A stretch of 64,000 bases of DNA from Ostreococcus lucimarinus (Eukaryota). The stretch lies in NCBI GenBank assembly GCA_000092065.1, contig CP000589.1. The stretch is one strand, 5' to 3'. The translations under genes were made by a program, and so were the position numbers. The notes below the pieces were generated by a model. It ran no database searches. It was not told the origin of the DNA and was given only the letters and a program-made list of their open reading frames with translations. Below, in pieces: positions 1 to 64,000 of the stretch (position 1 is the stretch's first letter; each line of letters begins with the position of its first letter).

Positions 1-194
1 CCCTAAACCCTAAACCCTAAACCCTAAACCCTAAACCCTAAACCCTAAACCCTAAACCCTAAACCCTAAACCCTAAACCCTAAACCCTAAACCCTAAACC
101 CTAAACCCTAAACCCTAAACCCTAAACCCTAAACCCTAAACCCTAAACCCTAAACCCTAAACCCTAAACCCTAAACCCTAAACCCTAAACCCTA
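1..194. repeat. Telomeric repeat array (CCCTAAA)n, about 27 units; C-rich strand of a TTTAGGG-type telomere, i.e. the left chromosome end
   Basis: Perfect 7-mer tandem array starts at base 1 and ends at 'ccctacgcatg'. CCCTAAA at the 5' end of the + strand matches a chromosome terminus. Confidence 0.95.
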
Positions 195-352
195 CGCATG
201 AGGGAGGGAGGCGCTTCGGGAGAAGTGCCGTAACCGACCGACTAGCTAATACTTATTACACCTAAAGTCCTAGGTTCTCTGGGTCGTACTAAACCCGAAA
301 AGTCACGATCATTCGCATCCTTCCTGTGCACCTTCACGACGCCCTACGGCCA

Positions 353-1018
353 TCACTCGTCGACCAGCACGGCACCGCAGACTTCCCCCTCGACGCTCCG
401 GACGGCTCCGGACTCTTGCGTCAAAGTGCCTTCTTCAGTGTTCGTGTTGGACGACAAACGACCAGTCGTAGTTTGTCCTCTGTGAAAATAATGGGACCCG
501 AAGCCCTCCTCTTGCGTGACACACAGTCGATTTGAGTGGAAAGCCTGCGGAGGCGCCTTTATGCCGCAAGCTTTCTCACACAAATTTCTTCGTTGCCATC
601 TCGAGCCGTGAAGTCTTTCCAAGATGGGTCCTCTGCTTTCCATGTCGAAGCGACAGTTCTGCAAGTAAACCCCCAAAATGTTCAGGTGTCTCGTCTGAAT
701 CGCCGCCAAAATTTTCCTCACTCTCCAGGCCGCTGTGCGCTCGTCTCTCACATAATGGCCAACGATTCTTCGAATGAAACTCAACGCTTCTCCACCTATC
801 TCACCGTACCAACCAATTGCAAAAGGCACGAATTCGCTCGTCAAGCCGTCCAAGGGAACGAAGTTCGCCCATGCGGGCGAGTTTCTCTTCTTCTCTTCCG
901 CGCTCTCAAGGTGGTCGTCAACTGCCAGAATGTTTGTGCCCTGGCGAGTGAGTGGCGCCTGGTTGGTGAGGTCGAACACAATCTTGACGTTGTCGTCGAA
1001 AGCGTTGTCGATGACCAT
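353..1018 (-). CDS. Subtelomeric ORF, hypothetical protein (221 aa), possibly a gene relic; local GC clearly lower than the window average
   Basis: ORF track; no recognisable motif; composition shift relative to downstream genes. Confidence 0.2.
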   Translation of the reverse strand: MVIDNAFDDNVKIVFDLTNQAPLTRQGTNILAVDDHLESAEEKKRNSPAWANFVPLDGLTSEFVPFAIGWYGEIGGEALSFIRRIVGHYVRDERTAAWRVRKILAAIQTRHLNILGVYLQNCRFDMESRGPILERLHGSRWQRRNLCEKACGIKAPPQAFHSNRLCVTQEEGFGSHYFHRGQTTTGRLSSNTNTEEGTLTQESGAVRSVEGEVCGAVLVDE

Positions 1019-1059
1019 GTCTGGTCAAAAAAAGCTTTTACAAATACCTGAGCCTGGAA

Positions 1060-2097
1060 TTGAGCCCCCCTACGTTCCCGACATTCCGAAATAACAGCGA
1101 TCCGCAAATGTTATGGGTTCTTTCCGGCGCGTCGACGTTTGGCGTCAGGTCGTTGGCCGAGGCCGTTACAGCGCAGCGCGCTAGACGCGTGGACGCGGCG
1201 TCCATGCGGTCGACGGCGAGGCGCGAGTGTCGTGGTGAGGACAGCGCGACGACGCGCGACGACGATGCACAAGCGCGCGGACTGGCGATGCTTGCAGACA
1301 CGCGAAAGACGGCCGGCAGTAGTCGCGAAGCGCTACGTTCGAGCATCGTCGCGCGCTTCAGCGAGGATGAGAGCCTCATGGAAACTTTCGGGCCCGTGCT
1401 CTCGATTGTCGACGCGCTCGAACGGATGTACGAGGAATATTCCGTCACGTCAACGAGTGGGACGCTTAGGATCAGAGCGCTCGGCGCCTCGGACGCGTTC
1501 GAGCTCGCCCGCTGGCGCACGTTCGCCGCGCTCGCTGTGCTGCTCGAGAACTGCGAACGCGTCGAAGTCGAGTTCATCGGTCCGACTTTGCGACGCCTTT
1601 ATCCAGGTGTGGTGTGTGAAGCGACGTCGACAGATGGTTCCGGGCGGCTGCGCATTCAGGCAATTCGTGGCTTGTATCCCGAAGTCAGCGATGTCGCGTC
1701 AGCGTCGGCATCTGAAGCAGCAGCTTACGACGTCGTCGTCGCGTTTAACGCGGGATTGCCAGTGGGCGGCGACTGGGCGCGCGCTATTGAGCGAATCGTC
1801 AGTGAGCACGTCGATGCGTTTGCAGCTAACGCACCATCGTTAGGAAACGTCGCGCCTCCTTTTTGGGTGAGCGATTACAACGAAGAAGCGATAGACATAG
1901 CCTTTGCGTTTCTTCGGCACGTCGTCCAACGTGTTCTCGAATCTCGAAACGTTGACTCGCGCGCCGAAGCTATTTATTTGGAGCCGTACTCGAACGCTGC
2001 ATACCAGTCGCGTAAACGTATAAGTTCTTGTACGGTACCGACGCACGCGAATGCTTACGCGTGCGCGTTCGTCGGCTTGTCGCGATTAGAAGAATAG
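1060..2097 (+). CDS. Hypothetical protein (345 aa)
   Basis: Long ORF with host-like GC3-rich codon usage; no family recognised. Confidence 0.35.
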   Translation: MSPPTFPTFRNNSDPQMLWVLSGASTFGVRSLAEAVTAQRARRVDAASMRSTARRECRGEDSATTRDDDAQARGLAMLADTRKTAGSSREALRSSIVARFSEDESLMETFGPVLSIVDALERMYEEYSVTSTSGTLRIRALGASDAFELARWRTFAALAVLLENCERVEVEFIGPTLRRLYPGVVCEATSTDGSGRLRIQAIRGLYPEVSDVASASASEAAAYDVVVAFNAGLPVGGDWARAIERIVSEHVDAFAANAPSLGNVAPPFWVSDYNEEAIDIAFAFLRHVVQRVLESRNVDSRAEAIYLEPYSNAAYQSRKRISSCTVPTHANAYACAFVGLSRLEE

Positions 2098-2157
2098 AAC
2101 GTAGCAAACCATGTAGCTGACGCGACTTGAGTGGAGAAATTTGACTAAACGCTAGAG

Positions 2158-3726
2158 CTAAGGTTTATGGTTTGCGAACTCGAGCTCCAGCTGGCGCGCC
2201 TTGAGCCAGTCGGCGACGTCGTTGAAGCCTTCCACGAGAGCTAAACCCGCCGGATCGTATCCCTCCGCGTCGGGTTGGGCGTGGTCTCGCGTTAGACCCA
2301 GACTCGGCGTATCTAAGAGCCACTCGCACACGTCTCGATTTCCACGCTGTGCGGCTTTGTGTAAACAGCTATGACCGTTGGCGTTGATCAAATTGAAACG
2401 CACGCCGAGTGAGGCGAGATATTCGCAACACTCGACGCCACCGGCGCCCATGGCGGTCCAGCACGCGACGTTACAACCGTAATCGTTGCACGACTTGTAA
2501 TCGCACTCGGCGCGTTCAACGAGCTGGCGCATGACGGCGAGATGACCTTGCCAACAAGCCCACGCGAAAGCGGTGGATCCGTCTTCAGTGGTGCTGTTCG
2601 GATCGACGCCGCGCGAAAGCAGATATTCCACCACCTCGACGTGGCCGTTTCGCGCCGCCCAGTGCAAGGCGCTTCGACCGGCGTACGAGCGCCGTCCGCT
2701 CTGGACGGAGGTTTGAGGATTCATACAGCATTTTTCGACGAGAAACTCGACGCACTCGACGTGCCCGGCGCCCGCGGCCCAAAGCAACGCGTTGGAACCG
2801 TGCTTATCGACGGCGTCCTTCGAGCGTGGATCCCATCCATCGCGCGAAACGAGCGAGCGTAAGAGATTCAAATCGCCTCGCCGCGCGGCTTCAAGTCCGG
2901 GCAAAGGCAGTGCTTTGACGCGCTTCGCCGCGATCAGGGCATCCATGACAGTGGCGTCGCCGCGGCGGGCCGCCGCCATCGCCTCGCGCAAATCGTCCTC
3001 CCGCGACGCTTTTTTCGTCTTATTATCCAAATACGCCGCGTCTCCGTTCGTGAGGTCCGACCTCGATCCCGAGGTCGACATCGCCACGAGCGCGTTTCGC
3101 TCTCTCTCCACCGCGTCCATGGCTTCCTGGTGTAAATCGTTATGCCTCGTCTTTCGATGCCACCACAAACCGCGTTCGCCGCCGGAGATAAATTTTCCGC
3201 ATTTATCGCACATCGCCGATCCCGCGTCACGCAGCTCGGCATATCGCTCTAACGTGCATATGGTGATCATCCCGCTGTCACCGCCGTCGTGCACGCGCAC
3301 GGCGGCGAAATGCTTTGACGCGAACGCGTTTGGTATGAGCTCCGTCGCCGCCGTGGCGAGCGATTTGGCCGTGTGTTCACGTTCGACGCCCATGGGCGAG
3401 ACGCACGTCACCGTGGTGGACGCATAACGACCGCTCTGCGCGCGTAGGGCGTGAAACAGCGCGTTCGCGGCTCCGCATTCGACGTCGCCGCCGGGGAGCT
3501 TCTTCGACACCCGAACGAGACGACGTTCGTCGAGACTCGCGAGAACGTCGCGCGCCGTGCTCTCGATCTCCGTGAGCGCGTCGAGTAACACATTTTTGAT
3601 ATCCTCAAGCGGTGGCATCGCCGCACACACACGGTGTGCGCGACGATGTGACGATGTTGTCGCGCTTGGCGCGGGGACGACGAGAAGCGCGACTCGCGAT
3701 GGCTTCACACTCGGTTTTGTCGACAA
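2158..3726 (-). CDS. Ankyrin-repeat protein with a C2H2-type zinc finger upstream of the repeats
   Basis: Several ankyrin consensus repeats (e.g. GSNALLWAAGAGHVECVEFLVEK, GRSALHWAARNGHVEVVEYLLSRGVDPN). Finger-like motif CDKCGKF..x12..HRKTRH. Confidence 0.7.
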   Translation of the reverse strand: MSTKPSVKPSRVALLVVPAPSATTSSHRRAHRVCAAMPPLEDIKNVLLDALTEIESTARDVLASLDERRLVRVSKKLPGGDVECGAANALFHALRAQSGRYASTTVTCVSPMGVEREHTAKSLATAATELIPNAFASKHFAAVRVHDGGDSGMITICTLERYAELRDAGSAMCDKCGKFISGGERGLWWHRKTRHNDLHQEAMDAVERERNALVAMSTSGSRSDLTNGDAAYLDNKTKKASREDDLREAMAAARRGDATVMDALIAAKRVKALPLPGLEAARRGDLNLLRSLVSRDGWDPRSKDAVDKHGSNALLWAAGAGHVECVEFLVEKCCMNPQTSVQSGRRSYAGRSALHWAARNGHVEVVEYLLSRGVDPNSTTEDGSTAFAWACWQGHLAVMRQLVERAECDYKSCNDYGCNVACWTAMGAGGVECCEYLASLGVRFNLINANGHSCLHKAAQRGNRDVCEWLLDTPSLGLTRDHAQPDAEGYDPAGLALVEGFNDVADWLKARQLELEFANHKP

Positions 3727-3746
3727 TCTATCTCATCTATCGCACG

Positions 3747-4742
3747 TCACGTCTCGACTTTAACTTTCCCGTTCCCGTGACGGCGCTGCCATGCGCAAAA
3801 TGATTGTAGGTTGCAATCTTTTGGTTTACGTCGGACGTCGCCACGGGCAAAAATCTCAAACGAATCCACTCCAAACTCGCCGATACCGTAAATTTTCAAC
3901 TCGGGCTCGAGTCCGACTTCAAACTCGCCAGTTTCCAATAGAAACTTCGTGGACACCTCCACGATCGTCCGCATCCTCCCGGGGAACAAGCCGAGGCGCT
4001 TGATGATTTCGAACACGTCCTGCGAATCCGCCGCGAGCGCCGCGCTCGGCGTCGGGAATTTCGCGAAAAAGTTTGATATGCATTCGTGTTTGAGAGCACC
4101 GCTCGCGACGCGCGACATCAGAGCACACGCGATCAGCAACTGCCACGCGTCATGCGCGTAATACTCTTGCAACAATTGCATGGGTGACGGCGGCGGAGGC
4201 GTTCCTAATCGAGACATCGTCCACGCCTTCCAATCGCTCACAGAACGCGCGGACGGTACGCTGTCTCCCCAACGCGCCACGGCGTCGCGGCGCCACGCCT
4301 CGTCTTTCGCTGACTTTTCGACAAAAGAATTGGCAACGTCCGCACGCGTGGCGAGTAACTTTTCTCGCGCTTCTGCGAGCCATTCTCTCGACGTCGCCAC
4401 GACGTCCTTTGCCAACTCGTCGTCGTCCAACTCGGCGTCGACGCTCGCGCGCTTCCTCGCCCGACCGTTTTCGTTTTCCTCGTCCTCATCGAGCAAGGCG
4501 TCGATGGTCGATCCATCGTACTCGGCCTTCACACCGACGACCCTGGACGACCGCCTCGTCGGCTCGCTCGGCTCTTCGCGCTTCACTCTTTTCCGTGACG
4601 TAGTGCTAATCTTCCGCGACGACATCTTGTTTCGAATGTCATCCGCGAGTGCGTTCACACCCAAGCGAGCCATGTACTCGCGGTTTCGCTGAACGTGCGC
4701 TAATCGCTGGCGCTCATACTCTGTGAGGTTCTCGTCCGGCAT
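3747..4742 (-). CDS. MBD4: HhH-GPD DNA glycosylase, MBD4-like glycosylase domain
   Basis: C-terminal region aligns by eye with the MBD4 glycosylase core: WQLLIACALMSR..LFPGRMRTIVEVSTKFL..LKIYGIGEFGVDSFEIF. N-terminus is acidic and low-complexity. Confidence 0.6.
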   Translation of the reverse strand: MPDENLTEYERQRLAHVQRNREYMARLGVNALADDIRNKMSSRKISTTSRKRVKREEPSEPTRRSSRVVGVKAEYDGSTIDALLDEDEENENGRARKRASVDAELDDDELAKDVVATSREWLAEAREKLLATRADVANSFVEKSAKDEAWRRDAVARWGDSVPSARSVSDWKAWTMSRLGTPPPPSPMQLLQEYYAHDAWQLLIACALMSRVASGALKHECISNFFAKFPTPSAALAADSQDVFEIIKRLGLFPGRMRTIVEVSTKFLLETGEFEVGLEPELKIYGIGEFGVDSFEIFARGDVRRKPKDCNLQSFCAWQRRHGNGKVKVET

Positions 4743-4914
4743 GGTCGCGCGCGTCGCGAGTCGCGCACTGAAGACTGTTGTGGGACACCTTAACGCCGAG
4801 TGGGGCGTCGTAGCGCCGAGTGAGCGCCGATCGCTCGCCGTGGACGCGCGAGCGTAAAAGACTAATGTGTGATGTGTGCTGACAACCGATGAACAATCTA
4901 GGCATGCTGCGCGA

Positions 4915-5736
4915 CTACACGATGCGCTCGAGTTCCTTGGCGTAGAGCAACGTTTGATTTATCAGAGCGGCCGCCGGGATGTCCCTGGCGCTCGCTGGCG
5001 CGACTTCTTCGTTGAAAACCACGCCTCCGTTGGCGTCCATCGTCCAGTCACGCGCGTTTGCGTATTTTTCAAACTCTTGAGCGTTTGCGAATCCTAACAA
5101 TTTCATCGCCTCTGCGCCCGTAAGCGAGCCGTACGCGCTCTCGGCGCAACTCGCAATTTCGTCTCGCACCGTGTTCATCAACATCGACATGAAATACTCG
5201 TAGCTCGGATCTGGTAGCGCGTTTTGTCGCTGCGCAATCTTGTTATACGCCCCCTCCATCAAAAACTGTTCGAGCTCCAACACCGCTTGCACGCGTTGAT
5301 CTTTCAAGACGTCGTCGTCCGTCGTCTCAAGCTCGGCGTGAAACTCGGCGATGCGGTTCTGAACCAGCAACCGCAACAGGTTTAACCCGACGATGAGCGC
5401 CTCATTTTGCGAACGCTCGATGGGTTGCTTGCAAGGCGCGCGCTTGCAGGCGTCGTAAGCAGCTTTCGCCTGCGAGGCGTGTCGCTCAAAGCTCTCCTCG
5501 TCTCGCGTCGCCGCGCTGATCATGACCCCGTGTTCCGCCGCCTCGCGCCTCAGCCGGAGCTCGTCTTCTTCGTTTCCTACGAACGTCGTCGCCGCGTGCA
5601 CTTTGAAATCGTCCAAACGTTCCAGCGCCGTGGCGTGATCGTTCGTCGCGATCGCAGCCTGGATTTGCTTGATTAAATCTTTGCCGTGCGCGACGGACGT
5701 CGACGACGACGTGGACGCTCTGCGCGTGCCCACCAT
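4915..5736 (-). CDS. RPN12: 26S proteasome regulatory subunit RPN12 (PSMD8), PCI domain
   Basis: 273 aa. LVGLNLLRLLVQNRIAEFHAELE and the C-terminal PCI-like region are typical of Rpn12/CSN8. Confidence 0.7.
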   Translation of the reverse strand: MVGTRRASTSSSTSVAHGKDLIKQIQAAIATNDHATALERLDDFKVHAATTFVGNEEDELRLRREAAEHGVMISAATRDEESFERHASQAKAAYDACKRAPCKQPIERSQNEALIVGLNLLRLLVQNRIAEFHAELETTDDDVLKDQRVQAVLELEQFLMEGAYNKIAQRQNALPDPSYEYFMSMLMNTVRDEIASCAESAYGSLTGAEAMKLLGFANAQEFEKYANARDWTMDANGGVVFNEEVAPASARDIPAAALINQTLLYAKELERIV

Positions 5737-5902
5737 GACGTGTCTGAGTATTAGTTGGTTCGTCTGCGACGACGCGTGCGCGCGCGTTGCGGTGTGACCA
5801 CGCCGAGTTTGTGCGAGGAGACTGGGTTGACTTTTTTACTCTACGGCGAGCCGTCCGTCGTGAGAGAAAGCGTTTACATTAAAATAGCCATCTAATCAGC
5901 AA

Positions 5903-8900
5903 CTACTCCGCGCTCGCGGACGGAGACTGCTCTTTCTTCAATCTCTTGATCGCTTCGGCGATGTTGATGCCACCAAGCGCGGCGGTCAGCGTCTGGGCGG
6001 CGAGCGCGGCGGCGTCGACGTCCTTCTTCGACAGGAATGGAGGCGGCTCTGTCTGCCCGGCGATCGTCACGCTGGTGAAGATCTCGCCTTCGCTCAAGCC
6101 GAGACGATCGTAAACTTCTTGAAGATCGTCCACGGTCATCGCGTCGTACATGAGGGGTAAATCAGCGACGCACTGAATCTTCTTCAGCGGCGCTAAATCT
6201 GGAGTGTTGGTGCACTGCATCAAATCGGCCCAGTAGTTGTTCGTCTTCAAATCCATCTCATGACGACTCAACAGCGTTAAACGCGCGCGATCGACCTCGC
6301 GTTGGCTCACGCGCTGCATCTGAAATCCACGCAACACGCGCACGCCGGCGTTGAGAGCTTCATCAATTTTTTCCGGCGTCGACGTCACCAACAACCTGTA
6401 CGTCGTCGCGTCGTTGTTTTGTAATCCAAACGACATTGTAAAGTTGCAGTCGTACGTCAGACCCAACGCGTCGCGCACCGTTGTGAACAATCTACCACCG
6501 ATAACTTCTGCGAGCATCATCCCCGCGCAATACGTCGCCAAAGAATTCGCGCGTCGCGCAGACTGCTGTGCGAATGGGTTCCCCTTCGCCGACGCCACCT
6601 CGTTCACGGGATCGCGCAAGGCTGCAATCTGTTCCGGCGTGTACGCGTCTTGATTGACAAAGCTCGGAATTTCAGAGTACAGACTCGTCATCGGCGCCCA
6701 CATGGATGGCCCCGGTCCGGCGGCCACCGCGCACGCTCTTTCGTCGCTGTCCTTCAACCACAACCGCTGCGCGCGCACCGGATCATCCTTTGGCACCTCT
6801 TTCAATTTCAGCGGGGGCACTTGCGGCAACGGCGGCGCGGGCTTGGTCTGAATCGATCCCATAAACGCGAGAACCATTTCGTCGACTTCTTCGGGGATGA
6901 TGTCGCCGACGATGTTGAGTTCCAAAGCCCCGCTCGCGAATTGAGCTTCGATCATGTCTCGAACGCCATCCAGCGTCAGCGCCTGGAGTGCCTCCTTGTT
7001 CGGGTCCATGATTCTTCGGTCTTCGTAAATCACGGCGTTGACGGTGTCATGCGTGAGCAACTCGATGTTCTTGTTCGTGTTAATCTGAAACATGCGGTAA
7101 ATGTCCTTGACGCGCTCGAGCGCTTGCTCGTCCCACGTCGGCTTCGTCAGCGTGAGGTGCATGATCTCGAGAATAGTCCTCAAGCCTCCATCCGTGGCGA
7201 ACGCGGAATCCAAAAACATGTACTCGACCTCGGGCTCGACGTCGTACACGAGCAAGTGTTGCATCGTCAAGAGCTCGATTTGCTTGCGCGACCATTCGCC
7301 GACGTCGCCAGCCTCTTGCACGGTGCGCAAACCGACCGCCGACGAACCGATTCCGCCGGGCCCGATGTTCGGGCTCTCAACCGAACGACCACCCGGGACG
7401 ACGAGTCGTAAGAACGCGCTCCCAGGCTCGGCGTCGAGCACCTTGTAGTTGACGCGAATACCGTTACTCAGCGTGCGCTGGTACACGCCGGTCGGCTCGT
7501 GATACGTCGCCTCGGTAAACGTCGGCGCCGTTTGCTCGATGAGGGCGTTGATTTCGTCATCCGCAATCAACACCTCCGGCACAAAGATATCCTCGGGCTC
7601 TGTGATTTCACCGTAATCCGCCGCCAAAACTTGTTCTATGCGCTCGGGCGTGATATCGAACGGCACCGTCTCGCCGTCGACGTTCGTCATCGTCGCTGGG
7701 ACGCACGCGACGATGGCGGTGCACTTACCGCTGTTCGGTTTGCGATTGTTCTCCACGCCGTACTCACCGATAAAACCTAAAAGCTCATCGCACGCGCCGT
7801 TGCACGCCTCGAGCGTGATGTAATCAGACATGCGCACCAAGGCCTCGTGACCCGCGACCTGGTCCATGACGACGTGTCCGCAGGCGTCCTGCTCCATGAC
7901 AAAGTCGAGATTTTCGAGGCTCGGCACGCATCCCGCCTGCTGCGCGAGCTGTTCAGAATCTCTCAACATCGCCGCCTTAAAACGATCGAGCTCGCTCGGC
8001 GTCAATCCAAACTTTTGCAATCGTCGAGATTCCTCGACGGCGACTTGCAAGGCGAATTCGTACTCTCTCGGCTCGCACGTCACGGTGACGGTGCTGACGC
8101 AACACCCCTCTCTCGCGCTGTCGCTATGATCGAGTTCAATGCGTTTGTAATCCGCATTAGTTTCCGCGTATCTCGCCTGAATGCGGCTCTGCAACACCAA
8201 CAACACAATGCGCTGCAAAATCGTCCGGTGCAAGTCGCCCATCTTTTCGAGCGGCTTGACGGCCAATTTTGAAAATATGTTGAAACTCGCGTTGGACAAG
8301 TGTTCGTGCTGGAACATGGACACTTTACCCTCGGGGGCGACGAAAGGCAAGAACGGGTCGTCTTTGCCCGACGCCTTCGCCTCGTCGTTCGAGCGTTGAA
8401 TTTCGTCGAGCTCGTACGACGGCGCCCCGTACGCGTGCTTCACCGGAGGACGCACCGCGTGACGTTTGAGAGGAGACTCGGCTTCTTCCGCGCCTTCCGC
8501 GGGCGCCGCTTCGTCGAACGCGGCGGAAATCATACCCTCGACTTCGTCCACGGAGGCATCGAAGTCGCCCACGACGTAGAGCGTGGCGTTGGCTGGGAAA
8601 TACCAGCGCGCGTGAAAGTCTCGCACCGCCTGCGCCGGCCACGCTTCCACCTGATCGAGCTTACCGATCGGAAATCGCGTGCCCAAGAGGTTGTCCCAGT
8701 GCAAATGCTCTAGAAGCTGACAGTCCACTCTGTACTCGATCGTGTTCATCATTTGAGCCTCGGCGAGCACGGCTTTCTTCTCCTTCGCCACGCGAGTGTC
8801 CAAGAGTTGCGGCGCAAACGCGACGTCGTAGAGAATGTCCAGCACGTTGGGCGGCATGTAATGTCCATCCTTGTTCGTCGTCGGTGCGTGGATGTGGAAC

Positions 8901-9400
8901 ACGGTGTGGTGGAAATCCGTGTACGCGTTCCCTCGCGTACCGCTCCCGAGCCACTGATCTCGTTTTCGAGAACCCAAAAACGTGACGTGCTCGACGAGGT
9001 GCGCCAGCCCTTGCTCGTCTTCGCGTTCGTCCACGGACCCGACGTGCATCTCCAAGTGCGCCTCAAATCTCCCCTCGGGAACTTTGTTCGGTAAGATGAC
9101 GTACTTCAACCCATTCGCGAGCGTTCCTCGACGAATCTCTTCGTGCGGCGTCAAAGGCTCGTCCAGCATCGCCGTCGTCGCCGCGGGATCGGCGACGGAT
9201 GACAGCGTCTGCATCGCGCGATCCCATCGCCCCGGCCCACCGTTCGTCGACGACGCGTTCGCGCGCACGACGCGCGCGCACCGTCGCCCTCGCGTCGCCC
9301 GTTTCGTCGTCGTCGCCGTCCGTCCACGCCGACGATGCGGCGTCACGATTCCTCGCGCGTTCGCGCTCGCGCGCCCGCTCGCGGAGACGCGCGACGCCAT
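5903..9400 (-). CDS. SPP: Stromal processing peptidase-like M16 metallopeptidase (pitrilysin family) with N-terminal transit peptide
   Basis: Inverted zinc motif HLVEHVTFLGSRKR plus GTRGNAYTDFHHTVFHIH, matching plant SPP. About 1160 aa if started at the Met whose codon is at 9400-9398. The ORF track runs to 9874, but that extension reads through a simple repeat. Confidence 0.8.
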   Translation of the reverse strand: MASRVSASGRASANARGIVTPHRRRGRTATTTKRATRGRRCARVVRANASSTNGGPGRWDRAMQTLSSVADPAATTAMLDEPLTPHEEIRRGTLANGLKYVILPNKVPEGRFEAHLEMHVGSVDEREDEQGLAHLVEHVTFLGSRKRDQWLGSGTRGNAYTDFHHTVFHIHAPTTNKDGHYMPPNVLDILYDVAFAPQLLDTRVAKEKKAVLAEAQMMNTIEYRVDCQLLEHLHWDNLLGTRFPIGKLDQVEAWPAQAVRDFHARWYFPANATLYVVGDFDASVDEVEGMISAAFDEAAPAEGAEEAESPLKRHAVRPPVKHAYGAPSYELDEIQRSNDEAKASGKDDPFLPFVAPEGKVSMFQHEHLSNASFNIFSKLAVKPLEKMGDLHRTILQRIVLLVLQSRIQARYAETNADYKRIELDHSDSAREGCCVSTVTVTCEPREYEFALQVAVEESRRLQKFGLTPSELDRFKAAMLRDSEQLAQQAGCVPSLENLDFVMEQDACGHVVMDQVAGHEALVRMSDYITLEACNGACDELLGFIGEYGVENNRKPNSGKCTAIVACVPATMTNVDGETVPFDITPERIEQVLAADYGEITEPEDIFVPEVLIADDEINALIEQTAPTFTEATYHEPTGVYQRTLSNGIRVNYKVLDAEPGSAFLRLVVPGGRSVESPNIGPGGIGSSAVGLRTVQEAGDVGEWSRKQIELLTMQHLLVYDVEPEVEYMFLDSAFATDGGLRTILEIMHLTLTKPTWDEQALERVKDIYRMFQINTNKNIELLTHDTVNAVIYEDRRIMDPNKEALQALTLDGVRDMIEAQFASGALELNIVGDIIPEEVDEMVLAFMGSIQTKPAPPLPQVPPLKLKEVPKDDPVRAQRLWLKDSDERACAVAAGPGPSMWAPMTSLYSEIPSFVNQDAYTPEQIAALRDPVNEVASAKGNPFAQQSARRANSLATYCAGMMLAEVIGGRLFTTVRDALGLTYDCNFTMSFGLQNNDATTYRLLVTSTPEKIDEALNAGVRVLRGFQMQRVSQREVDRARLTLLSRHEMDLKTNNYWADLMQCTNTPDLAPLKKIQCVADLPLMYDAMTVDDLQEVYDRLGLSEGEIFTSVTIAGQTEPPPFLSKKDVDAAALAAQTLTAALGGINIAEAIKRLKKEQSPSASAE

Positions 9401-9589
9401 GTCGATCCGGCCGTGCGCGCGCGCGTTCGTCGGGTCGTCCGATCGTCGGGACCGTCGTCGTCGAAGCGCGCGCGACGCCGGCGCCGGGGTCACGCCGCGC
9501 ACTGCGGAAGGGCGGACGATTGATTCGACGCCGCCCCTGGACCGCTGGACCCTGGGCGGGCGCGCGCGCGGGCGCGAGGGGGCTTGGCG

Positions 9590-9665
9590 CGCGGTCGATC
9601 GATCGATCGATCGGTCGATCGTTCGATCGATCGATCGATCGATCGACGTCCGTCGATCGACGCGC
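9590..9665. repeat. Simple tandem repeat (CGAT/TCGA)n, encodes IDRS-like units in several frames
   Basis: Visible cgatcgatcgatcggtcgatcgttcgatcgatcg array in the 5' leader of the SPP-like gene. Confidence 0.85.
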
Positions 9666-9781
9666 GATGGTTCGCGAAAAAACGAAATCGCCCTCGGCGA
9701 CCGCGCGCCGGCACTTCGCGACGACGCGTGCGGCGAGCGATGTTTAGCGTGACGTGCGCGCCGTCGGCGACGACGACGACG

Positions 9782-9868
9782 TCGTGCGCCGTGAAGGCGA
9801 CGGCGCGATCGCAAAGGGTGCGAACGATCGATCGACGCGACGCCGACGCGCGCGAACGCGTTCGAACG
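9782..9868. repeat. 87-bp perfect direct repeat, copy A (partner at 10791-10877)
   Basis: tcgtgcgccgtgaaggcgacggcgcgatcgcaaagggtgcgaacgatcgatcgacgcgacgccgacgcgcgcgaacgcgttcgaacg is identical at both sites by eye. Confidence 0.85.
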
Positions 9869-9991
9869 CTTCATCTGCGCGCTCGAGGTGCGCGATTTCG
9901 TCGACGCGATGCGGCGCGCGCGGAATCATCGCGAAGGCGCGTGTCGCGGCGCGATCGACCGGGCTCGACGCGAGACTGACGACGCGCGCGC

Positions 9992-10790
9992 GTGCGATCG
10001 GTGATTACGAAGGTTTTACTCTGGTCCGTGGTTCTCGTGCCCGGGCGAACGTCGGGGGCGTGGAACGACGCGGCGAGAGCGTACTACACGCGCGAGACGG
10101 TGCGTCAACGTTCGACGCGTTACGACATGGTTGGATTCCAGCAAATGATGCAATCTCTCGCCGAACGCAATCGACGAATCGCGCGCGAGCGCATCGAGTC
10201 ACTCGTGAACGAGTTCAGAGTCGAGTCCGAGGCCGCGAGTCGTAAGTTCATCTCTCAAGCCGAACAAGATTACGAAACGTTCGCGCGCGCCGCCGGGCGC
10301 CAAGCCGCCGAGCGTTCGCGAGAGTCCAAAACCATCGCCTCTCGCGTCGAAGCCCTCACTCGCACTTGTTGGTTCGTGTATTCGTTGATTTCCGCGGTGG
10401 GAATTTTCTTTCTCGGTGCTGGGTTTAGCGTGATGCACGGGATGCACGGGTTGATGGACCCGATGCCGTCTGAAAACATACGTATTGGGATCGCGGTGTT
10501 GGGCGCGTCGGCGTTGTTGGAAGGATTTTCGTTAAAGGTGGCGTACGAGTCGTTGCGCGACAACGCCAAGGCGCAAGGAATGACGCTGAGGGAATTTATC
10601 AAATCTGGTAAAGATCCCACCAGCGTGGCCGTGCTCGCAGAAGATGCTGCCGCGGTGTTGGGTTGTGGCATCGCGGGTACGGCGCTCATCGCGTGCGAAG
10701 TGACGGGGAGTCCGATGTACGACGCGATGGGCTCGATTGCTGTCGGTGGCCTTCTTGGGGTGACGGCAATGTACCTCATCAACAGTAACC
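9992..10790 (+). CDS. Zinc transporter ZnT9/SLC30A9-like cation-diffusion-facilitator fragment (TM3-TM6 only). Probably a truncated gene or pseudogene, or an internal exon.
   Basis: YSLISAVGIFFLGAGFSV..GMTLREFIKSGKDPTSVAVLAEDAAAVLG..SPMYDAMGSIAVGGLLGVTAMYLINSN aligns closely to the human SLC30A9 TM3-TM6 region. No TM1-2 upstream in frame and no C-terminal domain downstream; the ORF runs into the 87-bp repeat. Confidence 0.5.
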
Positions 10791-10877
10791 TCGTGCGCCG
10801 TGAAGGCGACGGCGCGATCGCAAAGGGTGCGAACGATCGATCGACGCGACGCCGACGCGCGCGAACGCGTTCGAACG
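10791..10877. repeat. 87-bp perfect direct repeat, copy B
   Basis: Identical to 9782-9868. Confidence 0.85.
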
Positions 10878-11156
10878 GCGCCCGAGGACGACGACGGGGC
10901 GGTGTCCCCATCGGCGCCCCATCGGCGCCATCGGCGCGCCATCGAACGCGACGGATCGGGATGCGCGCGACGATGGGGACCGCGAGGCGTCGATGGCGAC
11001 GATGGCGTCGACACCGACGGTCGCGAGGGATCACGCGCGCGCCGACGAGGGGAGACGTCGCGTCGACCTCGACGGCGCGCGACGGCGCGATCGGGGCGTG
11101 TTATCCAAAGCGACGCGCGAGACTGACGACGCGGTTTTCTGGAATTCTTCGCGCAG

Positions 11157-11963
11157 GTGCACGCCGCAGCGCAGCGACGAAGCGTCGTCGTGAATGCGGG
11201 CACGGGTAAATTTATCGTCGGCGGGAACTGGAAGTGCAACGGCACGGCGGAGTCCGTCAAGTCGCTCGTGAAGGAACTAAACTCTGGGAAAATCGACGCC
11301 GACGTTGACGTCTACGTCGCGCCTCCGTTCGTCTTCATTCCTCGAGTGCAAAAGGAGCTCAACAACAAAAACTACGCCGTCGCCGCGCAGAACTGTTGGG
11401 TCTCCGCGGGTGGGGCGTTCACGGGTGAGGTGAGCGCGGATATGCTCGCCGACGCCGACATTCCGTGGGTGATTCTCGGGCACAGCGAACGCCGCGCGCT
11501 CTGCGGCGAGACGAACGAGTTCGTCGGGGAGAAGACCAAATATGCCTTGAGCAAGGGATTGAAGGTTGCTTTGTGCATCGGTGAGACGTTGGAACAGCGC
11601 GAAGCGGGCACGACTCTGGATATTTGCCGCGCGCAACTCAAGGCGGTGAACGACGTCGTGACCGCGGCGGACTGGGAAAACATCGTCATCGCGTACGAGC
11701 CCGTTTGGGCGATCGGTACCGGCAAGGTCGCGACGCCGGACCAAGCGCAAGAAGTGCACGCGGGCATTCGCAAGTGGTGCGCGGATAATATTTCTCCGGC
11801 GATTGCGTCGAAGATTCGCATTCAGTACGGCGGCAGCGTCAACGCCGGCAACTGCGACGAATTAGCTCAGAAAGAGGACATTGACGGCTTTCTCGTCGGC
11901 GGCGCGTCTTTGATCGGCGAGGCTTTCGTGACGATTTGCAACAGCGCCAAGCACTCTAAGTGA
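11157..11963 (+). CDS. TPI: Triosephosphate isomerase
   Basis: [27 protein letters not shown] and IQYGGSV signatures; 268 aa. Confidence 0.9.
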
Positions 11964-12171
11964 GCGAAGCGAACGAAGAGTGCGTGAACCTATCCAATCC
12001 TATTCGAATTGTCGCCGCGTGCGGCGCGCGCGCGCACCCCTGAATTAGTAGACTCAATATATATTTCTCGAACGCGAGCGTTCGCGGAGACGAGGCAAAA
12101 GTGTAATGTTAACCGTTTACGTTGCGTTCTATTCAAATCAATCTATTCAAATCAACCCACTGCGTGGACCA

Positions 12172-13140
12172 TCATCTATAATACGCCATGTGCCTCGTTT
12201 GGAAGTGACTCGCGGCGTCGATTTTCTTCGCCGTCGGGGCGGCGAGTTCCGCCGCCTCTCGCGCGCGGCGCTCGTCGCGATCGATGCGAAGCCACTTTTC
12301 AATGGTCGACAATAAATGTTTCGTGCCTTGAATTTCCGGAATGTCCACCTTGGCGCCGCCATACTTCAACTGCCCGTTGGACGTGAACGCGAGGTGCGTC
12401 ATCCAATCCGCCATGCCATCGAAGATGTGCGTGGCGTACACGATGGTGGCCCCGCGCACCTCGCACTCTTCCTTGAAAAACTCCAACAAGTCAAGCCGAC
12501 CGAGGATGTCCAAATCCACCGTGATTTCGTCGCACAGCAACACCTTGTACGGCTTCAAGAGTCCGAGACAAATCTGAACTCGACGTCGTTGTCCGTCGCT
12601 CAACGCCTTCATGGACCAGTCCAAATCCACATCCAGCAGCTTCACCAATCGTTCTCGCCTCGCCGGGTCCACGTCTGCGACGCCCTCGATCATTTTCCTC
12701 GCCGAAATGTCTCCTTGCAGGGGCACGTCCGCGCCCGCGCTTCCGATGTTGCGCCGCCACTGCGCGCCCAGGTAAGAAAGCTCGCCCCCGCACGTGAGCG
12801 CGATGTCGTGAAACGGCGGTCGTCCCAGCACGCGCACGACGTCTTCGTTCACCATGGTTTTACCCGCGATGACGTGCAGCGCCGTCGTCTTCCCCGCCCC
12901 GTTCGCGCCGGAAAGCAAGCACCTCGACCCCGGCGGCAGGCGCAGGCTCCAATCGCGCAGCACCGCGTCGCATCCCGGGTACGCGTACGTCAGCGCGTCG
13001 ACGGCGACGGCGCACGACGGTTCGGGGGCATCGTCCAGGACGACGTCCACGACGCCGTGCATCGCGACCGTCTCGCGTCGCGGCGTCGCGGCGCCGTGTG
13101 CGGTGACGTCACGCGACGCACACTTTTTCATCGTGCGCAT
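12172..13140 (-). CDS. ABC-type ATPase without a transmembrane domain, CAF16/ABCI-like
   Basis: Walker A LSGANGAGKTT, ABC signature LSDGQRRRVQI, Walker B LLCDEITVDLD. Confidence 0.75.
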   Translation of the reverse strand: MRTMKKCASRDVTAHGAATPRRETVAMHGVVDVVLDDAPEPSCAVAVDALTYAYPGCDAVLRDWSLRLPPGSRCLLSGANGAGKTTALHVIAGKTMVNEDVVRVLGRPPFHDIALTCGGELSYLGAQWRRNIGSAGADVPLQGDISARKMIEGVADVDPARRERLVKLLDVDLDWSMKALSDGQRRRVQICLGLLKPYKVLLCDEITVDLDILGRLDLLEFFKEECEVRGATIVYATHIFDGMADWMTHLAFTSNGQLKYGGAKVDIPEIQGTKHLLSTIEKWLRIDRDERRAREAAELAAPTAKKIDAASHFQTRHMAYYR

Positions 13141-13232
13141 CGTGGTCCGTGTGGCGCGCGTGAGACTTTTGGATCACGATGCGCCGCTCGACGACGGATG
13201 CCGACGGCACGCGACGACGCGCGACGGCCGGG

Positions 13233-13817
13233 ATGGCGACGCGCGCGATGTCGGCGCGCGCGCAAACGGTGGTGCGATGCGACGGCGCGCGAACGAGCGG
13301 ACGTCGATCGCGGAGGGCGACGACGACGACCGCGAGAGGAGAACGATCGAGCGGCGCGGCGACGCCGACGGCGACGCGGATGACGACGCGAACGCGGGCG
13401 GTGGAGCCGGAGGCTCTGTTCGAGATCGCGAAAGTTGACGATAGCGTGTACGGTCCGGTGGTGTGCGTCGCGGCCGCGTTGTGGGTGGGATGGGTGTTTT
13501 ACAACGGCTCGCGCGAGGTGAAGGCGATTTCCGAAGAGCTCGAAGCCAAAGGCTACGACGTCGGCTCGATTCAGCGCCTGAAGGAACTGAAATTCTTGAA
13601 GCGATTCGTCGACGGTGGCGATAAAGCCGAGATTCAAGAGGCGTTCGATAAGATTTGGTTCTCGCGCGCGAAAACCATCGCGGCGACTGGCGACATAATG
13701 CAAGTGAGGCGCATGACTGAGTACTGGCGCAAGCGCGGCGTCAAGGTCGAGCGGCTTTCGGATTTGGACGTCTTGCAGGACTGGATGGTGAAAAAGTACA
13801 ACAAACAACAAAAGTAG
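13233..13817 (+). CDS. Hypothetical small membrane protein with organellar-type presequence
   Basis: Ser/Arg/Thr-rich N-terminus, one hydrophobic segment (PVVCVAAALWVGWVF), conserved-looking C-terminus. Start chosen at the Met whose codon begins at 13233. Confidence 0.4.
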   Translation: MATRAMSARAQTVVRCDGARTSGRRSRRATTTTARGERSSGAATPTATRMTTRTRAVEPEALFEIAKVDDSVYGPVVCVAAALWVGWVFYNGSREVKAISEELEAKGYDVGSIQRLKELKFLKRFVDGGDKAEIQEAFDKIWFSRAKTIAATGDIMQVRRMTEYWRKRGVKVERLSDLDVLQDWMVKKYNKQQK

Positions 13818-14023
13818 TCAGTTTATTTAATATTCATCGCGCGCGCGCACGATTTCGCGCGCGCTCGGCGTCGCGTTCGATCGCCCGAAACCGTCCGCGC
13901 CCACCCGCGCACGATTTCGCGAGATTTCCGCGTGGCGGTCGTTCCCCTTGAAAATCGAGTGTGAACACTGACTCGCGCGCCGCACACCGCGACGCGCGCA
14001 CCGCCCCGAACGACCGCGCGCGG

Positions 14024-14726
14024 AAGATGCTCGGATTGGGTCTCAAGATCGCCGGATTCGGCGTCGGGTACTGCTACCCGACGTACAGCGCGTTAAAGTT
14101 GCTCGACAGAAAAGTCATCGGCCCGGAAGATGTCACGCTCTGGTTGACGTACTTCATGATCGCGTTCACGCTCGCGATCGGCGAGGCGATCGGCGTCGTG
14201 GGATGGTGCGCGTGACGGCGATCGCGTGCGATGCGCCGTGCGAGCGCGCGCGGACGCGTCTTCCGCGCGCGCGACGCGACGACGGGGAAAGATCATAATC
14301 GCCGGCTCGACCGCGCGCAAGATCTCGCCAGGCGCGCCGAGGCGAGCGAATGGGGGGACGACGGATGACTGACGCACGGTGTGACGTTTCGCGCTTTCTA
14401 CGACCAGGATTCCGGCGTACCGCATCATGAAGGTTTTATTCTGCGCGTGGATGGTGAATCCGCGCTTCAAGGGTGCCATCACGCTGTACAAGAAGGGCAT
14501 TCAGCCGATTTTTCACCAGCTGTCGCCGTCCATCGACAAGCACGCCGAAAACTTGAAGAAGGGTGATTTTGCGGCGATTCAACAAGAGTTGGGCCCGCAA
14601 TTCGCCAAGGTTCAAGAACTCGTGAAGAAGCACGGTCCGGAGGCGATTGAGCGCGCGATGAACTTGGCTGGCAAGGGTGACAAGAAGAACGCCGCGACGG
14701 CAGCCAACGGGACGAAGGCTGAATAA
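14024..14726 (+). CDS. HVA22/TB2/DP1 (REEP/Yop1) family protein, two exons with a probable intron at about 14196-14407
   Basis: Exon 1 has YCYPTYSALKLL..DVTLWLTYFMIAF. Exon 2 has IPAYRIMKVLFCAWMVNPRFKGAITLY in another frame. Together they match the HVA22 core (YP.Y.S..A.....WLTYW..Y and P.Y...K.....WL..P). The in-frame TGA at 14213 and the frame change imply splicing; donor and acceptor positions are not resolved. Confidence 0.6.
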
Positions 14727-14841
14727 ACGACGAAATGACCAGGCAGTGTTAGGAACAAACCTTTTAATCAACGACGATGTACTACGTGAAAATGAACAAA
14801 AACACGGATTCATAGATATTAGATAATACGTTCTTTCAAAA

Positions 14842-16179
14842 TCATCGCGGTGACGGCGAGGAGACGCGTCCTTTCTTCCCCGCCCGGACTTCGCTCGAGA
14901 GGATTTCATCCAGACGCTCGATGTCTCGGGCGCTGCCGCAGTGGAAGGGCATTCGCGAGTGCGCGGTGGACGGAACGAAACTCAACACGCTATCGTTGGC
15001 GCCAGATATAGCCAGACCACCCGCGCGCTCTATTATGGCAGCCATGGGAAAGCATTCGTACACGGCGCGAAGCTTTCCTTGAGCGTTTGACGAACACGCC
15101 GGGTAATGAAACGTGCCGCCGTAGAGCAACGTGCGGTGCACGTCTGCGACCATGGAACCGATGTAGCGAAGAGATTTTGAGCTCGCGCACTCATCAATGT
15201 ACGCTCGCGTGGCGTCGTCCCACTTTTTATAGTTCGCCTGGTTCACGCTGTACACGTTGCCGCTCTCGGGAATCCGAATATCGCGCTTCGTCAGCACGAA
15301 CGCGTCGCGATCGGCGTCGTACGTAAACGCGCACACGCCGCCGTGAGCGTCCTCCGACATGAAGCTCAAAACGAGCACCATCGACGCGCCGTACAAAACG
15401 TAACCGACGGTAGACATGTCTCGTCCGGGACGCGCGTACACGTGCTCCGGCGATGATTCCGCGCCGACGTCGACGAGCCCGAAAATCGTCCCGACGCCGA
15501 CGCCGCACTCGATGTTCGAGCTTCCATCCAAAGGATCGAAAACGACGGCGATTCGTCCGTCGACGTTCGCGGTGACGATATCTTCGCTCTCCTCGCTCGC
15601 GATCCACGCGCATCGCCCTCCCTGTATTAATTCTTTCACGCACACTTCGTGCGCGGCGTCGTCCAGCGCCGCTTGCTCTTCGCCGTGCACGTTGACGGCG
15701 CCGTTCTTCCCCTCGACGAACGCCTTGACGTCCTTCAACCCAGCGCGCCGCACGAATCCTCCTATGCGCACGCACGCCTTCGCCATGGATCGCACCACGC
15801 TCGCCTCATCCTCTGCGATCGCGCTCGACGCCGCGCCTTCGCTCGACGCCGCCCTCGCGGCGAGCGCGGCGTCCAAGTATCGCTCCAGCGTCGTCTCCCC
15901 GATTTCCAACGCTCCCCGCGTCATCTCGACCGACATCGAGCGTCGACCGATCGCGCGCGCGGGTTCGGTGTCACCGATGCGCGCGCCGCGCGCGCCCTTA
16001 TCGTCGTCGTCGTCGTCGCGTCGACCGCTCGACACGAATCGCTCGCCGTGCCCAGCGCTTCGCGCGCGCGAATGCGCGACGCGCGCGCGCGCGTCCGGAG
16101 CGCCTCGTCGCCGCGAGCGCGCGGTGCGGTGGTGAAGGTGAAGGTGAATGCGCGTGCGGTGTGCGTGCGATAACGTCAA
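14842..16179 (-). CDS. FBP: Fructose-1,6-bisphosphatase class I family (FBPase/SBPase-type), probably plastidial
   Basis: [20 protein letters not shown] metal-binding motif and [21 protein letters not shown] active-site signature. Low-complexity N-terminus; true start uncertain. Confidence 0.7.
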
Positions 16180-16351
16180 TCGGGCGTGCGTCGCCGTCGT
16201 GTCGGTGTCCTCGGAGTGCGGTCGTCGTCCGTCGCAAGATTAAGATTGATTTCCAGGTGTTGGCCGCGCGCGTCGAAAATCGGATTTCCCCGACCGCGCG
16301 GTCGGCGATCGACGTCGACGCGACGTCACTTTCGAGACGACGACGACGACG

Positions 16352-17220
16352 ATGGCGAGCGCGATGACGAGCACCTCTGCGTTCACCCCGACCACGGCGG
16401 GGCTGAAGGCGCGGCGCGCGAACAAAAACTTCTCGCGATCGACCGTTCGCGTGGTGCGCGCGAGGCGAGGCGAAGCGACGACGGACGACGACGGCGCGAA
16501 CGACGATGCGATCGGGGAAGGATAAAGAAGCCCGCGCGAACGGTCGAGCCGGCCGAGGATCGCGGAGGGAGGCCGCGAGGACACGGGCGAAGACTGACGA
16601 TCACCGTTACCACGATTTCCGACTCGCAGCAAGCGCGCAAGCCGTTGGTCGGGTACGAAGCGCCGGACTTCAGCGCCGAAGCCGTCTTCGACCAAGAGTT
16701 CCAAGACATCAAGCTCAGCGATTACCGAGGCAAGTACGTGGTGTTGTTCTTCTACCCGCTCGATTTCACCTTTGTGTGCCCGACGGAAATCACCGCGTTC
16801 TCTGATCGTTACGAAGAGTTCGCCAAGCTCAACACCGAAGTTCTCGGCTGCAGCGTCGACTCCAAGTTTTCCCACTTGGCGTGGTTGCAAACGGACCGCA
16901 ACGACGGCGGTCTCGGCGACTTGGCGTACCCGCTCGTGAGCGACCTTAAGCGCGAAATCACCGAGGCTTACGACGTCCTTTACGAAGACGGCACCGCGCT
17001 CCGTGGTTTGTACATCATCGATCGCGAAGGCGTCATTCAGCACAGCACCGTCAACAACGCTCCGTTTGGCCGCTCCGTCGACGAAACGCTGCGCGTGCTT
17101 CAAGCCATCCAGCACGTGCAAAACAACCCGGATGAAGTCTGCCCGGCGGGCTGGACCCCGGGTGCGGCGACGATGAAGCCGGATCCGAAGGGTTCCAAGG
17201 AATACTTCAAGGCCATCTAA
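16352..17220 (+). CDS. Chloroplast 2-Cys peroxiredoxin (BAS1-type). Transit-peptide exon plus mature-protein exon, joined by a short intron or a 1-nt frame error around 16445-16629.
   Basis: Mature part has [15 protein letters not shown] (peroxidatic Cys) and resolving-Cys VCPAGW. A typical transit peptide [27 protein letters not shown] sits in a different frame and ends at a stop at 16523. Confidence 0.85.
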
Positions 17221-17354
17221 GCTAAGCCAAGCGATACCACGAAGCACAGCGCGCTCGAGCTATTTTTTAACGGAGACGACAATAATCCGTGCATCGACAC
17301 ACCTCGGCCACCGTTACGTAAGATTACAACATAATCATCTAAGAAGTACGGCGC

Positions 17355-18398
17355 TCATCGTCCTCCCGCCGCGTCTCGCGCCCGCTTATCTTCGATTCTC
17401 TCCCGGAAATCTTCCACCATGAGCTTGAGCCCGTCCTCGAGCTTCACCTTCGGTTCCCAACCGCCTAATTTTTCCTTCGCGAGCGAAATGTCTGGCTTGC
17501 GCCGACTCGGATCGTCCGAGGTGTTCTCGCAGAACACGATTTCCGCGTTCGGGTTCACGACTTCGCGCACCTTCTCCGCGAGTTCGAGCATCGTGAATTC
17601 ACCGGGGTTACCGAGATTCACCGGACCGACGAAGCCCGAGTCGTTGTCCATCAACGCGATGAGTCCGGCGACTAGGTCAGAGACGTATTGAAACGAGCGC
17701 GTCTGCGTGCCATCACCGTAGATTGTCATAGGTTTGCCCTCCAGCGCTTGCGCGACGAAGTTGGACACCACGCGCCCGTCATCCATCGCCATGCGCGGTC
17801 CGTACGTGTTGAAAATTCTCGCCACTCGAATTTCCAAACCGTGCTCGCGATGGTAATCGAACGCCAACGTTTCAGCGCACCGTTTGCCCTCATCGTAACA
17901 CGCGCGTTCGCCGATCGGATTGACGTTGCCCCAGTACGATTCCGTCTGCGGGTGCTCGAGCGGATCGCCGTACACCTCAGACGTGCTCGTGAGCAAGAAT
18001 TTCGCCTTGCACCGCTTCGCGAGCCCGAGCGCGTTCATAGTCCCCAAGACGTTGGTTTTGATCGTCTTCACCGGATTGAATTTGTAATGAATCGGCGACG
18101 CCGGGCACGCCAAGTGATACACTTCGTCGATCTCCACCAAGAACGGCGTCACGATGTCGTGTCGGATGATTTCAAACTTTGGATTCCCCTTCAAGTGCTC
18201 CAAGTTGCGCTGCGAGCCGGTGAAAAAGTTGTCCATGACGATGACTTCGTCGCCGCGTTTCAACAGCGCGTCGACGAGGTGCGACCCGACGAAGCCGGCA
18301 CCACCGGTGACGAGCACGCGGCGGGGTTCACCGCAACGCGGGCGCGCCTTGGGCACGGTCGGAGGTGGCGAAGGCATCGAACGCAGACGAGCGCGCAA
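17355..18398 (-). CDS. UXS: UDP-glucuronate decarboxylase (UDP-xylose synthase)
   Basis: [13 protein letters not shown] Rossmann motif, YDEGKR catalytic motif, strong overall UXS-like sequence. Confidence 0.9.
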
Positions 18399-18526
18399 TG
18401 CGGGTGTTCCGCGCGGCGAGACGCGCGCGCCGAAAGTCGCGCGCCTGTAACAATGCGAACGCGAGAAAACGCGCGAGACCCGGCGCTGATGGTTCGTAAC
18501 CCGTCAAGAGTCCCTCGGGAATCGGA

Positions 18527-18652
18527 GACGGTATCGTATAGTGGTTAGTACCTTGCGTTGTGGAAACACATGGAATTCTGGCGCGTTAAATACGCGCACA
18601 AGTACACCTCAACAATACCGCAAAAACCGCGGCTCGAATCCGCGTACCGTCA
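18527..18652 (+). tRNA. tRNA-His (anticodon GUG) with a 54-nt intron at the canonical 37/38 position (about 18564-18617)
   Basis: Hand-folded. Acceptor GACGGTA/TACCGTC. D-arm GTAT-AGTGGTTA-GTAC. Anticodon stem TTGCG pairs with CGCAA, which lies 54 nt downstream. Loop TTGTGG gives anticodon GTG. T-arm CGCGG-CTCGAAT-CCGCG. Discriminator A. Confidence 0.65.
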
Positions 18653-18810
18653 TACTTTTGCCCGACGTTGGTCTCGCTCGCGTCGTCGGACTTCGCGCTC
18701 GCGGCGCGCGGTCGCCACTGCAAACTAAGATGCGCTAGAATTACACTTTTACCTACGACGCGCCTGCGACGTCGCGAACGCTAGTCGCCCGCGACGTCTG
18801 TAGCCTCCGG

Positions 18811-19545
18811 TCACGAGCGAGCCTCTTCCTCCTCCTCCTCGTCGCTCGACTGCCCCGTGGCCTTGAGATACTCCGCCAACGCCTCGTCGCTCGCGCCCGA
18901 AACCCCGGCGAGGTTGCGCGGCCCCGTGCACATCTCCCAAAGCTCGCCGACGTCGAGCGCCGTGCACCACGCCGTCGGATACGTGGGAAACGACGTCTCC
19001 GTGTCCCCGCGCCCGGTGCGTTTCACCCCCGCGCGGCCGTTTCGCACGCACACGACGTATCCGTGCACCGCCCGCGTGATGAATCGACGCTTCGTCGCCG
19101 TCGAATCCGTCGTCGACGTCGACGTCGTCGCGCCGGCGTCCGACGCCGCGCCGGCGTCCGACGCGAACTTTTTCGATCGCGCCGGCAGCGGTGCCCCCAC
19201 GCGCACGTCCACGCGCACGCGATCGCCGACTAGGATGCCTCTCTTCGCTAACTCTGCCGCCACGCGCTTCGCCTTCTCCGCCGCGCTCTCTCGAGGACGA
19301 CCCGACTTTTCCTCACTCATGACGCCCGAGCCGTACGCGTCATCCATCGCCATCATCGCCTCGAACGCGTCGTCGGATTCCGGCGTCGCGTCCTCGCGCG
19401 CGTCCTCGCCGTCGGACGAGCGTCTTCGCCATCGCGGCGACGACGACGCGGCGTACGACGCGCTGGAGCGCTCGACGACGCCCCGGAATTCGCGCGCGAC
19501 GCGAGACGCGCGCATCGAAGTGCCGTCGCGGCGTCGCGGCGCCAT
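18811..19545 (-). CDS. Hypothetical protein with acidic C-terminal tail
   Basis: ORF with host-like codon usage; no family recognised. Start is 30 bp from a divergent ORF. Confidence 0.3.
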   Translation of the reverse strand: MAPRRRDGTSMRASRVAREFRGVVERSSASYAASSSPRWRRRSSDGEDAREDATPESDDAFEAMMAMDDAYGSGVMSEEKSGRPRESAAEKAKRVAAELAKRGILVGDRVRVDVRVGAPLPARSKKFASDAGAASDAGATTSTSTTDSTATKRRFITRAVHGYVVCVRNGRAGVKRTGRGDTETSFPTYPTAWCTALDVGELWEMCTGPRNLAGVSGASDEALAEYLKATGQSSDEEEEEEARS

Positions 19546-19574
19546 CGCGGCGCGCGCGGCGCGCGATCGCCGAC

Positions 19575-19690
19575 ATGGCCAAGGGGAAGCGAAGGAAAGA
19601 GCGCATTCGCGCGATGAAGCTCGCGGCGCGCGGCGCGGACGTGCGCATGGACGGCGACGCGGGGACGACGGCGCGCGGCGGCGGCGGTGG

Positions 19691-19734
<44 letters not shown>

Positions 19735-19952
19735 GCGTCGCGACGACGACGACGACGGCGGACGACGCGACGACGACGGCGCGCTCGGCGCCCGTCGGGC
19801 GGAAACGCGCGCCGACGGTGCGCAGGGCGATCGCGAAGCGCAAGAGAGCCGCCCTGGACAAGGCGCTGTCGCACGTCGAGCGACGAGGCGTCAAGGCGGA
19901 TAGGAAGAAACTCAAGCGCGGGCATCGCGTCGCGGCGAGGGACGTGTACTGA
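19575..19952 (+). CDS. Small basic Lys/Arg-rich protein containing a poly-Thr tract encoded by an (ACG)n microsatellite at 19687-19760
   Basis: MAKGKRRKERIRAMK.. N-terminus and basic C-terminus suggest a nucleolar or ribosome-biogenesis-type protein. Speculative. Confidence 0.3.
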
Positions 19953-20082
19953 AGCAGAAATTCGCGGTCTCGCTCGCGCGCGCGCGCGCGCTCGAGGGAG
20001 CGATTGTACGTTAGACGATTTGTAAGACGACGCCGCTCGCGCGGCTCGACGCTCGCCGCGCCGCCTCGCACCACAACCCTAC

Positions 20083-20562
20083 TTGAAGATCCGCAGTCTC
20101 GGACTCGCGCGCGACTCGATGTCCGCCGCGCTGTGCATAGGAAGAAAGTCCGCGGAAGACGTCGAGGACGCCGGGGAACTGCGACTCGGTCCCGATTTCG
20201 ACGACGCCAACTGCTTGTCGCTCGCCGAGGTGAAGATCGTGTGCGAGTCGAAAGTCGCCGACGACGCCGAACAAGCGGAGGAGACGTCGACGACGCGCAC
20301 GCGGGTGTTCGAGAAGACGTTAGCGTACGCGAAGCGGTTCAGCGGGAACACGAGCAGCACGGCGGCGGCGGCTATTCGGGAATTACACAACAATTCAGGG
20401 TTGCACGACTTTGAAGGCGCGGCGATCTCAAACTTGAAGCCGCAGGATTGGGACGAGGCGAAGACTTTAGTGCCGAGCTTGGAGCAGGAAGATCGCGGGT
20501 TGACCGAGGAAGGGATTCAAGCGATGTTAGACGAGATGTCGAACGTGCGGAAGTTCGAATGA
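20083..20562 (+). CDS. RPB4: RNA polymerase II subunit RPB4
   Basis: 159 aa. LSLAEVKIVCE..FEKTLAYAKRFS..ELHNNSGLHDFEGAAISNLKPQDWDEAKTLVPSL matches the Rpb4 family pattern. Confidence 0.7.
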   Translation: MKIRSLGLARDSMSAALCIGRKSAEDVEDAGELRLGPDFDDANCLSLAEVKIVCESKVADDAEQAEETSTTRTRVFEKTLAYAKRFSGNTSSTAAAAIRELHNNSGLHDFEGAAISNLKPQDWDEAKTLVPSLEQEDRGLTEEGIQAMLDEMSNVRKFE

Positions 20563-20629
20563 AGTGGCCGTCCTCGCTTTGCTGTAAAACAATTAAATCG
20601 ACTACGCACGAAAGCAGCGACTCGCCGCG

Positions 20630-22012
20630 CTACACCGCGTCCCCCCAACGAGCCCTGTCGCTCATCTCTACCCCGTCCTCGTCTTCGTCGTGTTTGAGCG
20701 AAAAGTACATGTTTTCTTCCTCCGGTCTGAACATGTAGCCCGTGGCGACGTAGTACGCCAGCGTCGCGAGCTCGTTGAAAAACGCCGCCGTCCAGCGCAA
20801 CTCGTACTCCACCGTGGACTTGAGCAAGTAGACGATGATGCGAGTGAAGTAGATGTACGCCACGGTCATGACGTAAAAGTGACGGAACAGTAACAGCTTT
20901 TCCAAATTCCTCGCCTTCTTCTCGCTCGAATCCGAGGTGTCGCGCAAGTGCTTGATGCTCCACACAATCGGCACCAACACGGCGCAGCAGCACATGATGT
21001 CGATGACGATGAACATGTTTTGCCACGCGAACCAGCCTTGATCGGCGGGACCTTCTTCGCCTATCACGACCGCGGCTATGTTGGCCAGCACTTGGAGCGG
21101 GATCACGGCCATGAGCAAATTCTTCTCGCGCTGGTGCAAAAACGGCTTCAAGAAGCTCCACCCCATGCCCACGAGGGCGATGACGCTAAACATGAGCATC
21201 GACCGACAGACGGTGAAGACGTAGTACGCCGCCGTCCATCCACGCGATGACCCAGTGAGTCGCGTGATGTGATACCGCCCCGCCTGCGCGAGCACGGAGA
21301 GCGTCTTGAAACACACGAGCGCGAGCATGAGCCAGTGAATCTTTCGCACGCCGCGCTGCCCGTTCGCTCGACCGAGAATGAACGCCCACGCCACGGCCGC
21401 GCACGTGTCCAACAAAAAGAACAAGTAATACACGCTCGGTAACGACTTCTCGCCCGCTCCCAAGTAATCATTACGCCCCCTGGCGTCTTTATTCGCAAAC
21501 GTCGTCGTGATCTCAAACGACACCACCGTGTGCGGCGCGCAGCTGGCGAAAAACAGCATGTAATCCCCCGGCACCTTTATCTCCTTCATGAACTCGTACG
21601 AACTCACCTCCCGCTCACCCTTCTTCAACTGCGCGTCCATATCCGCGAACGTGAACGCCTGATCGACGAAATCCACGTCCAACACGCACGCCCCGTCCTC
21701 GAGCGCGGCGTCGAGCGCGCCCTCGTCCTTGGCCTCGGTGATGAAAAACCCGAGCTTTGTCTTATCCAGCGGCGGCGCGTGTTCGGGCAGGTACACGCGC
21801 GATTCTTTCAGCGCGATCTCCATCGTCCCCCCCACCGCGAACCCGAACGGTTCGCGCAGTAAAATCAAGCTCCTATCGTCCTTGGACACCTCGTACGTCG
21901 CGATCCGCGCCTCCGCCGTCGCCGCCGTCATCGCCACCGCCACCACCGCGCACGCCGCGCCCAGCGCCGCCCGCGCGACGCCCGTTCGTCCTCGCCGCAC
22001 CATCGCGCGCGG
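20630..22012 (-). CDS. Lung seven-transmembrane receptor family protein (GPR107/GPR108/TMEM87-like)
   Basis: Signal peptide, a luminal domain of about 200 aa, then seven hydrophobic helices with the family's conserved spacing. Start placed at MVRRGRTG. Confidence 0.7.
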   Translation of the reverse strand, partial: PRAMVRRGRTGVARAALGAACAVVAVAMTAATAEARIATYEVSKDDRSLILLREPFGFAVGGTMEIALKESRVYLPEHAPPLDKTKLGFFITEAKDEGALDAALEDGACVLDVDFVDQAFTFADMDAQLKKGEREVSSYEFMKEIKVPGDYMLFFASCAPHTVVSFEITTTFANKDARGRNDYLGAGEKSLPSVYYLFFLLDTCAAVAWAFILGRANGQRGVRKIHWLMLALVCFKTLSVLAQAGRYHITRLTGSSRGWTAAYYVFTVCRSMLMFSVIALVGMGWSFLKPFLHQREKNLLMAVIPLQVLANIAAVVIGEEGPADQGWFAWQNMFIVIDIMCCCAVLVPIVWSIKHLRDTSDSSEKKARNLEKLLLFRHFYVMTVAYIYFTRIIVYLLKSTVEYELRWTAAFFNELATLAYYVATGYMFRPEEENMYFSLKHDEDEDGVEMSDRARWGDAV

Positions 22013-22276
22013 TGATCGCGCCGGTCGAGATCCGCGCCGTCGCTCGCGTCGATCGATCGAATCCAATCCAATCCAATCGAACGCCGCCTCGGGCGCGCGA
22101 ATCGGAATTCGACGCGCGCGTCGCGCGCGCGCGCGCGATCCGCCCCCGTCGCGCGCGCGCGCGTCGTATCCGCGTCGTCGCCGTCGCCGCGATCGAATCG
22201 CGTCGCGAACTCGCGCGCCGCGCGCGCCGGACGCGACGGACGCGTCGCGCGCGCGCACACCCGGAAGCGACGACCG

Positions 22277-22298
22277 GCGCGCCCGACCCTAAACCCTA
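22277..22298. repeat. Interstitial telomere-like repeat / telo-box (gaCCCTAAACCCTAAAtac) in a divergent promoter region
   Basis: 2.3 telomere units lying between the GPR107-like gene (-) and the AOX gene (+). Confidence 0.85.
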
Positions 22299-22436
22299 AA
22301 TACCCGGAAGTGACGGGACGACCGACGACCGCATCCAGGGTGCCTCGTCCGCGCGCGCGCGACGGCGTCGCACATCGCGACTCGACGCGACGCGCGACCG
22401 ACGCGACGGGGCGCGACGCGGCGACGACGACCCGGC

Positions 22437-23630
22437 ATGCGACGCGCGTGGGAGGAACTCGCGCGACGCGCGACGCGCGACCGAGGACGCGACGCGCGAT
22501 GGGCGATGACGACGACGACGACGACGACGACGACGGATCGCGCGGTGACGGCGCGCGCGACGCGATTCGCGACGACGGCGGCGCGTGGACCGGAAATGAA
22601 ATGGCGATGCGTCGGAGCGCGCGCGATGGGAGCGCCGAGGACGCGCGCGTGCGCGTGCGCACGGTGCGCGGGCGAGCGAGGCGCGCGCGCGAGGGAGGGT
22701 GCGCGCGCGGGGGCGTCGACGGGGGGGGGGAAGGGACGGACGTTCGCGTCGTCGACGAGCGAGGCGAGCGCGCGAGCGGCGGAGGTGGTGCGAGATGAGG
22801 CGAGCGAGGCGGCGAGCGCGAAATTAGCGGCCGCGATGGCGCGGAGCGCGGACTCGTACATGCTGTTTCACCCGCAGTACGACTTGCGACAGGTGGAAAA
22901 CGTGAAACCGGCGCATCGACAGCCGAGACACGTGCGCGATTACTTGGCGTACGGGTTGGTGCAATTCTCGCGATGGTCGTTCGATAAAGTCACCGGGTAC
23001 ACGCCGAAGAAATCGCTCACCACGGATGGATGGTTGATGAGATTCATCTTTTTGGAAACCGTCGCGGGGGTGCCCGGCATGGTGGGCGCGATGCTGCGAC
23101 ACATGATGTCTCTGCGCACGCTCAAGCGCGATCACGGTTGGATTCACACCTTGCTCGAGGAAGCGGAAAACGAACGCATGCACTTGCTGACGTTCCTGAA
23201 GCTTCGCGAACCAGGGCTGATGTTTCGACTCGCCGTCCTCGGCGCGCAAGGGGTGTTTTTCAACGCCTTTTTTCTGTCGTATCTGATTTCTCCGCGAACG
23301 TGCCATCGATTCGTGGGGTATCTTGAAGAGGAAGCCGTGCGCACGTACACGCACGCGTTGCACGACATCGACGGCGACGGTCCCGCGAGCGAATGGGCGA
23401 CGATGCCCGCGCCCAAGCTCGCGATTAAATACTGGCGAATGCCCGACGACGCCACGGTGCGCGATTTAATCATCGCCGTGCGCGCCGACGAAGCGTCGCA
23501 CTCCCACGTCAATCACACCCTGTCTTCCATGGGTATTCGACAAGCCAATCCGTTCCACGTCGGTCACACCGAGTTGCCGGAGAATTTCGTCGAGCCGCCT
23601 GCGGGCTTCGTCCCGGAACACTGCCGTTAA
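22437..23630 (+). CDS. AOX: Alternative oxidase (mitochondrial di-iron quinol oxidase)
   Basis: LETVAGVPGMVGAMLRH, LEEAENERMHLLTF, and EEEAVRTY..DEASH iron-ligand motifs. Arg/Ala/Thr-rich presequence with a (GAC)n microsatellite; exact start uncertain. Confidence 0.85.
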   Translation: MRRAWEELARRATRDRGRDARWAMTTTTTTTTTDRAVTARATRFATTAARGPEMKWRCVGARAMGAPRTRACACARCAGERGARAREGARAGASTGGGKGRTFASSTSEASARAAEVVRDEASEAASAKLAAAMARSADSYMLFHPQYDLRQVENVKPAHRQPRHVRDYLAYGLVQFSRWSFDKVTGYTPKKSLTTDGWLMRFIFLETVAGVPGMVGAMLRHMMSLRTLKRDHGWIHTLLEEAENERMHLLTFLKLREPGLMFRLAVLGAQGVFFNAFFLSYLISPRTCHRFVGYLEEEAVRTYTHALHDIDGDGPASEWATMPAPKLAIKYWRMPDDATVRDLIIAVRADEASHSHVNHTLSSMGIRQANPFHVGHTELPENFVEPPAGFVPEHCR

Positions 23631-23655
23631 GAGACGCGGACGAATCCCGCGCCTC

Positions 23656-23697
23656 GAATTTCGCGTCGGGGCGGCTGAAACGCCCGTCGGGGCGGCT
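23656..23697. repeat. 21-bp tandem repeat x2 (gtcggggcggctgaaacgccc) in the 3' intergenic region
   Basis: Seen directly. Confidence 0.7.
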
Positions 23698-24073
23698 GAA
23701 ACGCCCGGCGCGTCGATTACAACAAATTTCAATTCACTGTATCCATCTCCTCGCACGCGCAGCGCAGCAATAGCAATTAATCACCGTTTTTAATTTTTAA
23801 ATTTTAAGAGCGCATCATTCGTTCGTTCGTTTGGCGGAGGACGAGAAGACGAGCGCCGCGGTTTTATTTTTCTTCGTCGTTGCGTAAATGTATTCACAAA
23901 GGTTCGGGGGACGAAAGAAACGGAAATCAAAACGATCGATCGACGAAACTCCGCCTAACGCCGCCTTTGTCCGCGCGTCGCGAGACGCGGCACGACGCTT
24001 ATTCTGTATATAAAGTAAACTCGAGAAGACGACGTCGCGTTCCGGCGACGGCGGCGTCGGACGCCGCGTTCGT

Positions 24074-24131
24074 TTCCATCGACGACGCAGCGAGCCAATA
24101 ACATCAGCCCTTTCGCTGCGTCGCGTCACGT
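24074..24131 (-). other. Candidate SECIS element in the 3'UTR of the Prx5-like gene
   Basis: Minus-strand RNA reads GUGA-CGC-GACGCAGCGA-[AAGGGCUGAUGUUAUUGGC]-UCGCUGCGUC-GUC-GA-UGG. There is a UGA/GA non-Watson-Crick quartet, a helix of about 12 bp, and an apical loop starting AA. It lies about 70 nt after the stop codon. Confidence 0.5.
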
Positions 24132-24202
24132 ACGTACGCGCACATCCTCAACCATCGCGTTGAACCTCGTCGTCTTCGTCCCGTCAAAGTCATCGCGCGC
24201 GT

Positions 24203-24820
24203 CTACAACGCCGCGATTTCCTTCAACATGTTGTCGATGCACGACGCCTCCGGTCGCGCGTCTCCCGCGGGATCGTCCGGCGCTTCGCTCACGTTCAGCA
24301 CCTTGATCACCCCATCGTCGACGTACATCGCGAAGCGTTTGCATCGCTTCGGTCCGAGCTTCGCGCACGGTCCGGGCGCGACGAGCTCCACGTCCAGCGC
24401 CTTCGTGATCACCGAATTCGGATCCGCGAGGAACGAAATGTTTGACCCTTGAATCTTTTGATCGATCGCCCACGCCCCCATGACGGCGGCGTCGTTCACG
24501 CACATCACCAGCACCTCATCGATCCCGCTCGCGCGCAGCGCGTCCTGCCCCGCGAGGTATCCCGGGACCTGACACGTCGATCACGTCGGCGTGAACGCGC
24601 CGGGCAGGCCGACGACGAGCGATTTTTTACCGGCGAGACGCGCGCGCATCTTCACCGGCGTCGGCCAGGAGGGCTCGTGCGATTGCGCGACGACGTCGGG
24701 GAATTGGTCGCCGACGGCCACCATCGCGAGCGGCGGGAAGTCGACCGCGCGCGCGAGTGACGACCGAAGGCGAACGATCCGTGGGCGATCTCGTTGGACG
24801 GACACCCGGGCCCCGGGCAA
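24203..24820 (-). CDS. Prx5-type (type II) peroxiredoxin with an in-frame TGA at the peroxidatic-Cys position: putative selenocysteine peroxiredoxin
   Basis: Upstream ORF ends ..LVVGLPGAFTPT-TGA. It continues in the same frame as STCQVPGYLAGQDALRASGIDEVLVMCVNDAAVMGAW..FLADPNSVITKAL..KRFAMYVDDGVIKVLNV. In Prx5 the catalytic motif is PGAFTP(T/G)CS..H.PG(Y/F). Here TGA (forward 24580-24582) replaces the Cys codon with no spacing change. Confidence 0.7.
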
Positions 24821-24996
24821 CCGACCGGGGGCGCGAGACGTCCATCGCGACGAGACGCGCGAGATCGAACGGCGATGGACGACGCAAAGGAGTGCGTGTA
24901 TGATTATATATTTATCTTATTAACCGTAAATAGAGTCATTCGTAGACGCATGTCACGTCGCGCGCCGGAACGGAACGCGGCGGAACGTTGGTTTCA

Positions 24997-25791
24997 TCAA
25001 TACGGATTGATGTATCCGGGGCACTGATTCCAGTTGGGCTTCAAGTCCTTCTTGATCTCGTCCGGTGCAAACTCAGTGACGCAAACGTGCGCGAAGAGCA
25101 AGGCGAAACCGGGATCGATGCCGGGCTTGGTCGTGATCTCGTGCGGGTACTTGGAAATCCAACCGCCGCGGAGCTCGGCGGTGAAGGCGGCGCACTCCCA
25201 CTTCAAGTCGGAGCCTTCGCAGCAGAAGAGATCGAATCGATCGATCGTCGTCCCATCGGCGGTCTTGATCTTGTACGAAATCTTCGTCACGTACTCCTTG
25301 TCGGTGACGTTCACATTCCGACGTTGGTGTCCTTGTTCGTCTCTGGTATAGTGCACCGACACTTGACGCGTGCAGTAGCCTTTGGCTTTGATCTTCACCG
25401 AGTACGCCCCGCCCGGGGTCTTCACCGACTTCAACTTGGCCTCGGAAAACGTGCGCCATTTCATAGAGTAAAACCTGTTCTCTCCCATCTGCATCTGTTG
25501 CATCATCTGCTTGAACATGTTCGTCACGGTTCGAACGTTGGGGTTATCGTCGCCGTCGTCCTCCGAGTCGGCTCCGAGCGACATCCCCATATCAAAGTGC
25601 GGTTTTTCGTTGTACTTCAACTTCCACAGCACTTGCCCTTTCTTCTTATCGTTCGGGTCGATTCGCGTGTAGTTTTCCAAGTCAATGTACCCAGTCGGGT
25701 CGAAGAAACCCTTCCCTTCGCGATTCAGAAACAGCCAGCGATTGTTCGGTCCCACTTCGTCTCGATAGACTTCGTAGTCCTTGTTGAACAT
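24997..25791 (-). CDS. Hypothetical protein (264 aa), lower-GC and Lys-rich; family not recognised
   Basis: Clean ORF; composition differs from neighbours. Confidence 0.4.
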   Translation of the reverse strand: MFNKDYEVYRDEVGPNNRWLFLNREGKGFFDPTGYIDLENYTRIDPNDKKKGQVLWKLKYNEKPHFDMGMSLGADSEDDGDDNPNVRTVTNMFKQMMQQMQMGENRFYSMKWRTFSEAKLKSVKTPGGAYSVKIKAKGYCTRQVSVHYTRDEQGHQRRNVNVTDKEYVTKISYKIKTADGTTIDRFDLFCCEGSDLKWECAAFTAELRGGWISKYPHEITTKPGIDPGFALLFAHVCVTEFAPDEIKKDLKPNWNQCPGYINPY

Positions 25792-26138
25792 CGAGCACGA
25801 CTTGACGACGAATTTGCTCGGTCCCTGGTGGCGCGTCGCGCGTTCGTCTCGTCGTCAGTCGTTCGTCGCGTCGCGTCGCGGCGCGCGCGTTCACTCGTTC
25901 GCCACGACGCATCCATCATCGCGCGCGACGTCCGATTCGATTCGACGGCGCCTCGGCGCGACGCGCGCGCGTCCGAGCGCGCACCTCCGGGTCGGCGATG
26001 ATGTTCGCCGGCACGTCCGGCGTGCTCTCGCATATGCTCGCGCACGCGCCCATGGCGACGACGACGACGCGACGATGCGATCAATGCGGCCATTTCTAGC
26101 TCGAGTTGCAATAGCGCCCAACTTCACTCTTCGACCCC

Positions 26139-26233
26139 ATGGCGCGTCCTCGCGTCCATCTCACTCGCGTCGCGCCCGCGTCACCGCGCGCGTCGCGTCG
26201 CGCCGAGCGTCACCCGTCTCGCGCGCGACGAAT

Positions 26234-26264
<31 letters not shown>

Positions 26265-27338
26265 TCGTCCCCGTCGCTGCTCTTTGCCACCTCCGCCGCG
26301 CTGGAGCACGTGCAGTTGGGGCACCCGGAGAGCAACGCTCGCGTGCCCGCCATCTTAGACGCCCTCGAGGCGGGCGCTCTGACCCCCGCCGCGAGACCGG
26401 GTGAGGTGTTGGAGATCACAGACGTCGTGCCGGCGACGAAAAAGGCGCTCGAGCGTGTGCACGCGAAGAATTACTGCAACGGGCTCGAGTTGTTGTGCGC
26501 CACGCGAGCGCCGACGAATTTAGACACCGCACCGACGTACTGCACGCCGTCGAGCTTTCAAGACGTGATGCTAGGCGTCGGTGCGGCGACGCGATTGGTG
26601 GATGAGGTGATCGATCGCGCGAAGGAGACGAAAGAAAAGGCGCCGAGCGCGTTTGGTTTGATACGCCCACCGGGACACCACGCGGTGCCGCGAGGGGCGA
26701 TGGGATTTTGTTTGGTCGGCACCGCGGCGGCGGCGGCGAGACACGCGCAGCTTAGAGGGCATAAAAAAGTGCTCATTTTCGATTACGACGTGCACCACGG
26801 TAACGGTACGAATGATATTTTCCGAGACGACGATTCCGTGCTGTTCATCTCCACGCACGAGGACGGGAGCTATCCGGGGACGGGGAAGATTACGGATATG
26901 GGCGAAGGCGATGGTCTGGGTGCGACTATTAATATACCTTTGCCTCCGGGAAGCGGTGATAAGGCGGTGTTGAGCGCTTTGGAAGAAATCGTCGTTCCGG
27001 CGGCGGCGCGGTTCCAACCCGACTTCATCATCGTCAGTGCCGGCTACGACGCGCACTGGCGAGATCCTCTCGCTGGGTTGACGTTTCGCACGGGAACGTA
27101 CCATCGTCTTTGCACAAAGTTGAAAGAACTGGCGAATGAGATGTGCGGCGGGAAAATCGTGTTCTTATTAGAGGGCGGGTATGATTTGGTGGGTTTGAGC
27201 GAAGGCGTCGCGGATTCTTTCCGCGCGCTCTTGGGCGACGCCTCAACGGACGTCGGCGAGATTCCCGGGCTGAGAGACGAGCCCGATGATAAAGTGCGAA
27301 ATGTTCTCACCGAAGTCAAGGCGATGCATCAAGTTTAG
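26139..27338 (+). CDS. Histone deacetylase / acetoin-utilisation family amidohydrolase (HDA14-like), organelle-targeted
   Basis: RPPGHHA, FDYDVHHGNGT, ISAGYDAH motifs; N-terminal transit-like peptide. Confidence 0.85.
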
Positions 27339-27413
27339 ATCGCGATGGATTGTTTTATTTTATTTTTTAATGCTGCTGCAGCGCGACTTGATTTGCTTTT
27401 CAACGCGGTGCGG

Positions 27414-28412
27414 TCACGCGCGAATCGAAGACTCGGATACAATCTCGCAATCCTCACCGTTCACTGCGAGAGTCGACAAGCGTAAGGATTGCGCCGAGCG
27501 CGTGCGCACATTGAATCCGATCCGCTTCGTGGAGTACAACGCGATGTACGCGTCGTATCCGCGATCGCGCAACTCGAAGACGCGACCGTCCTCCGGCGCG
27601 TACATCGTGCGCGCGTCCGCACCGTACGCGCTACTTGAGTATAACACAACACCATCGCGCGCAAACTTGAACAAAATCTTCCACCCGCCGCTGATGCTTT
27701 CACCCGATGCGAGCACGATGTAAATGTCCATGCCAAACTCTGAAGATCCGTCTGCTTGCGGGCTCTCCCATCGAATATCCGTTCTCGCGACGCACCGCGG
27801 TTGATTCGGTGGCGGTGGCGAAAGTGGCGGTGGCGAAGGCGGCGGAGGCGAAGGCGGCGGCCGTTGTAAAGGTGGGGAAGTCGTCGACGCCGGCGCCGGC
27901 GTTGAAGTTGTCGGGTCGTTCACGGCGTTGAAGTTGTCGGGTCGTTCTCTCTGACGTTTGGCTAGAAATTCAACGACAGGATTCTCTACGATCTTACCCT
28001 CGATTTCGATGCTTTCGCGCGCCAACGCCTTCAACATCAGCGTCGACGTTGATTCCAACACTTCCATCGCCTGTCGCCTCGCTTCGTACGTTAGCTCTTC
28101 CTCGCGCGCCAGCGTCGTCGCCGCCCGCGCCGCGGCCTCCATCGAAACCTTCCCGCGCGCGCTCGCGTCGAAATCCAAGTCCGCGCACACGCCCCATTTT
28201 CCGTCCTCCTCCGCCACGCACCACAGCGCCCCGTCTCGTCCGTAGGGCACGCACTCGTTCACGAAGACGTCCTCCGCGAGCTCCAGCGGCCATTTGCACG
28301 AGCGGCCGTCCGCGGTGAACGTCGTCGCGCGCGCGCCCTCGATCGCGAGCGCCGTCGAGACGACGAGCGCCGCGCGCGCGATCGTCCGCGCGCGCTTTTT
28401 CGCGCGCGCCAT
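27414..28412 (-). CDS. Secreted protein: signal peptide, fibronectin type-II-like (kringle-like) module, Pro-rich linker (SPPPPSPPP), C-terminal beta-rich domain
   Basis: CKWPLELAEDVFVNECVPYGRDGALWCVAEEDGKWGVC matches the FN2 spacing of four Cys plus conserved W/G/Y. Confidence 0.5.
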   Translation of the reverse strand: MARAKKRARTIARAALVVSTALAIEGARATTFTADGRSCKWPLELAEDVFVNECVPYGRDGALWCVAEEDGKWGVCADLDFDASARGKVSMEAAARAATTLAREEELTYEARRQAMEVLESTSTLMLKALARESIEIEGKIVENPVVEFLAKRQRERPDNFNAVNDPTTSTPAPASTTSPPLQRPPPSPPPPSPPPLSPPPPNQPRCVARTDIRWESPQADGSSEFGMDIYIVLASGESISGGWKILFKFARDGVVLYSSSAYGADARTMYAPEDGRVFELRDRGYDAYIALYSTKRIGFNVRTRSAQSLRLSTLAVNGEDCEIVSESSIRA

Positions 28413-28587
28413 CGCGCGATCGAGCGTCGTCGCGGCGTCGAGTGAGGCACGAGGATAAGAACAGTCACAAAAACAGTCACAAAAGGCGAACAGTCACACG
28501 ATCGCCGCGCGACGGCGAAAAATTTCGAGTTCAAACCGCGCGCGCGCGCGAACCGCGACGCCGCAGCGCGTCGCGCGCGCGCGTCGG

Positions 28588-29353
28588 CATGCGCGCGGAC
28601 GAATCGCTCGAAAGCGCGTGCGTGCGCGTCGTCCTCGGACTCGTGGGTAAGCGCGCGCGGACGCGCGGCGGTGCGGATGAGAAGGCGAGCGCGAGCGGGA
28701 CGGCGTCGTCGTTCGACGCCGCGCGGTGTCGCGAAATCGTGCTCGAACAGCACGCGAAGCGCAGAAAGGTGAGAGGAGGACGCGTGGGTTCGGTGCGCGG
28801 CGTCAGAGACGCCGACGTCGATGATTTCGACGAGGACGACGAGGACGAGGATGATTACGCGCGCTTGACGGAGGCTGAAGTCGAGCGCGTGTTGCTCGCG
28901 ATGCAAGACGCGATGGAACGAGAACTCGCGAACGAAGAGCGATTGATGAGCGAGCGCGCAGAGGTAGAATATCGCGAAGACGAGGAAGAACAGGAGCGGT
29001 TGACGCGGGCGATTGAGGCGTTTGAGCGATGGAAATTTCCCGAGGCGGAGGACGTCGGCGAGAACGCCGAGTCGAGCGGCGAAGACGTCTTGTGTCCGGT
29101 GTGCGCCACGAGACGGGTGCTTTACAACAGGCACGTGTTATTTTGCGCGTGTGGGGACTTTAGAATCGCGCGTGCCGATGAAAACGTAGGGTTGACGTAC
29201 TTGAAGCGACGTTTGGCGGAGACATTTGAGGCACACGTCTCACGCGGGTGCGGCAACGCTGGTGGGCTTCGGTTTAGCGTGCGCGATGAGTACGGTTTAG
29301 ATGCGTGCGTCGCAAAGTGTGAAAGGTGTTCGTTTTTAGAGATTGTGATGTAG
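28588..29353 (+). CDS. Acidic protein with C-terminal zinc ribbon (CPVC..CAC..C..C), RPA-interacting-protein-like
   Basis: Four paired Cys at the C-terminus and a central acidic coiled region. Family call is tentative. Confidence 0.35.
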
Positions 29354-29413
29354 ATTGTAGAGTGCGTAGAGATTACTTGCTTCTCGTGTTTTACAGCTCG
29401 CGCGCGTTGCGTA

Positions 29414-30658
29414 CTACTTTGCGTTCAGTGCTTCCTTTTCATCCCTCGCGGTGATAATCAAAGCAAATATATCTTCATCCGTCAACTTGTCTTCGTTGTG
29501 AAGTCGGCGAATGTGGTGCGCGATATTTTCATCGGTGTAGCCGAGCGCGACGCCGACCAAGGCTTGCTGAAACGCTCCTGCGATGTTTCGCGTCGCCTGA
29601 ACGCCCATGGAGACGAGCACGTTCGCGGTTTCCTTGGCGGTCTCGCGATAAATTACCGCTGTGATGCCGTTGGAGAACTCGGGGTTACCATCTTTATCCT
29701 CTCCCACTTGATACCTCGCTTCTGAAAGTCTCATTGAAATAGACGCATCCTGCGTCAACATGTCCTCAAGCGTCGCCGCTGCGAACGGGGCGCGAACGCT
29801 ATCTTCGAGCGCATCCGTCCAGTCGCACACGATTTGCATCAACACCACATCTCGGTGACCGTGTTTCAGCGCCAAGAGTTCCCCCGTCATCTTCGTCGCG
29901 CTCTCCGTGGGGTCCTTGATGACTCGCCTCGAGTGCGCGCCGTCGCCCTCCGTCCAAAAGCGCGGGTTCTTCTTCACCGCTTGTTCTAACCCATTCAACG
30001 TCAGCGCCTTATCCACGCTCGAAACCAGCGTTAAAGCATCGCTTTCCCGTTCGACCCGTCGCTCGTACGACTTAATCGCGCGTTTAAACTTGTCCGCGTC
30101 TCGCACGTTTTTCAGCCTCGTCAGCGGCGTTCGCTCGTCCAGCAACGCTCCCGAGATCCCAATCCGCGCCTGATTCGCCCCGCCCTGATCCAATATCTGC
30201 GCCTTCTTCCCCTCTAACTCACCCTCGACGAGCTGTCGTCCACCCGTGCTCATCCCCACTCGCTTCACGACGAACCACCGCAGCGCGTCTCGCGTCTCGT
30301 CTTCATCCGCGCGATCGCGTCCGCTCCCATCCGCCGCTTCCGCGGTGACGCGCAGCAAGTCCCCGACCGTGGCCATCTCGAGCACCTCGCGAGATCGCGC
30401 GACGACGGGATCCAGGTCTTCGCTTCCGCTCGTCATCGTCGCCGTCGCCGTCGAAGACGATGTCGTTGACGATGACGATTGATTCGCGCGGTGCGGCGGC
30501 ATGAACGCGTCCATGCCGTCCGACATCGCGCGCACCGTTCCCGCGCGCCTCGATCGACGCGTCACGCGCGTCGATCGCGCGAACGCGGCGTCGCGCGCGA
30601 CGCAACGAAGCGATGTCATGACGATCGCGTCCCGCTCGAAATATCTCCCGCGCGTCAC
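29414..30658 (-). CDS. Conserved hypothetical protein, probably organelle-targeted
   Basis: 414-aa ORF with a presequence-like N-terminus; no family recognised. Confidence 0.4.
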   Translation of the reverse strand: MTRGRYFERDAIVMTSLRCVARDAAFARSTRVTRRSRRAGTVRAMSDGMDAFMPPHRANQSSSSTTSSSTATATMTSGSEDLDPVVARSREVLEMATVGDLLRVTAEAADGSGRDRADEDETRDALRWFVVKRVGMSTGGRQLVEGELEGKKAQILDQGGANQARIGISGALLDERTPLTRLKNVRDADKFKRAIKSYERRVERESDALTLVSSVDKALTLNGLEQAVKKNPRFWTEGDGAHSRRVIKDPTESATKMTGELLALKHGHRDVVLMQIVCDWTDALEDSVRAPFAAATLEDMLTQDASISMRLSEARYQVGEDKDGNPEFSNGITAVIYRETAKETANVLVSMGVQATRNIAGAFQQALVGVALGYTDENIAHHIRRLHNEDKLTDEDIFALIITARDEKEALNAK

Positions 30659-30661
30659 TCA

Positions 30662-31351
30662 ATGAAGCGCGCCGCGCGCGTCGGCGCCTGCGTCTCCGCG
30701 TTGGTGGCGCTGATCGCGATAACATACGACGCCGCGTGCGTCCGCCCCGCCGTCGAGCGCGCGTTCGCGAGCGATGCGGCGCGCGCGAAGGCGATGAAAA
30801 CGCTCGGGCTGGTAACGGCCGCGAACGAACGACGCGACGCGCGCGACGCCGCGCGCGTGCGCGTCGAAGCGCGAAGGGCGTTTCGAAGAAAAGCGTTAGA
30901 GCATCATCCCGATAAGCGCGCGCGCGGGACGAGCGCGAGGGAGTTCGTGGACCTGGTGCGCGCGCTGGAGACGCTCGCGCCGAGGACGCGCGGCGAACGC
31001 GAACGCGAACGCGCGGGGGAGCACTGCGCGACCGCGGTCGCGAAGACGGCGACTCGGATGCGGTCAGTGATCATCGAGCGCTTGCGCGACGCGCGACGCG
31101 TTGGGAAGTGGATGGGATCGATGGGAAGACGAAGCGCGCGAGTGGACGCCGGAACGCCGGAACTGGAATCGCCGCGACACGACGACCGGGACGACGACGA
31201 CGACGACGACGCGAGCGTCGACCTCGAATCGTTCTGGAACAGGGCGAAGTTATTATTAGACGACGATTTAGACGACGATTTAGACGTAGACGTAGACGTA
31301 GACGACGCAGAAGACGACGATTCGCCGTATCCGCGAGCCACGGCGCTGTAA
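30662..31351 (+). CDS. J-domain (DnaJ-like) membrane-anchored protein
   Basis: N-terminal hydrophobic anchor. KALEHHPDK contains the HPD tripeptide in a J-domain-like helix. Acidic tail. Confidence 0.45.
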   Translation: MKRAARVGACVSALVALIAITYDAACVRPAVERAFASDAARAKAMKTLGLVTAANERRDARDAARVRVEARRAFRRKALEHHPDKRARGTSAREFVDLVRALETLAPRTRGERERERAGEHCATAVAKTATRMRSVIIERLRDARRVGKWMGSMGRRSARVDAGTPELESPRHDDRDDDDDDDASVDLESFWNRAKLLLDDDLDDDLDVDVDVDDAEDDDSPYPRATAL

Positions 31352-31463
31352 TACCAAAAAACGGCGGCGGCGGCGGCGCACTTCGAGACGCGTCCGCTTC
31401 CCGCGACGCTCTGCGAAAGCGAAGCGCGCGAACGTCGAAGTAGAAAACGTAACGCACGACGCG

Positions 31464-32090
31464 ATGGGGTCGCAAAATCGCACGAACAAGGCGCGCACGA
31501 AGCGCGAGGCGGTGCCGAACAACGCGAAGGCGCGCAAACAAATCGCCAAGTTGGAGAGCGCGAAAAAGCCGGGAATCACGTACGCGCAGAAACGCAAGGC
31601 TGAGAAGGCGGCGCGAGACACGTTGAAAATGTCTGGGAACAGCGCGCGAGCGTCGAACGACCAAGCGATGCGACGGGAAGGTGGGGTGAAATACGGGGCG
31701 TTGGAAGTCAGGTACAGGGCGCTCGCGAAGAAGCTGCGGCAGATTGAAGACTTGGAGCGAAAGCGAAGCGAGGGCACTCGCATGGATGCGCAACAGACGA
31801 AGAAGCTGAAGCGTAAGGAGTACTTGGAGGCGGAGATGAAGAATTTGGAAAAGTTAATCTCTGGCGAGGCCGGGGACGAGGAGGAAGAGGACGAAGGGGA
31901 AGACGACGAAGAAATGTCCGAGGAGGACGAAGAGGAAGATGACGACGACGACGACGACGACGAAGAGGAGGAAGAAGACGAGGATGATGAAGAGGAGGAA
32001 GAGGAAGACGAGGACGAAGACGAGGAAGAGAGTTCAGAGGAAGAAGACGAAGACGAGGACGAGGAAGAAGACGATTCGGAATCAGAATGA
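31464..32090 (+). CDS. Lys-rich coiled-coil protein with long Glu/Asp tail (nucleolar or chaperone-like)
   Basis: Basic N-terminus; (GAA/GAG/GAC)n-encoded acidic C-terminus. Confidence 0.4.
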   Translation: MGSQNRTNKARTKREAVPNNAKARKQIAKLESAKKPGITYAQKRKAEKAARDTLKMSGNSARASNDQAMRREGGVKYGALEVRYRALAKKLRQIEDLERKRSEGTRMDAQQTKKLKRKEYLEAEMKNLEKLISGEAGDEEEEDEGEDDEEMSEEDEEEDDDDDDDDEEEEEDEDDEEEEEEDEDEDEEESSEEEDEDEDEEEDDSESE

Positions 32091-32130
32091 AGCGTCGAGA
32101 GTTGCATTGCAATGCTAATACCTATCATCA

Positions 32131-33807
32131 CTAGAGAACGCCAGAGTTGACGAGACTGTCGATGAAGTTTGAGTTGAATTCTGTTTCGCTGAAAATGTCA
32201 CTACGCGCGCGCGCGCGCGCTGAAATTTCCTCCCGCTCGGTTCGGCGCATGAGCAACAAGTGCTCGAGCGTTTCGGCGAAGGTCGCCACGCTATCCGCAG
32301 TGAAACCTGTCGGGCCGTCGTGTTGGTCGCGTATGATATCGAGAAAAGGTCCGCCAGATGCGTGAGCGACGGGCACCGCGCCTGCCGCCATGTACTCGAC
32401 GACACAAATACCGAAATGCTCGTCAATCATGGAGTGAAGGCCGATGGACGCGCGCGACAGCTCGCGCTTGACTTCGTCGTACGACACGTCGACGTGGAAC
32501 TGAACGCTATCCTGGAGCTCCAGATCTTTGACACTTTGTTGCAAATCTGCCAAGCGCTCGCGGTCGGCTTCGTCACGGCATCCACCGACGAAGACCAAAA
32601 TGGCGTTTTCAATCTTGCTCGATAATGTCTTGAACTTTTTCAAAGCCTTCCAGGCGGCGATTTGAACCACGTGCGCTTTTTCCGGTCGAAACTGCCCCAC
32701 GCTAACAACGCGTATCGACGACTTGTCCTTTTTCACCGGCGTCCCGCGCGCGTTCAACCTCGGGCGCGTCAACGGGAGTTTGGACAAGTCTTCGACGTTG
32801 CACGGGGGATACACCACCCGTGAATCAACCCGCCACAATGCGTCGATGTGCGATTTAGTCCACGAAGAGTTCACCATCACGCACTTACACGATCGTCCGC
32901 ACCACCCGTACACGACGGCAAAGGCGCGGTAATAAAGTACCTTGAGGCCGCTCAAAAACTTGGACGACGCGAACAGGCGGCTGTTGTTGTACATCAGTCT
33001 TCCGCTCTCCACGCGCGCGATCATGTCCCTCGACACCGTCGGATAGTGCACGTACGCCACTGTTTGGCACCCAAACAGATATCGCGCGATCGGATACGTC
33101 GCCGCGTGTCCGACGGTATCCACGAACACATCCGGCGCGAACGTCCACAGCGCCTCGAGCCCGAGCCACGCGCCGCCGATAAACTGCCCCAATATCGTGC
33201 ACCGTTTGTACGTCTCCGCGCGCGCCCATCGCTCACGCGTGAGTCTGATAACGTTTATGGGCGCTCGCAACTCGATCCCGAACCGTTCGCGCGCGCGCGC
33301 GATGAGTTCGTCGCCGTCCTCGACGGGTTCGTCGCCTCGCGCCGACGTCGCGCCCGCGTACACGCAACACGTGACATCCCTTCCCTCCGTCGCTCTCCAT
33401 TCGCGCGTCTCGCGCGCACTGTTCGATCTCACGTCCGACCGCGCGTCCCGGCGCTCGTCCGCGCGCGACATCATCGCCGCCTCGCCTTCCTTCTCCGCCG
33501 CGTCGGCGTCGGCGTCGTCGCCTCGCGCGCCGCGCCGATCGCCATCGAAATCACCTCGCTGCGCCGCCGCGATCGCGGCGAACAGCACGCGTTCGCCGCC
33601 GCCACCGTCCCCACCGCTCGGGTGATAAAATCCAATCACTCTCCCGCGCCCCGCGCCGCGCACGACGCCGCGAACGCGCCGTCGCTGTTTCGCGCTCGTC
33701 TTAAACATCATCGCGACGTGCACGAGCGCGAGCGCGACGCACGCGCACAGCGCGGCGACGACGCGATCGCGCGCGGTCATCGCGTCGCTCGCGACGACGC
33801 GCGTCAT
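32131..33807 (-). CDS. ALG11: ALG11 GDP-Man:Man3GlcNAc2-PP-Dol alpha-1,2-mannosyltransferase (GT4)
   Basis: IGFYHPSGGDGGGGERVLF (ALG11 hallmark), YVHYPTVS, EHFGICVVEYMAAGAVPVAHASGGP. Confidence 0.85.
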   Translation of the reverse strand: MTRVVASDAMTARDRVVAALCACVALALVHVAMMFKTSAKQRRRVRGVVRGAGRGRVIGFYHPSGGDGGGGERVLFAAIAAAQRGDFDGDRRGARGDDADADAAEKEGEAAMMSRADERRDARSDVRSNSARETREWRATEGRDVTCCVYAGATSARGDEPVEDGDELIARARERFGIELRAPINVIRLTRERWARAETYKRCTILGQFIGGAWLGLEALWTFAPDVFVDTVGHAATYPIARYLFGCQTVAYVHYPTVSRDMIARVESGRLMYNNSRLFASSKFLSGLKVLYYRAFAVVYGWCGRSCKCVMVNSSWTKSHIDALWRVDSRVVYPPCNVEDLSKLPLTRPRLNARGTPVKKDKSSIRVVSVGQFRPEKAHVVQIAAWKALKKFKTLSSKIENAILVFVGGCRDEADRERLADLQQSVKDLELQDSVQFHVDVSYDEVKRELSRASIGLHSMIDEHFGICVVEYMAAGAVPVAHASGGPFLDIIRDQHDGPTGFTADSVATFAETLEHLLLMRRTEREEISARARARSDIFSETEFNSNFIDSLVNSGVL

Positions 33808-33833
33808 CGCCGGGTCGCGCGCGACGCGCGCGC

Positions 33834-34577
33834 GTGTGCGCGAGCGCGCGCACCGATCGCATCACTCGGCGTCGCGCATCGATGCGCGCGCGCGCGTCGA
33901 TACGCACGAACGACGCCGCGCGAACGATCGCGCGCACGCTCGCGCGCGCCCGTCGCGTCGACGCGCGCGCGCGCGCGCCGCTCGCGCGCGGGACGGCGGT
34001 GCGCGTCGGTGGCGGCGGCGACGCCATGGGACCGAACGTCACCGTGCGCGCGATCGAGACGGCGAGCGACGCGCAGAGGAAGGACCTGCACGTGGTTTTG
34101 GTGACGCCAAAGATTCCCGGGAACACCGGGTGCATCGCGCGGACGTGCGCGGCGTCGAGGGTGCCGCTGCACTTGGTGGCGCCGCTCGGATTTTCGCTCG
34201 ACGACGCGCAGTTGAAGCGCGCCGGGTTGGACTATTGGAAATCGGTGTGCGTCAAGGTGCACGATGATTGGGATGCGTTTTACGCGTATTGGCGCGAGCT
34301 CGGGGACGAGCGTGGGCGGTTGGTGGCGTTTTCAAAATTCGGCGCGCGGCCGCACGCGGAGGACGGCGCGTATCGACCGGGGGATTGGTTGTTGTTCGGC
34401 GCCGAGACCACGGGGCTGCCAGACGCGGCGATGGAGGCGTGCAAAGCCACGGGGGGGGTGCGTAGAATTCCCATCGACGAAAGTCACGTGAGGAGTTTGA
34501 ATTTGTCCGTGTCGTGCGGCATCGGCGTGTACGAGGCTTTGCGGCAACTCGACGGTTCGCCAACCGTGGACGAATGA
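33834..34577 (+). CDS. trmL: tRNA (cytidine/uridine-2'-O)-methyltransferase TrmL (SpoU-TrmH family)
   Basis: VVLVTPKIPGNTGCIARTCAA, LHLVAPLGF..DD..LKRAGLDYW, LLFGAETTGLP, SLNLSVSCGIGVYEALRQ. N-terminal extension; core starts near 34026. Confidence 0.8.
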   Translation: MCASARTDRITRRRASMRARASIRTNDAARTIARTLARARRVDARARAPLARGTAVRVGGGGDAMGPNVTVRAIETASDAQRKDLHVVLVTPKIPGNTGCIARTCAASRVPLHLVAPLGFSLDDAQLKRAGLDYWKSVCVKVHDDWDAFYAYWRELGDERGRLVAFSKFGARPHAEDGAYRPGDWLLFGAETTGLPDAAMEACKATGGVRRIPIDESHVRSLNLSVSCGIGVYEALRQLDGSPTVDE

Positions 34578-34661
34578 AATGAAACTACTGTATCCACATT
34601 GTTGTATTACAAGACGAGTTTTCGCTCGCGATTTCGAAATCCGACGCGCGCGCGCGCGCGC

Positions 34662-35231
34662 TCACGACCCGAGTTTGAACGCGTCGGCGATCAGGGAGTA
34701 ACAGTACCCGACCTTGAACCAGTTGAGAAATTCGAGCCATTTGTTCGTCTCGGCGCTCGCGTAATAAATCCGCGTCACCACCTCAAAAAACGCCACGCTC
34801 AGCGCTCCCGCGACGACGTCGTTGATCCCTATGGCCCCGAAGCTCAGCGTCATGACGTTTGCGAGATAGAACCCAAAGTACGCGCTGATGGCGCGCCAAA
34901 GCGTCACGCGATAATTTCTGCGCTGAAAGTACAGGTTGAACCGCCGCGGCAGCGACGTGAGCACCGACACCAGGCGGGTTTCGCGTTCGGCGCGCGCGAC
35001 GATGGCGTCGCGCGGACGCGACCGCGCGTGGCGACCGCGCGCGATGCCGCTCGAGCGCGCGGACGTCGCGCGCGCGACGAACGACGACGACGAAGCCTCG
35101 ACGCGCCGACGACGCGCGCGCGGGACGGCGACGACGCGCGACGACGCATCGAAGCGTCGCGCGAAGGATTTGGACGCGCTGGACGCGTCGATGCCGACGC
35201 CGCGCATCGCGCTTTCCAGCGCCGCCGTCAT
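34662..35231 (-). CDS. Hypothetical chloroplast-type membrane protein (transit peptide plus two hydrophobic segments)
   Basis: ORF with presequence and TM-like segments; no family recognised. Confidence 0.35.
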   Translation of the reverse strand: MTAALESAMRGVGIDASSASKSFARRFDASSRVVAVPRARRRRVEASSSSFVARATSARSSGIARGRHARSRPRDAIVARAERETRLVSVLTSLPRRFNLYFQRRNYRVTLWRAISAYFGFYLANVMTLSFGAIGINDVVAGALSVAFFEVVTRIYYASAETNKWLEFLNWFKVGYCYSLIADAFKLGS

Positions 35232-35324
35232 CGCGAAGACGAGACGACGCGCGCGAGGCGGCGAGTGAGGCGGCGACGCGGCGGCGCAACCGCCGCGTCG
35301 AGTCGGTTTGGGTTGGGTTGTATT

Positions 35325-36344
35325 TCACGCGCGCGTGGCTGCGTCGTTGTAAAACGCGTACAGCGCGTCTCGCTCACCCATCTTGAGCGATAAGTTAGCG
35401 CGCGCGTAGTGGTCACCGTCTCGCTCGAGGTTGTCGATGATGTCCTCGAGCGAGTGCGCCCGCTCGCACGCGCATCCCTGCTCCTTGGCGCTGAGCGCTT
35501 GATAATGCACGTGAAAGTGATAAAACTGCGGAGGGTAGTGCACGAATACGCGCATTTCTTCCGCATTGACGCCGTAAATGTCTTCGATGACGGCGCGACC
35601 CTTGCGCAGCATCGCTCGAAGCAGCGGCAAATGCTCGGCGCGCGCGTCTCGCAAACTCTTAAAGTCTTCGCGAACGCACAAACCGAGGCAATATAAATCA
35701 GTCACGCTCGAGTGCGCGCGCCAAGTCGCGCGATCGGCGCCGTCGCAATCGGGATGTGTCGTCCATTTCGAGTCAACGTTGAGCAAAAAGTCGTCGTCGC
35801 AATGCAACAACCGCTCGCGTTCCTTTTCCAGACTCAAAATCTTTCGCACCCACGCCGTCGCTTCGCGCGGGATCGAAGCGATATACTTTTCGTGCGCCTT
35901 CGCGTACAACTCGGGTGTTTCTCGCACGCACACCAACTTTTGCGTCGAGCTTCGCGTGATGTGTTTCTTCAGCAACTTCGCCCGGCTCGTCTCGTCGGCG
36001 TCGAGCAAACATCCCGGATACAGCACGTCGCACTCGACGTCTTCGCCGCCGCTCGACGCCGACGTCGACGGCGCGAGCTCCCCGACGTAATACCCGTACT
36101 CTGCCCCGCTATACGGCGCGCGCGAACGCAAACGGATGCGTTCCAGCATCTCGCGCACGCCTCGCTCGTCGTGCGGCAACGGCACGCGCTGCAGCTTCAC
36201 CAATGCGTCGCTCGAGCAATTTGCAAACTGACCGAGAATCACCAATTTCCCCGCCGCATCGCGTCCATCGTTGATGATTTCGCGCACCGTGAACGTGGAC
36301 AAGTCTTCCAGCGCGTGCGGTGGCGCGGCGTCGGCGCGCGACAT
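35325..36344 (-). CDS. DCPS: Scavenger mRNA decapping enzyme DcpS (HIT family m7GpppX diphosphatase)
   Basis: LRDARAEHLPLLRAMLRKG..VFVHYPPQFYHFHVHYQAL..ERAHSLEDIIDNLE aligns closely to the DcpS C-terminal HIT domain, including the H-x-H-x-H-x-x triad. Confidence 0.8.
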   Translation of the reverse strand: MSRADAAPPHALEDLSTFTVREIINDGRDAAGKLVILGQFANCSSDALVKLQRVPLPHDERGVREMLERIRLRSRAPYSGAEYGYYVGELAPSTSASSGGEDVECDVLYPGCLLDADETSRAKLLKKHITRSSTQKLVCVRETPELYAKAHEKYIASIPREATAWVRKILSLEKERERLLHCDDDFLLNVDSKWTTHPDCDGADRATWRAHSSVTDLYCLGLCVREDFKSLRDARAEHLPLLRAMLRKGRAVIEDIYGVNAEEMRVFVHYPPQFYHFHVHYQALSAKEQGCACERAHSLEDIIDNLERDGDHYARANLSLKMGERDALYAFYNDAATRA

Positions 36345-36401
36345 CGCGACCGCGCGCTGAACGCTGTTTAATGACGCGCCACGACGTCATTCAACGACGC
36401 C

Positions 36402-37418
36402 ATGTCGCTCACGATCGCGCGCTGTGTCTCCGCGAACGCGCGCATCACCGCCAACAAACGCAACACATCGCGCGCGAGCGTCCGCGCGCGTCGCAACGCC
36501 GCCAACTCGTCGCGCGGTCTCTCTCGCGCGCGCATTCAGTCGCCGTCTGTGACACGTCAGCATCACCAATCGTCGCGCGGTGCGGTCGCCGCGAACGCGC
36601 TGCCGGCGATGTCGGCGATTCTGAGCACGCACTACGCCCTGCCCGCGCTTTGGGCGGCGTGCGCGCCCGCGGTGGCGCTGGCGTACATCAACCCCATCTA
36701 CTCGTTCAGCATCGGATACGGATTGAGCATTCTGTTCGCTTCGGCGTTCGTGCATCAAGCACTCGTCGCGAGCGGGACGTTCGTGACGACGATGCTCGCG
36801 CTGCACGTCGCGGGCGGCGCGGCGTACGGCGCGCGGTTGGCGGCGTTTTTGTTTTATCGAAGCGTGACGTGGGACGAGTGGCGAGAACGCGCGAAGAACG
36901 CGCCGGAGGCGAACGCGAAGAGTTTCGCCAAGCAAACACTCGTCATCGCGCTGTGCTCGGCGTTGTACGCGATGATGAGTTCGCCGATGATGTGGCACGC
37001 GCAAAACGTGAACGCGGTGAACGCGGCCAAGTACGCGGGCGTCATCGCCGTCGGCTTGGCGCTCGAGTGGGTGGGGTTGATTCTCGAAGCCGTGGCGGAT
37101 CAGCAAAAGTTCAACTACAAAGCCACCGAGGAAGGGAAGACGAAGTGGTGCTCGAAAGGGCTGTATAAGTTTTGCCGTCATCCGAATTATCTCGGCGAGA
37201 TCATGTTCTGGGTGGGGTTGTACGTCGCGGGTTTTCCCGCCATGTTGACGCGACCGATCACGCTCGTGCCGTCTTCGCTCGGTTTACTCTTCATCGTGAA
37301 ACTGATGACGAGCGCGGCGAAGCGTGGGGATAAGAAACAGCTTGAGAAATACGGTGAGGACAACGCGGCATACAAAGCGTGGGTCGAATCGACGTGTTCG
37401 CTCGTTCCTGGAAATTAA
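36402..37418 (+). CDS. DUF1295 / steroid-5-alpha-reductase-like membrane protein
   Basis: Multiple TM helices and the C-terminal signature GLYKFCRHPNYLGE. Confidence 0.7.
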   Translation: MSLTIARCVSANARITANKRNTSRASVRARRNAANSSRGLSRARIQSPSVTRQHHQSSRGAVAANALPAMSAILSTHYALPALWAACAPAVALAYINPIYSFSIGYGLSILFASAFVHQALVASGTFVTTMLALHVAGGAAYGARLAAFLFYRSVTWDEWRERAKNAPEANAKSFAKQTLVIALCSALYAMMSSPMMWHAQNVNAVNAAKYAGVIAVGLALEWVGLILEAVADQQKFNYKATEEGKTKWCSKGLYKFCRHPNYLGEIMFWVGLYVAGFPAMLTRPITLVPSSLGLLFIVKLMTSAAKRGDKKQLEKYGEDNAAYKAWVESTCSLVPGN

Positions 37419-37474
37419 TACGACGGTCGAATCGACGTGTTCGCTCGTTTGTGGAAATTTGTACTCACATTTTA

Positions 37475-37933
37475 TCACAACTTCCCTTCCTTTCGCAGCT
37501 CCGCCTCTAACTCGGCCACCGCCTTCGCGTCTTCTTCGCTCAAATTATCCAAATCAATCTTCTCCACCTCCTTCTTCGCCTCGGCGCCGTACAGCGCCGC
37601 GTCGTACTTTTCAGGAAACGCCACCTTGGCGATCGTCCCGAAGATGAACACCGCCCCCACCACGGCGCCGTAGAGCGGAATCCCCACCTTCAGGCCGTTG
37701 ATGAACATTTGATCGAATCCCGAGGTGTCGATACCCGCGATCGCCACCTGCGCGACGTCCACGGCGGCGCAGCGCGTCGACACGCGCGCGGGAGTGGATA
37801 ACGCGACGGTGACGCGCCGTTGGGACGGGCGCGCGACGCGCTGGGCGCGCGCGTGGCGCTTGGACGCGCACGACGCGGTCGCACACGATGTGGACGTTCG
37901 GTTCGTACGTTGAGTGGCGCGGATAGCGTGCAT
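37475..37933 (-). CDS. Small organelle-targeted single-TM protein with Lys/Glu-rich tail
   Basis: Presequence, one TM (IPLYGAVVGAVFIFGTIA), charged C-terminus. Confidence 0.4.
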   Translation of the reverse strand: MHAIRATQRTNRTSTSCATASCASKRHARAQRVARPSQRRVTVALSTPARVSTRCAAVDVAQVAIAGIDTSGFDQMFINGLKVGIPLYGAVVGAVFIFGTIAKVAFPEKYDAALYGAEAKKEVEKIDLDNLSEEDAKAVAELEAELRKEGKL

Positions 37934-38045
37934 GGTGCGCAGGGGATGCGACGACGAATGCCGATGGTGAAGATATTTTTTAGCGTCTAGTCGCAGAGTT
38001 TTATTGATTGAGTTCTATCGCTTGGGCGTCGATCGCGACGTGGTT

Positions 38046-40625
38046 CTAGTCGTGGTCCATCGCAGTCCCATCGGCCGCGGCGCGTTTGGCCGCGGCCTCG
38101 GCTTCGATCTTAGCGTTGAGCGCCGCGTAATCGACGGGCGCGCCGCGGCGGCGCTTGCCGCTCGGCGCGGGGACGTCGGAGTCGGCCGCCGGGCGCTTTT
38201 CGCCCGAAGCGTCGGCGTCGAAATCAGCATCGCCGTCTACGTTCGCGGCGGCTTCGTTTTGTTCCTCGGCAAGACGCTCGAGGAAGGCGATGCGCTCGGC
38301 TTCGGCTTCGGCTTCGCGTTTTTCGCGAATCTCTCGACGCACGCGCAGTTCTTCGTTGAATTCAGCCTTGCTCGCCTCGGCGTCATACTTCTCGGCGTTG
38401 GGTTGGAACAGCGTGCGCACGTGAGCGGCGACAGAGCGACCAAACGCAGACACTGGACCACCCTGAATGCGATAGCCGCCTTCGAGGACGGAAATCACGC
38501 GGCCCTTTGCGTGCGAATTCGCAATCTTCATCAACTCCGTCGTAAGCCATTCGTAGTCTTGCTCTTTCACGCCCAAGTTTACAGGTCCTTGAATGTCATC
38601 CTTGGCGTGAGCGTCAAATCCGGCAGAAATGATGATAAGCTCGGGTTCGAAAGCGTTGATCGCGGGCAAAATCTTCCCCTTCCACACGCGACGCCACGCG
38701 GCGCCTCGCTCGGATTTCTTACCCGTGCCCTCCATGCCGACGTCCAAAACCCACGGTTGCTCGCCCCTGGCCGTGCTCACGCGGTTTTCGGCCTCGACAT
38801 GAATCGGATCTTCGACGACGCCGTCGTCCTCCCAGACCGCGGGCTCCTCCGTGTCCAAATCGTATTCACCCTTGGTGCTCTTCGTCGGCCCGGTGCCCGG
38901 ATAGAAGTGGTGCTGCAGCTCTTTGCGACCGTAACCGTGCACGGAGGCGAACATGACTTCCTCCGGGTCGGTTTCATCGAGCCATGGACGGTACATGTTC
39001 ATGGAGAACGTACCACCACCGATTGGTAATGAGTACTTGAATTGCGGCGCGCTCGGCGCGGTGTTTTGCACGCACGCCTCTGTTCCGTTTCCGTGATGCA
39101 CGTCAAAATCAACCAAAGCGATCCTACGAAGCGTTTTGCGGTGCACGCATCGCGCGTAAGCTGCAGCAACAGCGACGTTGTTTATCAAGCAAAAGCCGTG
39201 CGAACCAGTGCCAATAGGTTCGCTCGGCGTACCCACTGGACCGAGCGGACCGCTGTGGTGTCCGGGTGGACGCACGGCGCAAAAGACTTTATTCGTTTCG
39301 CCGGAGACGATTTTCTCCACTGCCTCGATCGTCGCTCCCGCCGCAGCGAGCGCAGCGTTGAAAGATTGCGAGCATACTGCGGTATCGCCGTCGATAGTGC
39401 CGATCGCTCGCGGAATCACGCGAATGTCAGGTAACTGTTCGCAAATCTTTTGCACTTTTCGCAGATACGCATACTCGTGACAGCGCAGTACATCCGCCCA
39501 CGCCGCTGGTTGCACGTCGGAAACGTATTCAACGTTCATATCTTCAAAATCTTTACCTCGCAAAGTACCGTTCGTGTTGTTAAGCAAGACGTTGAGACGG
39601 TTGACATTCTCTGGCGGCGGTTCATCCGCTGGGAGACGCGTGATGGGTGGACATGAGTGGTGCAAGAAGCACACGTCCGGGGCGATGATGACTCGCTTCA
39701 AATCTTCATCTGCCGCCGAAAGGACGGTAGCTTTCAATAATTTTGCAATCGTCGGTTGACCACGAGCCGCCGCGAGCTCGCCGGGCGTCTGTTGCTGCGC
39801 GTTCTTGTCCTTGGTCAACGCACCGTGAGATTTCAAAAGCAACTCAACACATTTTACGTCGCCTCCTCTTACCGCGCAGTGTAAAGCATTATCTTTGTTG
39901 TCGTTCTTGAGCGTTGGATCCGCACCATTCTTCAACAAGAAATCCACGACGTCGCCGCGACCGTATGCGCACGCCCAGTGCACCGGCCGATTTCGAGTCT
40001 TGTCGCGCAAATTCACATACACCTCCACCGTATCCTCCTCGTTCGGCGGCGTGAACTCGCTCACGAGATGCTGAACGATGGGTAAAACACCGTGCTGCGC
40101 CGCAACGGAAAGTGCCGTGCGTCCGTAATCGTCCTGCGTACACTCATTCTCCACGTGTGGCAACAACGCCTTGACGGCTTCGATGGCGAACGCCTCGTGC
40201 TTCTCGAAACCGCTCATCGCGCACGCGATGTGCATCGGTGGCGAACCTTCCAAAGTGACGTACGCTTTGGCCCCCGCCTCTAATAACGCTTTCAAGCACC
40301 CGATCGAGCCGTAGAGCAGAGCCACGTGCAACGGCGTCAATCCCTCGCGATCCGTACTGTTGACGCTGTACGAACGCCCTGCGTCACCAAACGCGCCGAA
40401 CGCAGGATTTCCATCCCTCTCCTCCTCGTCGTCCTCGTCGTCCTCGGCGTCGGGATTGAAATCTTCTTCATCCGACTCCTCCTCCTCCTCGTCGTCGTCA
40501 TCGTCGTTTCCTTCATCCTTACCCTCGTCGTCGTTCTCGTCTTCGTTTCCTTCAGCCGTCTTTGCCGCCGCGTCGTCGCCCTCCGTCACCACTGGCGGCG
40601 CGATCAACGCCGCGAGCGTCTCCAC
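38046..40625 (-). CDS. Class II histone deacetylase fused to N-terminal ankyrin repeats, with acidic N-terminus and basic coiled-coil C-terminus
   Basis: RPPGHHSGP, FDVHHGNGTE, ISAGFDAH motifs. Ankyrin consensus repeats (GLTPLHVALLYG.., RTALSVAAQHG..). Confidence 0.85.
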   Translation of the reverse strand: METLAALIAPPVVTEGDDAAAKTAEGNEDENDDEGKDEGNDDDDDEEEEESDEEDFNPDAEDDEDDEEERDGNPAFGAFGDAGRSYSVNSTDREGLTPLHVALLYGSIGCLKALLEAGAKAYVTLEGSPPMHIACAMSGFEKHEAFAIEAVKALLPHVENECTQDDYGRTALSVAAQHGVLPIVQHLVSEFTPPNEEDTVEVYVNLRDKTRNRPVHWACAYGRGDVVDFLLKNGADPTLKNDNKDNALHCAVRGGDVKCVELLLKSHGALTKDKNAQQQTPGELAAARGQPTIAKLLKATVLSAADEDLKRVIIAPDVCFLHHSCPPITRLPADEPPPENVNRLNVLLNNTNGTLRGKDFEDMNVEYVSDVQPAAWADVLRCHEYAYLRKVQKICEQLPDIRVIPRAIGTIDGDTAVCSQSFNAALAAAGATIEAVEKIVSGETNKVFCAVRPPGHHSGPLGPVGTPSEPIGTGSHGFCLINNVAVAAAYARCVHRKTLRRIALVDFDVHHGNGTEACVQNTAPSAPQFKYSLPIGGGTFSMNMYRPWLDETDPEEVMFASVHGYGRKELQHHFYPGTGPTKSTKGEYDLDTEEPAVWEDDGVVEDPIHVEAENRVSTARGEQPWVLDVGMEGTGKKSERGAAWRRVWKGKILPAINAFEPELIIISAGFDAHAKDDIQGPVNLGVKEQDYEWLTTELMKIANSHAKGRVISVLEGGYRIQGGPVSAFGRSVAAHVRTLFQPNAEKYDAEASKAEFNEELRVRREIREKREAEAEAERIAFLERLAEEQNEAAANVDGDADFDADASGEKRPAADSDVPAPSGKRRRGAPVDYAALNAKIEAEAAAKRAAADGTAMDHD

Positions 40626-41024
40626 GTCGTCCGTCTCACAGCACGCGTGTAATGGCCTGTTTCATTCACACGTGCAGCGTCGTCGACGCACGCGCATCGT
40701 CAGTCACCGCGTCGTTTTCGTGTCGAAATCTTCAACAACGCGAATTCTCGAAATCTCGAGCGAAACGCATCACCGTTCGAGACGTACAGCGCGCGAGGGT
40801 CATCGTCGTCGTCGGAATACATCGATGCGAACATCAGCACGCTTCACGCGCGCGGCGGCACGCGCGACGCTCGGTGCGCGCGAATGTGAGGTCTCGCCTA
40901 GGAGTGTGAGGGATCTTCGCGGCACGCGCGAACTACGAATGAAAACAATTTCGCGATGTACAAGCAACGATGTGGACTAGTTCTTCATGAAAACAATTTC
41001 GCTATGAACAATCAACGGTGTGGA

Positions 41025-42281
41025 CTATTTCTTCGATTTCGTGAGCTGGCCGATTTGGAAGTGGATGATGTCGCCGTCTTTGACGACGTACGCCTTGCCC
41101 TCTTGGCGGTACTTGCCCGCCTCTTTCACCTCAGCCATCGAAGGCTTGGTGGCGATTGCGGCGAAGTCGTCGTACGAACACACTTCAGCCTTGATGAAGC
41201 CCTTCTCGAAATCGGTGTGAATGACGCCAGCGGCTTGAGGAGCGAGAGCACCGTTGTACACGGTCCAGCATCGCACTTCCTTCTCGCCCGCGGTGAAGAA
41301 GTACATGAGATTCAGTTCCTTGTACCCTTGCGTCACCATCTTTGGCAACGCCGATTTCGCGCCTTCGTTTTCTTCGTAAAACGCCGAGCGCAGCGACTCG
41401 TCGTCGCCCAAATCGAACAGCTCTTGTTCAAATTCGACGGAAAACGGAATCATGATACCGCCGCCATGTTGCTGCACCCAGGCGTGAATCTTCGGCAGCC
41501 ACTTGTTCTTTTTGCGTACGTAGTCCCGTTTACTCAGGTTGACGAGATAAATCATCGGTTTGGTGGTCAACAACGCGGGCAGTTTGTCTTTAATCATCTC
41601 CACCTCCGGCGTGTTCCACTCTCCGGTTCGAATCGCCAAGTTATTTTCTAACATTTCCGTGCACCGCGCCATCGTGTCCTTGAACAACGCCGAGAGTTTC
41701 ATCGTCGGGTTCTTCTTGACGTCTCGCTCCTCGTCCGCGATCGCCCGCTTCACCGTCTCCAAATCCTTCAAGCACAGTTCCGCGGTGATGGTTTCCAAAT
41801 CACGCACCGGATCGATCTCATCATCCACGTGCACCACCTCCGGGTCGTCGAACGCTCGCACCACGTGAAATATGCCATCCGTCGCCATGATGTTGCTCAA
41901 GAACGCGTTCCCCAAGCCAGCGCCCGAAGACGCGCCTCGCACCAAGCCCGCGATGTCGGTCACGCTCAGAAACGCTGGATACTCGCTCGCGGGCTTCCAC
42001 ATGGAGACTAATCGATCGTATCGCGCGTCAGGGACCGGGCACCGCGCTTCATTCGGGTCGATGGTGCAGAATGGATAGTTCTCCGCCGCGATGGATTGCT
42101 CGGTCAAGATGTTAAACAGGCTCGACTTGCCGACGTTGGGCAGGCCGACGATGCCCATGCGAAGGTTGTTTCGCACGCGACCGAACTTGGCCGCGCCGAC
42201 GTCGTCGGCGCCGTCGTCGGCGGTTTTCTTTTTCGGCGGCATCGCGGTGCGTCGGCGAGTGGCGGCGGCGGCGCGCGACAC
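41025..42281 (-). CDS. OLA1: Obg-like ATPase 1 (YchF/OLA1)
   Basis: GIVGLPNVGKSSLFN, NYPFCTIDPN, DIAGLVRGAS, and the C-terminal TGS/MoaD-like region. Confidence 0.9.
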   Translation of the reverse strand: MSRAAAATRRRTAMPPKKKTADDGADDVGAAKFGRVRNNLRMGIVGLPNVGKSSLFNILTEQSIAAENYPFCTIDPNEARCPVPDARYDRLVSMWKPASEYPAFLSVTDIAGLVRGASSGAGLGNAFLSNIMATDGIFHVVRAFDDPEVVHVDDEIDPVRDLETITAELCLKDLETVKRAIADEERDVKKNPTMKLSALFKDTMARCTEMLENNLAIRTGEWNTPEVEMIKDKLPALLTTKPMIYLVNLSKRDYVRKKNKWLPKIHAWVQQHGGGIMIPFSVEFEQELFDLGDDESLRSAFYEENEGAKSALPKMVTQGYKELNLMYFFTAGEKEVRCWTVYNGALAPQAAGVIHTDFEKGFIKAEVCSYDDFAAIATKPSMAEVKEAGKYRQEGKAYVVKDGDIIHFQIGQLTKSKK

Positions 42282-42307
42282 TCCGCGACGACGCGCGACG
42301 GACCGTC

Positions 42308-44500
42308 ATGACGCTGGCGCGGCGCGGGGCGCGCGCGATGACGTCGATCGCGTCCACGAGCGCGTCGGCGGCGTCGATCGCGCGCGCACGCGATGGTTTG
42401 CGATTGAATGCGCGACTGGGACGCGCGGTGGATGCGCTTTCGCGGGACGAACACCGCGCGTTTCGCGCGAAGGCGATCGCGTTGGCGCGACAGCGCGTGG
42501 GAATGATGACGTCGTATGATGCGGTCACGGAAGAGGCGCTGCGACGGGCGGTGCGGGACGCGTTCGGGGGCGAGCGAGGGGTTCGCGTAGGACGACGCGT
42601 CTCGCGGCGGTTCGACGCGCTGCGCGAAGCGCTGAAAAGATCGAGCGGCGGACGCGTGGTGAACGCGTTGGAGACGAGCGCGGGTGAATTAGATGCGAAA
42701 CAACTCGATGGACGATCAGCTTCGGAGGTAGGCGCAACGAGAGGGCTGGAGGGCGGCGCGCTCGCTTCGTGGGACGACGACATCGAGTGGGGCGCGCGGT
42801 TAAGCAAGCGAAAGCTGCGTAGAGTGGAATCGCCCGTCGACGTCGAGCGAGCGGGAGAAAAATCGTCGGTGGAGGTGAAATATGACGAACTCGATGCCGC
42901 TGTGTACGCAGTGATGCGAAGTCCGATGACGATGGGGGCATTGAAGAGGATTTTGTACGAGACGCGCGATCGCTTGGGCACGAGTTTCAAGCCGAGGAGC
43001 GTTTTAGATTTTGGGTCGGGGCCGGTCCCGACGACTCTGTTCGCCGTGCGCGCGGTTTTCGGAGATGATGTTGGCACGCATGGCGGGCGTGATACCGATG
43101 TTAAGGTGGCGTTCGTCGATAGCAACCCAGGGATGATGCGTTTTGCGAGACGCGTGACTGGATACGCGAAGAATATAGAGCAAGAACGTCGAACGACCGC
43201 GGCGCTTGAACGCGCGTCGACGACGTCAGAGGACAAAATAGGTGTTAGTGAAGAGCTCAGCGACGTTTTAGACGACGTCGACGCGTCTGTGACGCGAGTA
43301 TTGGACTTTAGCGATTTCGAAGCGGTGGAGGATGAGCGCCACGGGTTTCGGCCCGCGAGCGCGTTGAGATTGAAAACGCCTCACCCTTGGCACGAAAGTG
43401 AAGGCATCCGCACGAGCGCGAGTCTTCGTGGCGCCAATCGACGAGGTGGATTTGACGTCGTTGTTTCGTCGTACGCGCTGGGCGAAATTCCCGATAATCA
43501 CGTCGTCAACGCGCGCGGACGCGAAGTGCGAAATCAACGACAGCTCGACGTAACGATTCGTCAGTTATGGGATAAAGTCGCTCCGGGTGGCATCTTAGTC
43601 TTGGCCGAACCTGGAACACCGCGAGGGAGCTTACTCATTCGTCGCGCGAGAGCGATGCTTCTCGACGTTGCTCGACGCGATATGGAACAGGACGCGCGAA
43701 GACTCGACTTTGAACCGAGCGAAGACGCCGTGGAGGCGTACGTCGTGGCGCCTTGCCAGCACGACAAAGCGTGTCCGCTCAAGGATGTCAACGCTGAGGA
43801 TGGCTTTTCGACGTGGTGCCACTTTCCTCAGCGAACGCTGCGAAGCGCGTACGTGCGAGAAATGAAACATGGCGCCAGACCATACCAGGATGAAAAGTTT
43901 TCATACGTCGTACTGCGCAAGATGCGTCGAAGCGCGGCGCGCAGAGACGCCGAGCGCGCGACGCAAGCCGCTCGCGACGCGCTCGCGGCGCAAAAATCCG
44001 CGACTCCGAACGACGAAAGAAACGGAGACGAAGAAGACGAAGAAGACGAAGACGAAGAATATCACGAAAGTCTCGCGCGCGAGTCTTTCGAGGATTGGTC
44101 GCGCGTCATTCGTCAGCCCATGAAGCGTAAAGGCCACGTCGTCTTTGAGCTCTGCGCCCCCTCTGGCGAACTCGAGCGCGTCACCGTCGCCAGATCTCAC
44201 GGCGATCTCATCGGCCGTGACGGCTACAAGTACGCCCGCAAGCTTCGTTGGGGTGATTTATGGCCCTTCACGCACAAAACCGTCGTCAAACCCGGCGATC
44301 AGCGCGCGTTCGAGCTCGAGGCTTCGCGTTTCGAGAGCGACTTTCTTCGGTCTCTCCGTCGCGACCGCGCCGCGCGTCTCGTCGCGTCTCCCGCGCCTCT
44401 CGACCCGATCGCGCGCGACGAGATCGAGATCGAGCTCGACGACGACGAGCTCGACGACGAGCTCGTCGATCTTTGGAATAGCCGCGCCGGCGCGCGCTAG
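42308..44500 (+). CDS. Rsm22/METTL17-like mitochondrial methyltransferase
   Basis: Class I MT motif VLDFGSGPVPT. Cys cluster CQHDKACPL..WCHFPQR typical of Rsm22. Acidic insert. Confidence 0.55.
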   Translation: MTLARRGARAMTSIASTSASAASIARARDGLRLNARLGRAVDALSRDEHRAFRAKAIALARQRVGMMTSYDAVTEEALRRAVRDAFGGERGVRVGRRVSRRFDALREALKRSSGGRVVNALETSAGELDAKQLDGRSASEVGATRGLEGGALASWDDDIEWGARLSKRKLRRVESPVDVERAGEKSSVEVKYDELDAAVYAVMRSPMTMGALKRILYETRDRLGTSFKPRSVLDFGSGPVPTTLFAVRAVFGDDVGTHGGRDTDVKVAFVDSNPGMMRFARRVTGYAKNIEQERRTTAALERASTTSEDKIGVSEELSDVLDDVDASVTRVLDFSDFEAVEDERHGFRPASALRLKTPHPWHESEGIRTSASLRGANRRGGFDVVVSSYALGEIPDNHVVNARGREVRNQRQLDVTIRQLWDKVAPGGILVLAEPGTPRGSLLIRRARAMLLDVARRDMEQDARRLDFEPSEDAVEAYVVAPCQHDKACPLKDVNAEDGFSTWCHFPQRTLRSAYVREMKHGARPYQDEKFSYVVLRKMRRSAARRDAERATQAARDALAAQKSATPNDERNGDEEDEEDEDEEYHESLARESFEDWSRVIRQPMKRKGHVVFELCAPSGELERVTVARSHGDLIGRDGYKYARKLRWGDLWPFTHKTVVKPGDQRAFELEASRFESDFLRSLRRDRAARLVASPAPLDPIARDEIEIELDDDELDDELVDLWNSRAGAR

Positions 44501-44760
44501 ACGCGCCGGTCTCGCGCGCGCGTCCGCGAAATCAGAAATCTTCAAATCCCGTCTCCCGCCGCGCTCTTTTTCCCCAAGCCCCGGCGCGATCGCGACACAG
44601 CGCGACGCGCGTCGACCTCGCGACGCGTGCGCGCGGACGCGCGAGCGCGCGGACGCGGACGATTCGTCGAGCGACGTCCGACGCGACGCGACGCCCCGAG
44701 CGAGGCCGCGAAGCGCCGCGTCGCGCGACCGGAACGCCGCCCGCCTCCGGTCGGTGATAA

Positions 44761-47418
44761 TTGCGAGCGATGGCGCGCGAAGACGGCGCGCGACGCAAGG
44801 AACGCAAGGACGAGCGCACGGTGGCGATGGAGAAGATGGTGATGGAACTCGCGGCGGCGGCGGCGGTGGTGGATGGGAATAAAACGTCGGTGAGCGAACG
44901 GGCGAGCGGGGCAAGCGGCGGGAGCAGCCTGACGAGGGCGCCGGACGCGGAGCGAGAGCGCGAGGAGGGACAAGCGTTGACGTTGGACGCGTTGGTGATG
45001 GCGAGCGCTGGATCGAATAAAAGAGCGAAGAGCGCGGGCGTTAAAGTGGCGAAACGGAAGAAGATGGAAGATAAGGGGGAGCGAAGGTGGTATTGTTGCT
45101 CGTGCAAGCAGACGCTGACGCCGGAACACTTCGATCCGAATTTGGAGACGTGTCGGTTGTGCTTGGCGAAACGTCGAGCGAAAGATCGGGCGAAGAAACG
45201 ACTTCGAGGGCTTCAGCTCAAGCATCACTTGTTGAGTGCGGATGAGAAAGATGTGGCGGCGTTTTTGTTGGGAGTGTATCATCCGGCGCTCACGCAGCAA
45301 GGGCCGCGATCTTCATCTTTTAACTCCATACAGATGAACGTGCAACGAGCGTCGATGGAAGTGAGCGCATTCGTAGAGGACTTCCGCAGCTTCCTCGAGG
45401 ACAAGCCCAAGGAACAAGCGGACAGATTGGTCCGCACGTTTTTGGGTTTGGACGATGCTGGAGAAAGGCTCACACCTCATCAAGTGATCAACGAGAAGGG
45501 TTCCGCGAAGAGGAATACGATGTCATCCAAAGCGAATAGCGCAAAGGCGACGCACAACTATCGCGCCCCAGCTTCATCGATGGGTGGCCGGCAAGAGTTG
45601 ACGAAGAGCCTGGACACCGTATACGATAAGTACGACGCGCTATTGAAAAACACCAGCGATGATCAAACGTGGGTTCGTTTCGCGGCGGAGAACGAGCAGG
45701 ACACTGATCTGGATGCTGAGAAGGTCAACTATTCCGCACCGATACATGAATCAGCTGCCGAAACCGGCACAAACGAGAAGGATGACGTGTACAGCGCCAT
45801 CATGCACGGCGCGGATCCCACCGTCAGTCATTACCTGTATCAATTCTTGTTCATGAATCAGCCGACAATCGGAGGCGAACACAGCACGATGGTCGTGGAG
45901 AGTGATCTCCCACAGCTTACGGGCCAGCTTCCATTGCGCGCAGTCGATAGCCTTTCGGAAGGGTCCAGCTTAAATGGTGCGACTAATGTGAGCTCGGAAT
46001 CGGACAACGTGTACAACACCTTGGATGAAGAGGAGCTGAACGGCAACGCATACGCGTTCAAGGGCTCGCTCGTGATGGGTTGGATTGGAGGCGCTCGTGA
46101 TGGAAAGAGAGAACTGCTAGCGAAAGAGAACGGTATCCTTCCGGACGATATGCACCCGCAAGCTGTGTTTAGCCATGGAAGACTGTTCGACGCGCGCACG
46201 CCTGGGAAGTTGGTTCCTCTCACCGAGACGGAGAACTTACACGGGTTTTCAGAAGATCTTGCGATTTTCCCCGTCAAGGATTCTTCGTCTGACATCGTTC
46301 GCATTCATATTCCGCCGGGATCTTTCAGCGAGGAGCTCGGTGTGAGAGCGTTGCACGATGGTCACTACATCGATTCTGAACTTCGCCACAGGCGCAACGG
46401 CGGAGCCGAGGTGATCCTATACCCGAACGGTAGAGACGATCGAGAGCGCAACGCAATCGTTATCCTCGGTGCTGTTCATTTACAATGTTTCGTTCGTAGC
46501 GGTACGGCGAAACAGATGCCTATCGGTTGCAACATCCCAGCGCTCTTCATACCGAGCCAAGCGCACGCGAAAGAGATTAGCGATGGCGTAGAGCACATTG
46601 CGCAAGTCAAGGGTACGAAAGCGGCCCGGCAGTTTTTGTCTTCGCTCGCGTACGTACTTGTGCACGGCGAACCAAAGAGCGCTAAGTTTGAGTTTGTCGT
46701 CGAAATGGCGCACATCCTCGCGCTCACGAGAACTTTGGATCTGCTCGAGCGATTGGCGATGTTGGCAAAGTCGTCGCTATCGAGCGATGATTCAGACACT
46801 TCTATCTCCGAAGTAGCGAGATTAGAAGTCTATAAGCCCTCGGATAATTTCTGGCAACACGCCGGTCATACCGACTCTTTTCTTGGAATCCTCCTTTGTC
46901 TTGTTGCGGGATTTATCCGTCTTATCGCTTCGGCTGTGAGCGGAGCGCGACTGAATTATGGATTCTATGCCACGCTCTTGGCCGCGGCCGCGCTTTCGGC
47001 AACGAACCCGAAGACCCGTGTAGACATCAAAAGCATTGCCTTCAACATGCTTTTTATCTGGGCACACGCAGCATCCATGCACTCAGATGATCTGACCAAT
47101 CAAATGACGTCTTACGGCAAGGCGCTGGTCATCACGCTTGCGCTCTCGGCACTGAACGCCTCGCATTCGCGCATGAGCAGCTCGTCAAGCTTTGTGTTAC
47201 CACAGCTCGCCTTTGCCGGAAGTGGCTATAACCCACACACCATTTTCCGCTTTATGAAGCAAGCGTTGCCTCAGGACGGAAGTATACCACAAAACGCGCT
47301 GCGAGCGCACGCCTGGACCGTTCACATCAGTTGCGCACTGCTGGCACCCGCGATCCTCATCTCTTGTATTTCGCAACTTCCAGGTGCACGAGTTCGCTCA
47401 AAATCTAAGCTTGCGTGA
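44761..47418 (+). CDS. Hypothetical protein (885 aa) with N-terminal Cys-rich motif (WYCCSCKQ..CRLC) and C-terminal hydrophobic helices; lower GC than flanks
   Basis: Long clean ORF; no family recognised. Confidence 0.45.
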   Translation: MRAMAREDGARRKERKDERTVAMEKMVMELAAAAAVVDGNKTSVSERASGASGGSSLTRAPDAEREREEGQALTLDALVMASAGSNKRAKSAGVKVAKRKKMEDKGERRWYCCSCKQTLTPEHFDPNLETCRLCLAKRRAKDRAKKRLRGLQLKHHLLSADEKDVAAFLLGVYHPALTQQGPRSSSFNSIQMNVQRASMEVSAFVEDFRSFLEDKPKEQADRLVRTFLGLDDAGERLTPHQVINEKGSAKRNTMSSKANSAKATHNYRAPASSMGGRQELTKSLDTVYDKYDALLKNTSDDQTWVRFAAENEQDTDLDAEKVNYSAPIHESAAETGTNEKDDVYSAIMHGADPTVSHYLYQFLFMNQPTIGGEHSTMVVESDLPQLTGQLPLRAVDSLSEGSSLNGATNVSSESDNVYNTLDEEELNGNAYAFKGSLVMGWIGGARDGKRELLAKENGILPDDMHPQAVFSHGRLFDARTPGKLVPLTETENLHGFSEDLAIFPVKDSSSDIVRIHIPPGSFSEELGVRALHDGHYIDSELRHRRNGGAEVILYPNGRDDRERNAIVILGAVHLQCFVRSGTAKQMPIGCNIPALFIPSQAHAKEISDGVEHIAQVKGTKAARQFLSSLAYVLVHGEPKSAKFEFVVEMAHILALTRTLDLLERLAMLAKSSLSSDDSDTSISEVARLEVYKPSDNFWQHAGHTDSFLGILLCLVAGFIRLIASAVSGARLNYGFYATLLAAAALSATNPKTRVDIKSIAFNMLFIWAHAASMHSDDLTNQMTSYGKALVITLALSALNASHSRMSSSSSFVLPQLAFAGSGYNPHTIFRFMKQALPQDGSIPQNALRAHAWTVHISCALLAPAILISCISQLPGARVRSKSKLA

Positions 47419-47509
47419 GCAAGCGTTGTATGAGATAAGTTTTGGTACCATTACACTCTTTTAACGCTATCATCTACTAAACTGATATTCCGCAAGCTCT
47501 CCAATTGCT

Positions 47510-48553
47510 TCACGTTGCCGCGCCCGTTGTGTACAATTCCATCGCCAAACTCACTAGTGCGATGCTAATGATTATTCGCAGCGGCATCGTCTCGTGTTCG
47601 ATACATACGTGAATGATGGCGACCACGAGCATCGACAGCGCGGACACAAAACATTTGTAAATGTTGTCCAGGTACTTCAGAATGAAAGACACTGCCAACC
47701 CGCCGAACGACAGGACGACCAAACTTACCCAAGCATAAAAGTTGAATCCGGTAAAAAGTCCATTCTTTAACGCTTCTCCTTTCCAAACTATTGGAATCGC
47801 ACCACAAATCACGCCCCAAAAGTACAGTTGCATATTCTGCCAATGAATGCTATCCGTCGCCCCGTCTTGGTTGCTGCCCTTGAGCAGCTTCTCCGACAAC
47901 ACACTCCCGGACGCAGCGATGAACGTGTTTATCACCACAAGCACGTACCCATACACACTCCCGCGTAACTGATTAGAATCTGTGATCTCCGCCGTGACAG
48001 ATCCCAATAATAACAAGAACAGCGCTCTCCACTGCAACGAAGTTAACCGCCGCCCGAGCAGCGTCCACATCAGCACCCCGGTACTTAAAATTTTCAAGTT
48101 ATTCATGATCTGATACGTCGACGGCCCCAGTTCTTGTATGATGAGGAGCATACAGTTATTCGCGACGAAATAGCACAGCGCGGGAAGCGCAAACGAGGTG
48201 AAGCGTTTCGCGCTCCACGTCACTTCTTCGACTCCTCCGCACGCCCGCGACGTCGTCAAAAAGATGAACGACAACACCAGCTTCACCGACTCCATCGTGA
48301 ACGCCAGCACCACGGTATCGTACGGATAATCATCATCACTGTTCCGGCTCAGACTCGCGAATATCGTTCCCGCCACTTGCAGGAACAAGTACGACACCAT
48401 GCTCAACACCTTGATCGACAGCGGCGTTTCCGTCCTTCCGTCGCTCTTCTTCTCGGTCGGCGTCGCATCTCGCGCGAGTTCGCCGTCCGCATCCTTCCCA
48501 TCTCGCGCGAGCAGCGATTCGCGCTCATTCGCGCTCGCGCTCGCGCTCGCCAT
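47510..48553 (-). CDS. Nucleotide-sugar transporter (SLC35A UDP-Gal/CMP-Sia transporter family)
   Basis: 10-TM layout. YFVANNCMLLIIQELGPSTYQIMNNLKILSTGVLMWTLLGRRLTSLQWRALFLLLLG aligns to the conserved SLC35A2 core. Confidence 0.8.
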   Translation of the reverse strand: MASASASANERESLLARDGKDADGELARDATPTEKKSDGRTETPLSIKVLSMVSYLFLQVAGTIFASLSRNSDDDYPYDTVVLAFTMESVKLVLSFIFLTTSRACGGVEEVTWSAKRFTSFALPALCYFVANNCMLLIIQELGPSTYQIMNNLKILSTGVLMWTLLGRRLTSLQWRALFLLLLGSVTAEITDSNQLRGSVYGYVLVVINTFIAASGSVLSEKLLKGSNQDGATDSIHWQNMQLYFWGVICGAIPIVWKGEALKNGLFTGFNFYAWVSLVVLSFGGLAVSFILKYLDNIYKCFVSALSMLVVAIIHVCIEHETMPLRIIISIALVSLAMELYTTGAAT

Positions 48554-48663
48554 CGCGTCGGTGTCTGCCGCAACGAACGATGGGTGTTACGTCGCGCGAG
48601 CCATCGCGGCAGACGCCGACGCGATTCGCGTCGTTCGCGGACGAAGCGACCGCGCGCGAACCA

Positions 48664-49955
48664 TGGAATGCGTCGATTCTCTCGACGACACCGCGCACGC
48701 GGAGGACGGGCACGAGGAGTACTGCGCGGACACGGCGGTGTCGACGGCGCGCGTCCGGACGCTGCCGAAGACGCGCATCGTCGCGCGAAACGCGTGCGCG
48801 ATCACGGGCGCGAGCGACTTCGAGCCGCTGCTCACGCTGCGAGATTTTCCGGTGGGGATGTACTGCGTCCCGGAGGAGTGGGACGGCGTGGAGTACGTCG
48901 CGGACATGCGATGGTGCGTGAGCAAGAGCTCGGGGGTGATCCAGCTCGCGGAACTCATCGAGGCGGAGACGCTGTATGATTGTCAACACGAGAGCGGCGC
49001 GATCGGAGGACTGTGGAAGCGACATCACGAAGAATTTTGTGAGTTTATCGATGCGTACGGATGTGAGAGCGTGTTGGAGATCGGCAGTGGACACGGACAT
49101 CTGGCGAAGGAGTTTGTCGCGCGAAGACGCGGGAAATGCCGATGGACAATGGTGGAACCGAACTTGCCGAGTTGGTTGCTCACGGGTGATCATCCGAGCG
49201 AAATTCACCCGATCTCGGCGTGGTTTTGTGATTCGTTCGAATTACCGAAAGACGTACCGAAAATCGACGCTGTGGTACATTCGCACACGTTTGAGCACAT
49301 CTACGATTACGACGAGTTTCTTCGCAACGTGGCAAGAATGGAACCCAAGTTTCAAATATTTTCGGTGCCACACCAGCGGGAATGGCTGGCGCGTGGTTGG
49401 CAAAATAGCATCATGTTCGAACACCCGCAACTGTTGACGCCGAAAGCGATCGAGTACATTATGTCACGTCACGGTTTCGAGTTGCAAGGAAAGAAAGTTT
49501 TCGCCGACGGGCACTCAATGTTTTACGCGTTTTCATACGCGGGAAACGCGAGCAAAAGCGAGACATCGCAGCAATCTCTCGATGAGTACGCAGAGAACAA
49601 GCGTCTTTTTCGTAACTGGCTCAAATCCAACGTTGATTTCGTCCAGAATGTGAACGATCGCATCGATGAAGCGACTATGAATGGAGAAAAGCCAACAGTT
49701 TACATGTTTGGGGCGCACATCTTCACGCAGTACCTCGTCAGCTTTGGATTGCGTATATCCGCAGTTGAGGCGATTTTGGATAACGCCGAAGGAAAGCAAG
49801 GAAAGAGACTGTACGGCCTTCCTCTCTTGGTGCACTCTCCGAAAATTCTCTCTAATGTAGAACGACCAATCGTCATCTTACGAGTCGGCGCGTACGCCGA
49901 AGAAATAAAACGCGGCATTCTCGAAGTGAACGCTCGCACGGTCTTTTGGGAGTAA
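48664..49955 (+). CDS. SAM-dependent methyltransferase with TylCIII-type architecture (NDP-hexose C-methyltransferase-like; bacterial sugar-modification type)
   Basis: VLEIGSGHGHL glycine-rich SAM motif. HSHTFEHIYD..FEHPQLLTPKAIEYIMSRHGFEL middle domain. C-terminal domain VYMFGAHIFTQYLV..ILDNAEGKQGKRLYGLPLL as in C-methyltransferase C-terminal domains. The ORF track begins at 48399, but that extension overlaps the transporter gene, so the start was set at the Met at 48664. Confidence 0.65.
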
Positions 49956-50025
49956 GGCGGGTACAGACGTTGAACGATTGTGTGTTAGCATAGCTTAGAA
50001 GCTGTAGTACTTACATATTTCAATT

Positions 50026-52347
50026 TCACGCCATGACACTTGTCACACCCCGCGCGGCCCACTCGGCGTCGTACAAATGCGTAAACGCATTGGCCAGCCT
50101 TAAAATGTACATGAAGGGAAAGTTGGGTTCGCTGAGCTTGCTCGCATCGATGCACCCGAACCACACAGCCACAAACAAAGGAAATCCAGCCAAAGCGCTG
50201 CTTACTTGTGCGATGCGCTCATCTTTCGGTACGACGACGTTGTCCAACTTTTGCCTAGAATCATAATACGTGTTGACGAGCACTTCGGCCAATTGTTCAA
50301 AGTCCTCTATGTCACAGCTCTCGACGAGAAGGAACACGATGTCTTCGATACCTTGACCTGGGCGCGCGTACTGCCAATCAATAAAGATTGGTTCGCCGCC
50401 GTTCACTTGATAATCCCAGAATAAATTTGGAAATTTGAGGTCACCGTGAAGAAGCGTTTGCGGAGCTCTTCGAAGTCGCAGCTCGGCGTCCGCAAAGTTT
50501 GCCGCCGCGTGGTCAAACAGCACGAAAACTTGTTCACCGAGCGTATTGAACCATCGATTTCGAAACGTTGCGTAGTGTTCTTGCACGTGCTGTCGCATAT
50601 ACGTGTCATAAACCGATAGCCTTCCCAACGGCGCGCCTCGGAAGTGTGAATGCAACCTCGCCATCGTGTTCACCACCTTGAGGCCGCTTTCAAGACAAAA
50701 GTCTGGCGCTCGATCATACTTTCGTAAATCCTCCATGACGATAGCGCGTGACGTCGGAAGGACGCCGTAGCAGATCGGTACACGTACCGGCATGATACTC
50801 GCAAAATCTTCATAGAACTTACACTCGGTGTCGTGAAGGTTCAAGTGTTCGCTCACCTCCATCAAGACTCCGTGATCAGAGTTTTCTTGCTTCACCACAA
50901 GATGTCTTGAACCGGAGGTCGCCGAAAGAATTTCAGAAATGTAGCCACCGCTTGCTCGAATCGGATACACAACGGATCGTTGACCCAATACTTCGGACAG
51001 TTCGTTAGAAAGGTGCGCCACAGAATTCATCGTCTCCAATAACTCCTCTGGGTCTTCAGCGACATAATTCGCGATAAACGAATCGCTGCCTGACACGTTT
51101 GTATTAACAGAGACGACGTATTGGCATCCCGCTGCGCGTCCGGAAATCAAACCGCATCGAGAGTCCTCGAAGACAATGGAGTTTCCGATCGAGACTCCAA
51201 GTCTTCTCGCCGCTTTCAAGTACGGCTCCGCGTTTGGTTTACCAAATCTCACGTCACTCGCGGAAATAAGCGGTAAATCATCCAATGCAAGATGTTTCAA
51301 CAAAGCTTTGGCGGCGGTTCTGTTGGAATTAGTCACTACGGACACTGGTCCGAGCGCACGACACTTTTGCACAAATTCCACCGCGCCTGGAATTTCTTTG
51401 GTCTTTTCGATGTATCGCAAGAACGCTTCGTCTTTCTGCTCTGACGAAATCTGCAGCTTGAAACGCTGCGCGACTTGGGCGTCAGATTGTCCGCTGATGT
51501 GTTTGAGGAAGAATTCTTCGTCGACAAACGCGCCCATCGGAGCGAGGATCTCGCGCCAAGCCGCGACGTAGGCATCCGTGGTGTCCACAAGAGTACCGTC
51601 CAAATCAAACAAAAATGCATATCCCTGTTTGGACAAGTACTGCTCTAAACACTCAGGCGTACCGATGTTCGAGTATTGGTCCTCAGCGATGACGACGGAG
51701 CTGACGTGCTTGTCTCGCGCGACGTACTCTTTCAAAACGCATGAAACGTACGCCTCGCCGCGCTCAAACTTTCCTTCTTGAGTCAAAATATCCTTCGTCA
51801 ATTCAAGAAATTCTTTTTCACTCGCGAACCAGTACGCTCCAGTGTTCGCGTAAGGACCCACGCGCGACTTCTCCGCGATTTTGGTCACGCGTCCGCCGTC
51901 CCCGCTCGTCTCAACGTATGAATATTTTGCCGCCGTCTCACGCTCACGCGCGGATTCCTCAAAGCACAGGACCGCCGCGCGCACCTCCGGTTGTTTTTCC
52001 AGCGCCCGAAACCGTTCGATGACGTCGCAATGATACACCGCATCGCAGTCCACCAACAGGAGCGACGCGTCGTTTGTCGCCGACACCGTCCCCAGCGCGA
52101 GCGCCGCCGTCTCCGCCGCCCCGACCGTCGCACGCGCCAAGCGCACCGTGGTGAACCCTCGTTCGGGGACGGAATCATCGAAATTCGTCACCACGACGCA
52201 CGTGTCGCGGTTGTCATCGACGCACAGCGCTTCCGTGACGACGTGTATCATCGCCTTGCCGATCACTGGGATGAGCGGCTTGATGTCTTCGTAGCCTTGC
52301 GCTCGGAAGCGCTCGCCGCGTCCACACGCTGGAATGAGGACGCGCAT
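50026..52347 (-). CDS. Tri-domain fusion enzyme: sugar-phosphate nucleotidyltransferase (LicC/MurU-like) + HAD-IA hydrolase (beta-PGM/phosphatase-like) + APH/choline-kinase-fold kinase
   Basis: N-terminal VLIPACGRGERF..KPL (G-x-G-x-R NTP-transferase motif). Middle FLFDLDGTLVDT (HAD motif I) with further HAD motifs. C-terminal LLHGDLKFPNLFW and IFIDWQYA (Brenner catalytic-loop and DFG-equivalent motifs of APH/ChoK kinases). Confidence 0.75.
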   Translation of the reverse strand: MRVLIPACGRGERFRAQGYEDIKPLIPVIGKAMIHVVTEALCVDDNRDTCVVVTNFDDSVPERGFTTVRLARATVGAAETAALALGTVSATNDASLLLVDCDAVYHCDVIERFRALEKQPEVRAAVLCFEESARERETAAKYSYVETSGDGGRVTKIAEKSRVGPYANTGAYWFASEKEFLELTKDILTQEGKFERGEAYVSCVLKEYVARDKHVSSVVIAEDQYSNIGTPECLEQYLSKQGYAFLFDLDGTLVDTTDAYVAAWREILAPMGAFVDEEFFLKHISGQSDAQVAQRFKLQISSEQKDEAFLRYIEKTKEIPGAVEFVQKCRALGPVSVVTNSNRTAAKALLKHLALDDLPLISASDVRFGKPNAEPYLKAARRLGVSIGNSIVFEDSRCGLISGRAAGCQYVVSVNTNVSGSDSFIANYVAEDPEELLETMNSVAHLSNELSEVLGQRSVVYPIRASGGYISEILSATSGSRHLVVKQENSDHGVLMEVSEHLNLHDTECKFYEDFASIMPVRVPICYGVLPTSRAIVMEDLRKYDRAPDFCLESGLKVVNTMARLHSHFRGAPLGRLSVYDTYMRQHVQEHYATFRNRWFNTLGEQVFVLFDHAAANFADAELRLRRAPQTLLHGDLKFPNLFWDYQVNGGEPIFIDWQYARPGQGIEDIVFLLVESCDIEDFEQLAEVLVNTYYDSRQKLDNVVVPKDERIAQVSSALAGFPLFVAVWFGCIDASKLSEPNFPFMYILRLANAFTHLYDAEWAARGVTSVMA

Positions 52348-52572
52348 ACTTATATTTTCATATAAATCTCCGCGGCGTGGGTCAGATCACGCGCGCGGCG
52401 CCCAGGGGCGCGTAATGACATTTCGTCGGGTGGAGGGTGTTACAAAATAAACGCGCGCGAGCTAAAGCCCGCCGGGCTAAGAATTGGAGTTGCGTCTAAC
52501 TCTTAGACCCCGTCCCGGTGCGTGCGCGGTGAAGTCGCGCCACCGTACACCATCCCTTGATTTCGAGGAAGG

Positions 52573-53208
52573 CTAGCACGTGGGTCCACGCGCCGCGGGC
52601 CGCTCGGGAGGCGCCGGCTTGGCCGCCGCCGAGCCCGCGGCCTCAGCCTCAGCCGCGGCCGCGGCCGCGCGCTTCTCGAGCCAGTCTTTGGCTCGCTCGC
52701 GGTATTTAGCGTTCGCCTCTGTACTAATCTTGTTTGCCGCGTTACAGGCATTGATCATCGTCGTGTTGCCCTCAGAGATTCCGTGACACCAATGCACACC
52801 CATCCCGTCGCGATCCGGCCACGCCGAGTGCCCTAACGATATGCCGCGACGGACGTTGCAGTGGGCGTAGTCCGCCACGTGAAAAATAGATGCCTCAGGA
52901 CTCATTTGTGAACGGGGACTTACGCACGCGACGCTTTTCAATACATCCGTTCCTTGACCCCAAAAAGCATTGGCGCGCGAACTGTGCACGACGTAAAAGG
53001 CGTCGTTGTACTTCCAATACCAGTCCTCGTCAAAGATAAGCGTAGGTTGGACAGCGTCCGTGTCGTGGTTCGTGTCCCGACCGTCCCACAACGTCCTGGC
53101 AAAGTCCACGGGCGGTGGCGCGTACCAAAAGTACTCGGGTCGACCGTGCATGTACCACGAAAAGTGTATGTTTTTCTCCTTCTCCACTTTACGCGCCATG
53201 CAAAGCAA
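52573..53208 (-). pseudogene. Truncated tandem paralogue of the C-terminal half of the 53237-54394 gene
   Basis: LCMARKVEKEKNIHFSWY..PPPVDFARTLWDGR..FDEDWYWKYNDAFYVVHSS is colinear with LCMARKVEQEKNIHFSWF..PPPVDFATTLWDGR..FDEDWRHKYNDALYAVHSS. No N-terminal half present. Confidence 0.5.
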
Positions 53209-53236
53209 CTTCTGAGCTTTGTCAAAGTGCTTCTAA

Positions 53237-54394
53237 CTAGCACGTCGGTCCCATCGATTGCATCGGCGGGTCGTCGGCGTACGCGTTCAAAGAGCGCCAG
53301 TGGCTTACTTGCGCTCGGTAAACTTTAGTCTCTGACACACTAATTGCCTGGGCACGCTCGCACGGATGTATGTGCCTCTGAAGTGTGTAATCTACGCAAC
53401 TCAGCGTACCTTGTCCTGGCTTTGCGGTTGGCCGAGCCGATCGCTCGAACCCGATTCCCACGGCCCTCGACGCCGCCCCGACGAGGTCTACCACTTTGTG
53501 AAGGGCTGTCTCCGGAGTCATACGTTCAAGGAAGACGTGACCGGTCGCGGGGATCTCAGCTCGGCATGGTAATTTCGACAAAATCGATGACCCTGGGCCC
53601 AGTATACCATCGGCGTGCGAACTGTGCACGGCGTATAAGGCGTCGTTGTACTTGTGACGCCAATCCTCGTCAAAGATGAACGCGTGCGCGCTGTCTGTAC
53701 CCCTACCGTCCCACAACGTCGTGGCAAAGTCCACGGGCGGCGGCCCGTACCAAAAGTAATCGGGTCGACTCCGAACGAACCACGAAAAGTGTATGTTTTT
53801 CTCCTGCTCCACTTTGCGCGCCATGCAAAGCAGCCTTTTGCTCAAATCGAACTGCGCGTACGTCGTCGCCGGCGAAAAGTAGTCGTCTTTTTTCACCTTG
53901 AATCCACGCGCAGCGCAATGCTGTCCCCAAGGATCCTTCGTGTCTAAGTCATAAGCCGAGGCCGTGTAAAACGAAACCGCCACGGGTCGAATGACGTCCA
54001 GCGCGCGTTGCAGCACGTGCGGATACACCTTTGGAAACATCGCCGATCGGTCTCGCCACCCGCTCACGTCTGCGATACTCAGGAGCATGATCGGGTGCAC
54101 GTTCACGCAGCGCTCCGCCATCCAATCCAGCACATTCGTCTTCAAACCCTTGGAGACGTGATCCAACACCATCCCGCGCACCGATCCTCCGATGAGGAAC
54201 GCGACGTCCGCGCGTCCCTCCGCGCACGACTGCGCGCCGAGCGCGTCGCGCCGCGCCGTCGCCGACGCGACGACGATCGCCACCGCCGCGATCAGCGACA
54301 ATAACGACCCAACGCGCGTCCGTCGCGCGCTCCTAGAGCCATCATCGCCGATGAGCGGCGTCGCCTCGTCCGTCATCGCGCCGCGAACACCCAT
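53237..54394 (-). CDS. Type-II membrane (Golgi-type) protein of unknown function, possibly a glycosyltransferase-like enzyme
   Basis: Short cytosolic tail, TM anchor (VGSLLSLIAAVAIVVASA), large luminal domain. Paralogue fragment immediately downstream. Confidence 0.45.
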   Translation of the reverse strand: MGVRGAMTDEATPLIGDDGSRSARRTRVGSLLSLIAAVAIVVASATARRDALGAQSCAEGRADVAFLIGGSVRGMVLDHVSKGLKTNVLDWMAERCVNVHPIMLLSIADVSGWRDRSAMFPKVYPHVLQRALDVIRPVAVSFYTASAYDLDTKDPWGQHCAARGFKVKKDDYFSPATTYAQFDLSKRLLCMARKVEQEKNIHFSWFVRSRPDYFWYGPPPVDFATTLWDGRGTDSAHAFIFDEDWRHKYNDALYAVHSSHADGILGPGSSILSKLPCRAEIPATGHVFLERMTPETALHKVVDLVGAASRAVGIGFERSARPTAKPGQGTLSCVDYTLQRHIHPCERAQAISVSETKVYRAQVSHWRSLNAYADDPPMQSMGPTC

Positions 54395-54421
54395 CGATCA
54401 CGAACCGCGTCGCCGCGCGCG

Positions 54422-54612
54422 CGACGCGCGTCGGTTTTCGCGTCGCCGCGCGCGCGACGCGCGTCGGTTTTCGCGTCGCCGCACCGCGCGCGCGATGGTG
54501 CGTCGCACAGTGCGACGCCGATGCATCGCATCGCGCGCGTCGCCATGTCCTCGGCGCCCCTGCACGACGCGCGCGCGCGCGGAAGGATGTCCGACGCGAA
54601 GGATGTCCGACG
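54422..54612. repeat. Near-identical segmental duplicate of 56904-57048 (5' end and start codon region of the S9 peptidase gene), with internal 32-bp and 12-bp tandem duplications
   Basis: Direct by-eye alignment; 2 mismatches. Confidence 0.85.
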
Positions 54613-54617
54613 TATCA

Positions 54618-55015
54618 ATACGTCGACGGCCCCAGTTCTTGTATGATGAGGAGCATACAGTTATTCGCGACGAAATAGCACAGCGCGGGAAGCGCAAACG
54701 AGGTGAAGCGTTTCGCGCTCCACGTCACTTCTTCGACTCCTCCGCACGCCCGCGACGTCGTCAAAAAGATGAACGACAACACCAGCTTCACCGACTCCAT
54801 CGTGAACGCCAGCACCACGGTATCGTACGGATAATCATCATCACTGTTCCGGCTCAGACTCGCGAATATCGTTCCCGCCACTTGCAGGAACAAGTACGAC
54901 ACCATGCTCAACACCTTGATCGACAGCGGCGTTTCCGTCCTTCCGTCGCTCTTCTTCTCGGTCGGCGTCGCATCTCGCGCGAGTTCGCCGTCCGCATCCT
55001 TCCCATCTCGCGCGA
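54618..55015. repeat. Segmental duplicate of 48113-48510 (N-terminal ~134 codons of the nucleotide-sugar transporter gene, minus strand), 398 bp, essentially identical
   Basis: The antisense ORF 54615-55565 reproduces ARDGKDADGELARDATPTEKK...QELGPSTY of the transporter. Confidence 0.9.
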
Positions 55016-55188
55016 ACAGCGGTTCGCGAGTCTGGAAAGCGCTTCCGTGCGGTACAAGCGAGTCGCCCCAATAGGAGTAGGTGTAGCCTAGCTGTAGCTG
55101 TAGCTCCGTCGCCGACAAATGTCCGACCGATCGACAGAGACCGACGCGCGTCCGCAGCCGACACTGCGCGCGCCCACGCGACGCGAGA

Positions 55189-56742
55189 ATGAGTGACAAA
55201 GACGCGCAAAGCATCTCTCGCGGCGAGCGCTCGAATTTGCTCGCGCGCAACGCCGCGAACGGCGTCGTTGAGGGTGTTGCGAGCATCCTGGACGAAGAGC
55301 GCGGTGAGACCGACGTGAGCGAGCGATCCCGAGCGAGAACGTCGACGTCGCGAGGATGTCTCGCGAGTGTTGCGCTGATGGCGTGTGCGGTCGGCGCGGG
55401 GATGGCGGTCGCGTCGCGCGGGGGGGTCGACGACGCGAGGACGAGCGCACGAGCTCGCGGCGGTGGGAAATCGACGCTCGGGATCAGTGGAGCGACACGA
55501 GCTCGCGGCGGTGGGAAATCGACGCTCGGGATCAGTGGAGCGACGGGAGTGCGGACGTATATCATAGCAGATACGTCGCCCGGAGACGAGATGGAGAGAT
55601 CTAGGAAAGGACGCGATTACGTGTTCAACCTGTTCAAAACGCACGGTGGTTTGAGCGACGCCGAAGCGCGCAATACTGTGGAAATCTCGAGTGCGACGTT
55701 TCCTTCGCTTTGGCCGGATACCTTCGAGACAGCGCGAAGCGCGACGCACGATGTACTAGCGGGAGCCCTTGCTGCTTCAGAAGCGAACGTTCCAACCAGT
55801 GAGTTGCCGTATCCCATCAGACAGGTTCACGAATCGCAGCTCAATCCACAGCACCGTTGCGTCGGCGAAAAATGCGTATTCCCGTATAACCACCACCTTG
55901 GATGTCTTCTATCTCACATGTCTGTGTGGAAGAAAGCTATTTCGCGAGGTGAGGATCGGTTTGCCGTGTGGGAGCAAGATGGTATGGGGATCGCTTCCGT
56001 GAGCCCGCTTGACTACACAGAGCTCGGACGCCAGCTTCCTCGCGACGCAGATATGGTCTGGCTCCTCCCCATTGGAAGAAGCACCGGTCAATTCGTGAAA
56101 AAGTTCCGCTCAAGGGCGTTTGGCACGTGGGGGAAAGGTACCTGGGGTCTCGTAAAGACAGACTGGTCGCCCGAATCGATGCACACGGCGATGAATTCAA
56201 CGCACGTTTATTTGTACAAGTGGAACAAAATGTGCTCGTGGGCAGGAACGGCAGCTCTCATGTTCACCAAGCAAGGCGTCGAGAAAATTCTTCGGTACAG
56301 TACCGAACACAGTCTCGACATGATCGATGCTTTCCTCATTGGCGGATGCATCCATAAATCGGGAAAGACGAGTCGTCTTTCCTTGAACTGTTATCACGCG
56401 TCGAGCGTGCCAACCAAGAAAGAGCTCCTGGGTGGAATCGTGCCCGATTGGTACACTGACGAAACCGTGGGCGATCGAGCACTTCCTCAAGAGCAGGTTG
56501 ACGCCATGGATCGGGATGACGCCAAGTTCAACTCGCTTGGTTGTCAGCGCGGCGGCGACGAGTTCAAGTCAAAATCTGCCTGGATTCCCACGTCCTGGGC
56601 TGGAGACGACTCCGCGGATTCGTGCGTTCCCTCCTGGAACGCCCCGGTGGACGTGTGCGATGCATCCGTGAAGTATCCACTCGATGGACACAAGTACTCA
56701 TACCTCGGCAGCGCGATGTTGCGTACAAAGCCCGAGCGTTAG
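55189..56742 (+). CDS. Type-II membrane glycosyltransferase family 25-like protein
   Basis: N-terminal TM anchor. GCLLSHMSVWKKAISRGEDRFAVWEQDG resembles the GT25 motif (GC.LSH...W..I......IFEDD). Contains an in-frame 48-bp duplication. Confidence 0.55.
   Translation: MSDKDAQSISRGERSNLLARNAANGVVEGVASILDEERGETDVSERSRARTSTSRGCLASVALMACAVGAGMAVASRGGVDDARTSARARGGGKSTLGISGATRARGGGKSTLGISGATGVRTYIIADTSPGDEMERSRKGRDYVFNLFKTHGGLSDAEARNTVEISSATFPSLWPDTFETARSATHDVLAGALAASEANVPTSELPYPIRQVHESQLNPQHRCVGEKCVFPYNHHLGCLLSHMSVWKKAISRGEDRFAVWEQDGMGIASVSPLDYTELGRQLPRDADMVWLLPIGRSTGQFVKKFRSRAFGTWGKGTWGLVKTDWSPESMHTAMNSTHVYLYKWNKMCSWAGTAALMFTKQGVEKILRYSTEHSLDMIDAFLIGGCIHKSGKTSRLSLNCYHASSVPTKKELLGGIVPDWYTDETVGDRALPQEQVDAMDRDDAKFNSLGCQRGGDEFKSKSAWIPTSWAGDDSADSCVPSWNAPVDVCDASVKYPLDGHKYSYLGSAMLRTKPER
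55451..55546. repeat. 48-bp tandem duplication x2 inside the GT25-like coding region (encodes ARARGGGKSTLGISGAT twice)
   Basis: Seen directly. Confidence 0.85.
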
Positions 56743-56968
56743 CGACGCTTGTAAAGAAACAGCCTAGGGGTGCTTGAATCCGGTATTGGGAATTTCCCGA
56801 TACGTATCAAAAACGACTGTTTTCATACTGTTTGCCCATACGAAAAGCCTAATACGTTGATACGCCAATACGGTATCAGCTCGTATCAAGTGCAGCAGGC
56901 CTAGACGCGCGTCGGTTTTCGCGTCGCCGCACCGCGCGCGCGATGGTGCGCGGCACAGTGCGACGCCG

Positions 56969-59761
56969 ATGCATCGCATCGCGCGCGTCGCCATGTCCTC
57001 GGCGCCCCTGCACGACGCGCGCGCGCGCGGAAGGATGTCCGACGCGAAACGCGCGCTCGTCGCGCGCGCGAGAGGCGCGTTCGACGCCGTCGCGGGACGG
57101 CGTCGACGCGTGAACGTCGCGAGCGGTGGTGACGAACGCGGGACGACGACGCGGGAGGACGCGCGCGCGAGCGATGGGGACGACGCGAACGGGTACCGAC
57201 GCCCGCCGGACGCGCTGACGCAGTTCACGGAGCGACCGCAGAGCCCGAACGTGACGGTGTCGCCCGATCGAAGGCGCTTGCTGTATTTGCACAAACCGCC
57301 GCCGCTGCCGGACGTGGCGACGCTCGCGCGAGAGGAGGTGAAACTGGCGGGCGTGCGGATCGATGCGGCGCAAAATTCGACGTCGAGGATGGGACATCAA
57401 ACGAAATTGGCGATCGGAGCGATGCCTGCGAGAGAGGAGGAGATCGGAGCGGCGGAAGATTTCGTCGGGACTCCGGAGAACGCGCTGATTAACTACGTGA
57501 GTTGGTCGCCGGATGGGACAAAGATAGCGTTTACGACGCGCTCGAGCGGAGAACCGGGTGAGCCAGAGCGAGGACCGTTGACACTTTGGATCGCCGACGC
57601 GCACACGCGACAGTGCCGAGTGCTGCTTCCCGATCGTGGGTTGAATACTATTTTTGAGTCGTACAGTTGGTTGAACGACGACGTCATCGTCGCGTGTTGC
57701 ATTCCAGAAAATCGACCCAAGGAAGCGCCGAAGCGACCGCAGACGCCGTTCGGGCCGAGAATTCAAACAAACCGAGGTGGTAACGTGGCACAGGCGCGAA
57801 CGTACGCCGATTTATTGAAAGACTCGCACGATGCGGATTTATTCGATTACTATTGTTCGTCGGAACTCGTGGCGGTGGACGTCTCCACCGGGGCGACGAA
57901 GACTTGGGGTGATGGAAAGGCGAGAATCTACACGCGCTGCGATCCGTCGCCCGACGGAAAATATGCTATCGTCGAAGCCATTCATCGGCCCTACTCGTAC
58001 TCGGTGCCGTGTGGTAGGTTTCCAAAGAAGGTTTGGGTGGCGGACAGCGACGGCAAAGTCGTGCGCGAGGTCGCGGACTTACCTTTGGCCGAGAATGTGC
58101 CCATCGTGCACAACGCCACGCGTAAAGGACCTCGTGCGGTGAACTGGCGTTCGGATAAGAGTGCGTCGTTGTACTGGACCGAGGCGCAAGATGAGGGTGA
58201 TCCGAGAGTCGAAGTCTCCCCTCGAGACGTCACGTACACGGTCGACGTCGGCAAAGATCCTGCGGCGACGCCCAAGACGCTGTTTCAAACTGATTATCGC
58301 TACGGTGGCGTCGCATGGGGCGGCGATGATATGTCGATTTTATATGAGAGTTGGTACAAGACACGCACGTCGCGAGTGTGGGTGACTTCGCCGGGCGACG
58401 CCGATCCGAATGCGACAAAGCGCATGCTTTGGGAGCGCGACTACGAAGACAGTTACAACGCTCCCGGTTCATTTGCTACACGCCGGACGGAAGATGGATC
58501 GTACATTCTGGCGCGTGTCGTCGGACCGACGCCGTTGGGAGAAGGTAAACCCACGGGTCCGGGAGTGAAGCTGTTGTTGCAGGGAGACGGCGCGAATCCA
58601 GAAGGCGATAGACCCTTCATCGACTTGTTCGACGTCGACACCGGCGCCAAGCATCGAATGTGGGAAAGCAAACCGCCGTATTTGGAGCATCCGGGGAGTT
58701 TGATCAGCGATTACGGCGGCCCCGAGGCGGCGCCTGTCACGCTCGAAACTATGCGCATATTGTTCTCTCGAGAGAGCCCGTCGGAGAATTCGCAATTCTT
58801 TTCGCTTCAAATGACCGCCGACGGCTCGCCCGGAAAAGAGGTGAAAATTTCAAATTTCCCTCATCCACATCCCGACTTAAAGGAGCTGCCGAAGGAAATA
58901 ATCAAGTACAAGCGCGACGACGGCGTTGAGCTCAACGGCACGCTGTACACGCCGCCCGGGTACGACGCCGCGCACGATGGTCCGCTACCACTCCTGATGT
59001 GGGCTTATCCACGAGAGTTCAAAACAAAAGAAGCTGCATCGCAGCTACGCGATTCACCGTATCGCTTCACCGGTATCGGCCCATCGAGCGCGTTGGTGTG
59101 GCTTGCGCGTGGATACGCAGTGCTCGACGGGCCGGCGTTGCCCATCATCGGCGAAGGCGAGGGTGTGGAACCGAACGATACGTACGTCGAACAACTCGTC
59201 GCTGGCGCGCGTGCGGCGGTGAACGAAGTCGTTGCGCGCGGTGTCGCGGATCCGGAGCGCATCGCTGTCGGCGGTCACTCGTATGGCGCGTTCATGGCGG
59301 CGAATTTGCTCGCGCACGCACCGGATTTGTTCGCGTGCGCCATCGCGCGAAGCGGGGCATACAATCGAACGCTAACGCCTTTCGGGTTTCAAGCCGAAGA
59401 ACGCACGCTGTGGGAAGCGCCGGAAACGTACAACGCGATGTCACCGTTCATGAACGCGCACAAGATTAAAAAGCCGATTTTATTGATCCACGGCGAGGAG
59501 GATCAAAACAGCGGTACCCATCTCATGCAATCCGAACGCTTCTTCTCCGCTCTCAAGGGTAACGGTGCCGAGGTCAAGCTTGTCATTTTACCGCACGAGT
59601 CTCACGGCTATCGCGCCAAAGAAAGCATCAACCACATGCTCGCCGAGACGTCTGATTGGCTGGACGCGCACTGCGCGCCAGGGGCGAAGAAAGCCGCCGA
59701 GGCGCGCGCGGAGGAAGCCGCCAAGGCGAAGCGCGACGCCGAGGAGATGGTTTCGAAGTAA
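56969..59761 (+). CDS. S9 family serine peptidase (prolyl oligopeptidase / glutamyl endopeptidase CGEP-like), organelle-targeted
   Basis: N-terminal beta-propeller region and a C-terminal alpha/beta hydrolase with GGHSYGA (GxSxG), plus downstream Asp and His (HESHGY). Confidence 0.8.
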   Translation: MHRIARVAMSSAPLHDARARGRMSDAKRALVARARGAFDAVAGRRRRVNVASGGDERGTTTREDARASDGDDANGYRRPPDALTQFTERPQSPNVTVSPDRRRLLYLHKPPPLPDVATLAREEVKLAGVRIDAAQNSTSRMGHQTKLAIGAMPAREEEIGAAEDFVGTPENALINYVSWSPDGTKIAFTTRSSGEPGEPERGPLTLWIADAHTRQCRVLLPDRGLNTIFESYSWLNDDVIVACCIPENRPKEAPKRPQTPFGPRIQTNRGGNVAQARTYADLLKDSHDADLFDYYCSSELVAVDVSTGATKTWGDGKARIYTRCDPSPDGKYAIVEAIHRPYSYSVPCGRFPKKVWVADSDGKVVREVADLPLAENVPIVHNATRKGPRAVNWRSDKSASLYWTEAQDEGDPRVEVSPRDVTYTVDVGKDPAATPKTLFQTDYRYGGVAWGGDDMSILYESWYKTRTSRVWVTSPGDADPNATKRMLWERDYEDSYNAPGSFATRRTEDGSYILARVVGPTPLGEGKPTGPGVKLLLQGDGANPEGDRPFIDLFDVDTGAKHRMWESKPPYLEHPGSLISDYGGPEAAPVTLETMRILFSRESPSENSQFFSLQMTADGSPGKEVKISNFPHPHPDLKELPKEIIKYKRDDGVELNGTLYTPPGYDAAHDGPLPLLMWAYPREFKTKEAASQLRDSPYRFTGIGPSSALVWLARGYAVLDGPALPIIGEGEGVEPNDTYVEQLVAGARAAVNEVVARGVADPERIAVGGHSYGAFMAANLLAHAPDLFACAIARSGAYNRTLTPFGFQAEERTLWEAPETYNAMSPFMNAHKIKKPILLIHGEEDQNSGTHLMQSERFFSALKGNGAEVKLVILPHESHGYRAKESINHMLAETSDWLDAHCAPGAKKAAEARAEEAAKAKRDAEEMVSK

Positions 59762-59876
59762 TCGATCGCGCGGCGCGCCGCACGCATTTATAGTTTTTCC
59801 TTCACTTACTAACTTAGTTACTACAAACCTACACGCCTACACGCCTACACGCCACACGCCTATCCGGCTATGGGAC

Positions 59877-60749
59877 CTAGCTCCAATCGTCGTCGTCGTC
59901 GTCGCCGAATCCGCTGTCGTCGTCCTCAAACCGATCGCTGTGCTCCGAAGAATCGCTCTCGGTGTCGGGATAATCGTCGAAATAACCCGCCGCGTTACTG
60001 TCCGAGTCCCCGTAATCGCTCTCCGCGTCCTCGTCGTCCGCGACGTCGTGAAAATCTCGTACCCGAATCACCGGCGCGTACCCATCGTCGAAATCGTCGT
60101 CGTCCGAGTCGCGCGCGTCCTCGTCCATCATCTCGTACACATCGTACACCCACTCGTCCTCTCCCTCGCTCGCGCTCGTCGACGTCCTCGCGAACGCCTC
60201 CTCTCCCTCGAACGGCGGCGGTCCCGCCTCCGCGTTCGCCTCGCCTCGACTCGCCAAGTACTCGCGCACCATCGGCGCGCAGTTACACATCAGCGCCGAT
60301 TCCATCGCCCGCGCGCGCTCGAGCGAATCCACCATCGCGTCGTACACGCGCGTCTCGCGTCCCGCGCCGTCGTCCGCCGCCCGCGTCTCCGCGTCGTCTC
60401 GCGCCACGCCCTCCGCCACGCGTCTCGCGCGCCGTCGCCGTTTCCGCGCGCCGCGCGCTTCGGACGTCGCGTCGAGCGCGCCGTCCAGCGCGTCGTCCAG
60501 CGCTCGCGCGAGCGCCGCCGCGCGCGCCGCGTTCGCGCCGCGCGCGCCGTCCCCGAATCCATCGTGCGCCTCGACGACCTCGACGACGACGCGCGCGTGC
60601 GACGCGTCGCCGCGCTTGCGCTTCACGCGGACGTACGACATCGCGCGCGGCGTTTTGAGGTCGTCGACCGTCGCGAGCGACGCGTCGGACGACGACGCGT
60701 CGCCGCGTCGGACGCGTCGATCGTCGCGACCGACCGACCGTCCGCACAC
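59877..60749 (-). CDS. Acidic protein, Iwr1-like C-terminal motif possible (DDYPDTESDSSE)
   Basis: ORF with Asp/Glu-rich C-terminal third; weak motif resemblance only. Confidence 0.35.
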   Translation of the reverse strand: MCGRSVGRDDRRVRRGDASSSDASLATVDDLKTPRAMSYVRVKRKRGDASHARVVVEVVEAHDGFGDGARGANAARAAALARALDDALDGALDATSEARGARKRRRRARRVAEGVARDDAETRAADDGAGRETRVYDAMVDSLERARAMESALMCNCAPMVREYLASRGEANAEAGPPPFEGEEAFARTSTSASEGEDEWVYDVYEMMDEDARDSDDDDFDDGYAPVIRVRDFHDVADDEDAESDYGDSDSNAAGYFDDYPDTESDSSEHSDRFEDDDSGFGDDDDDDWS

Positions 60750-61066
60750 GCGGGTGTTTCGTACGGGCGCCCCCTAAAACACCCGCGTGTGGAGGGTAGA
60801 CGAACCGACGATTCGGTCAACGACGGCGCGCGGCGCGATTCGGGGCGACGCACGCGAGACACGCGCGCGAACGCCGCCCCGACGCGTCGCGGGGCACCAC
60901 ACGACGCGCGACGATCGCGCGCGGGATTCGACCGAGCGACCGAGCGACGAAGGGCGCGGGCAGAAGACGCGCGCGCGCGCGCGCGCGCGCGAGGCGAGGG
61001 ATCGGAGCGCGATCGAAAACGCGCGGGAAAGAGCGGGAAGGCGCGAAAAGGGACGGCGGGTAAGGG

Positions 61067-62491
61067 ATGGACGCGGGACGGCGCGTCGGACGACGCGAGG
61101 AGGCGCGGGAGCGTCGACGACGGGACGCGCGAGGCGCGCGGATGGGAGTCGAGGGCGATTTCGACGAGGAGACGGCGCGACTGAGCGCGCGCGTCGCCGC
61201 GGCGGAACGCCGAGACGCGCTGGGGGGGGGGGGCGCGCGACGAAAGAGAAAGGAGGACGCGGTCGCGGATGCGGCGCGAATTCATCTCTTGGAACCGATC
61301 GATGCGCGGACGCGCGGACGCGAGACCGAACGAGTTCGCGAGCAAACGCCGAGACGAGTGTGGTTGGGACGACACGCGTTCGACGTGGACGAGCGGTACG
61401 ACCCGATCAAGACGATCGGGCGCGGGGCGTACGGGGTGGTGTGCTCGGCGAACAATCGCGTCGCGCCGCTGGGTGCGCGAAATACCGTGGCGATTAAAAA
61501 GTTGACGAATTGCTTCGATTCTCCGGTGGAGGCGCGGCGAGCGCTGCGCGAGGTGCATCTTTTGCGACGGTTGAAGCACGAGAACGTCATTAAACTCGAA
61601 GATATCATGATGCCCGTGGGTGATAACGGGCGCATGGATGACGTGTACTTGGTATACGAGCTCATGGACACCGATTTGCATCAAATCATTCGAAGCAAGC
61701 AAGCGCTGTTGGACGAGCACTGTCAGTACTTCATCTATCAAATCTTGCGCGGATTAAAGTACGTGCACAGCGCCAAAGTATTGCATCGAGACTTGAAGCC
61801 GAGCAATATCTTACTCAACGCCAACTGCGACTTGTGCATATGCGACTTTGGGCTCGCGCGAAGCATGGTGGAACGCGGACGAATGATGACGTCGTACGTC
61901 GTCACGCGATGGTATCGCGCGCCCGAGTTGTTGTTGAATTCAGAAGAGTACGCCGCATCGATCGACATGTGGTCCGTGGGGTGTATTTTGGCCGAAATCA
62001 TCGATCGTAAGCCTTTATTCCCTGGGAAAGATTTCATCCACCAAATGCGACTCATCATCGAAACGTTGGGCTCGCCCGAAGAAGCCGACATGGATTTCAT
62101 CTCGTCGCCGTACGCGCGCAAGTACATCGCCAGTCTTCCTCGCAAACCAAAGGTCGATTTCGCGGTTCTTTATCCCGACGCCAATCCATTGGCGATTGAT
62201 CTTCTCGAGCGCACCTTGGTGTTCGATCCTCAACGAAGAATCAGCGTCGACGACGCCTTGGCGCATCCGTATCTCGCCTCGCTCCACGACGCCTCCATGG
62301 AGCCGACGTACACGCCCGCGGCGGACGACCCGCACTTCAAGTCTCTCGACGAACCCGACGCCCACATTCCGGACGAGTACTTGCGCGAGGCCATTTACAA
62401 TCAAATGCTAGACATGAAGTCGGAGCGAGCGGCGGCCAGAGCGTCGTCGACTTCCTTCGCCTTCGCCCCGCGTGCGCAAGCATTTTTGTAA
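61067..62491 (+). CDS. Mitogen-activated protein kinase with atypical T-S-Y activation-loop motif
   Basis: [42 protein letters not shown], and C-terminal MAPK docking region. About 100-aa N-terminal extension containing a G13 homopolymer at 61222-61234. Confidence 0.85.
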
Positions 62492-62575
62492 AAGAAGACT
62501 CAAGACGACAACTTTACATCGACGCGCTCTTCGTGCGTCCTGGAGCGGTCGATCGAGTGGAGCGTCGGCGCGACG

Positions 62576-63403
62576 ATGAAACGGGACGTGGTGGTGACAT
62601 CCGTCGCATTCGCGGGCGCCGCGGTCGCGTGCTCGCTCGTCGCGCTTCGAATAACGCGCAAGATTAGGACAAGGACCGGACTCGATCCTTTCGCTGTCCC
62701 GAATGGTTCTTCGCGCGAAAAAGGCGCGGACGGGCGCAAGGCTGCGCTCGTGCTCACGTCACACCCCGATGATGAGTCGTACTTCTTCGCACCGACGATT
62801 CAAGCGCTGAAAGCGGCGAACGTGGAGACACACTTGGTGTGCCTGAGCGACGGCGGCGCCGGCGGGGACGGAGAGACGAGAAAGAAGGAGTTATTGCGCG
62901 TGAAAGAGCTGTTCGAGCTAGAGGGGATGTGCATCGTGGAGGCAGAAGATTTGATGGACGGCATGACGAACGCGTGGCCGGCGAAGACGGTGATGACGGT
63001 GCTGGACGAGTACACCGGGGGGGCGCCGACGACGTTTGATTACGTGGTGACGTTCGACGCGGGCGGTGTGTCAGGACATTTGAATCACGTTTGCACGTAT
63101 GAAGGTACGAAACAGTGGATTGAGGAGCGGAAAGTTAGCATTTCCAGCGATCGGGGCGGTTGTCCGCAGGTCTGGGTATTAGAGACGACAAACGCGGCAC
63201 GAAAGTTGAGCGGAGCGTTGGATTTCGCGACTTCTTATTTAGAAAGTTTGATCGACTCGCGGCGCGTGTTCGTGCCGAGCGCGTCACCTATGCAAGTTCT
63301 CAAGGCTGTCCGCTTACACGCTTCGCAATTCGTGTGGTATCGTAAGATTTTCGTCGTGTTTTCGAGGTACACGTACATGAACACGTTGCGGCGAATCGAT
63401 TGA
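62576..63403 (+). CDS. PIGL: N-acetylglucosaminyl-phosphatidylinositol de-N-acetylase (PIG-L)
   Basis: N-terminal TM. LVLTSHPDDESYFFAPTI and HLVCLSDGGAGGDGETRKKEL match the PIG-L/LmbE zinc-binding motifs. Confidence 0.8.
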   Translation: MKRDVVVTSVAFAGAAVACSLVALRITRKIRTRTGLDPFAVPNGSSREKGADGRKAALVLTSHPDDESYFFAPTIQALKAANVETHLVCLSDGGAGGDGETRKKELLRVKELFELEGMCIVEAEDLMDGMTNAWPAKTVMTVLDEYTGGAPTTFDYVVTFDAGGVSGHLNHVCTYEGTKQWIEERKVSISSDRGGCPQVWVLETTNAARKLSGALDFATSYLESLIDSRRVFVPSASPMQVLKAVRLHASQFVWYRKIFVVFSRYTYMNTLRRID

Positions 63404-63449
63404 TTGTCATCTGATTCTTTTATCGGAAATTTACAGAACGCAAAATCAC

Positions 63450-64000
63450 TCAAACCCACCCGTTCGTGATCGATCTACTAGGTGGCCAATCTCTCGGGTC
63501 CGCGATCGGTAATCGCCAGAATCCTATCGAGCCATCGTAAGAGCCGCTAAACACCGTCGTCGCGTTGCGCCCGGCGCTTGTCAAAACGCGAACGGCGTCG
63601 TGATGACCTTGGAACACTCCGACGCACTCAAACTCGGTCTCCGGTTGCACGCCCCATAACCTCACGGTGGTGTCGTACGAGCCGGAAACCAAGTGGCCGC
63701 CCATGACGCACAGCGCCAGCACGGCTTCGGTGTGGCCGTTGATGATGTGCTTGCAGCTGAAAGTTTCTAAATCCCACACGCGAATAGTCTTGTCCCAAGA
63801 TCCGCTGTACAGGTGTCTATCATCCACCGTCAAAACACGCACGTTGTCACCGTGGCCCTTGAGTTCTTGAACGCACTCGAACGTCGCCGCGTTCCACACG
63901 CGGACGTTGGTGTCGTCTGAACCACTAAATACAAACGGCCCGATGGCGCGGTTGCTCGACGTCGCTTGCCTACGCGGAAAGCACGCCAAAGCACGAACCG
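63450..64000 (-). CDS. WD40-repeat protein, partial. The ORF runs off the window edge, so the N-terminal part lies beyond 64000.
   Basis: Repeated ..GH...V..L......L.SGS.D.T.R.W.. WD units. Confidence 0.6.
   Translation of the reverse strand, partial: VRALACFPRRQATSSNRAIGPFVFSGSDDTNVRVWNAATFECVQELKGHGDNVRVLTVDDRHLYSGSWDKTIRVWDLETFSCKHIINGHTEAVLALCVMGGHLVSGSYDTTVRLWGVQPETEFECVGVFQGHHDAVRVLTSAGRNATTVFSGSYDGSIGFWRLPIADPRDWPPSRSITNGWV

Follow-up and report, generated by a model that had tools for sequence, protein, structure and literature searches.

A single Ostreococcus polypeptide with nucleotidyltransferase, HAD phosphatase and kinase domains that may constitute a short route to an NDP-sugar

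The 64,000-nucleotide stretch of Ostreococcus lucimarinus DNA analysed here (hereafter the window) carries a gene whose product joins an N-terminal nucleotidyltransferase (NTase) domain, a central HAD phosphatase domain and a C-terminal small-molecule kinase domain. We propose that this protein is a trifunctional, probably cytosolic enzyme of a green picoalga. With moderate confidence, we hold that this one chain most likely takes a sugar, or a sugar phosphate, through all of the few steps needed to form an NDP-sugar. The features relevant to this proposal are as follows.

50026..52347, minus strand: fused gene, complete, single exon, stop codon included (ORF and translation, 773 aa)
51637..52347, minus strand: N-terminal NTase domain, predicted sugar-1-phosphate type, aa 1-237 (Pfam PF00483, profile match, AF2, Foldseek)
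51028..51618, minus strand: central HAD subfamily-IA (C1-cap) phosphatase domain, aa 244-440 (Pfam HAD_2, TIGR01509)
50038..51000, minus strand: C-terminal small-molecule kinase domain of the APH/choline-kinase/EcKL fold, aa ~450-770 (Pfam APH and EcKL, AF2, Foldseek)
48663..49955, plus strand: three-part SAM methyltransferase, 430 aa as called, convergent downstream neighbour (Pfam Methyltransf_23)
47510..48553, minus strand: SLC35A-type nucleotide-sugar transporter, two genes downstream, beside the methyltransferase (Pfam Nuc_sug_transp, E = 9e-41)
52573..54394, minus strand: pair of paralogous ORFs in tandem (211 aa and 385 aa), directly upstream (no Pfam or PDB match)

The fused open reading frame (ORF) is a real gene rather than a chance ORF in GC-rich DNA. 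It runs from an ATG to a stop codon with zero internal stops, and three observations establish its authenticity: two independent metagenome contigs each carry a called protein identical to the fused protein, more than 100 full-length homologs share the domain order NTase-HAD-kinase, and the start codon aligns with the family N-terminus (consensus MNIIIPLCGxGERF). The gene is readable without introns, and thus the possibility raised in the initial annotation that introns divide the domains among different genes does not apply. That annotation described three separable catalytic domains in one frame on the basis of four motifs, all of which are present in the fused protein: PACGRGERF (aa 6-14), DLDGTLVDT (aa 248-256), HGDLKxxN (as HGDLKFPN, aa 634-641) and IDWQYA (aa 656-661). 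The description is upheld by Pfam, where every match exceeds its gathering cut-off: NTP_transferase at aa 4-234 (37.7 bits versus 21.2), HAD_2 at aa 246-411 (79.7 versus 23.8), APH at aa 557-689 (41.7 versus 23.2) and EcKL at aa 579-697 (39.3 versus 22). Judging from their residues, all three domains appear to be active. The protein is colinear with 95 full-length homologs, and each of 20 canonical catalytic residues distributed over the three domains is kept in at least 94 of the 96 aligned members, if a conservative Thr339-to-Ser change in two members is counted as kept. This conservation argues for joint selection on the three activities.

The NTase domain is predicted to be of the sugar-1-phosphate type. 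Its PF00483 score, its G-x-G-x-R loop with the accompanying Lys and its GT-A-like Rossmann fold place it in the PF00483 superfamily, and the AlphaFold models of this domain and of the kinase domain both have a mean pLDDT of 95. The key residues (G9-x-G11-x-R13, K23, D100/D102 and E159-K160) are invariant or kept in 95 of 96 members, with G9, G11, R13 and K23 found in at least 95 and the E-K motif invariant throughout the family. In a search with the family profile, PDB entry 4evw spans the whole domain (E = 7e-27), and the same structure is the top Foldseek match (TM 0.84), followed by RmlA, UGPase and GDP-Man PPase (TM 0.73-0.78), with GlmU also among the relatives. This closest solved relative is a stand-alone ‘nucleoside-diphosphate-sugar pyrophosphorylase’ from Vibrio cholerae RC9.

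Bacterial homologs, including alphaproteobacterial relatives of 4evw, adjoin a related HAD gene, and these adjacent HAD and NTase genes reside in polysaccharide clusters. In contrast to the fused gene, these bacterial genes each encode a separate protein; they form tandem sets of two or three paralogs, and no APH-fold kinase accompanies them. We considered whether conserved ‘hypothetical’ genes in such a cassette might encode cryptic kinases, but this idea was rejected, and one of these genes proved to be a third NTase-fold paralog. Cassettes that combine a HAD gene with three NTase-fold paralogs and have no detectable kinase are not explained by a simple NDP-sugar model.

The fusion family comprises an algal clade (49-91% identity), which includes ostta19g00470 of O. 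tauri, and a larger giant-virus clade (~30% identity). Relatives of the latter in IMG/VR number 278, and 207 cluster representatives match the kinase domain at E <= 1e-10. A scan of 185,579 prokaryotic species genomes in GTDB, which was dominated by the common HAD motif, yielded no fused form among the matches listed. The window has a local dip in GC content at about 45-51.5 kb, and recent gene transfer was considered as its cause. There is no evidence for such an exchange, because the fused gene has a GC3 (0.61) little lower than the values of its neighbours (0.63-0.71), and because algal and viral members, 27-36% identical, form reciprocally monophyletic clades. Family members carry generic names only; some are called ‘choline kinase’ or ‘CTP:phosphocholine cytidylyltransferase’ in JGI. 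Searches of the literature on the fusion, on ostta19g00470 and on ‘trifunctional’ NDP-sugar enzymes returned no characterisation and no paper on the NTase-HAD-kinase architecture, in line with the initial annotation, which did not recognise this domain order from characterised enzymes.

Variants of the architecture are informative with regard to how the domains cooperate. Two-domain HAD-kinase proteins occur alone without an NTase, and in one case (P0190) the region upstream contains an in-frame stop. Because such proteins stand alone, the phosphatase and kinase pair is a fusion unit in itself and can be regarded as a functional unit. The existence of these pairs would also suit an arrangement in which the HAD and kinase domains are antagonists that act at the same position for homeostasis or proofreading, with no linear pathway. 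Fusions of this kind are known, for example in plants, where the fused HAD and kinase domains of FMN hydrolase/riboflavin kinase work against each other. However, the recurrent addition of an NTase to the pair and the bacterial HAD-NTase adjacency suggest flow towards a nucleotidylated product, and we regard antagonism as highly improbable.

The HAD domain is predicted to be a canonical phosphomonoesterase. It carries motifs I-IV of subfamily IA (D248-x-D250, T339, K370 and E394-D395) and scores 56.9 bits against the TIGR01509 model HAD-SF-IA-v3 (cut-off 29.4), which assigns it to the C1-cap enzymes. Residues D248, D250, K370, E394 and D395 are invariant, as are cap residue Asp289 and N342, whereas position 339 is Thr in 94 of 96 members and Ser in the remaining two. 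The nearest relatives are sugar-phosphate phosphatases (TM1254, the MtlD phosphatase domain, Gpp1 and YfbT-like proteins), and beta-phosphoglucomutase (beta-PGM)-like structures are also among the PDB matches.

Two other activities of this domain were weighed. If the kinase converted a free sugar to a sugar-1-phosphate for the NTase in a salvage route, the HAD domain could drive the NTase reaction by destroying pyrophosphate, as an inorganic pyrophosphatase of the BT2127 type. Such hydrolysis would make chemical sense, single-sequence PDB searches with the domain place BT2127 structures among the best matches (E ~2e-16), and an NCBIfam diphosphatase model (NF053653) matches at 1.8e-17. Kinase-NTase proteins that lack a HAD domain also exist in other viruses: in BFVD, phage and Klosneuvirus proteins join an APH-like kinase to an NTase (ranks 1, 23 and 24), although these are remote structural matches only. 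However, the NF053653 score is 63.6 bits against a cut-off of 245, and stand-alone HAD-kinase fusions have no NTase and hence no pyrophosphate to remove. Furthermore, the residues that we take to be the BT2127 markers are Glu47 in the cap (mutated in PDB entries 3qub and 3quc) and Asn172 in motif IV. Glu47 is aligned with a gap (HMMER) or a variable residue (MAFFT), and the position of Asn172 is occupied by the canonical Asp395. A pyrophosphatase role is therefore quite improbable.

Alternatively, the kinase might make a sugar-6-phosphate that the HAD domain, acting as a mutase of the beta-PGM type, converts to the 1-phosphate used by the NTase. The best NCBIfam match of the domain is indeed the beta-PGM/YqaB subfamily (E = 6.5e-25), many beta-PGM structures match it, and the beta-PGM hinge residue Thr16 aligns with conserved T256. 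Yet the beta-PGM equivalog TIGR01990 reaches only 56.7 bits against a cut-off of 189.4. In an alignment to an approximate beta-PGM reference sequence, the distal-phosphate residue Arg49 is replaced by invariant Asp289 and Lys117 by invariant Asn342. We consider mutase activity very improbable, and the phosphomonoesterase assignment, for a domain that seems to carry neither beta-PGM nor BT2127 pyrophosphatase markers, is retained below.

The kinase domain combines matches above the Pfam cut-offs with the Lys/Glu pair, H-x-D-x4-N loop and metal-binding Asp of the APH/EcKL superfamily, and its predicted fold agrees with this assignment. Among the catalytic residues, K486, E508 and D657 (in D657-W-Q) are invariant, whereas H634, D636 and N641 (in H634-G-D636-x4-N641) are kept in 95 of 96 members. 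The concern that this region might be a pseudokinase is thus removed, because all catalytic residues are retained. Judging from sequence and predicted structure, the domain appears to have no close characterised relative. No NCBIfam family matches it at E <= 0.01, no close relative was found in BFVD, and when the kinase domain by itself was used in a word-index search for homologs, the only matches were fragments from the same algal family. Foldseek relatives include PsiK, MTR kinase, LicA and NahK (TM 0.5-0.6, 10-16% identity), and comparison with NahK structures yields a fold-level match only (TM 0.57-0.61, 11-12% identity). The anomeric sugar kinases MTR kinase and NahK are thus among the nearest structural relatives, but the domain is roughly equidistant from sugar, choline, amine and antibiotic kinases, such that anomeric sugar phosphorylation is only a guess.

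This breadth of relatives bears on the suggestion in the initial annotation that the protein could follow a LicA/LicC phosphocholine route. More generally, choline, ethanolamine, glycerol or ribitol could be activated to a CDP-alcohol that decorates glycans or lipids. The kinase has a choline-kinase/EcKL-type fold, with LicA (4r7b) giving the highest target-normalised TM (0.68), but this is a fold-level match only, at 16% identity. Some homologs have weak precomputed Choline_kinase and IspD Pfam matches, and the JGI names mentioned above point in the same direction; the fused protein itself has no Choline_kinase (PF01633) match at E <= 0.1. The transporter encoded nearby is most similar to CMP-sialic acid transporters (best PDB match 6i1r, E = 6e-33), whereas the adjacent methyltransferase resembles sugar C-methyltransferases. 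In addition, the NTase is closest to hexose-1-phosphate NTases, with LicC absent from its best 50 Foldseek matches, and a sugar-phosphatase-like HAD domain would have no obvious role. Activation of a non-sugar alcohol is therefore unlikely, and the phosphocholine version finds no support.

The other route named in the initial annotation, salvage of MurNAc to UDP-MurNAc by a fused MupP-AmgK-MurU system, involves the same three enzyme classes. Indeed, this system is the closest in fold classes, with a HAD phosphatase, an APH-fold anomeric kinase and a PF00483-type NTase, and NCBIfam searches give weak matches to MupP (E = 7.6e-12) and MurU (E = 8e-5). However, the equivalog models fail widely: MupP model NF009696 scores 45.4 bits against a cut-off of 359, MurU model NF045761 scores 22.5 bits against 250 and covers residues 1-42 only, and the kinase has no NCBIfam family match at all. 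The MurU structure 4y7t likewise matches only residues 1-43 (E = 0.38). MupP, AmgK and MurU are separate bacterial proteins, whereas the hosts of the fused protein are a eukaryotic alga and giant viruses. Its neighbours encode glycosyltransferases, a methyltransferase and nucleotide-sugar transporters, and no peptidoglycan genes were found near it in either the algal or the giant-virus loci, a context of glycan synthesis rather than peptidoglycan recycling. We judge this route to be the most improbable of those weighed here. The general idea that the three domains cooperate towards an NDP-activated donor is nevertheless supported.

In the favoured route to an NDP-sugar, the kinase and phosphatase would jointly place a phosphate on C1, doing with ATP what a phosphomutase would otherwise do. 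The APH/EcKL-fold kinase would phosphorylate the substrate, probably at the anomeric hydroxyl, and the C1-cap HAD phosphomonoesterase would take off a non-anomeric (terminal) phosphate. The 4evw/RmlA-like NTase would then condense the sugar-1-phosphate with an NTP. The HAD domain might act before the kinase (sugar-6-phosphate to free sugar to sugar-1-phosphate), as with MupP and AmgK, or after it (sugar-n-phosphate to 1,n-bisphosphate to sugar-1-phosphate), as with GmhB in heptose and AcbJ in acarbose metabolism. The two orders look alike from sequence. Invariant Asp289, at the beta-PGM distal-phosphate Arg49 position, argues weakly against a bisphosphate substrate, and conserved R/K343, beside motif II, argues weakly in its favour.

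The second order parallels the NDP-heptose pathway, in which GmhA is followed by the kinase HldE or HddA, the HAD phosphatase GmhB and the nucleotidyltransferase HldE or HddC. This pathway also employs in sequence an anomeric kinase, a HAD enzyme that strips a bisphosphate of its distal phosphate, and an NTase of the PF00483 type. Moreover, HldE is itself a kinase-NTase fusion, and some bacterial relatives of the NTase and HAD domains described here lie near a GmhA-type SIS_2 gene. The components differ, however. The heptose kinases are of the GHMP or PfkB type rather than the APH/EcKL fold, and GmhB is a capless IIIA HAD rather than a subfamily IA enzyme with a C1 cap. The fused protein also has all three activities on one chain, and no isomerase partner was seen in the algal or viral loci. 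It belongs to none of the GmhB, HldE and HddC families, and the resemblance is one of pathway logic only.

A proven example of the same reaction order is found in acarbose biosynthesis, where the 1-kinase AcbU produces valienol 1,7-diphosphate, AcbJ removes only the 7-phosphate, and the NTase AcbR yields GDP-valienol; its authors point out that kinase and phosphatase together stand in for a phosphomutase (PMC9200736). The comparison made here is one of published reaction order. AcbU, AcbJ and AcbR are separate proteins from a secondary-metabolite cluster of an actinomycete (Actinoplanes) and use a cyclitol substrate. Conversion of a free sugar to an NDP-sugar on one chain is exemplified by Bacteroides FKP, a bifunctional sugar-1-kinase/pyrophosphorylase with a GHMP-type kinase. 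FKP resembles the viral kinase-NTase proteins in this respect, and both differ from the fused protein in having no HAD domain. Beyond the initial annotation, our analyses thus indicate that the fusion is a widespread conserved family, that the HAD-kinase pair is itself a fusion unit, and that an order of kinase, HAD action on a bisphosphate, and NTase has equally good precedent.

Genes near the fused gene suggest what might become of its product. The convergent methyltransferase, which has weak, end-to-end similarity to MtmC (4rv9) and KijD1 (5t64), resembles NDP-sugar 3-C-methyltransferases and is probably a functional partner of the fused protein. It is 68% identical to an O. tauri neighbour, ostta19g00460, named ‘C-methyltransferase’, and is homologous to a methyltransferase that adjoins the fused gene in 18 of 80 giant-virus loci (pairwise E = 9e-23; best phmmer E = 9e-41). 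In three other algal contigs it is not adjacent; one contig ends right after the fused gene. The giant-virus loci also encode GT25, HtrL_YibB, GT11, GT10 and GT4 proteins, and the corresponding O. tauri block carries a TPT-family transporter, GT25 genes and the same methyltransferase. By phmmer, no algal neighbour except the methyltransferase is shared with the viral loci, and bacterial WavE has no detectable similarity to giant-virus HtrL_YibB.

The NDP-sugar would probably be modified by the methyltransferase and then imported into the secretory pathway by a nucleotide-sugar transporter, for which the SLC35A-type protein is a candidate, delivering the product into the Golgi or ER. Glycosyltransferases there could use it for a cell-surface glycan. 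Whether the two upstream ORFs are part of this module is uncertain; they are 42% identical to each other, and a homolog adjoins the fused gene on another algal contig (L172).

The O. tauri block resides on chromosome 19, the ‘viral immunity chromosome’, and is down-regulated in virus-resistant lines. In lines resistant to OtV5, ostta19g00470 has a log2FC of -1.90, and its neighbours 00460, 00480 and 00490 have values of -1.29, -2.56 and -1.24, respectively (Yau et al. 2016). A speculative and rather unlikely extension of our proposal would be that the one-chain NDP-sugar synthase, with its kinase and phosphatase replacing a phosphomutase, works with the C-methyltransferase-like partner to make a rare, possibly branched or methylated, sugar. 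Viruses might use this sugar for their own glycans, whereas in Mamiellales it might enter a surface glycan that governs virus attachment, such that shutdown of the module aids resistance.

Glycan synthesis uses nucleotide sugars as its currency. If one chain carries a sugar or sugar phosphate all the way to the NDP-sugar, it would offer a route that is both new and compact, as well as a useful biocatalyst. The family is abundant and yet bears generic names only, and its distribution, in giant viruses and Mamiellales algae, is striking. Knowledge of its product would lengthen the so far short list of sugar pathways encoded by giant viruses, and the identity of its product could reveal a glycan important for virus-host recognition in highly abundant eukaryotic phytoplankton of the ocean.

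The open reading frame (ORF) at 50026-52347 (-) comprises 773 codons and, when translated, extends from an ATG to a stop codon with zero internal stops, as the initial annotation had described. The motifs PACGRGERF, DLDGTLVDT, HGDLKFPN and IDWQYA on which that description relied are all found in the translated protein, and its division into three separable domains is borne out by Pfam, in which each domain exceeds the gathering cut-off and none overlaps another:

aa 4-234, NTP_transferase (NTase)
aa 244-411, HAD_2/Hydrolase
aa 557-697, APH/EcKL (kinase)

The gene is real: two independent metagenome contigs carry a protein identical to its product, and the same domain order is common to more than 100 full-length homologs. 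The proposed start codon coincides with the family N-terminus in a 96-sequence alignment, and the 20 canonical catalytic residues tallied there are kept in at least 94 of the 96 members:

NTase: G9, G11, R13, K23, D100, D102, E159 and K160
HAD: D248, D250, T339 (S in two of 96), K370, E394 and D395
kinase: K486, E508, H634, D636, N641 and D657

For the NTase and the kinase, AlphaFold models built on an alignment of family sequences have a mean pLDDT of 95.

The N-terminal domain is predicted, from both its sequence and its modelled fold, to be a sugar-1-phosphate nucleotidyltransferase. A family profile matches PDB entry 4evw across the entire domain (E = 7e-27); this entry is a stand-alone Vibrio ‘NDP-sugar pyrophosphorylase’ to which no substrate is assigned. 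Structure comparison likewise ranks 4evw first (TM 0.84), followed by RmlA, UDP-glucose and GDP-mannose pyrophosphorylases and ST0452. The NCBIfam matches are to archaeal GlmU-type enzymes, AglF and RmlA. The MurU identity proposed earlier is not supported, as the corresponding NCBIfam model yields 22.5 bits against a cut-off of 250.

The central domain belongs to HAD subfamily IA with a C1 cap, and its TIGR01509 score exceeds the cut-off. Its closest solved relatives include the sugar-phosphate phosphatases TM1254, the MtlD phosphatase domain and Gpp1, as well as beta-phosphoglucomutases (beta-PGM) and the BT2127 pyrophosphatase. A mutase role is disfavoured by the marker residues: the distal-phosphate ligand Arg49 of beta-PGM corresponds to Asp289, which is invariant in the family, and Lys117 lies opposite the invariant Asn342. 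A BT2127-like pyrophosphatase role is disfavoured on similar grounds, since Glu47 of that enzyme meets either a gap or a variable residue in the alignments and Asn172, unusual for motif IV, corresponds to the canonical Asp395 of the fused protein. The equivalog models for beta-PGM, BT2127 and MupP all score far under their cut-offs, and thus the MupP assignment is not sustained either. Read most simply, the domain is a conventional phosphomonoesterase with a sugar phosphate as its substrate. Position 343, after HAD motif II, is basic (R or K) in 88 of the 96 members.

The C-terminal kinase has intact catalytic machinery of the EcKL/choline-kinase type (HGDxKxxN and IDWQY...D...E) and zero family matches in NCBIfam. 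Its best structural matches are PsiK, 5-methylthioribose kinase, aminopropanol kinase, AmiN, LicA, NahK, choline kinases and APH enzymes, all of them at TM 0.5-0.6 and 10-16% identity. With these matches similarly distant, fold comparison points to no particular substrate.

An exhaustive search with the kinase domain recovered 207 cluster representatives at E <= 1e-10, most of which are three-domain proteins of 750-860 aa. Genuine HAD-kinase proteins that lack the NTase also exist (P0190, P0191, P0228 and P0280); P0190 has in-frame stops just 5' of its ORF, and the other three start at HAD motif I. The cap Asp and the T-N-x-N/S-R/K signature are kept in all of these HAD-kinase proteins. Other variants include stand-alone kinases of about 340-350 aa and a single 1321-aa protein with the order NTase-HAD-kinase-kinase; P0167 and locus L176 also belong to this set of variants. 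Relatives of the other two domains occur in a conserved polysaccharide-cluster cassette on alphaproteobacterial plasmids (four loci: L168 of Ruegeria, L169 and L175 of Azospirillum, and L174 of Sinorhizobium), which consists of a hypothetical gene, a HAD gene and two fused or tandem 4evw-like NTase-fold genes. The cassette HAD resembles that of the fused protein (25% identity, E = 6e-13), and the family profile hits both main NTase domains, with E-values down to 1e-46. In the two Azospirillum loci and in Sinorhizobium, an additional NTase-fold paralog of greater divergence comes after these two, and in its place Ruegeria has a small cupin-like gene between the two NTase genes. Three of the loci have WavE after the cassette. 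The surroundings also include a GmhA-type SIS_2 gene and, once, a HAD-IIIA gene, and the four loci yielded no relative of the kinase. The PGAP label on the cassette NTase-fold genes is ‘glycosyltransferase family 2’. The HAD domain is thus the hub of these arrangements: it pairs with the NTase in the bacterial cassettes and with the kinase in viruses, and the family unites all three.

The only named close homolog of the full-length protein is ‘Aminoglycoside phosphotransferase [Ostreococcus tauri]’ (62% identity, full length), which points to a Mamiellales-like picoalga as the source. A midpoint-rooted neighbour-joining tree of 96 sequences resolves two reciprocally monophyletic clades, one algal (27 members, 49-91% identity) and the other with 69 members (26-100% identity), with 27-36% identity between them. 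Judged by the gene content of its contigs, the second clade is viral: the median GC of its loci is 0.29, their genes include those for the NCLDV major capsid protein, viral rhodopsins, TBP, dUTPase and DNA methylases, and a member labelled ‘[bacterium]’ also resides on a giant-virus-type contig. IMG/VR contains 278 relatives; each of the best 80 matches all three domains over the full length, and many of them sit on GVMAG contigs that reach 421 kb. The fusion is not among the best 80 matches listed from 185,579 bacterial and archaeal species (one genome each), all of which are single-domain (79 to HAD and one to the NTase). No close kinase relative was found in BFVD for any UniProt-listed virus; Klosneuvirus and phage proteins that join an APH-like kinase to an NTase (A0A1V0SE67 and A0A1V0SB89) are remote structural matches there.

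The gene neighbours in 80 giant-virus loci were counted within 8 kb of the fused gene. Viral rhodopsin genes occur in seven of these loci (e.g. L060, 16155-16889 (-)) and NCLDV major capsid genes in nine, a hint that many of the carriers are mimivirus relatives that infect algae. Giant-virus contigs L006 and L007 encode a second NTP_transf_3 protein of about 627 aa at 14407-16290 (+), two genes from the fused gene. The recurrent neighbours are:

GT25, 19 of 80 loci
HtrL_YibB, 19 of 80 loci, often directly upstream of the fused gene
Methyltransf_13/23 methyltransferase, 18 of 80 loci, about 10 directly adjacent
GT11, 15 of 80 loci
GT4, 10 of 80 loci
GT47-like, nine of 80 loci
GT10, also recurrent

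The methyltransferase is the only neighbour common to both clades. Its algal and viral forms are homologous over their full length (pairwise E = 9e-23; best phmmer E = 9e-41), and it bears a weak, end-to-end likeness to the NDP-sugar 3-C-methyltransferases MtmC and KijD1. It is not beside the fused gene on three other algal contigs, one of which ends right after that gene.

In the window, a convergent gene for this methyltransferase (430 aa) lies downstream of the fused gene, and beyond it comes an SLC35A-type nucleotide-sugar transporter that among PDB entries matches the CMP-sialic acid transporter best (E = 6e-33). The window consists of eukaryotic nuclear DNA with a GC content of about 60% and no tRNA genes; it also encodes fructose-1,6-bisphosphatase, alternative oxidase, ALG11, an M16 peptidase, histone deacetylases with ankyrin repeats, mitochondrial Rsm22, YchF and a Ser/Thr kinase. 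GC falls to 0.49-0.55 at 45000-51500, versus about 0.60 window-wide, in a dip that covers an 885-aa ORF, the transporter, the methyltransferase and the fused gene on an otherwise ordinary housekeeping chromosome. Additional features are:

44761-47418 (+), the 885-aa ORF without a Pfam match, at the edge of the low-GC stretch
52573-53208 (-) and 53237-54394 (-), two paralogous ORFs in tandem (211 and 385 aa) that share 42% identity
48113-48412 and 54618-54917, a perfect direct repeat of 300 nt
54456-54600 and 56904-57048, a second direct repeat (145 nt, 99% identity), upstream of the locus

The 885-aa ORF is conserved on an independent contig, L001 (99.8% identity). The tandem ORFs have no match in Pfam or PDB, and they may belong to the same glycan module as the fused gene because a homolog adjoins that gene on algal contig L172. 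The 300-nt repeat is a part of the transporter gene copied into the ORF at 54615-55565 (-), whose C-terminal 137 aa share about 98% identity with the transporter's N-terminal portion, and reflects a partial duplication of recent origin or else an artefact of assembly. Together, the two repeats suggest local structural plasticity.

The O. tauri ortholog, on record CAID01000019, has beside it the convergent methyltransferase, 68% identical to that of the window, together with two GT25 genes and a transporter of the TPT family, in an order that equals ostta19g00460 to ostta19g00490 of Yau et al. 2016 (S2 Table). In that study (‘A Viral Immunity Chromosome...’), all four genes are down-regulated in OtV5-resistant lines (log2FC of -1.29, -1.90, -2.56 and -1.24, in order). 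This connection with virus resistance is correlative: it comes from published transcript data on the O. tauri ortholog rather than on the O. lucimarinus gene. In O. tauri, the orthologous block belongs to chromosome 19, a small outlier.

The data support a trifunctional NDP-sugar-forming enzyme, for which two reaction orders can be proposed. The HAD phosphatase might act first, followed by an anomeric kinase and the NTase, as in MupP/AmgK/MurU logic. Alternatively, a 1-kinase would produce a 1,n-bisphosphate, the HAD domain would remove the distal phosphate, and the NTase would take the 1-phosphate. In either order, kinase and phosphatase would do the work of a phosphomutase, paid for in ATP, and the stand-alone HAD-kinase fusions fit such a joint role. 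Sequence alone is compatible with both orders: Asp289 speaks mildly against a bisphosphate substrate and R/K343 mildly for one.

The NDP-heptose pathway runs on bisphosphate logic. The same holds for AcbU/AcbJ/AcbR, in which a 1-kinase yields a 1,7-diphosphate, a phosphatase takes off only the distal phosphate and an NTase uses the 1-phosphate (PMC9200736). The MurNAc salvage route raised in the initial annotation serves as a precedent for the phosphatase-kinase-NTase logic, but the protein is neither a MurU nor a MupP equivalog. The fused protein would work like the three-enzyme heptose, acarbose and MurNAc routes but is apparently a member of none. The other early proposal, activation of choline or another alcohol by a LicA/LicC-like route, is a less likely alternative, disfavoured by both the NTase type and the gene context, and the LicA membership test was negative.

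The fused protein belongs to three well-known superfamilies, and each specific equivalog test run on it (MurU, MupP, beta-PGM, BT2127 and LicA) gave a negative result. Public database names of family members are generic, and our literature searches found no paper characterising an NTase-HAD-kinase fusion. It is noteworthy that this fusion is abundant in giant viruses and that its O. tauri ortholog resides on a chromosome tied to virus resistance. The family may give compact access to a nucleotide sugar that is rare and possibly methylated.

Follow-up and report, generated by a model that had tools for sequence, protein, structure and literature searches.

Serial template switching of the FoSTeS/MMBIR kind reportedly underlies complex rearrangements. 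Insertions templated from the flanks, both directly and by snap-back, are a recognised scar of polymerase theta (Pol theta) or synthesis-dependent end joining (PMC4912351, PMC5068794, PMC2943611), and insertions templated in cis and in trans are a Pol theta hallmark (PMC4912351, PMC5068794). Ostreococcus tauri was reported to encode Pol theta (OUS43494.1), Ku70/80 and Lig4, and in its transformants the inserts are flanked by a 518-bp direct target duplication and by fillers of 55-83 bp (PMC8002553). Transposons of the Ac/Ds type leave upon excision a footprint of hairpin-derived palindromic additions centred on the element-adjacent base (PMC5873905). On the larger scale, the hypervariable outlier chromosome (SOC) of Mamiellales is known for glycosylation-related genes, gene copies from standard chromosomes, tandem duplications and NHEJ-type junctions (PMC5498103, PMC5082852, PMC13390643).

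The locus considered here lies in a 64-kb stretch of Ostreococcus lucimarinus DNA (64,000 nucleotides analysed as a whole, hereafter the window), which begins with a (CCCTAAA)n telomere repeat (positions 1-194) and has a GC content of ~60% with GC-rich spacers. The 773-aa protein that it encodes is 100% identical, along the 168 aa available for comparison, to XP_001419690.1 of O. lucimarinus CCE9901, and the stretch is accordingly assigned to this species or a very close strain. Between the genes of a nucleotide-sugar transporter (NST) and an S9 peptidase it contains a mosaic of duplicated ends of these same two genes. The mosaic is a genuine DNA-repair scar, a seam joining two stacked gene cassettes, and from its junction sequences we infer that error-prone end joining of the Pol theta type produced it. 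In common with the Pol theta or synthesis-dependent microhomology end-joining scars, it has a filler copied from the flanks in direct and inverted orientation and near-junction variants; a short microhomology (3 bp) occurs at one other junction of the insert (A'|C, see below), while D|S9 is blunt. The inserted pieces (411 bp and 1.74 kb) are far longer than typical templated insertions of Pol theta (PMC4912351, PMC5068794, PMC2943611). The insertions in O. tauri transformants (PMC8002553), obtained in the same genus, are alike in the direct target duplication (518 bp there, 145 bp here) and in the short junction fillers, those of O. tauri being of unknown or foreign origin; there, however, the insert is the transforming plasmid, whereas here it is the alga's own DNA from three loci, in a natural rearrangement polymorphic in the sea. 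The chain of near and distant segments, the flanking duplication, the microhomology and a second jump-back mosaic in the window are also features of FoSTeS/MMBIR, but the transposon termini of one inserted segment (D) are exact and one of the junctions is blunt, so that ligation of free fragments fits better than replicative copying. As to the SOC, the locus shares all the above-listed features with it but belongs to an ordinary gene-dense chromosome arm of about 60% GC, being situated in the subtelomere ~55 kb from the chromosome end amid ordinary housekeeping genes; it thus resembles a miniature counterpart of the hypervariable outlier chromosome, but on a standard chromosome.

Three natural states of the interval between NST and S9

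The relevant features of the window are as follows.

47510..48553, minus strand: nucleotide-sugar transporter (NST), 347 aa, ATG at 48553; Pfam Nuc_sug_transp, E=9e-41
48554..54394, both strands: cassette E, a four-gene island (Pfam; gene calls on allelic contigs)
about 48663-49955, plus strand: methyltransferase of cassette E (Pfam)
50026-52347, minus strand: NTP-transferase/HAD/kinase fusion of cassette E, 773 aa (Pfam)
52573-53208, minus strand: 208/211-aa ORF of cassette E
53237-54394, minus strand: 385-aa gene of cassette E, paralogue of the 208/211-aa ORF
54406..54494, plus strand: 33-bp minisatellite (x2.8) native to the spacer that separates S9 from the 385-aa gene (TRF)
54456..54600, plus strand: repeat B', positions -65..+80 of the S9 peptidase gene behind their native upstream sequence (self-BLAST, allele comparison, translation)
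54601..54617, plus strand: junction filler GGATGTCCGACGTATCA, 17 nt, between S9 +80 and A' (sequence comparison and TRF)
54618..55028, minus strand: repeat A', truncated NST fragment, codons 147..11 (self-BLAST)
55026..56764, plus strand: segment C, 1,739-bp copy of an unlinked locus, 99.4% identical to contig L011
56765..56903, plus strand: segment D, 139 bp, a complete but internally deleted version of a hAT-like non-autonomous transposon of 961 bp
56904..57048, plus strand: repeat B, positions -65..+80 of the intact S9 gene, forming its 5' end (self-BLAST, allele comparison)
56969..59761, plus strand: intact S9 (prolyl-oligopeptidase family) peptidase, 930 aa, ATG at 56969; Pfam Peptidase_S9, E=3e-29

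Allelic contigs were retrieved from many metagenomes by exact-protein look-up and proved to be 99.7-100% identical to the window where aligned. The interval between NST and S9 occurs among them in three natural states, E, G and F. In E alleles NST is followed by the methyltransferase, the NTP-transferase/HAD/kinase, the 208-aa and the 385-aa genes and then by S9; in G alleles it is followed by segment C, a 182-bp linker (D') and S9; in the F allele, which is that of the window, the order is NST, the island, S9' (-65..+80), 17 nt, NST' (codons 147..11), C, D and S9. Cassette E is accordingly present in E and F alleles and absent from G alleles. The E contigs L003 and L009 are continuous, carry the island with a single S9 5' segment, place the 385-aa gene about 130 bp from S9 and are devoid of the 2,303 bp at 54601-56903. 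The proposal of the first-pass annotation that the event behind the mosaic assembled the island is not supported, as in these two contigs the four-gene island exists without the mosaic. In all six G contigs (L029-L034, six samples) a full-length NST is joined at codon 11 to C, the A'|C junction being the same to the base, and L029 runs on through the 182-bp linker D' into S9. From the structures of the E, F and G contigs it follows that F is E and G in tandem, each with its own flanking-gene ends, and that the mosaic is the sole F-specific junction, at which cassette E, with its right flank, adjoins the left flank of cassette G.

Near-identical repeats are classic sites of mis-assembly, and several scaffolds at this locus are indeed unreliable (L001 and L002 have N gaps, L017 and L030 are possible chimeras), hence a repeat collapse, which the first-pass annotation named as its alternative, or a chimera had to be considered. 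It is contradicted by an F contig from another sample (L010, 2,834 bp), which is 100% identical to window positions 52663-55496 and spans both edges of the mosaic into the following DNA, and by four contigs from other samples (L004-L007), which cross 54600|54618. The unique 17-nt filler is identical in all five. The ends of L004-L007, each exactly one k-mer (127 or 55 nt) inside the repeat, fit a true two-copy repeat. Since independent metagenome contigs carry the same seam, we reject an assembly artefact, the chance of which we regard as negligible, and consider the seam to be real and of single origin. The window's own C|D and D|S9 junctions were found in no independent contig: the single scan of metagenome DNA gave only the donor locus of D, and the contigs found via protein variants carry D' or the native context in place of the window's C|D|S9 arrangement. 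L002 was also examined as a source allele in which the native NST would equal the copy, and was discarded, for this scaffold has a run of N exactly there.

As a separate observation, the 208/211-aa ORF and the 385-aa gene are paralogues (41% identity), and the island contains an older partial tandem duplicate.

The duplicated segments and the filler at the seam

Self-BLAST of the window confirmed both duplications, and the comparison of alleles located the seam in L010 and L004-L007 and established the absence of block 54601-56903 from L003 and L009; the duplications are real. Repeats A and A' (48113-48523 and 54618-55028) match over 411 bp with 99.5% identity, two mismatches and no gaps (E=0), repeats B' and B (54456-54600 and 56904-57048) over 145 bp with 98.6% identity and two adjacent mismatches (E=1e-68), and a further match of 27 bp links 54423-54449 with 56904-56930. 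All three are in direct orientation, and nothing comparable is expected by chance.

According to self-BLAST and translation, repeat A comprises NST codons 11-147 (48113-48523) and is the source or partner of A', which is devoid of the NST start codon and the first 10 codons. Two variants of A', 7 and 13 nt from its right edge (native equivalents 48517 and 48511), are common to 6/6 G alleles. In the S9 pair, the copy in the original context is the left one (54456-54600), which is identical to the empty (E) alleles, and the second copy is that at 56904-57048, beside the inserted DNA. The two mismatches between them are a CG at 56951-2 of B in place of the TC present in B' and in the E alleles; this CG also occurs in the G allele L029, so that it represents a haplotype variant, and its interpretation as a repair-associated mutation was ruled out. 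Neither stump is a functional gene: the S9 stump, B', is a dead end with an ORF of 41 codons at most (54521-54646), and the NST stump is missing both ends. A search for non-coding RNA in 54000-57300 gave no Rfam match at E<=0.1.

With regard to the seam, the equivalent of 57048 (54600) is followed by the equivalent of 48113 (54618), both in direct orientation, which is a head-to-tail junction of the tandem-duplication type; the interiors of the two "copies" are dissimilar, the first being the four-gene island and the second being segments C and D. The mosaic itself is the left end only of the 2,303-bp block 54601-56903, which is absent from other wild genomes.

The initial description of the mosaic is confirmed in part. 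Its 145-bp S9 segment is near-identical to 56904-57048, but it is this left segment that stands in the native context, the one at 56904-57048 being the second copy. The NST segment does start with the equivalent of 48113 and is near-identical to its source, but instead of 398 bp with the first ~134 codons it has 411 bp with codons 11-147 and no start codon. The 32-bp duplication thought to be internal to the copy is the native 33-bp minisatellite, which the mosaic-free alleles L003 and L009 also contain and which is shorter by one unit in L002. What had been described as a 12-bp duplication and a ~5-bp spacer together constitute one 17-nt filler at 54601-54617. The two sources are the genes flanking the variable interval, as was noticed, but the mosaic is not simply filler copied from both edges of an island: its S9 piece is a duplicated target or flank, whereas its NST piece and the adjoining junction are common to the G class (L029-L034), where the full NST abuts C. 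Finally, two further parts of the insert, the 1,739-bp interchromosomal gene copy and the 139-bp transposon, went unmentioned.

The first interpretation is supported insofar as the mosaic is a true rearrangement footprint, with end joining and a templated filler as the mode of repair. Nt 1-12 of the filler are a direct re-copy of the left flank, from bases 16 nt upstream (a 16-bp tandem slip), and nt 8-15 (CGACGTAT) correspond, when reverse-complemented, to the 8 nt with which A' begins. The 12 direct and 8 inverted nucleotides, overlapping by 5, explain 15/17 nt of the filler, only CA being untemplated. As to other junctions, A'|C has a 3-bp microhomology (GCG), at C|D' in the G-type contigs 12-13 nt of the C end are re-copied in inverted orientation, and D|S9 is blunt. 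Variants cluster within 15 nt of a junction. The Pol theta gene lies outside the 64-kb window. Self-BLAST also revealed a second mosaic in the window with the pattern "jump back, copy about 90 bp" (9779-9868 and 10788-10877), for which the exact-protein look-up gave no allelic contigs (9.8-10.9 kb).

Segments C and D and the linker that replaces D

Segment C carries an intact 517-aa ORF (55189-56742) together with 163 bp upstream and 22 bp downstream of it. Its native locus was found at about 690 kb, in the middle part, of a chromosome-scale contig of 1.13 Mb (L025), as well as in L023/L024, with the gene order MCM6, PATROL1, GT, MCM-binding, zf-DNL, 357 aa, 517 aa, DUF842, PIG-S; the left synteny of this locus is kept in a sister species, the homologue there being 77% identical. 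With respect to the native locus, C reaches ~50 bp into the 3' end of the 357-aa gene on its upstream side and on the other side stops 8 bp short of the ATG of the next gene. The product of the 517-aa ORF is probably a GT25-like glycosyltransferase: the mediocre AF2 model (pLDDT 60) has GT25 galactosyltransferases as all of its best 15 Foldseek matches in the PDB (E from 2e-6 to 2e-4, with TM-scores of just 0.21-0.47), the Pfam GT25 score is 18.4 bits, which is below the 24-bit cut-off, and the PDB sequence match to COLGALT1 has E=0.14.

Segment D differs from its surroundings in GC content (44%) and has both termini, TAGGGGTGCTT on the left and GCAGCAGGCCTA on the right. Its ends, as set by the window junctions, coincide with those of a 961-bp element in contig L016 (2002-2962), which is flanked on both sides by a perfect 8-bp duplication ATGGATCT (a single instance). 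Hence D is a hAT-like transposon in miniature, complete at both ends but internally deleted. Terminal inverted repeats of hAT elements are short and have a YARNG-type consensus; in the present case the left terminus TAGGGGTGCT matches the reverse complement of the right one TAGGCCTGCT at 10/15 positions. The L016 element has GT61 and GT90 genes as its neighbours; its termini are TAGG...CCTA, and its subterminal GATACG/CGTATC repeats are in inverted orientation. The 8-bp duplication of this full-length relative of D is hAT-like (Ac/Ds-type; PMC5873905), and its termini and subterminal repeats may be so too, but no transposase was found, the internal 152-aa ORF of the element having no Pfam match, and D is not accompanied by a target-site duplication in the window. 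A viral origin of D was rejected, as a scan of IMG/VR gave 0 matches and D is a host transposon.

The transposon at the right end, together with several gene fragments strung one after another, could be taken as an indication that the whole 2.3-kb insert is one mobile element that captured gene fragments in the manner of a Pack-MULE or Helitron, or that it is a retro-copy; in addition, of the three plus-strand occurrences of the 8-mer CGTATCAA in the window, two fall in D and one at the seam (54611). The structure of the insert speaks against such an origin, which we consider very improbable. Its left end (filler and NST fragment) has neither a terminal inverted repeat nor a D-type terminus, a flanking duplication of 145 bp is quite unlike the target-site duplication made by any transposase, and NST' and C are of opposite polarity. 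As to a Helitron, there is no pair of 5'-TC and 3'-CTRR-plus-hairpin ends and no Helitron 5' end, the 145-bp duplication is present, and the right-end CTAG requires a base of the flank and is then followed by A. As to a processed retro-copy, C lacks a poly(A), with no A-tract visible at 56764, its ends are not transcript-defined, and its collinearity with the source extends into the 3' end of the neighbour gene. The Helitron, Pack-MULE and retro-copy models were thus rejected on account of termini, duplication length, polarity and missing poly(A).

The exact termini of D join the end of C and, bluntly, S9 at -65, which suggests that transposase-cut ends took part in the end joining. In the G-type contigs L029, L017, L019 and L020, D is replaced by D', an unrelated 182-bp linker with breakpoints <=1 nt from those of D on both sides. 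D' starts with a 12-13-nt inverted copy of the C end and finishes with a re-copy of the S9 flank (ACGCGCGTC), each of these end copies being without one central nucleotide, as resolution of a hairpin predicts for hAT excision (PMC5873905); its ~160-nt core has no match among the sequences compared. Hypothetically, D would be the older state, and D' an excision footprint with filler. With 9-13 nt the palindromic (P-nucleotide) tracts are longer than is usual for hAT footprints, as is the filler of ~160 nt (PMC5873905), and for this reason the excision origin of D' is put forward only as a hypothesis.

Origin of the F allele and its meaning

Our best explanation overall, namely that the interval has three states and that the F seam arose by end joining, preferably in a single event, has in our estimation a probability of roughly 0.6. 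As for the particular route, the one we favour, without granting it quite an even chance, starts from a single break in the S9 5' end on an E chromosome, repaired in one event. The repair would have duplicated 145 bp of the target and closed the gap with a chain of pieces, namely an NST stretch of 411 bp copied over a distance of 6.5 kb, 1.74 kb of another chromosome and a miniature transposon that was free after its excision. Homologous pop-out between A and A' (411 bp) in F would later have given rise to G, which would have lost D through excision of the transposon, leaving D' behind. We count in support of this route the precedent of O. tauri (PMC8002553) and the second mosaic in the window. 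Against it, all of the 6/6 G alleles have a left-flank haplotype with at least eight fixed differences from the window and the E alleles, hence G is not a simple pop-out of a window-like F and an extra recombination step is needed; moreover, B shares its CG with a G allele while B' has the E-type TC, as is predicted for a hybrid of E and G.

Such a hybrid would reverse the order of events. In this case G came first, through a deletion in E that removed the NST start together with the island and the upstream region of S9 and put C and transposon D in their place; then, in a zygote or another diploid stage, non-homologous joining between a break in S9 (+80) of an E chromosome and one in NST (codon 147) of a G chromosome yielded F. 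Every step of this scheme is a simple structural variant, and sexual recombination has been inferred in Ostreococcus (PMC5498103). Haplotype data favour the scheme. The window is E-like left of the seam, with 0 differences from L003/L001 over 45845-48523 and 3 differences in 10,600 bp from L003, and G alleles have a distinct left-flank haplotype; A' carries two G-type variants (equivalents of 48511 and 48517), and B has CG as in L029, with B' having TC as in every E allele. Other positions are at variance with the scheme: at the equivalent of 48298, A' has the E-type T where 6/6 G alleles have C, the CG/TC site is polymorphic among the D'-bearing contigs (L017 and L019 have TC), and on the right side the differences between the window and E alleles, CG aside, start only about 2 kb past the seam. 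A non-homologous exchange in a diploid stage is also required, and the minimum for O. tauri was estimated as 1 meiosis per 94,000 mitoses (PMC5498103). Considering that in O. tauri linkage decays within 2-10 kb (PMC5498103), ordinary recombination can blur the signals of flank haplotypes. All in all, we view this order of events as unlikely, albeit a diploid-cell origin of F is possible.

The remaining route begins with a tandem duplication on E of 6.6 kb, from NST codon 147 to S9 +80, after which the second island was swapped for C and D, and G was produced from F by pop-out. It would readily account for the order 57048|48113, which is exactly a tandem-duplication junction, and for the E-type base in A' at the equivalent of 48298; tandem duplications are common in the outlier chromosomes of Ostreococcus (PMC5498103), and an older partial one is already present within the island. 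However, no EE allele was seen among the contigs, two independent events plus recombination are needed to account for the G haplotype, and the second event must have removed the second copy almost exactly. This makes the duplication-first route still less probable in our view, the rest of the probability falling to other or mixed histories.

The mosaic itself, consisting of two gene stumps and a repair scar, has no function. The consequences of the F structure concern the cassettes: its direct repeats could shed either of them, so that, as judged from the repeat arrangement, recombination between A and A' (411 bp) in F would yield a G-type allele and recombination between B' and B (145 bp) would yield E. 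A more far-reaching joint reading is that NST-S9 is a switchable three-state glycosylation locus on a standard chromosome, with the repeats as pop-out arms; its states would persist in the population under selection, for instance by prasinoviruses acting on cell-surface glycans, F would be a non-homologous hybrid of two haplotypes and a footprint of the otherwise unobserved diploid stage, and C would seed reciprocal translocations (L017/L030). Taken as a whole we hold this reading to be doubtful, although a link to virus resistance is possible.

Every component of the locus is of a known kind, and the locus is a well-resolved new example of an ordinary structural variant which involves no new mechanism. 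Its value is forensic: with three alleles and the donor loci recovered from public metagenomes, a natural complex rearrangement in a wild picoalga becomes readable at base resolution, and its junctions make legible the templated filler, the microhomology, the captured interchromosomal gene copy and excised miniature transposon, and a probable excision footprint. For the biology of O. lucimarinus it means that the content of glycosylation genes beside NST varies among wild genomes outside the known hypervariable chromosome, which would be ecologically relevant if the variation of the cassettes affects susceptibility to viruses.

Partial duplications and spacers towards the chromosome end

The window starts at the end of a chromosome, since its first nucleotides form a perfect telomere repeat. 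The following features lie in this part of the sequence:

1-194: perfect telomere repeat (CCCTAAA)n, about 28 units
5903-9874, - strand: M16 peptidase gene
9588-9666 and 33782-33981: imperfect GC-rich palindromes in intergenic spacers

The spacers holding the palindromes are very GC-rich (about 70%), and related GC-rich low-complexity spacers form a family that recurs at about 19.6, 22.5 and 31.9 kb of the window.

Part of the M16 peptidase gene, codons ~3-32, is present twice, at 9779-9868 and, 1 kb away, at 10788-10877, with 89 of 90 positions being identical. A cation-efflux ORF immediately precedes the second copy; its Pfam match stops at amino acid 267, and the ORF, which looks 3'-truncated, runs on into the antisense M16 copy. 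The arrangement, a head-to-tail junction followed by just a short retained copy, has the same architecture as the mosaic of fragments of the nucleotide-sugar transporter (NST) and S9 peptidase genes at 54456-55028.

The four-gene island between these two genes includes a pair of paralogous ORFs:

52573-53208: 211-aa ORF
53237-54394: 385-aa ORF

The 211-aa product shares 41% identity with the C-terminal half of the adjoining 385-aa one, and the likeness extends to the DNA level (82% between 52968-53207 and 53608-53832), so that the two ORFs mark a tandem duplication within the island that is partial and of older date. Neither ORF received a confident family assignment, a weak DUF7796 match being the only one obtained.

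A hAT-like element and the linker D'

L016 2002-2962: 961-bp hAT-like non-autonomous transposon with an 8-bp target-site duplication, ATGGATCT
L017 11576-11757: 182-bp linker D', also found in L019, L020 and L029

The transposon, flanked in its metagenome contig by a GT61 gene on one side and a GT90 glycosyltransferase gene on the other, contains a (GAGCTGATAC)n array and a 152-aa ORF with no Pfam match; among the sequences seen, this is the only full copy. The linker D', which precedes S9 in the island-free G alleles, has a ~160-nt core and carries the telomere-like motif AAACCCTAACCCC.

Segment C and its native counterpart

Segment C of the window (55026-56764), a copy of an unlinked native locus, holds the GT25-like gene.

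55443-55544: in-frame minisatellite, 48-bp x2.1, N-terminal part of the GT25-like gene
L017 9838-11575 (locus of 15,269 bp): segment C
L030 about 2224-3743: segment C

In-frame minisatellites in its N-terminal part, with pLDDT <50 in the predicted model, make the GT25-like protein vary from 499 to 518 aa among wild genomes, and at about 55284 other alleles of the gene differ by an indel of 51 bp.

In the G alleles (contigs L029-L035) NST has lost its promoter and the first 10 of its codons, including the native start codon, and the gene calls of 423 aa include 76 added codons taken from the antisense strand of the 5' part of segment C; as predicted by gene callers, NST of these alleles would be chimeric.

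The gene orders of L017 (MCM6...357aa, C, D', S9) and L030 (Rsm22, 882aa, NST, C, DUF842, PIG-S) resemble the two reciprocal outcomes of an exchange within C, with the native chromosome and the G allele as partners. Either the 1.7-kb duplicate seeded a natural reciprocal translocation, or the two contigs are assembly chimeras. Polymorphisms are common to the ectopic and native copies (window 55026-56764 compared with L011, L012, L023-L027 and L029-L031); one such site is the block at 56067-56072, where CCC-AT alternates with AAA-CC. Since the same polymorphisms occur in both, the comparison suggests that gene conversion or exchange has linked the two C loci.
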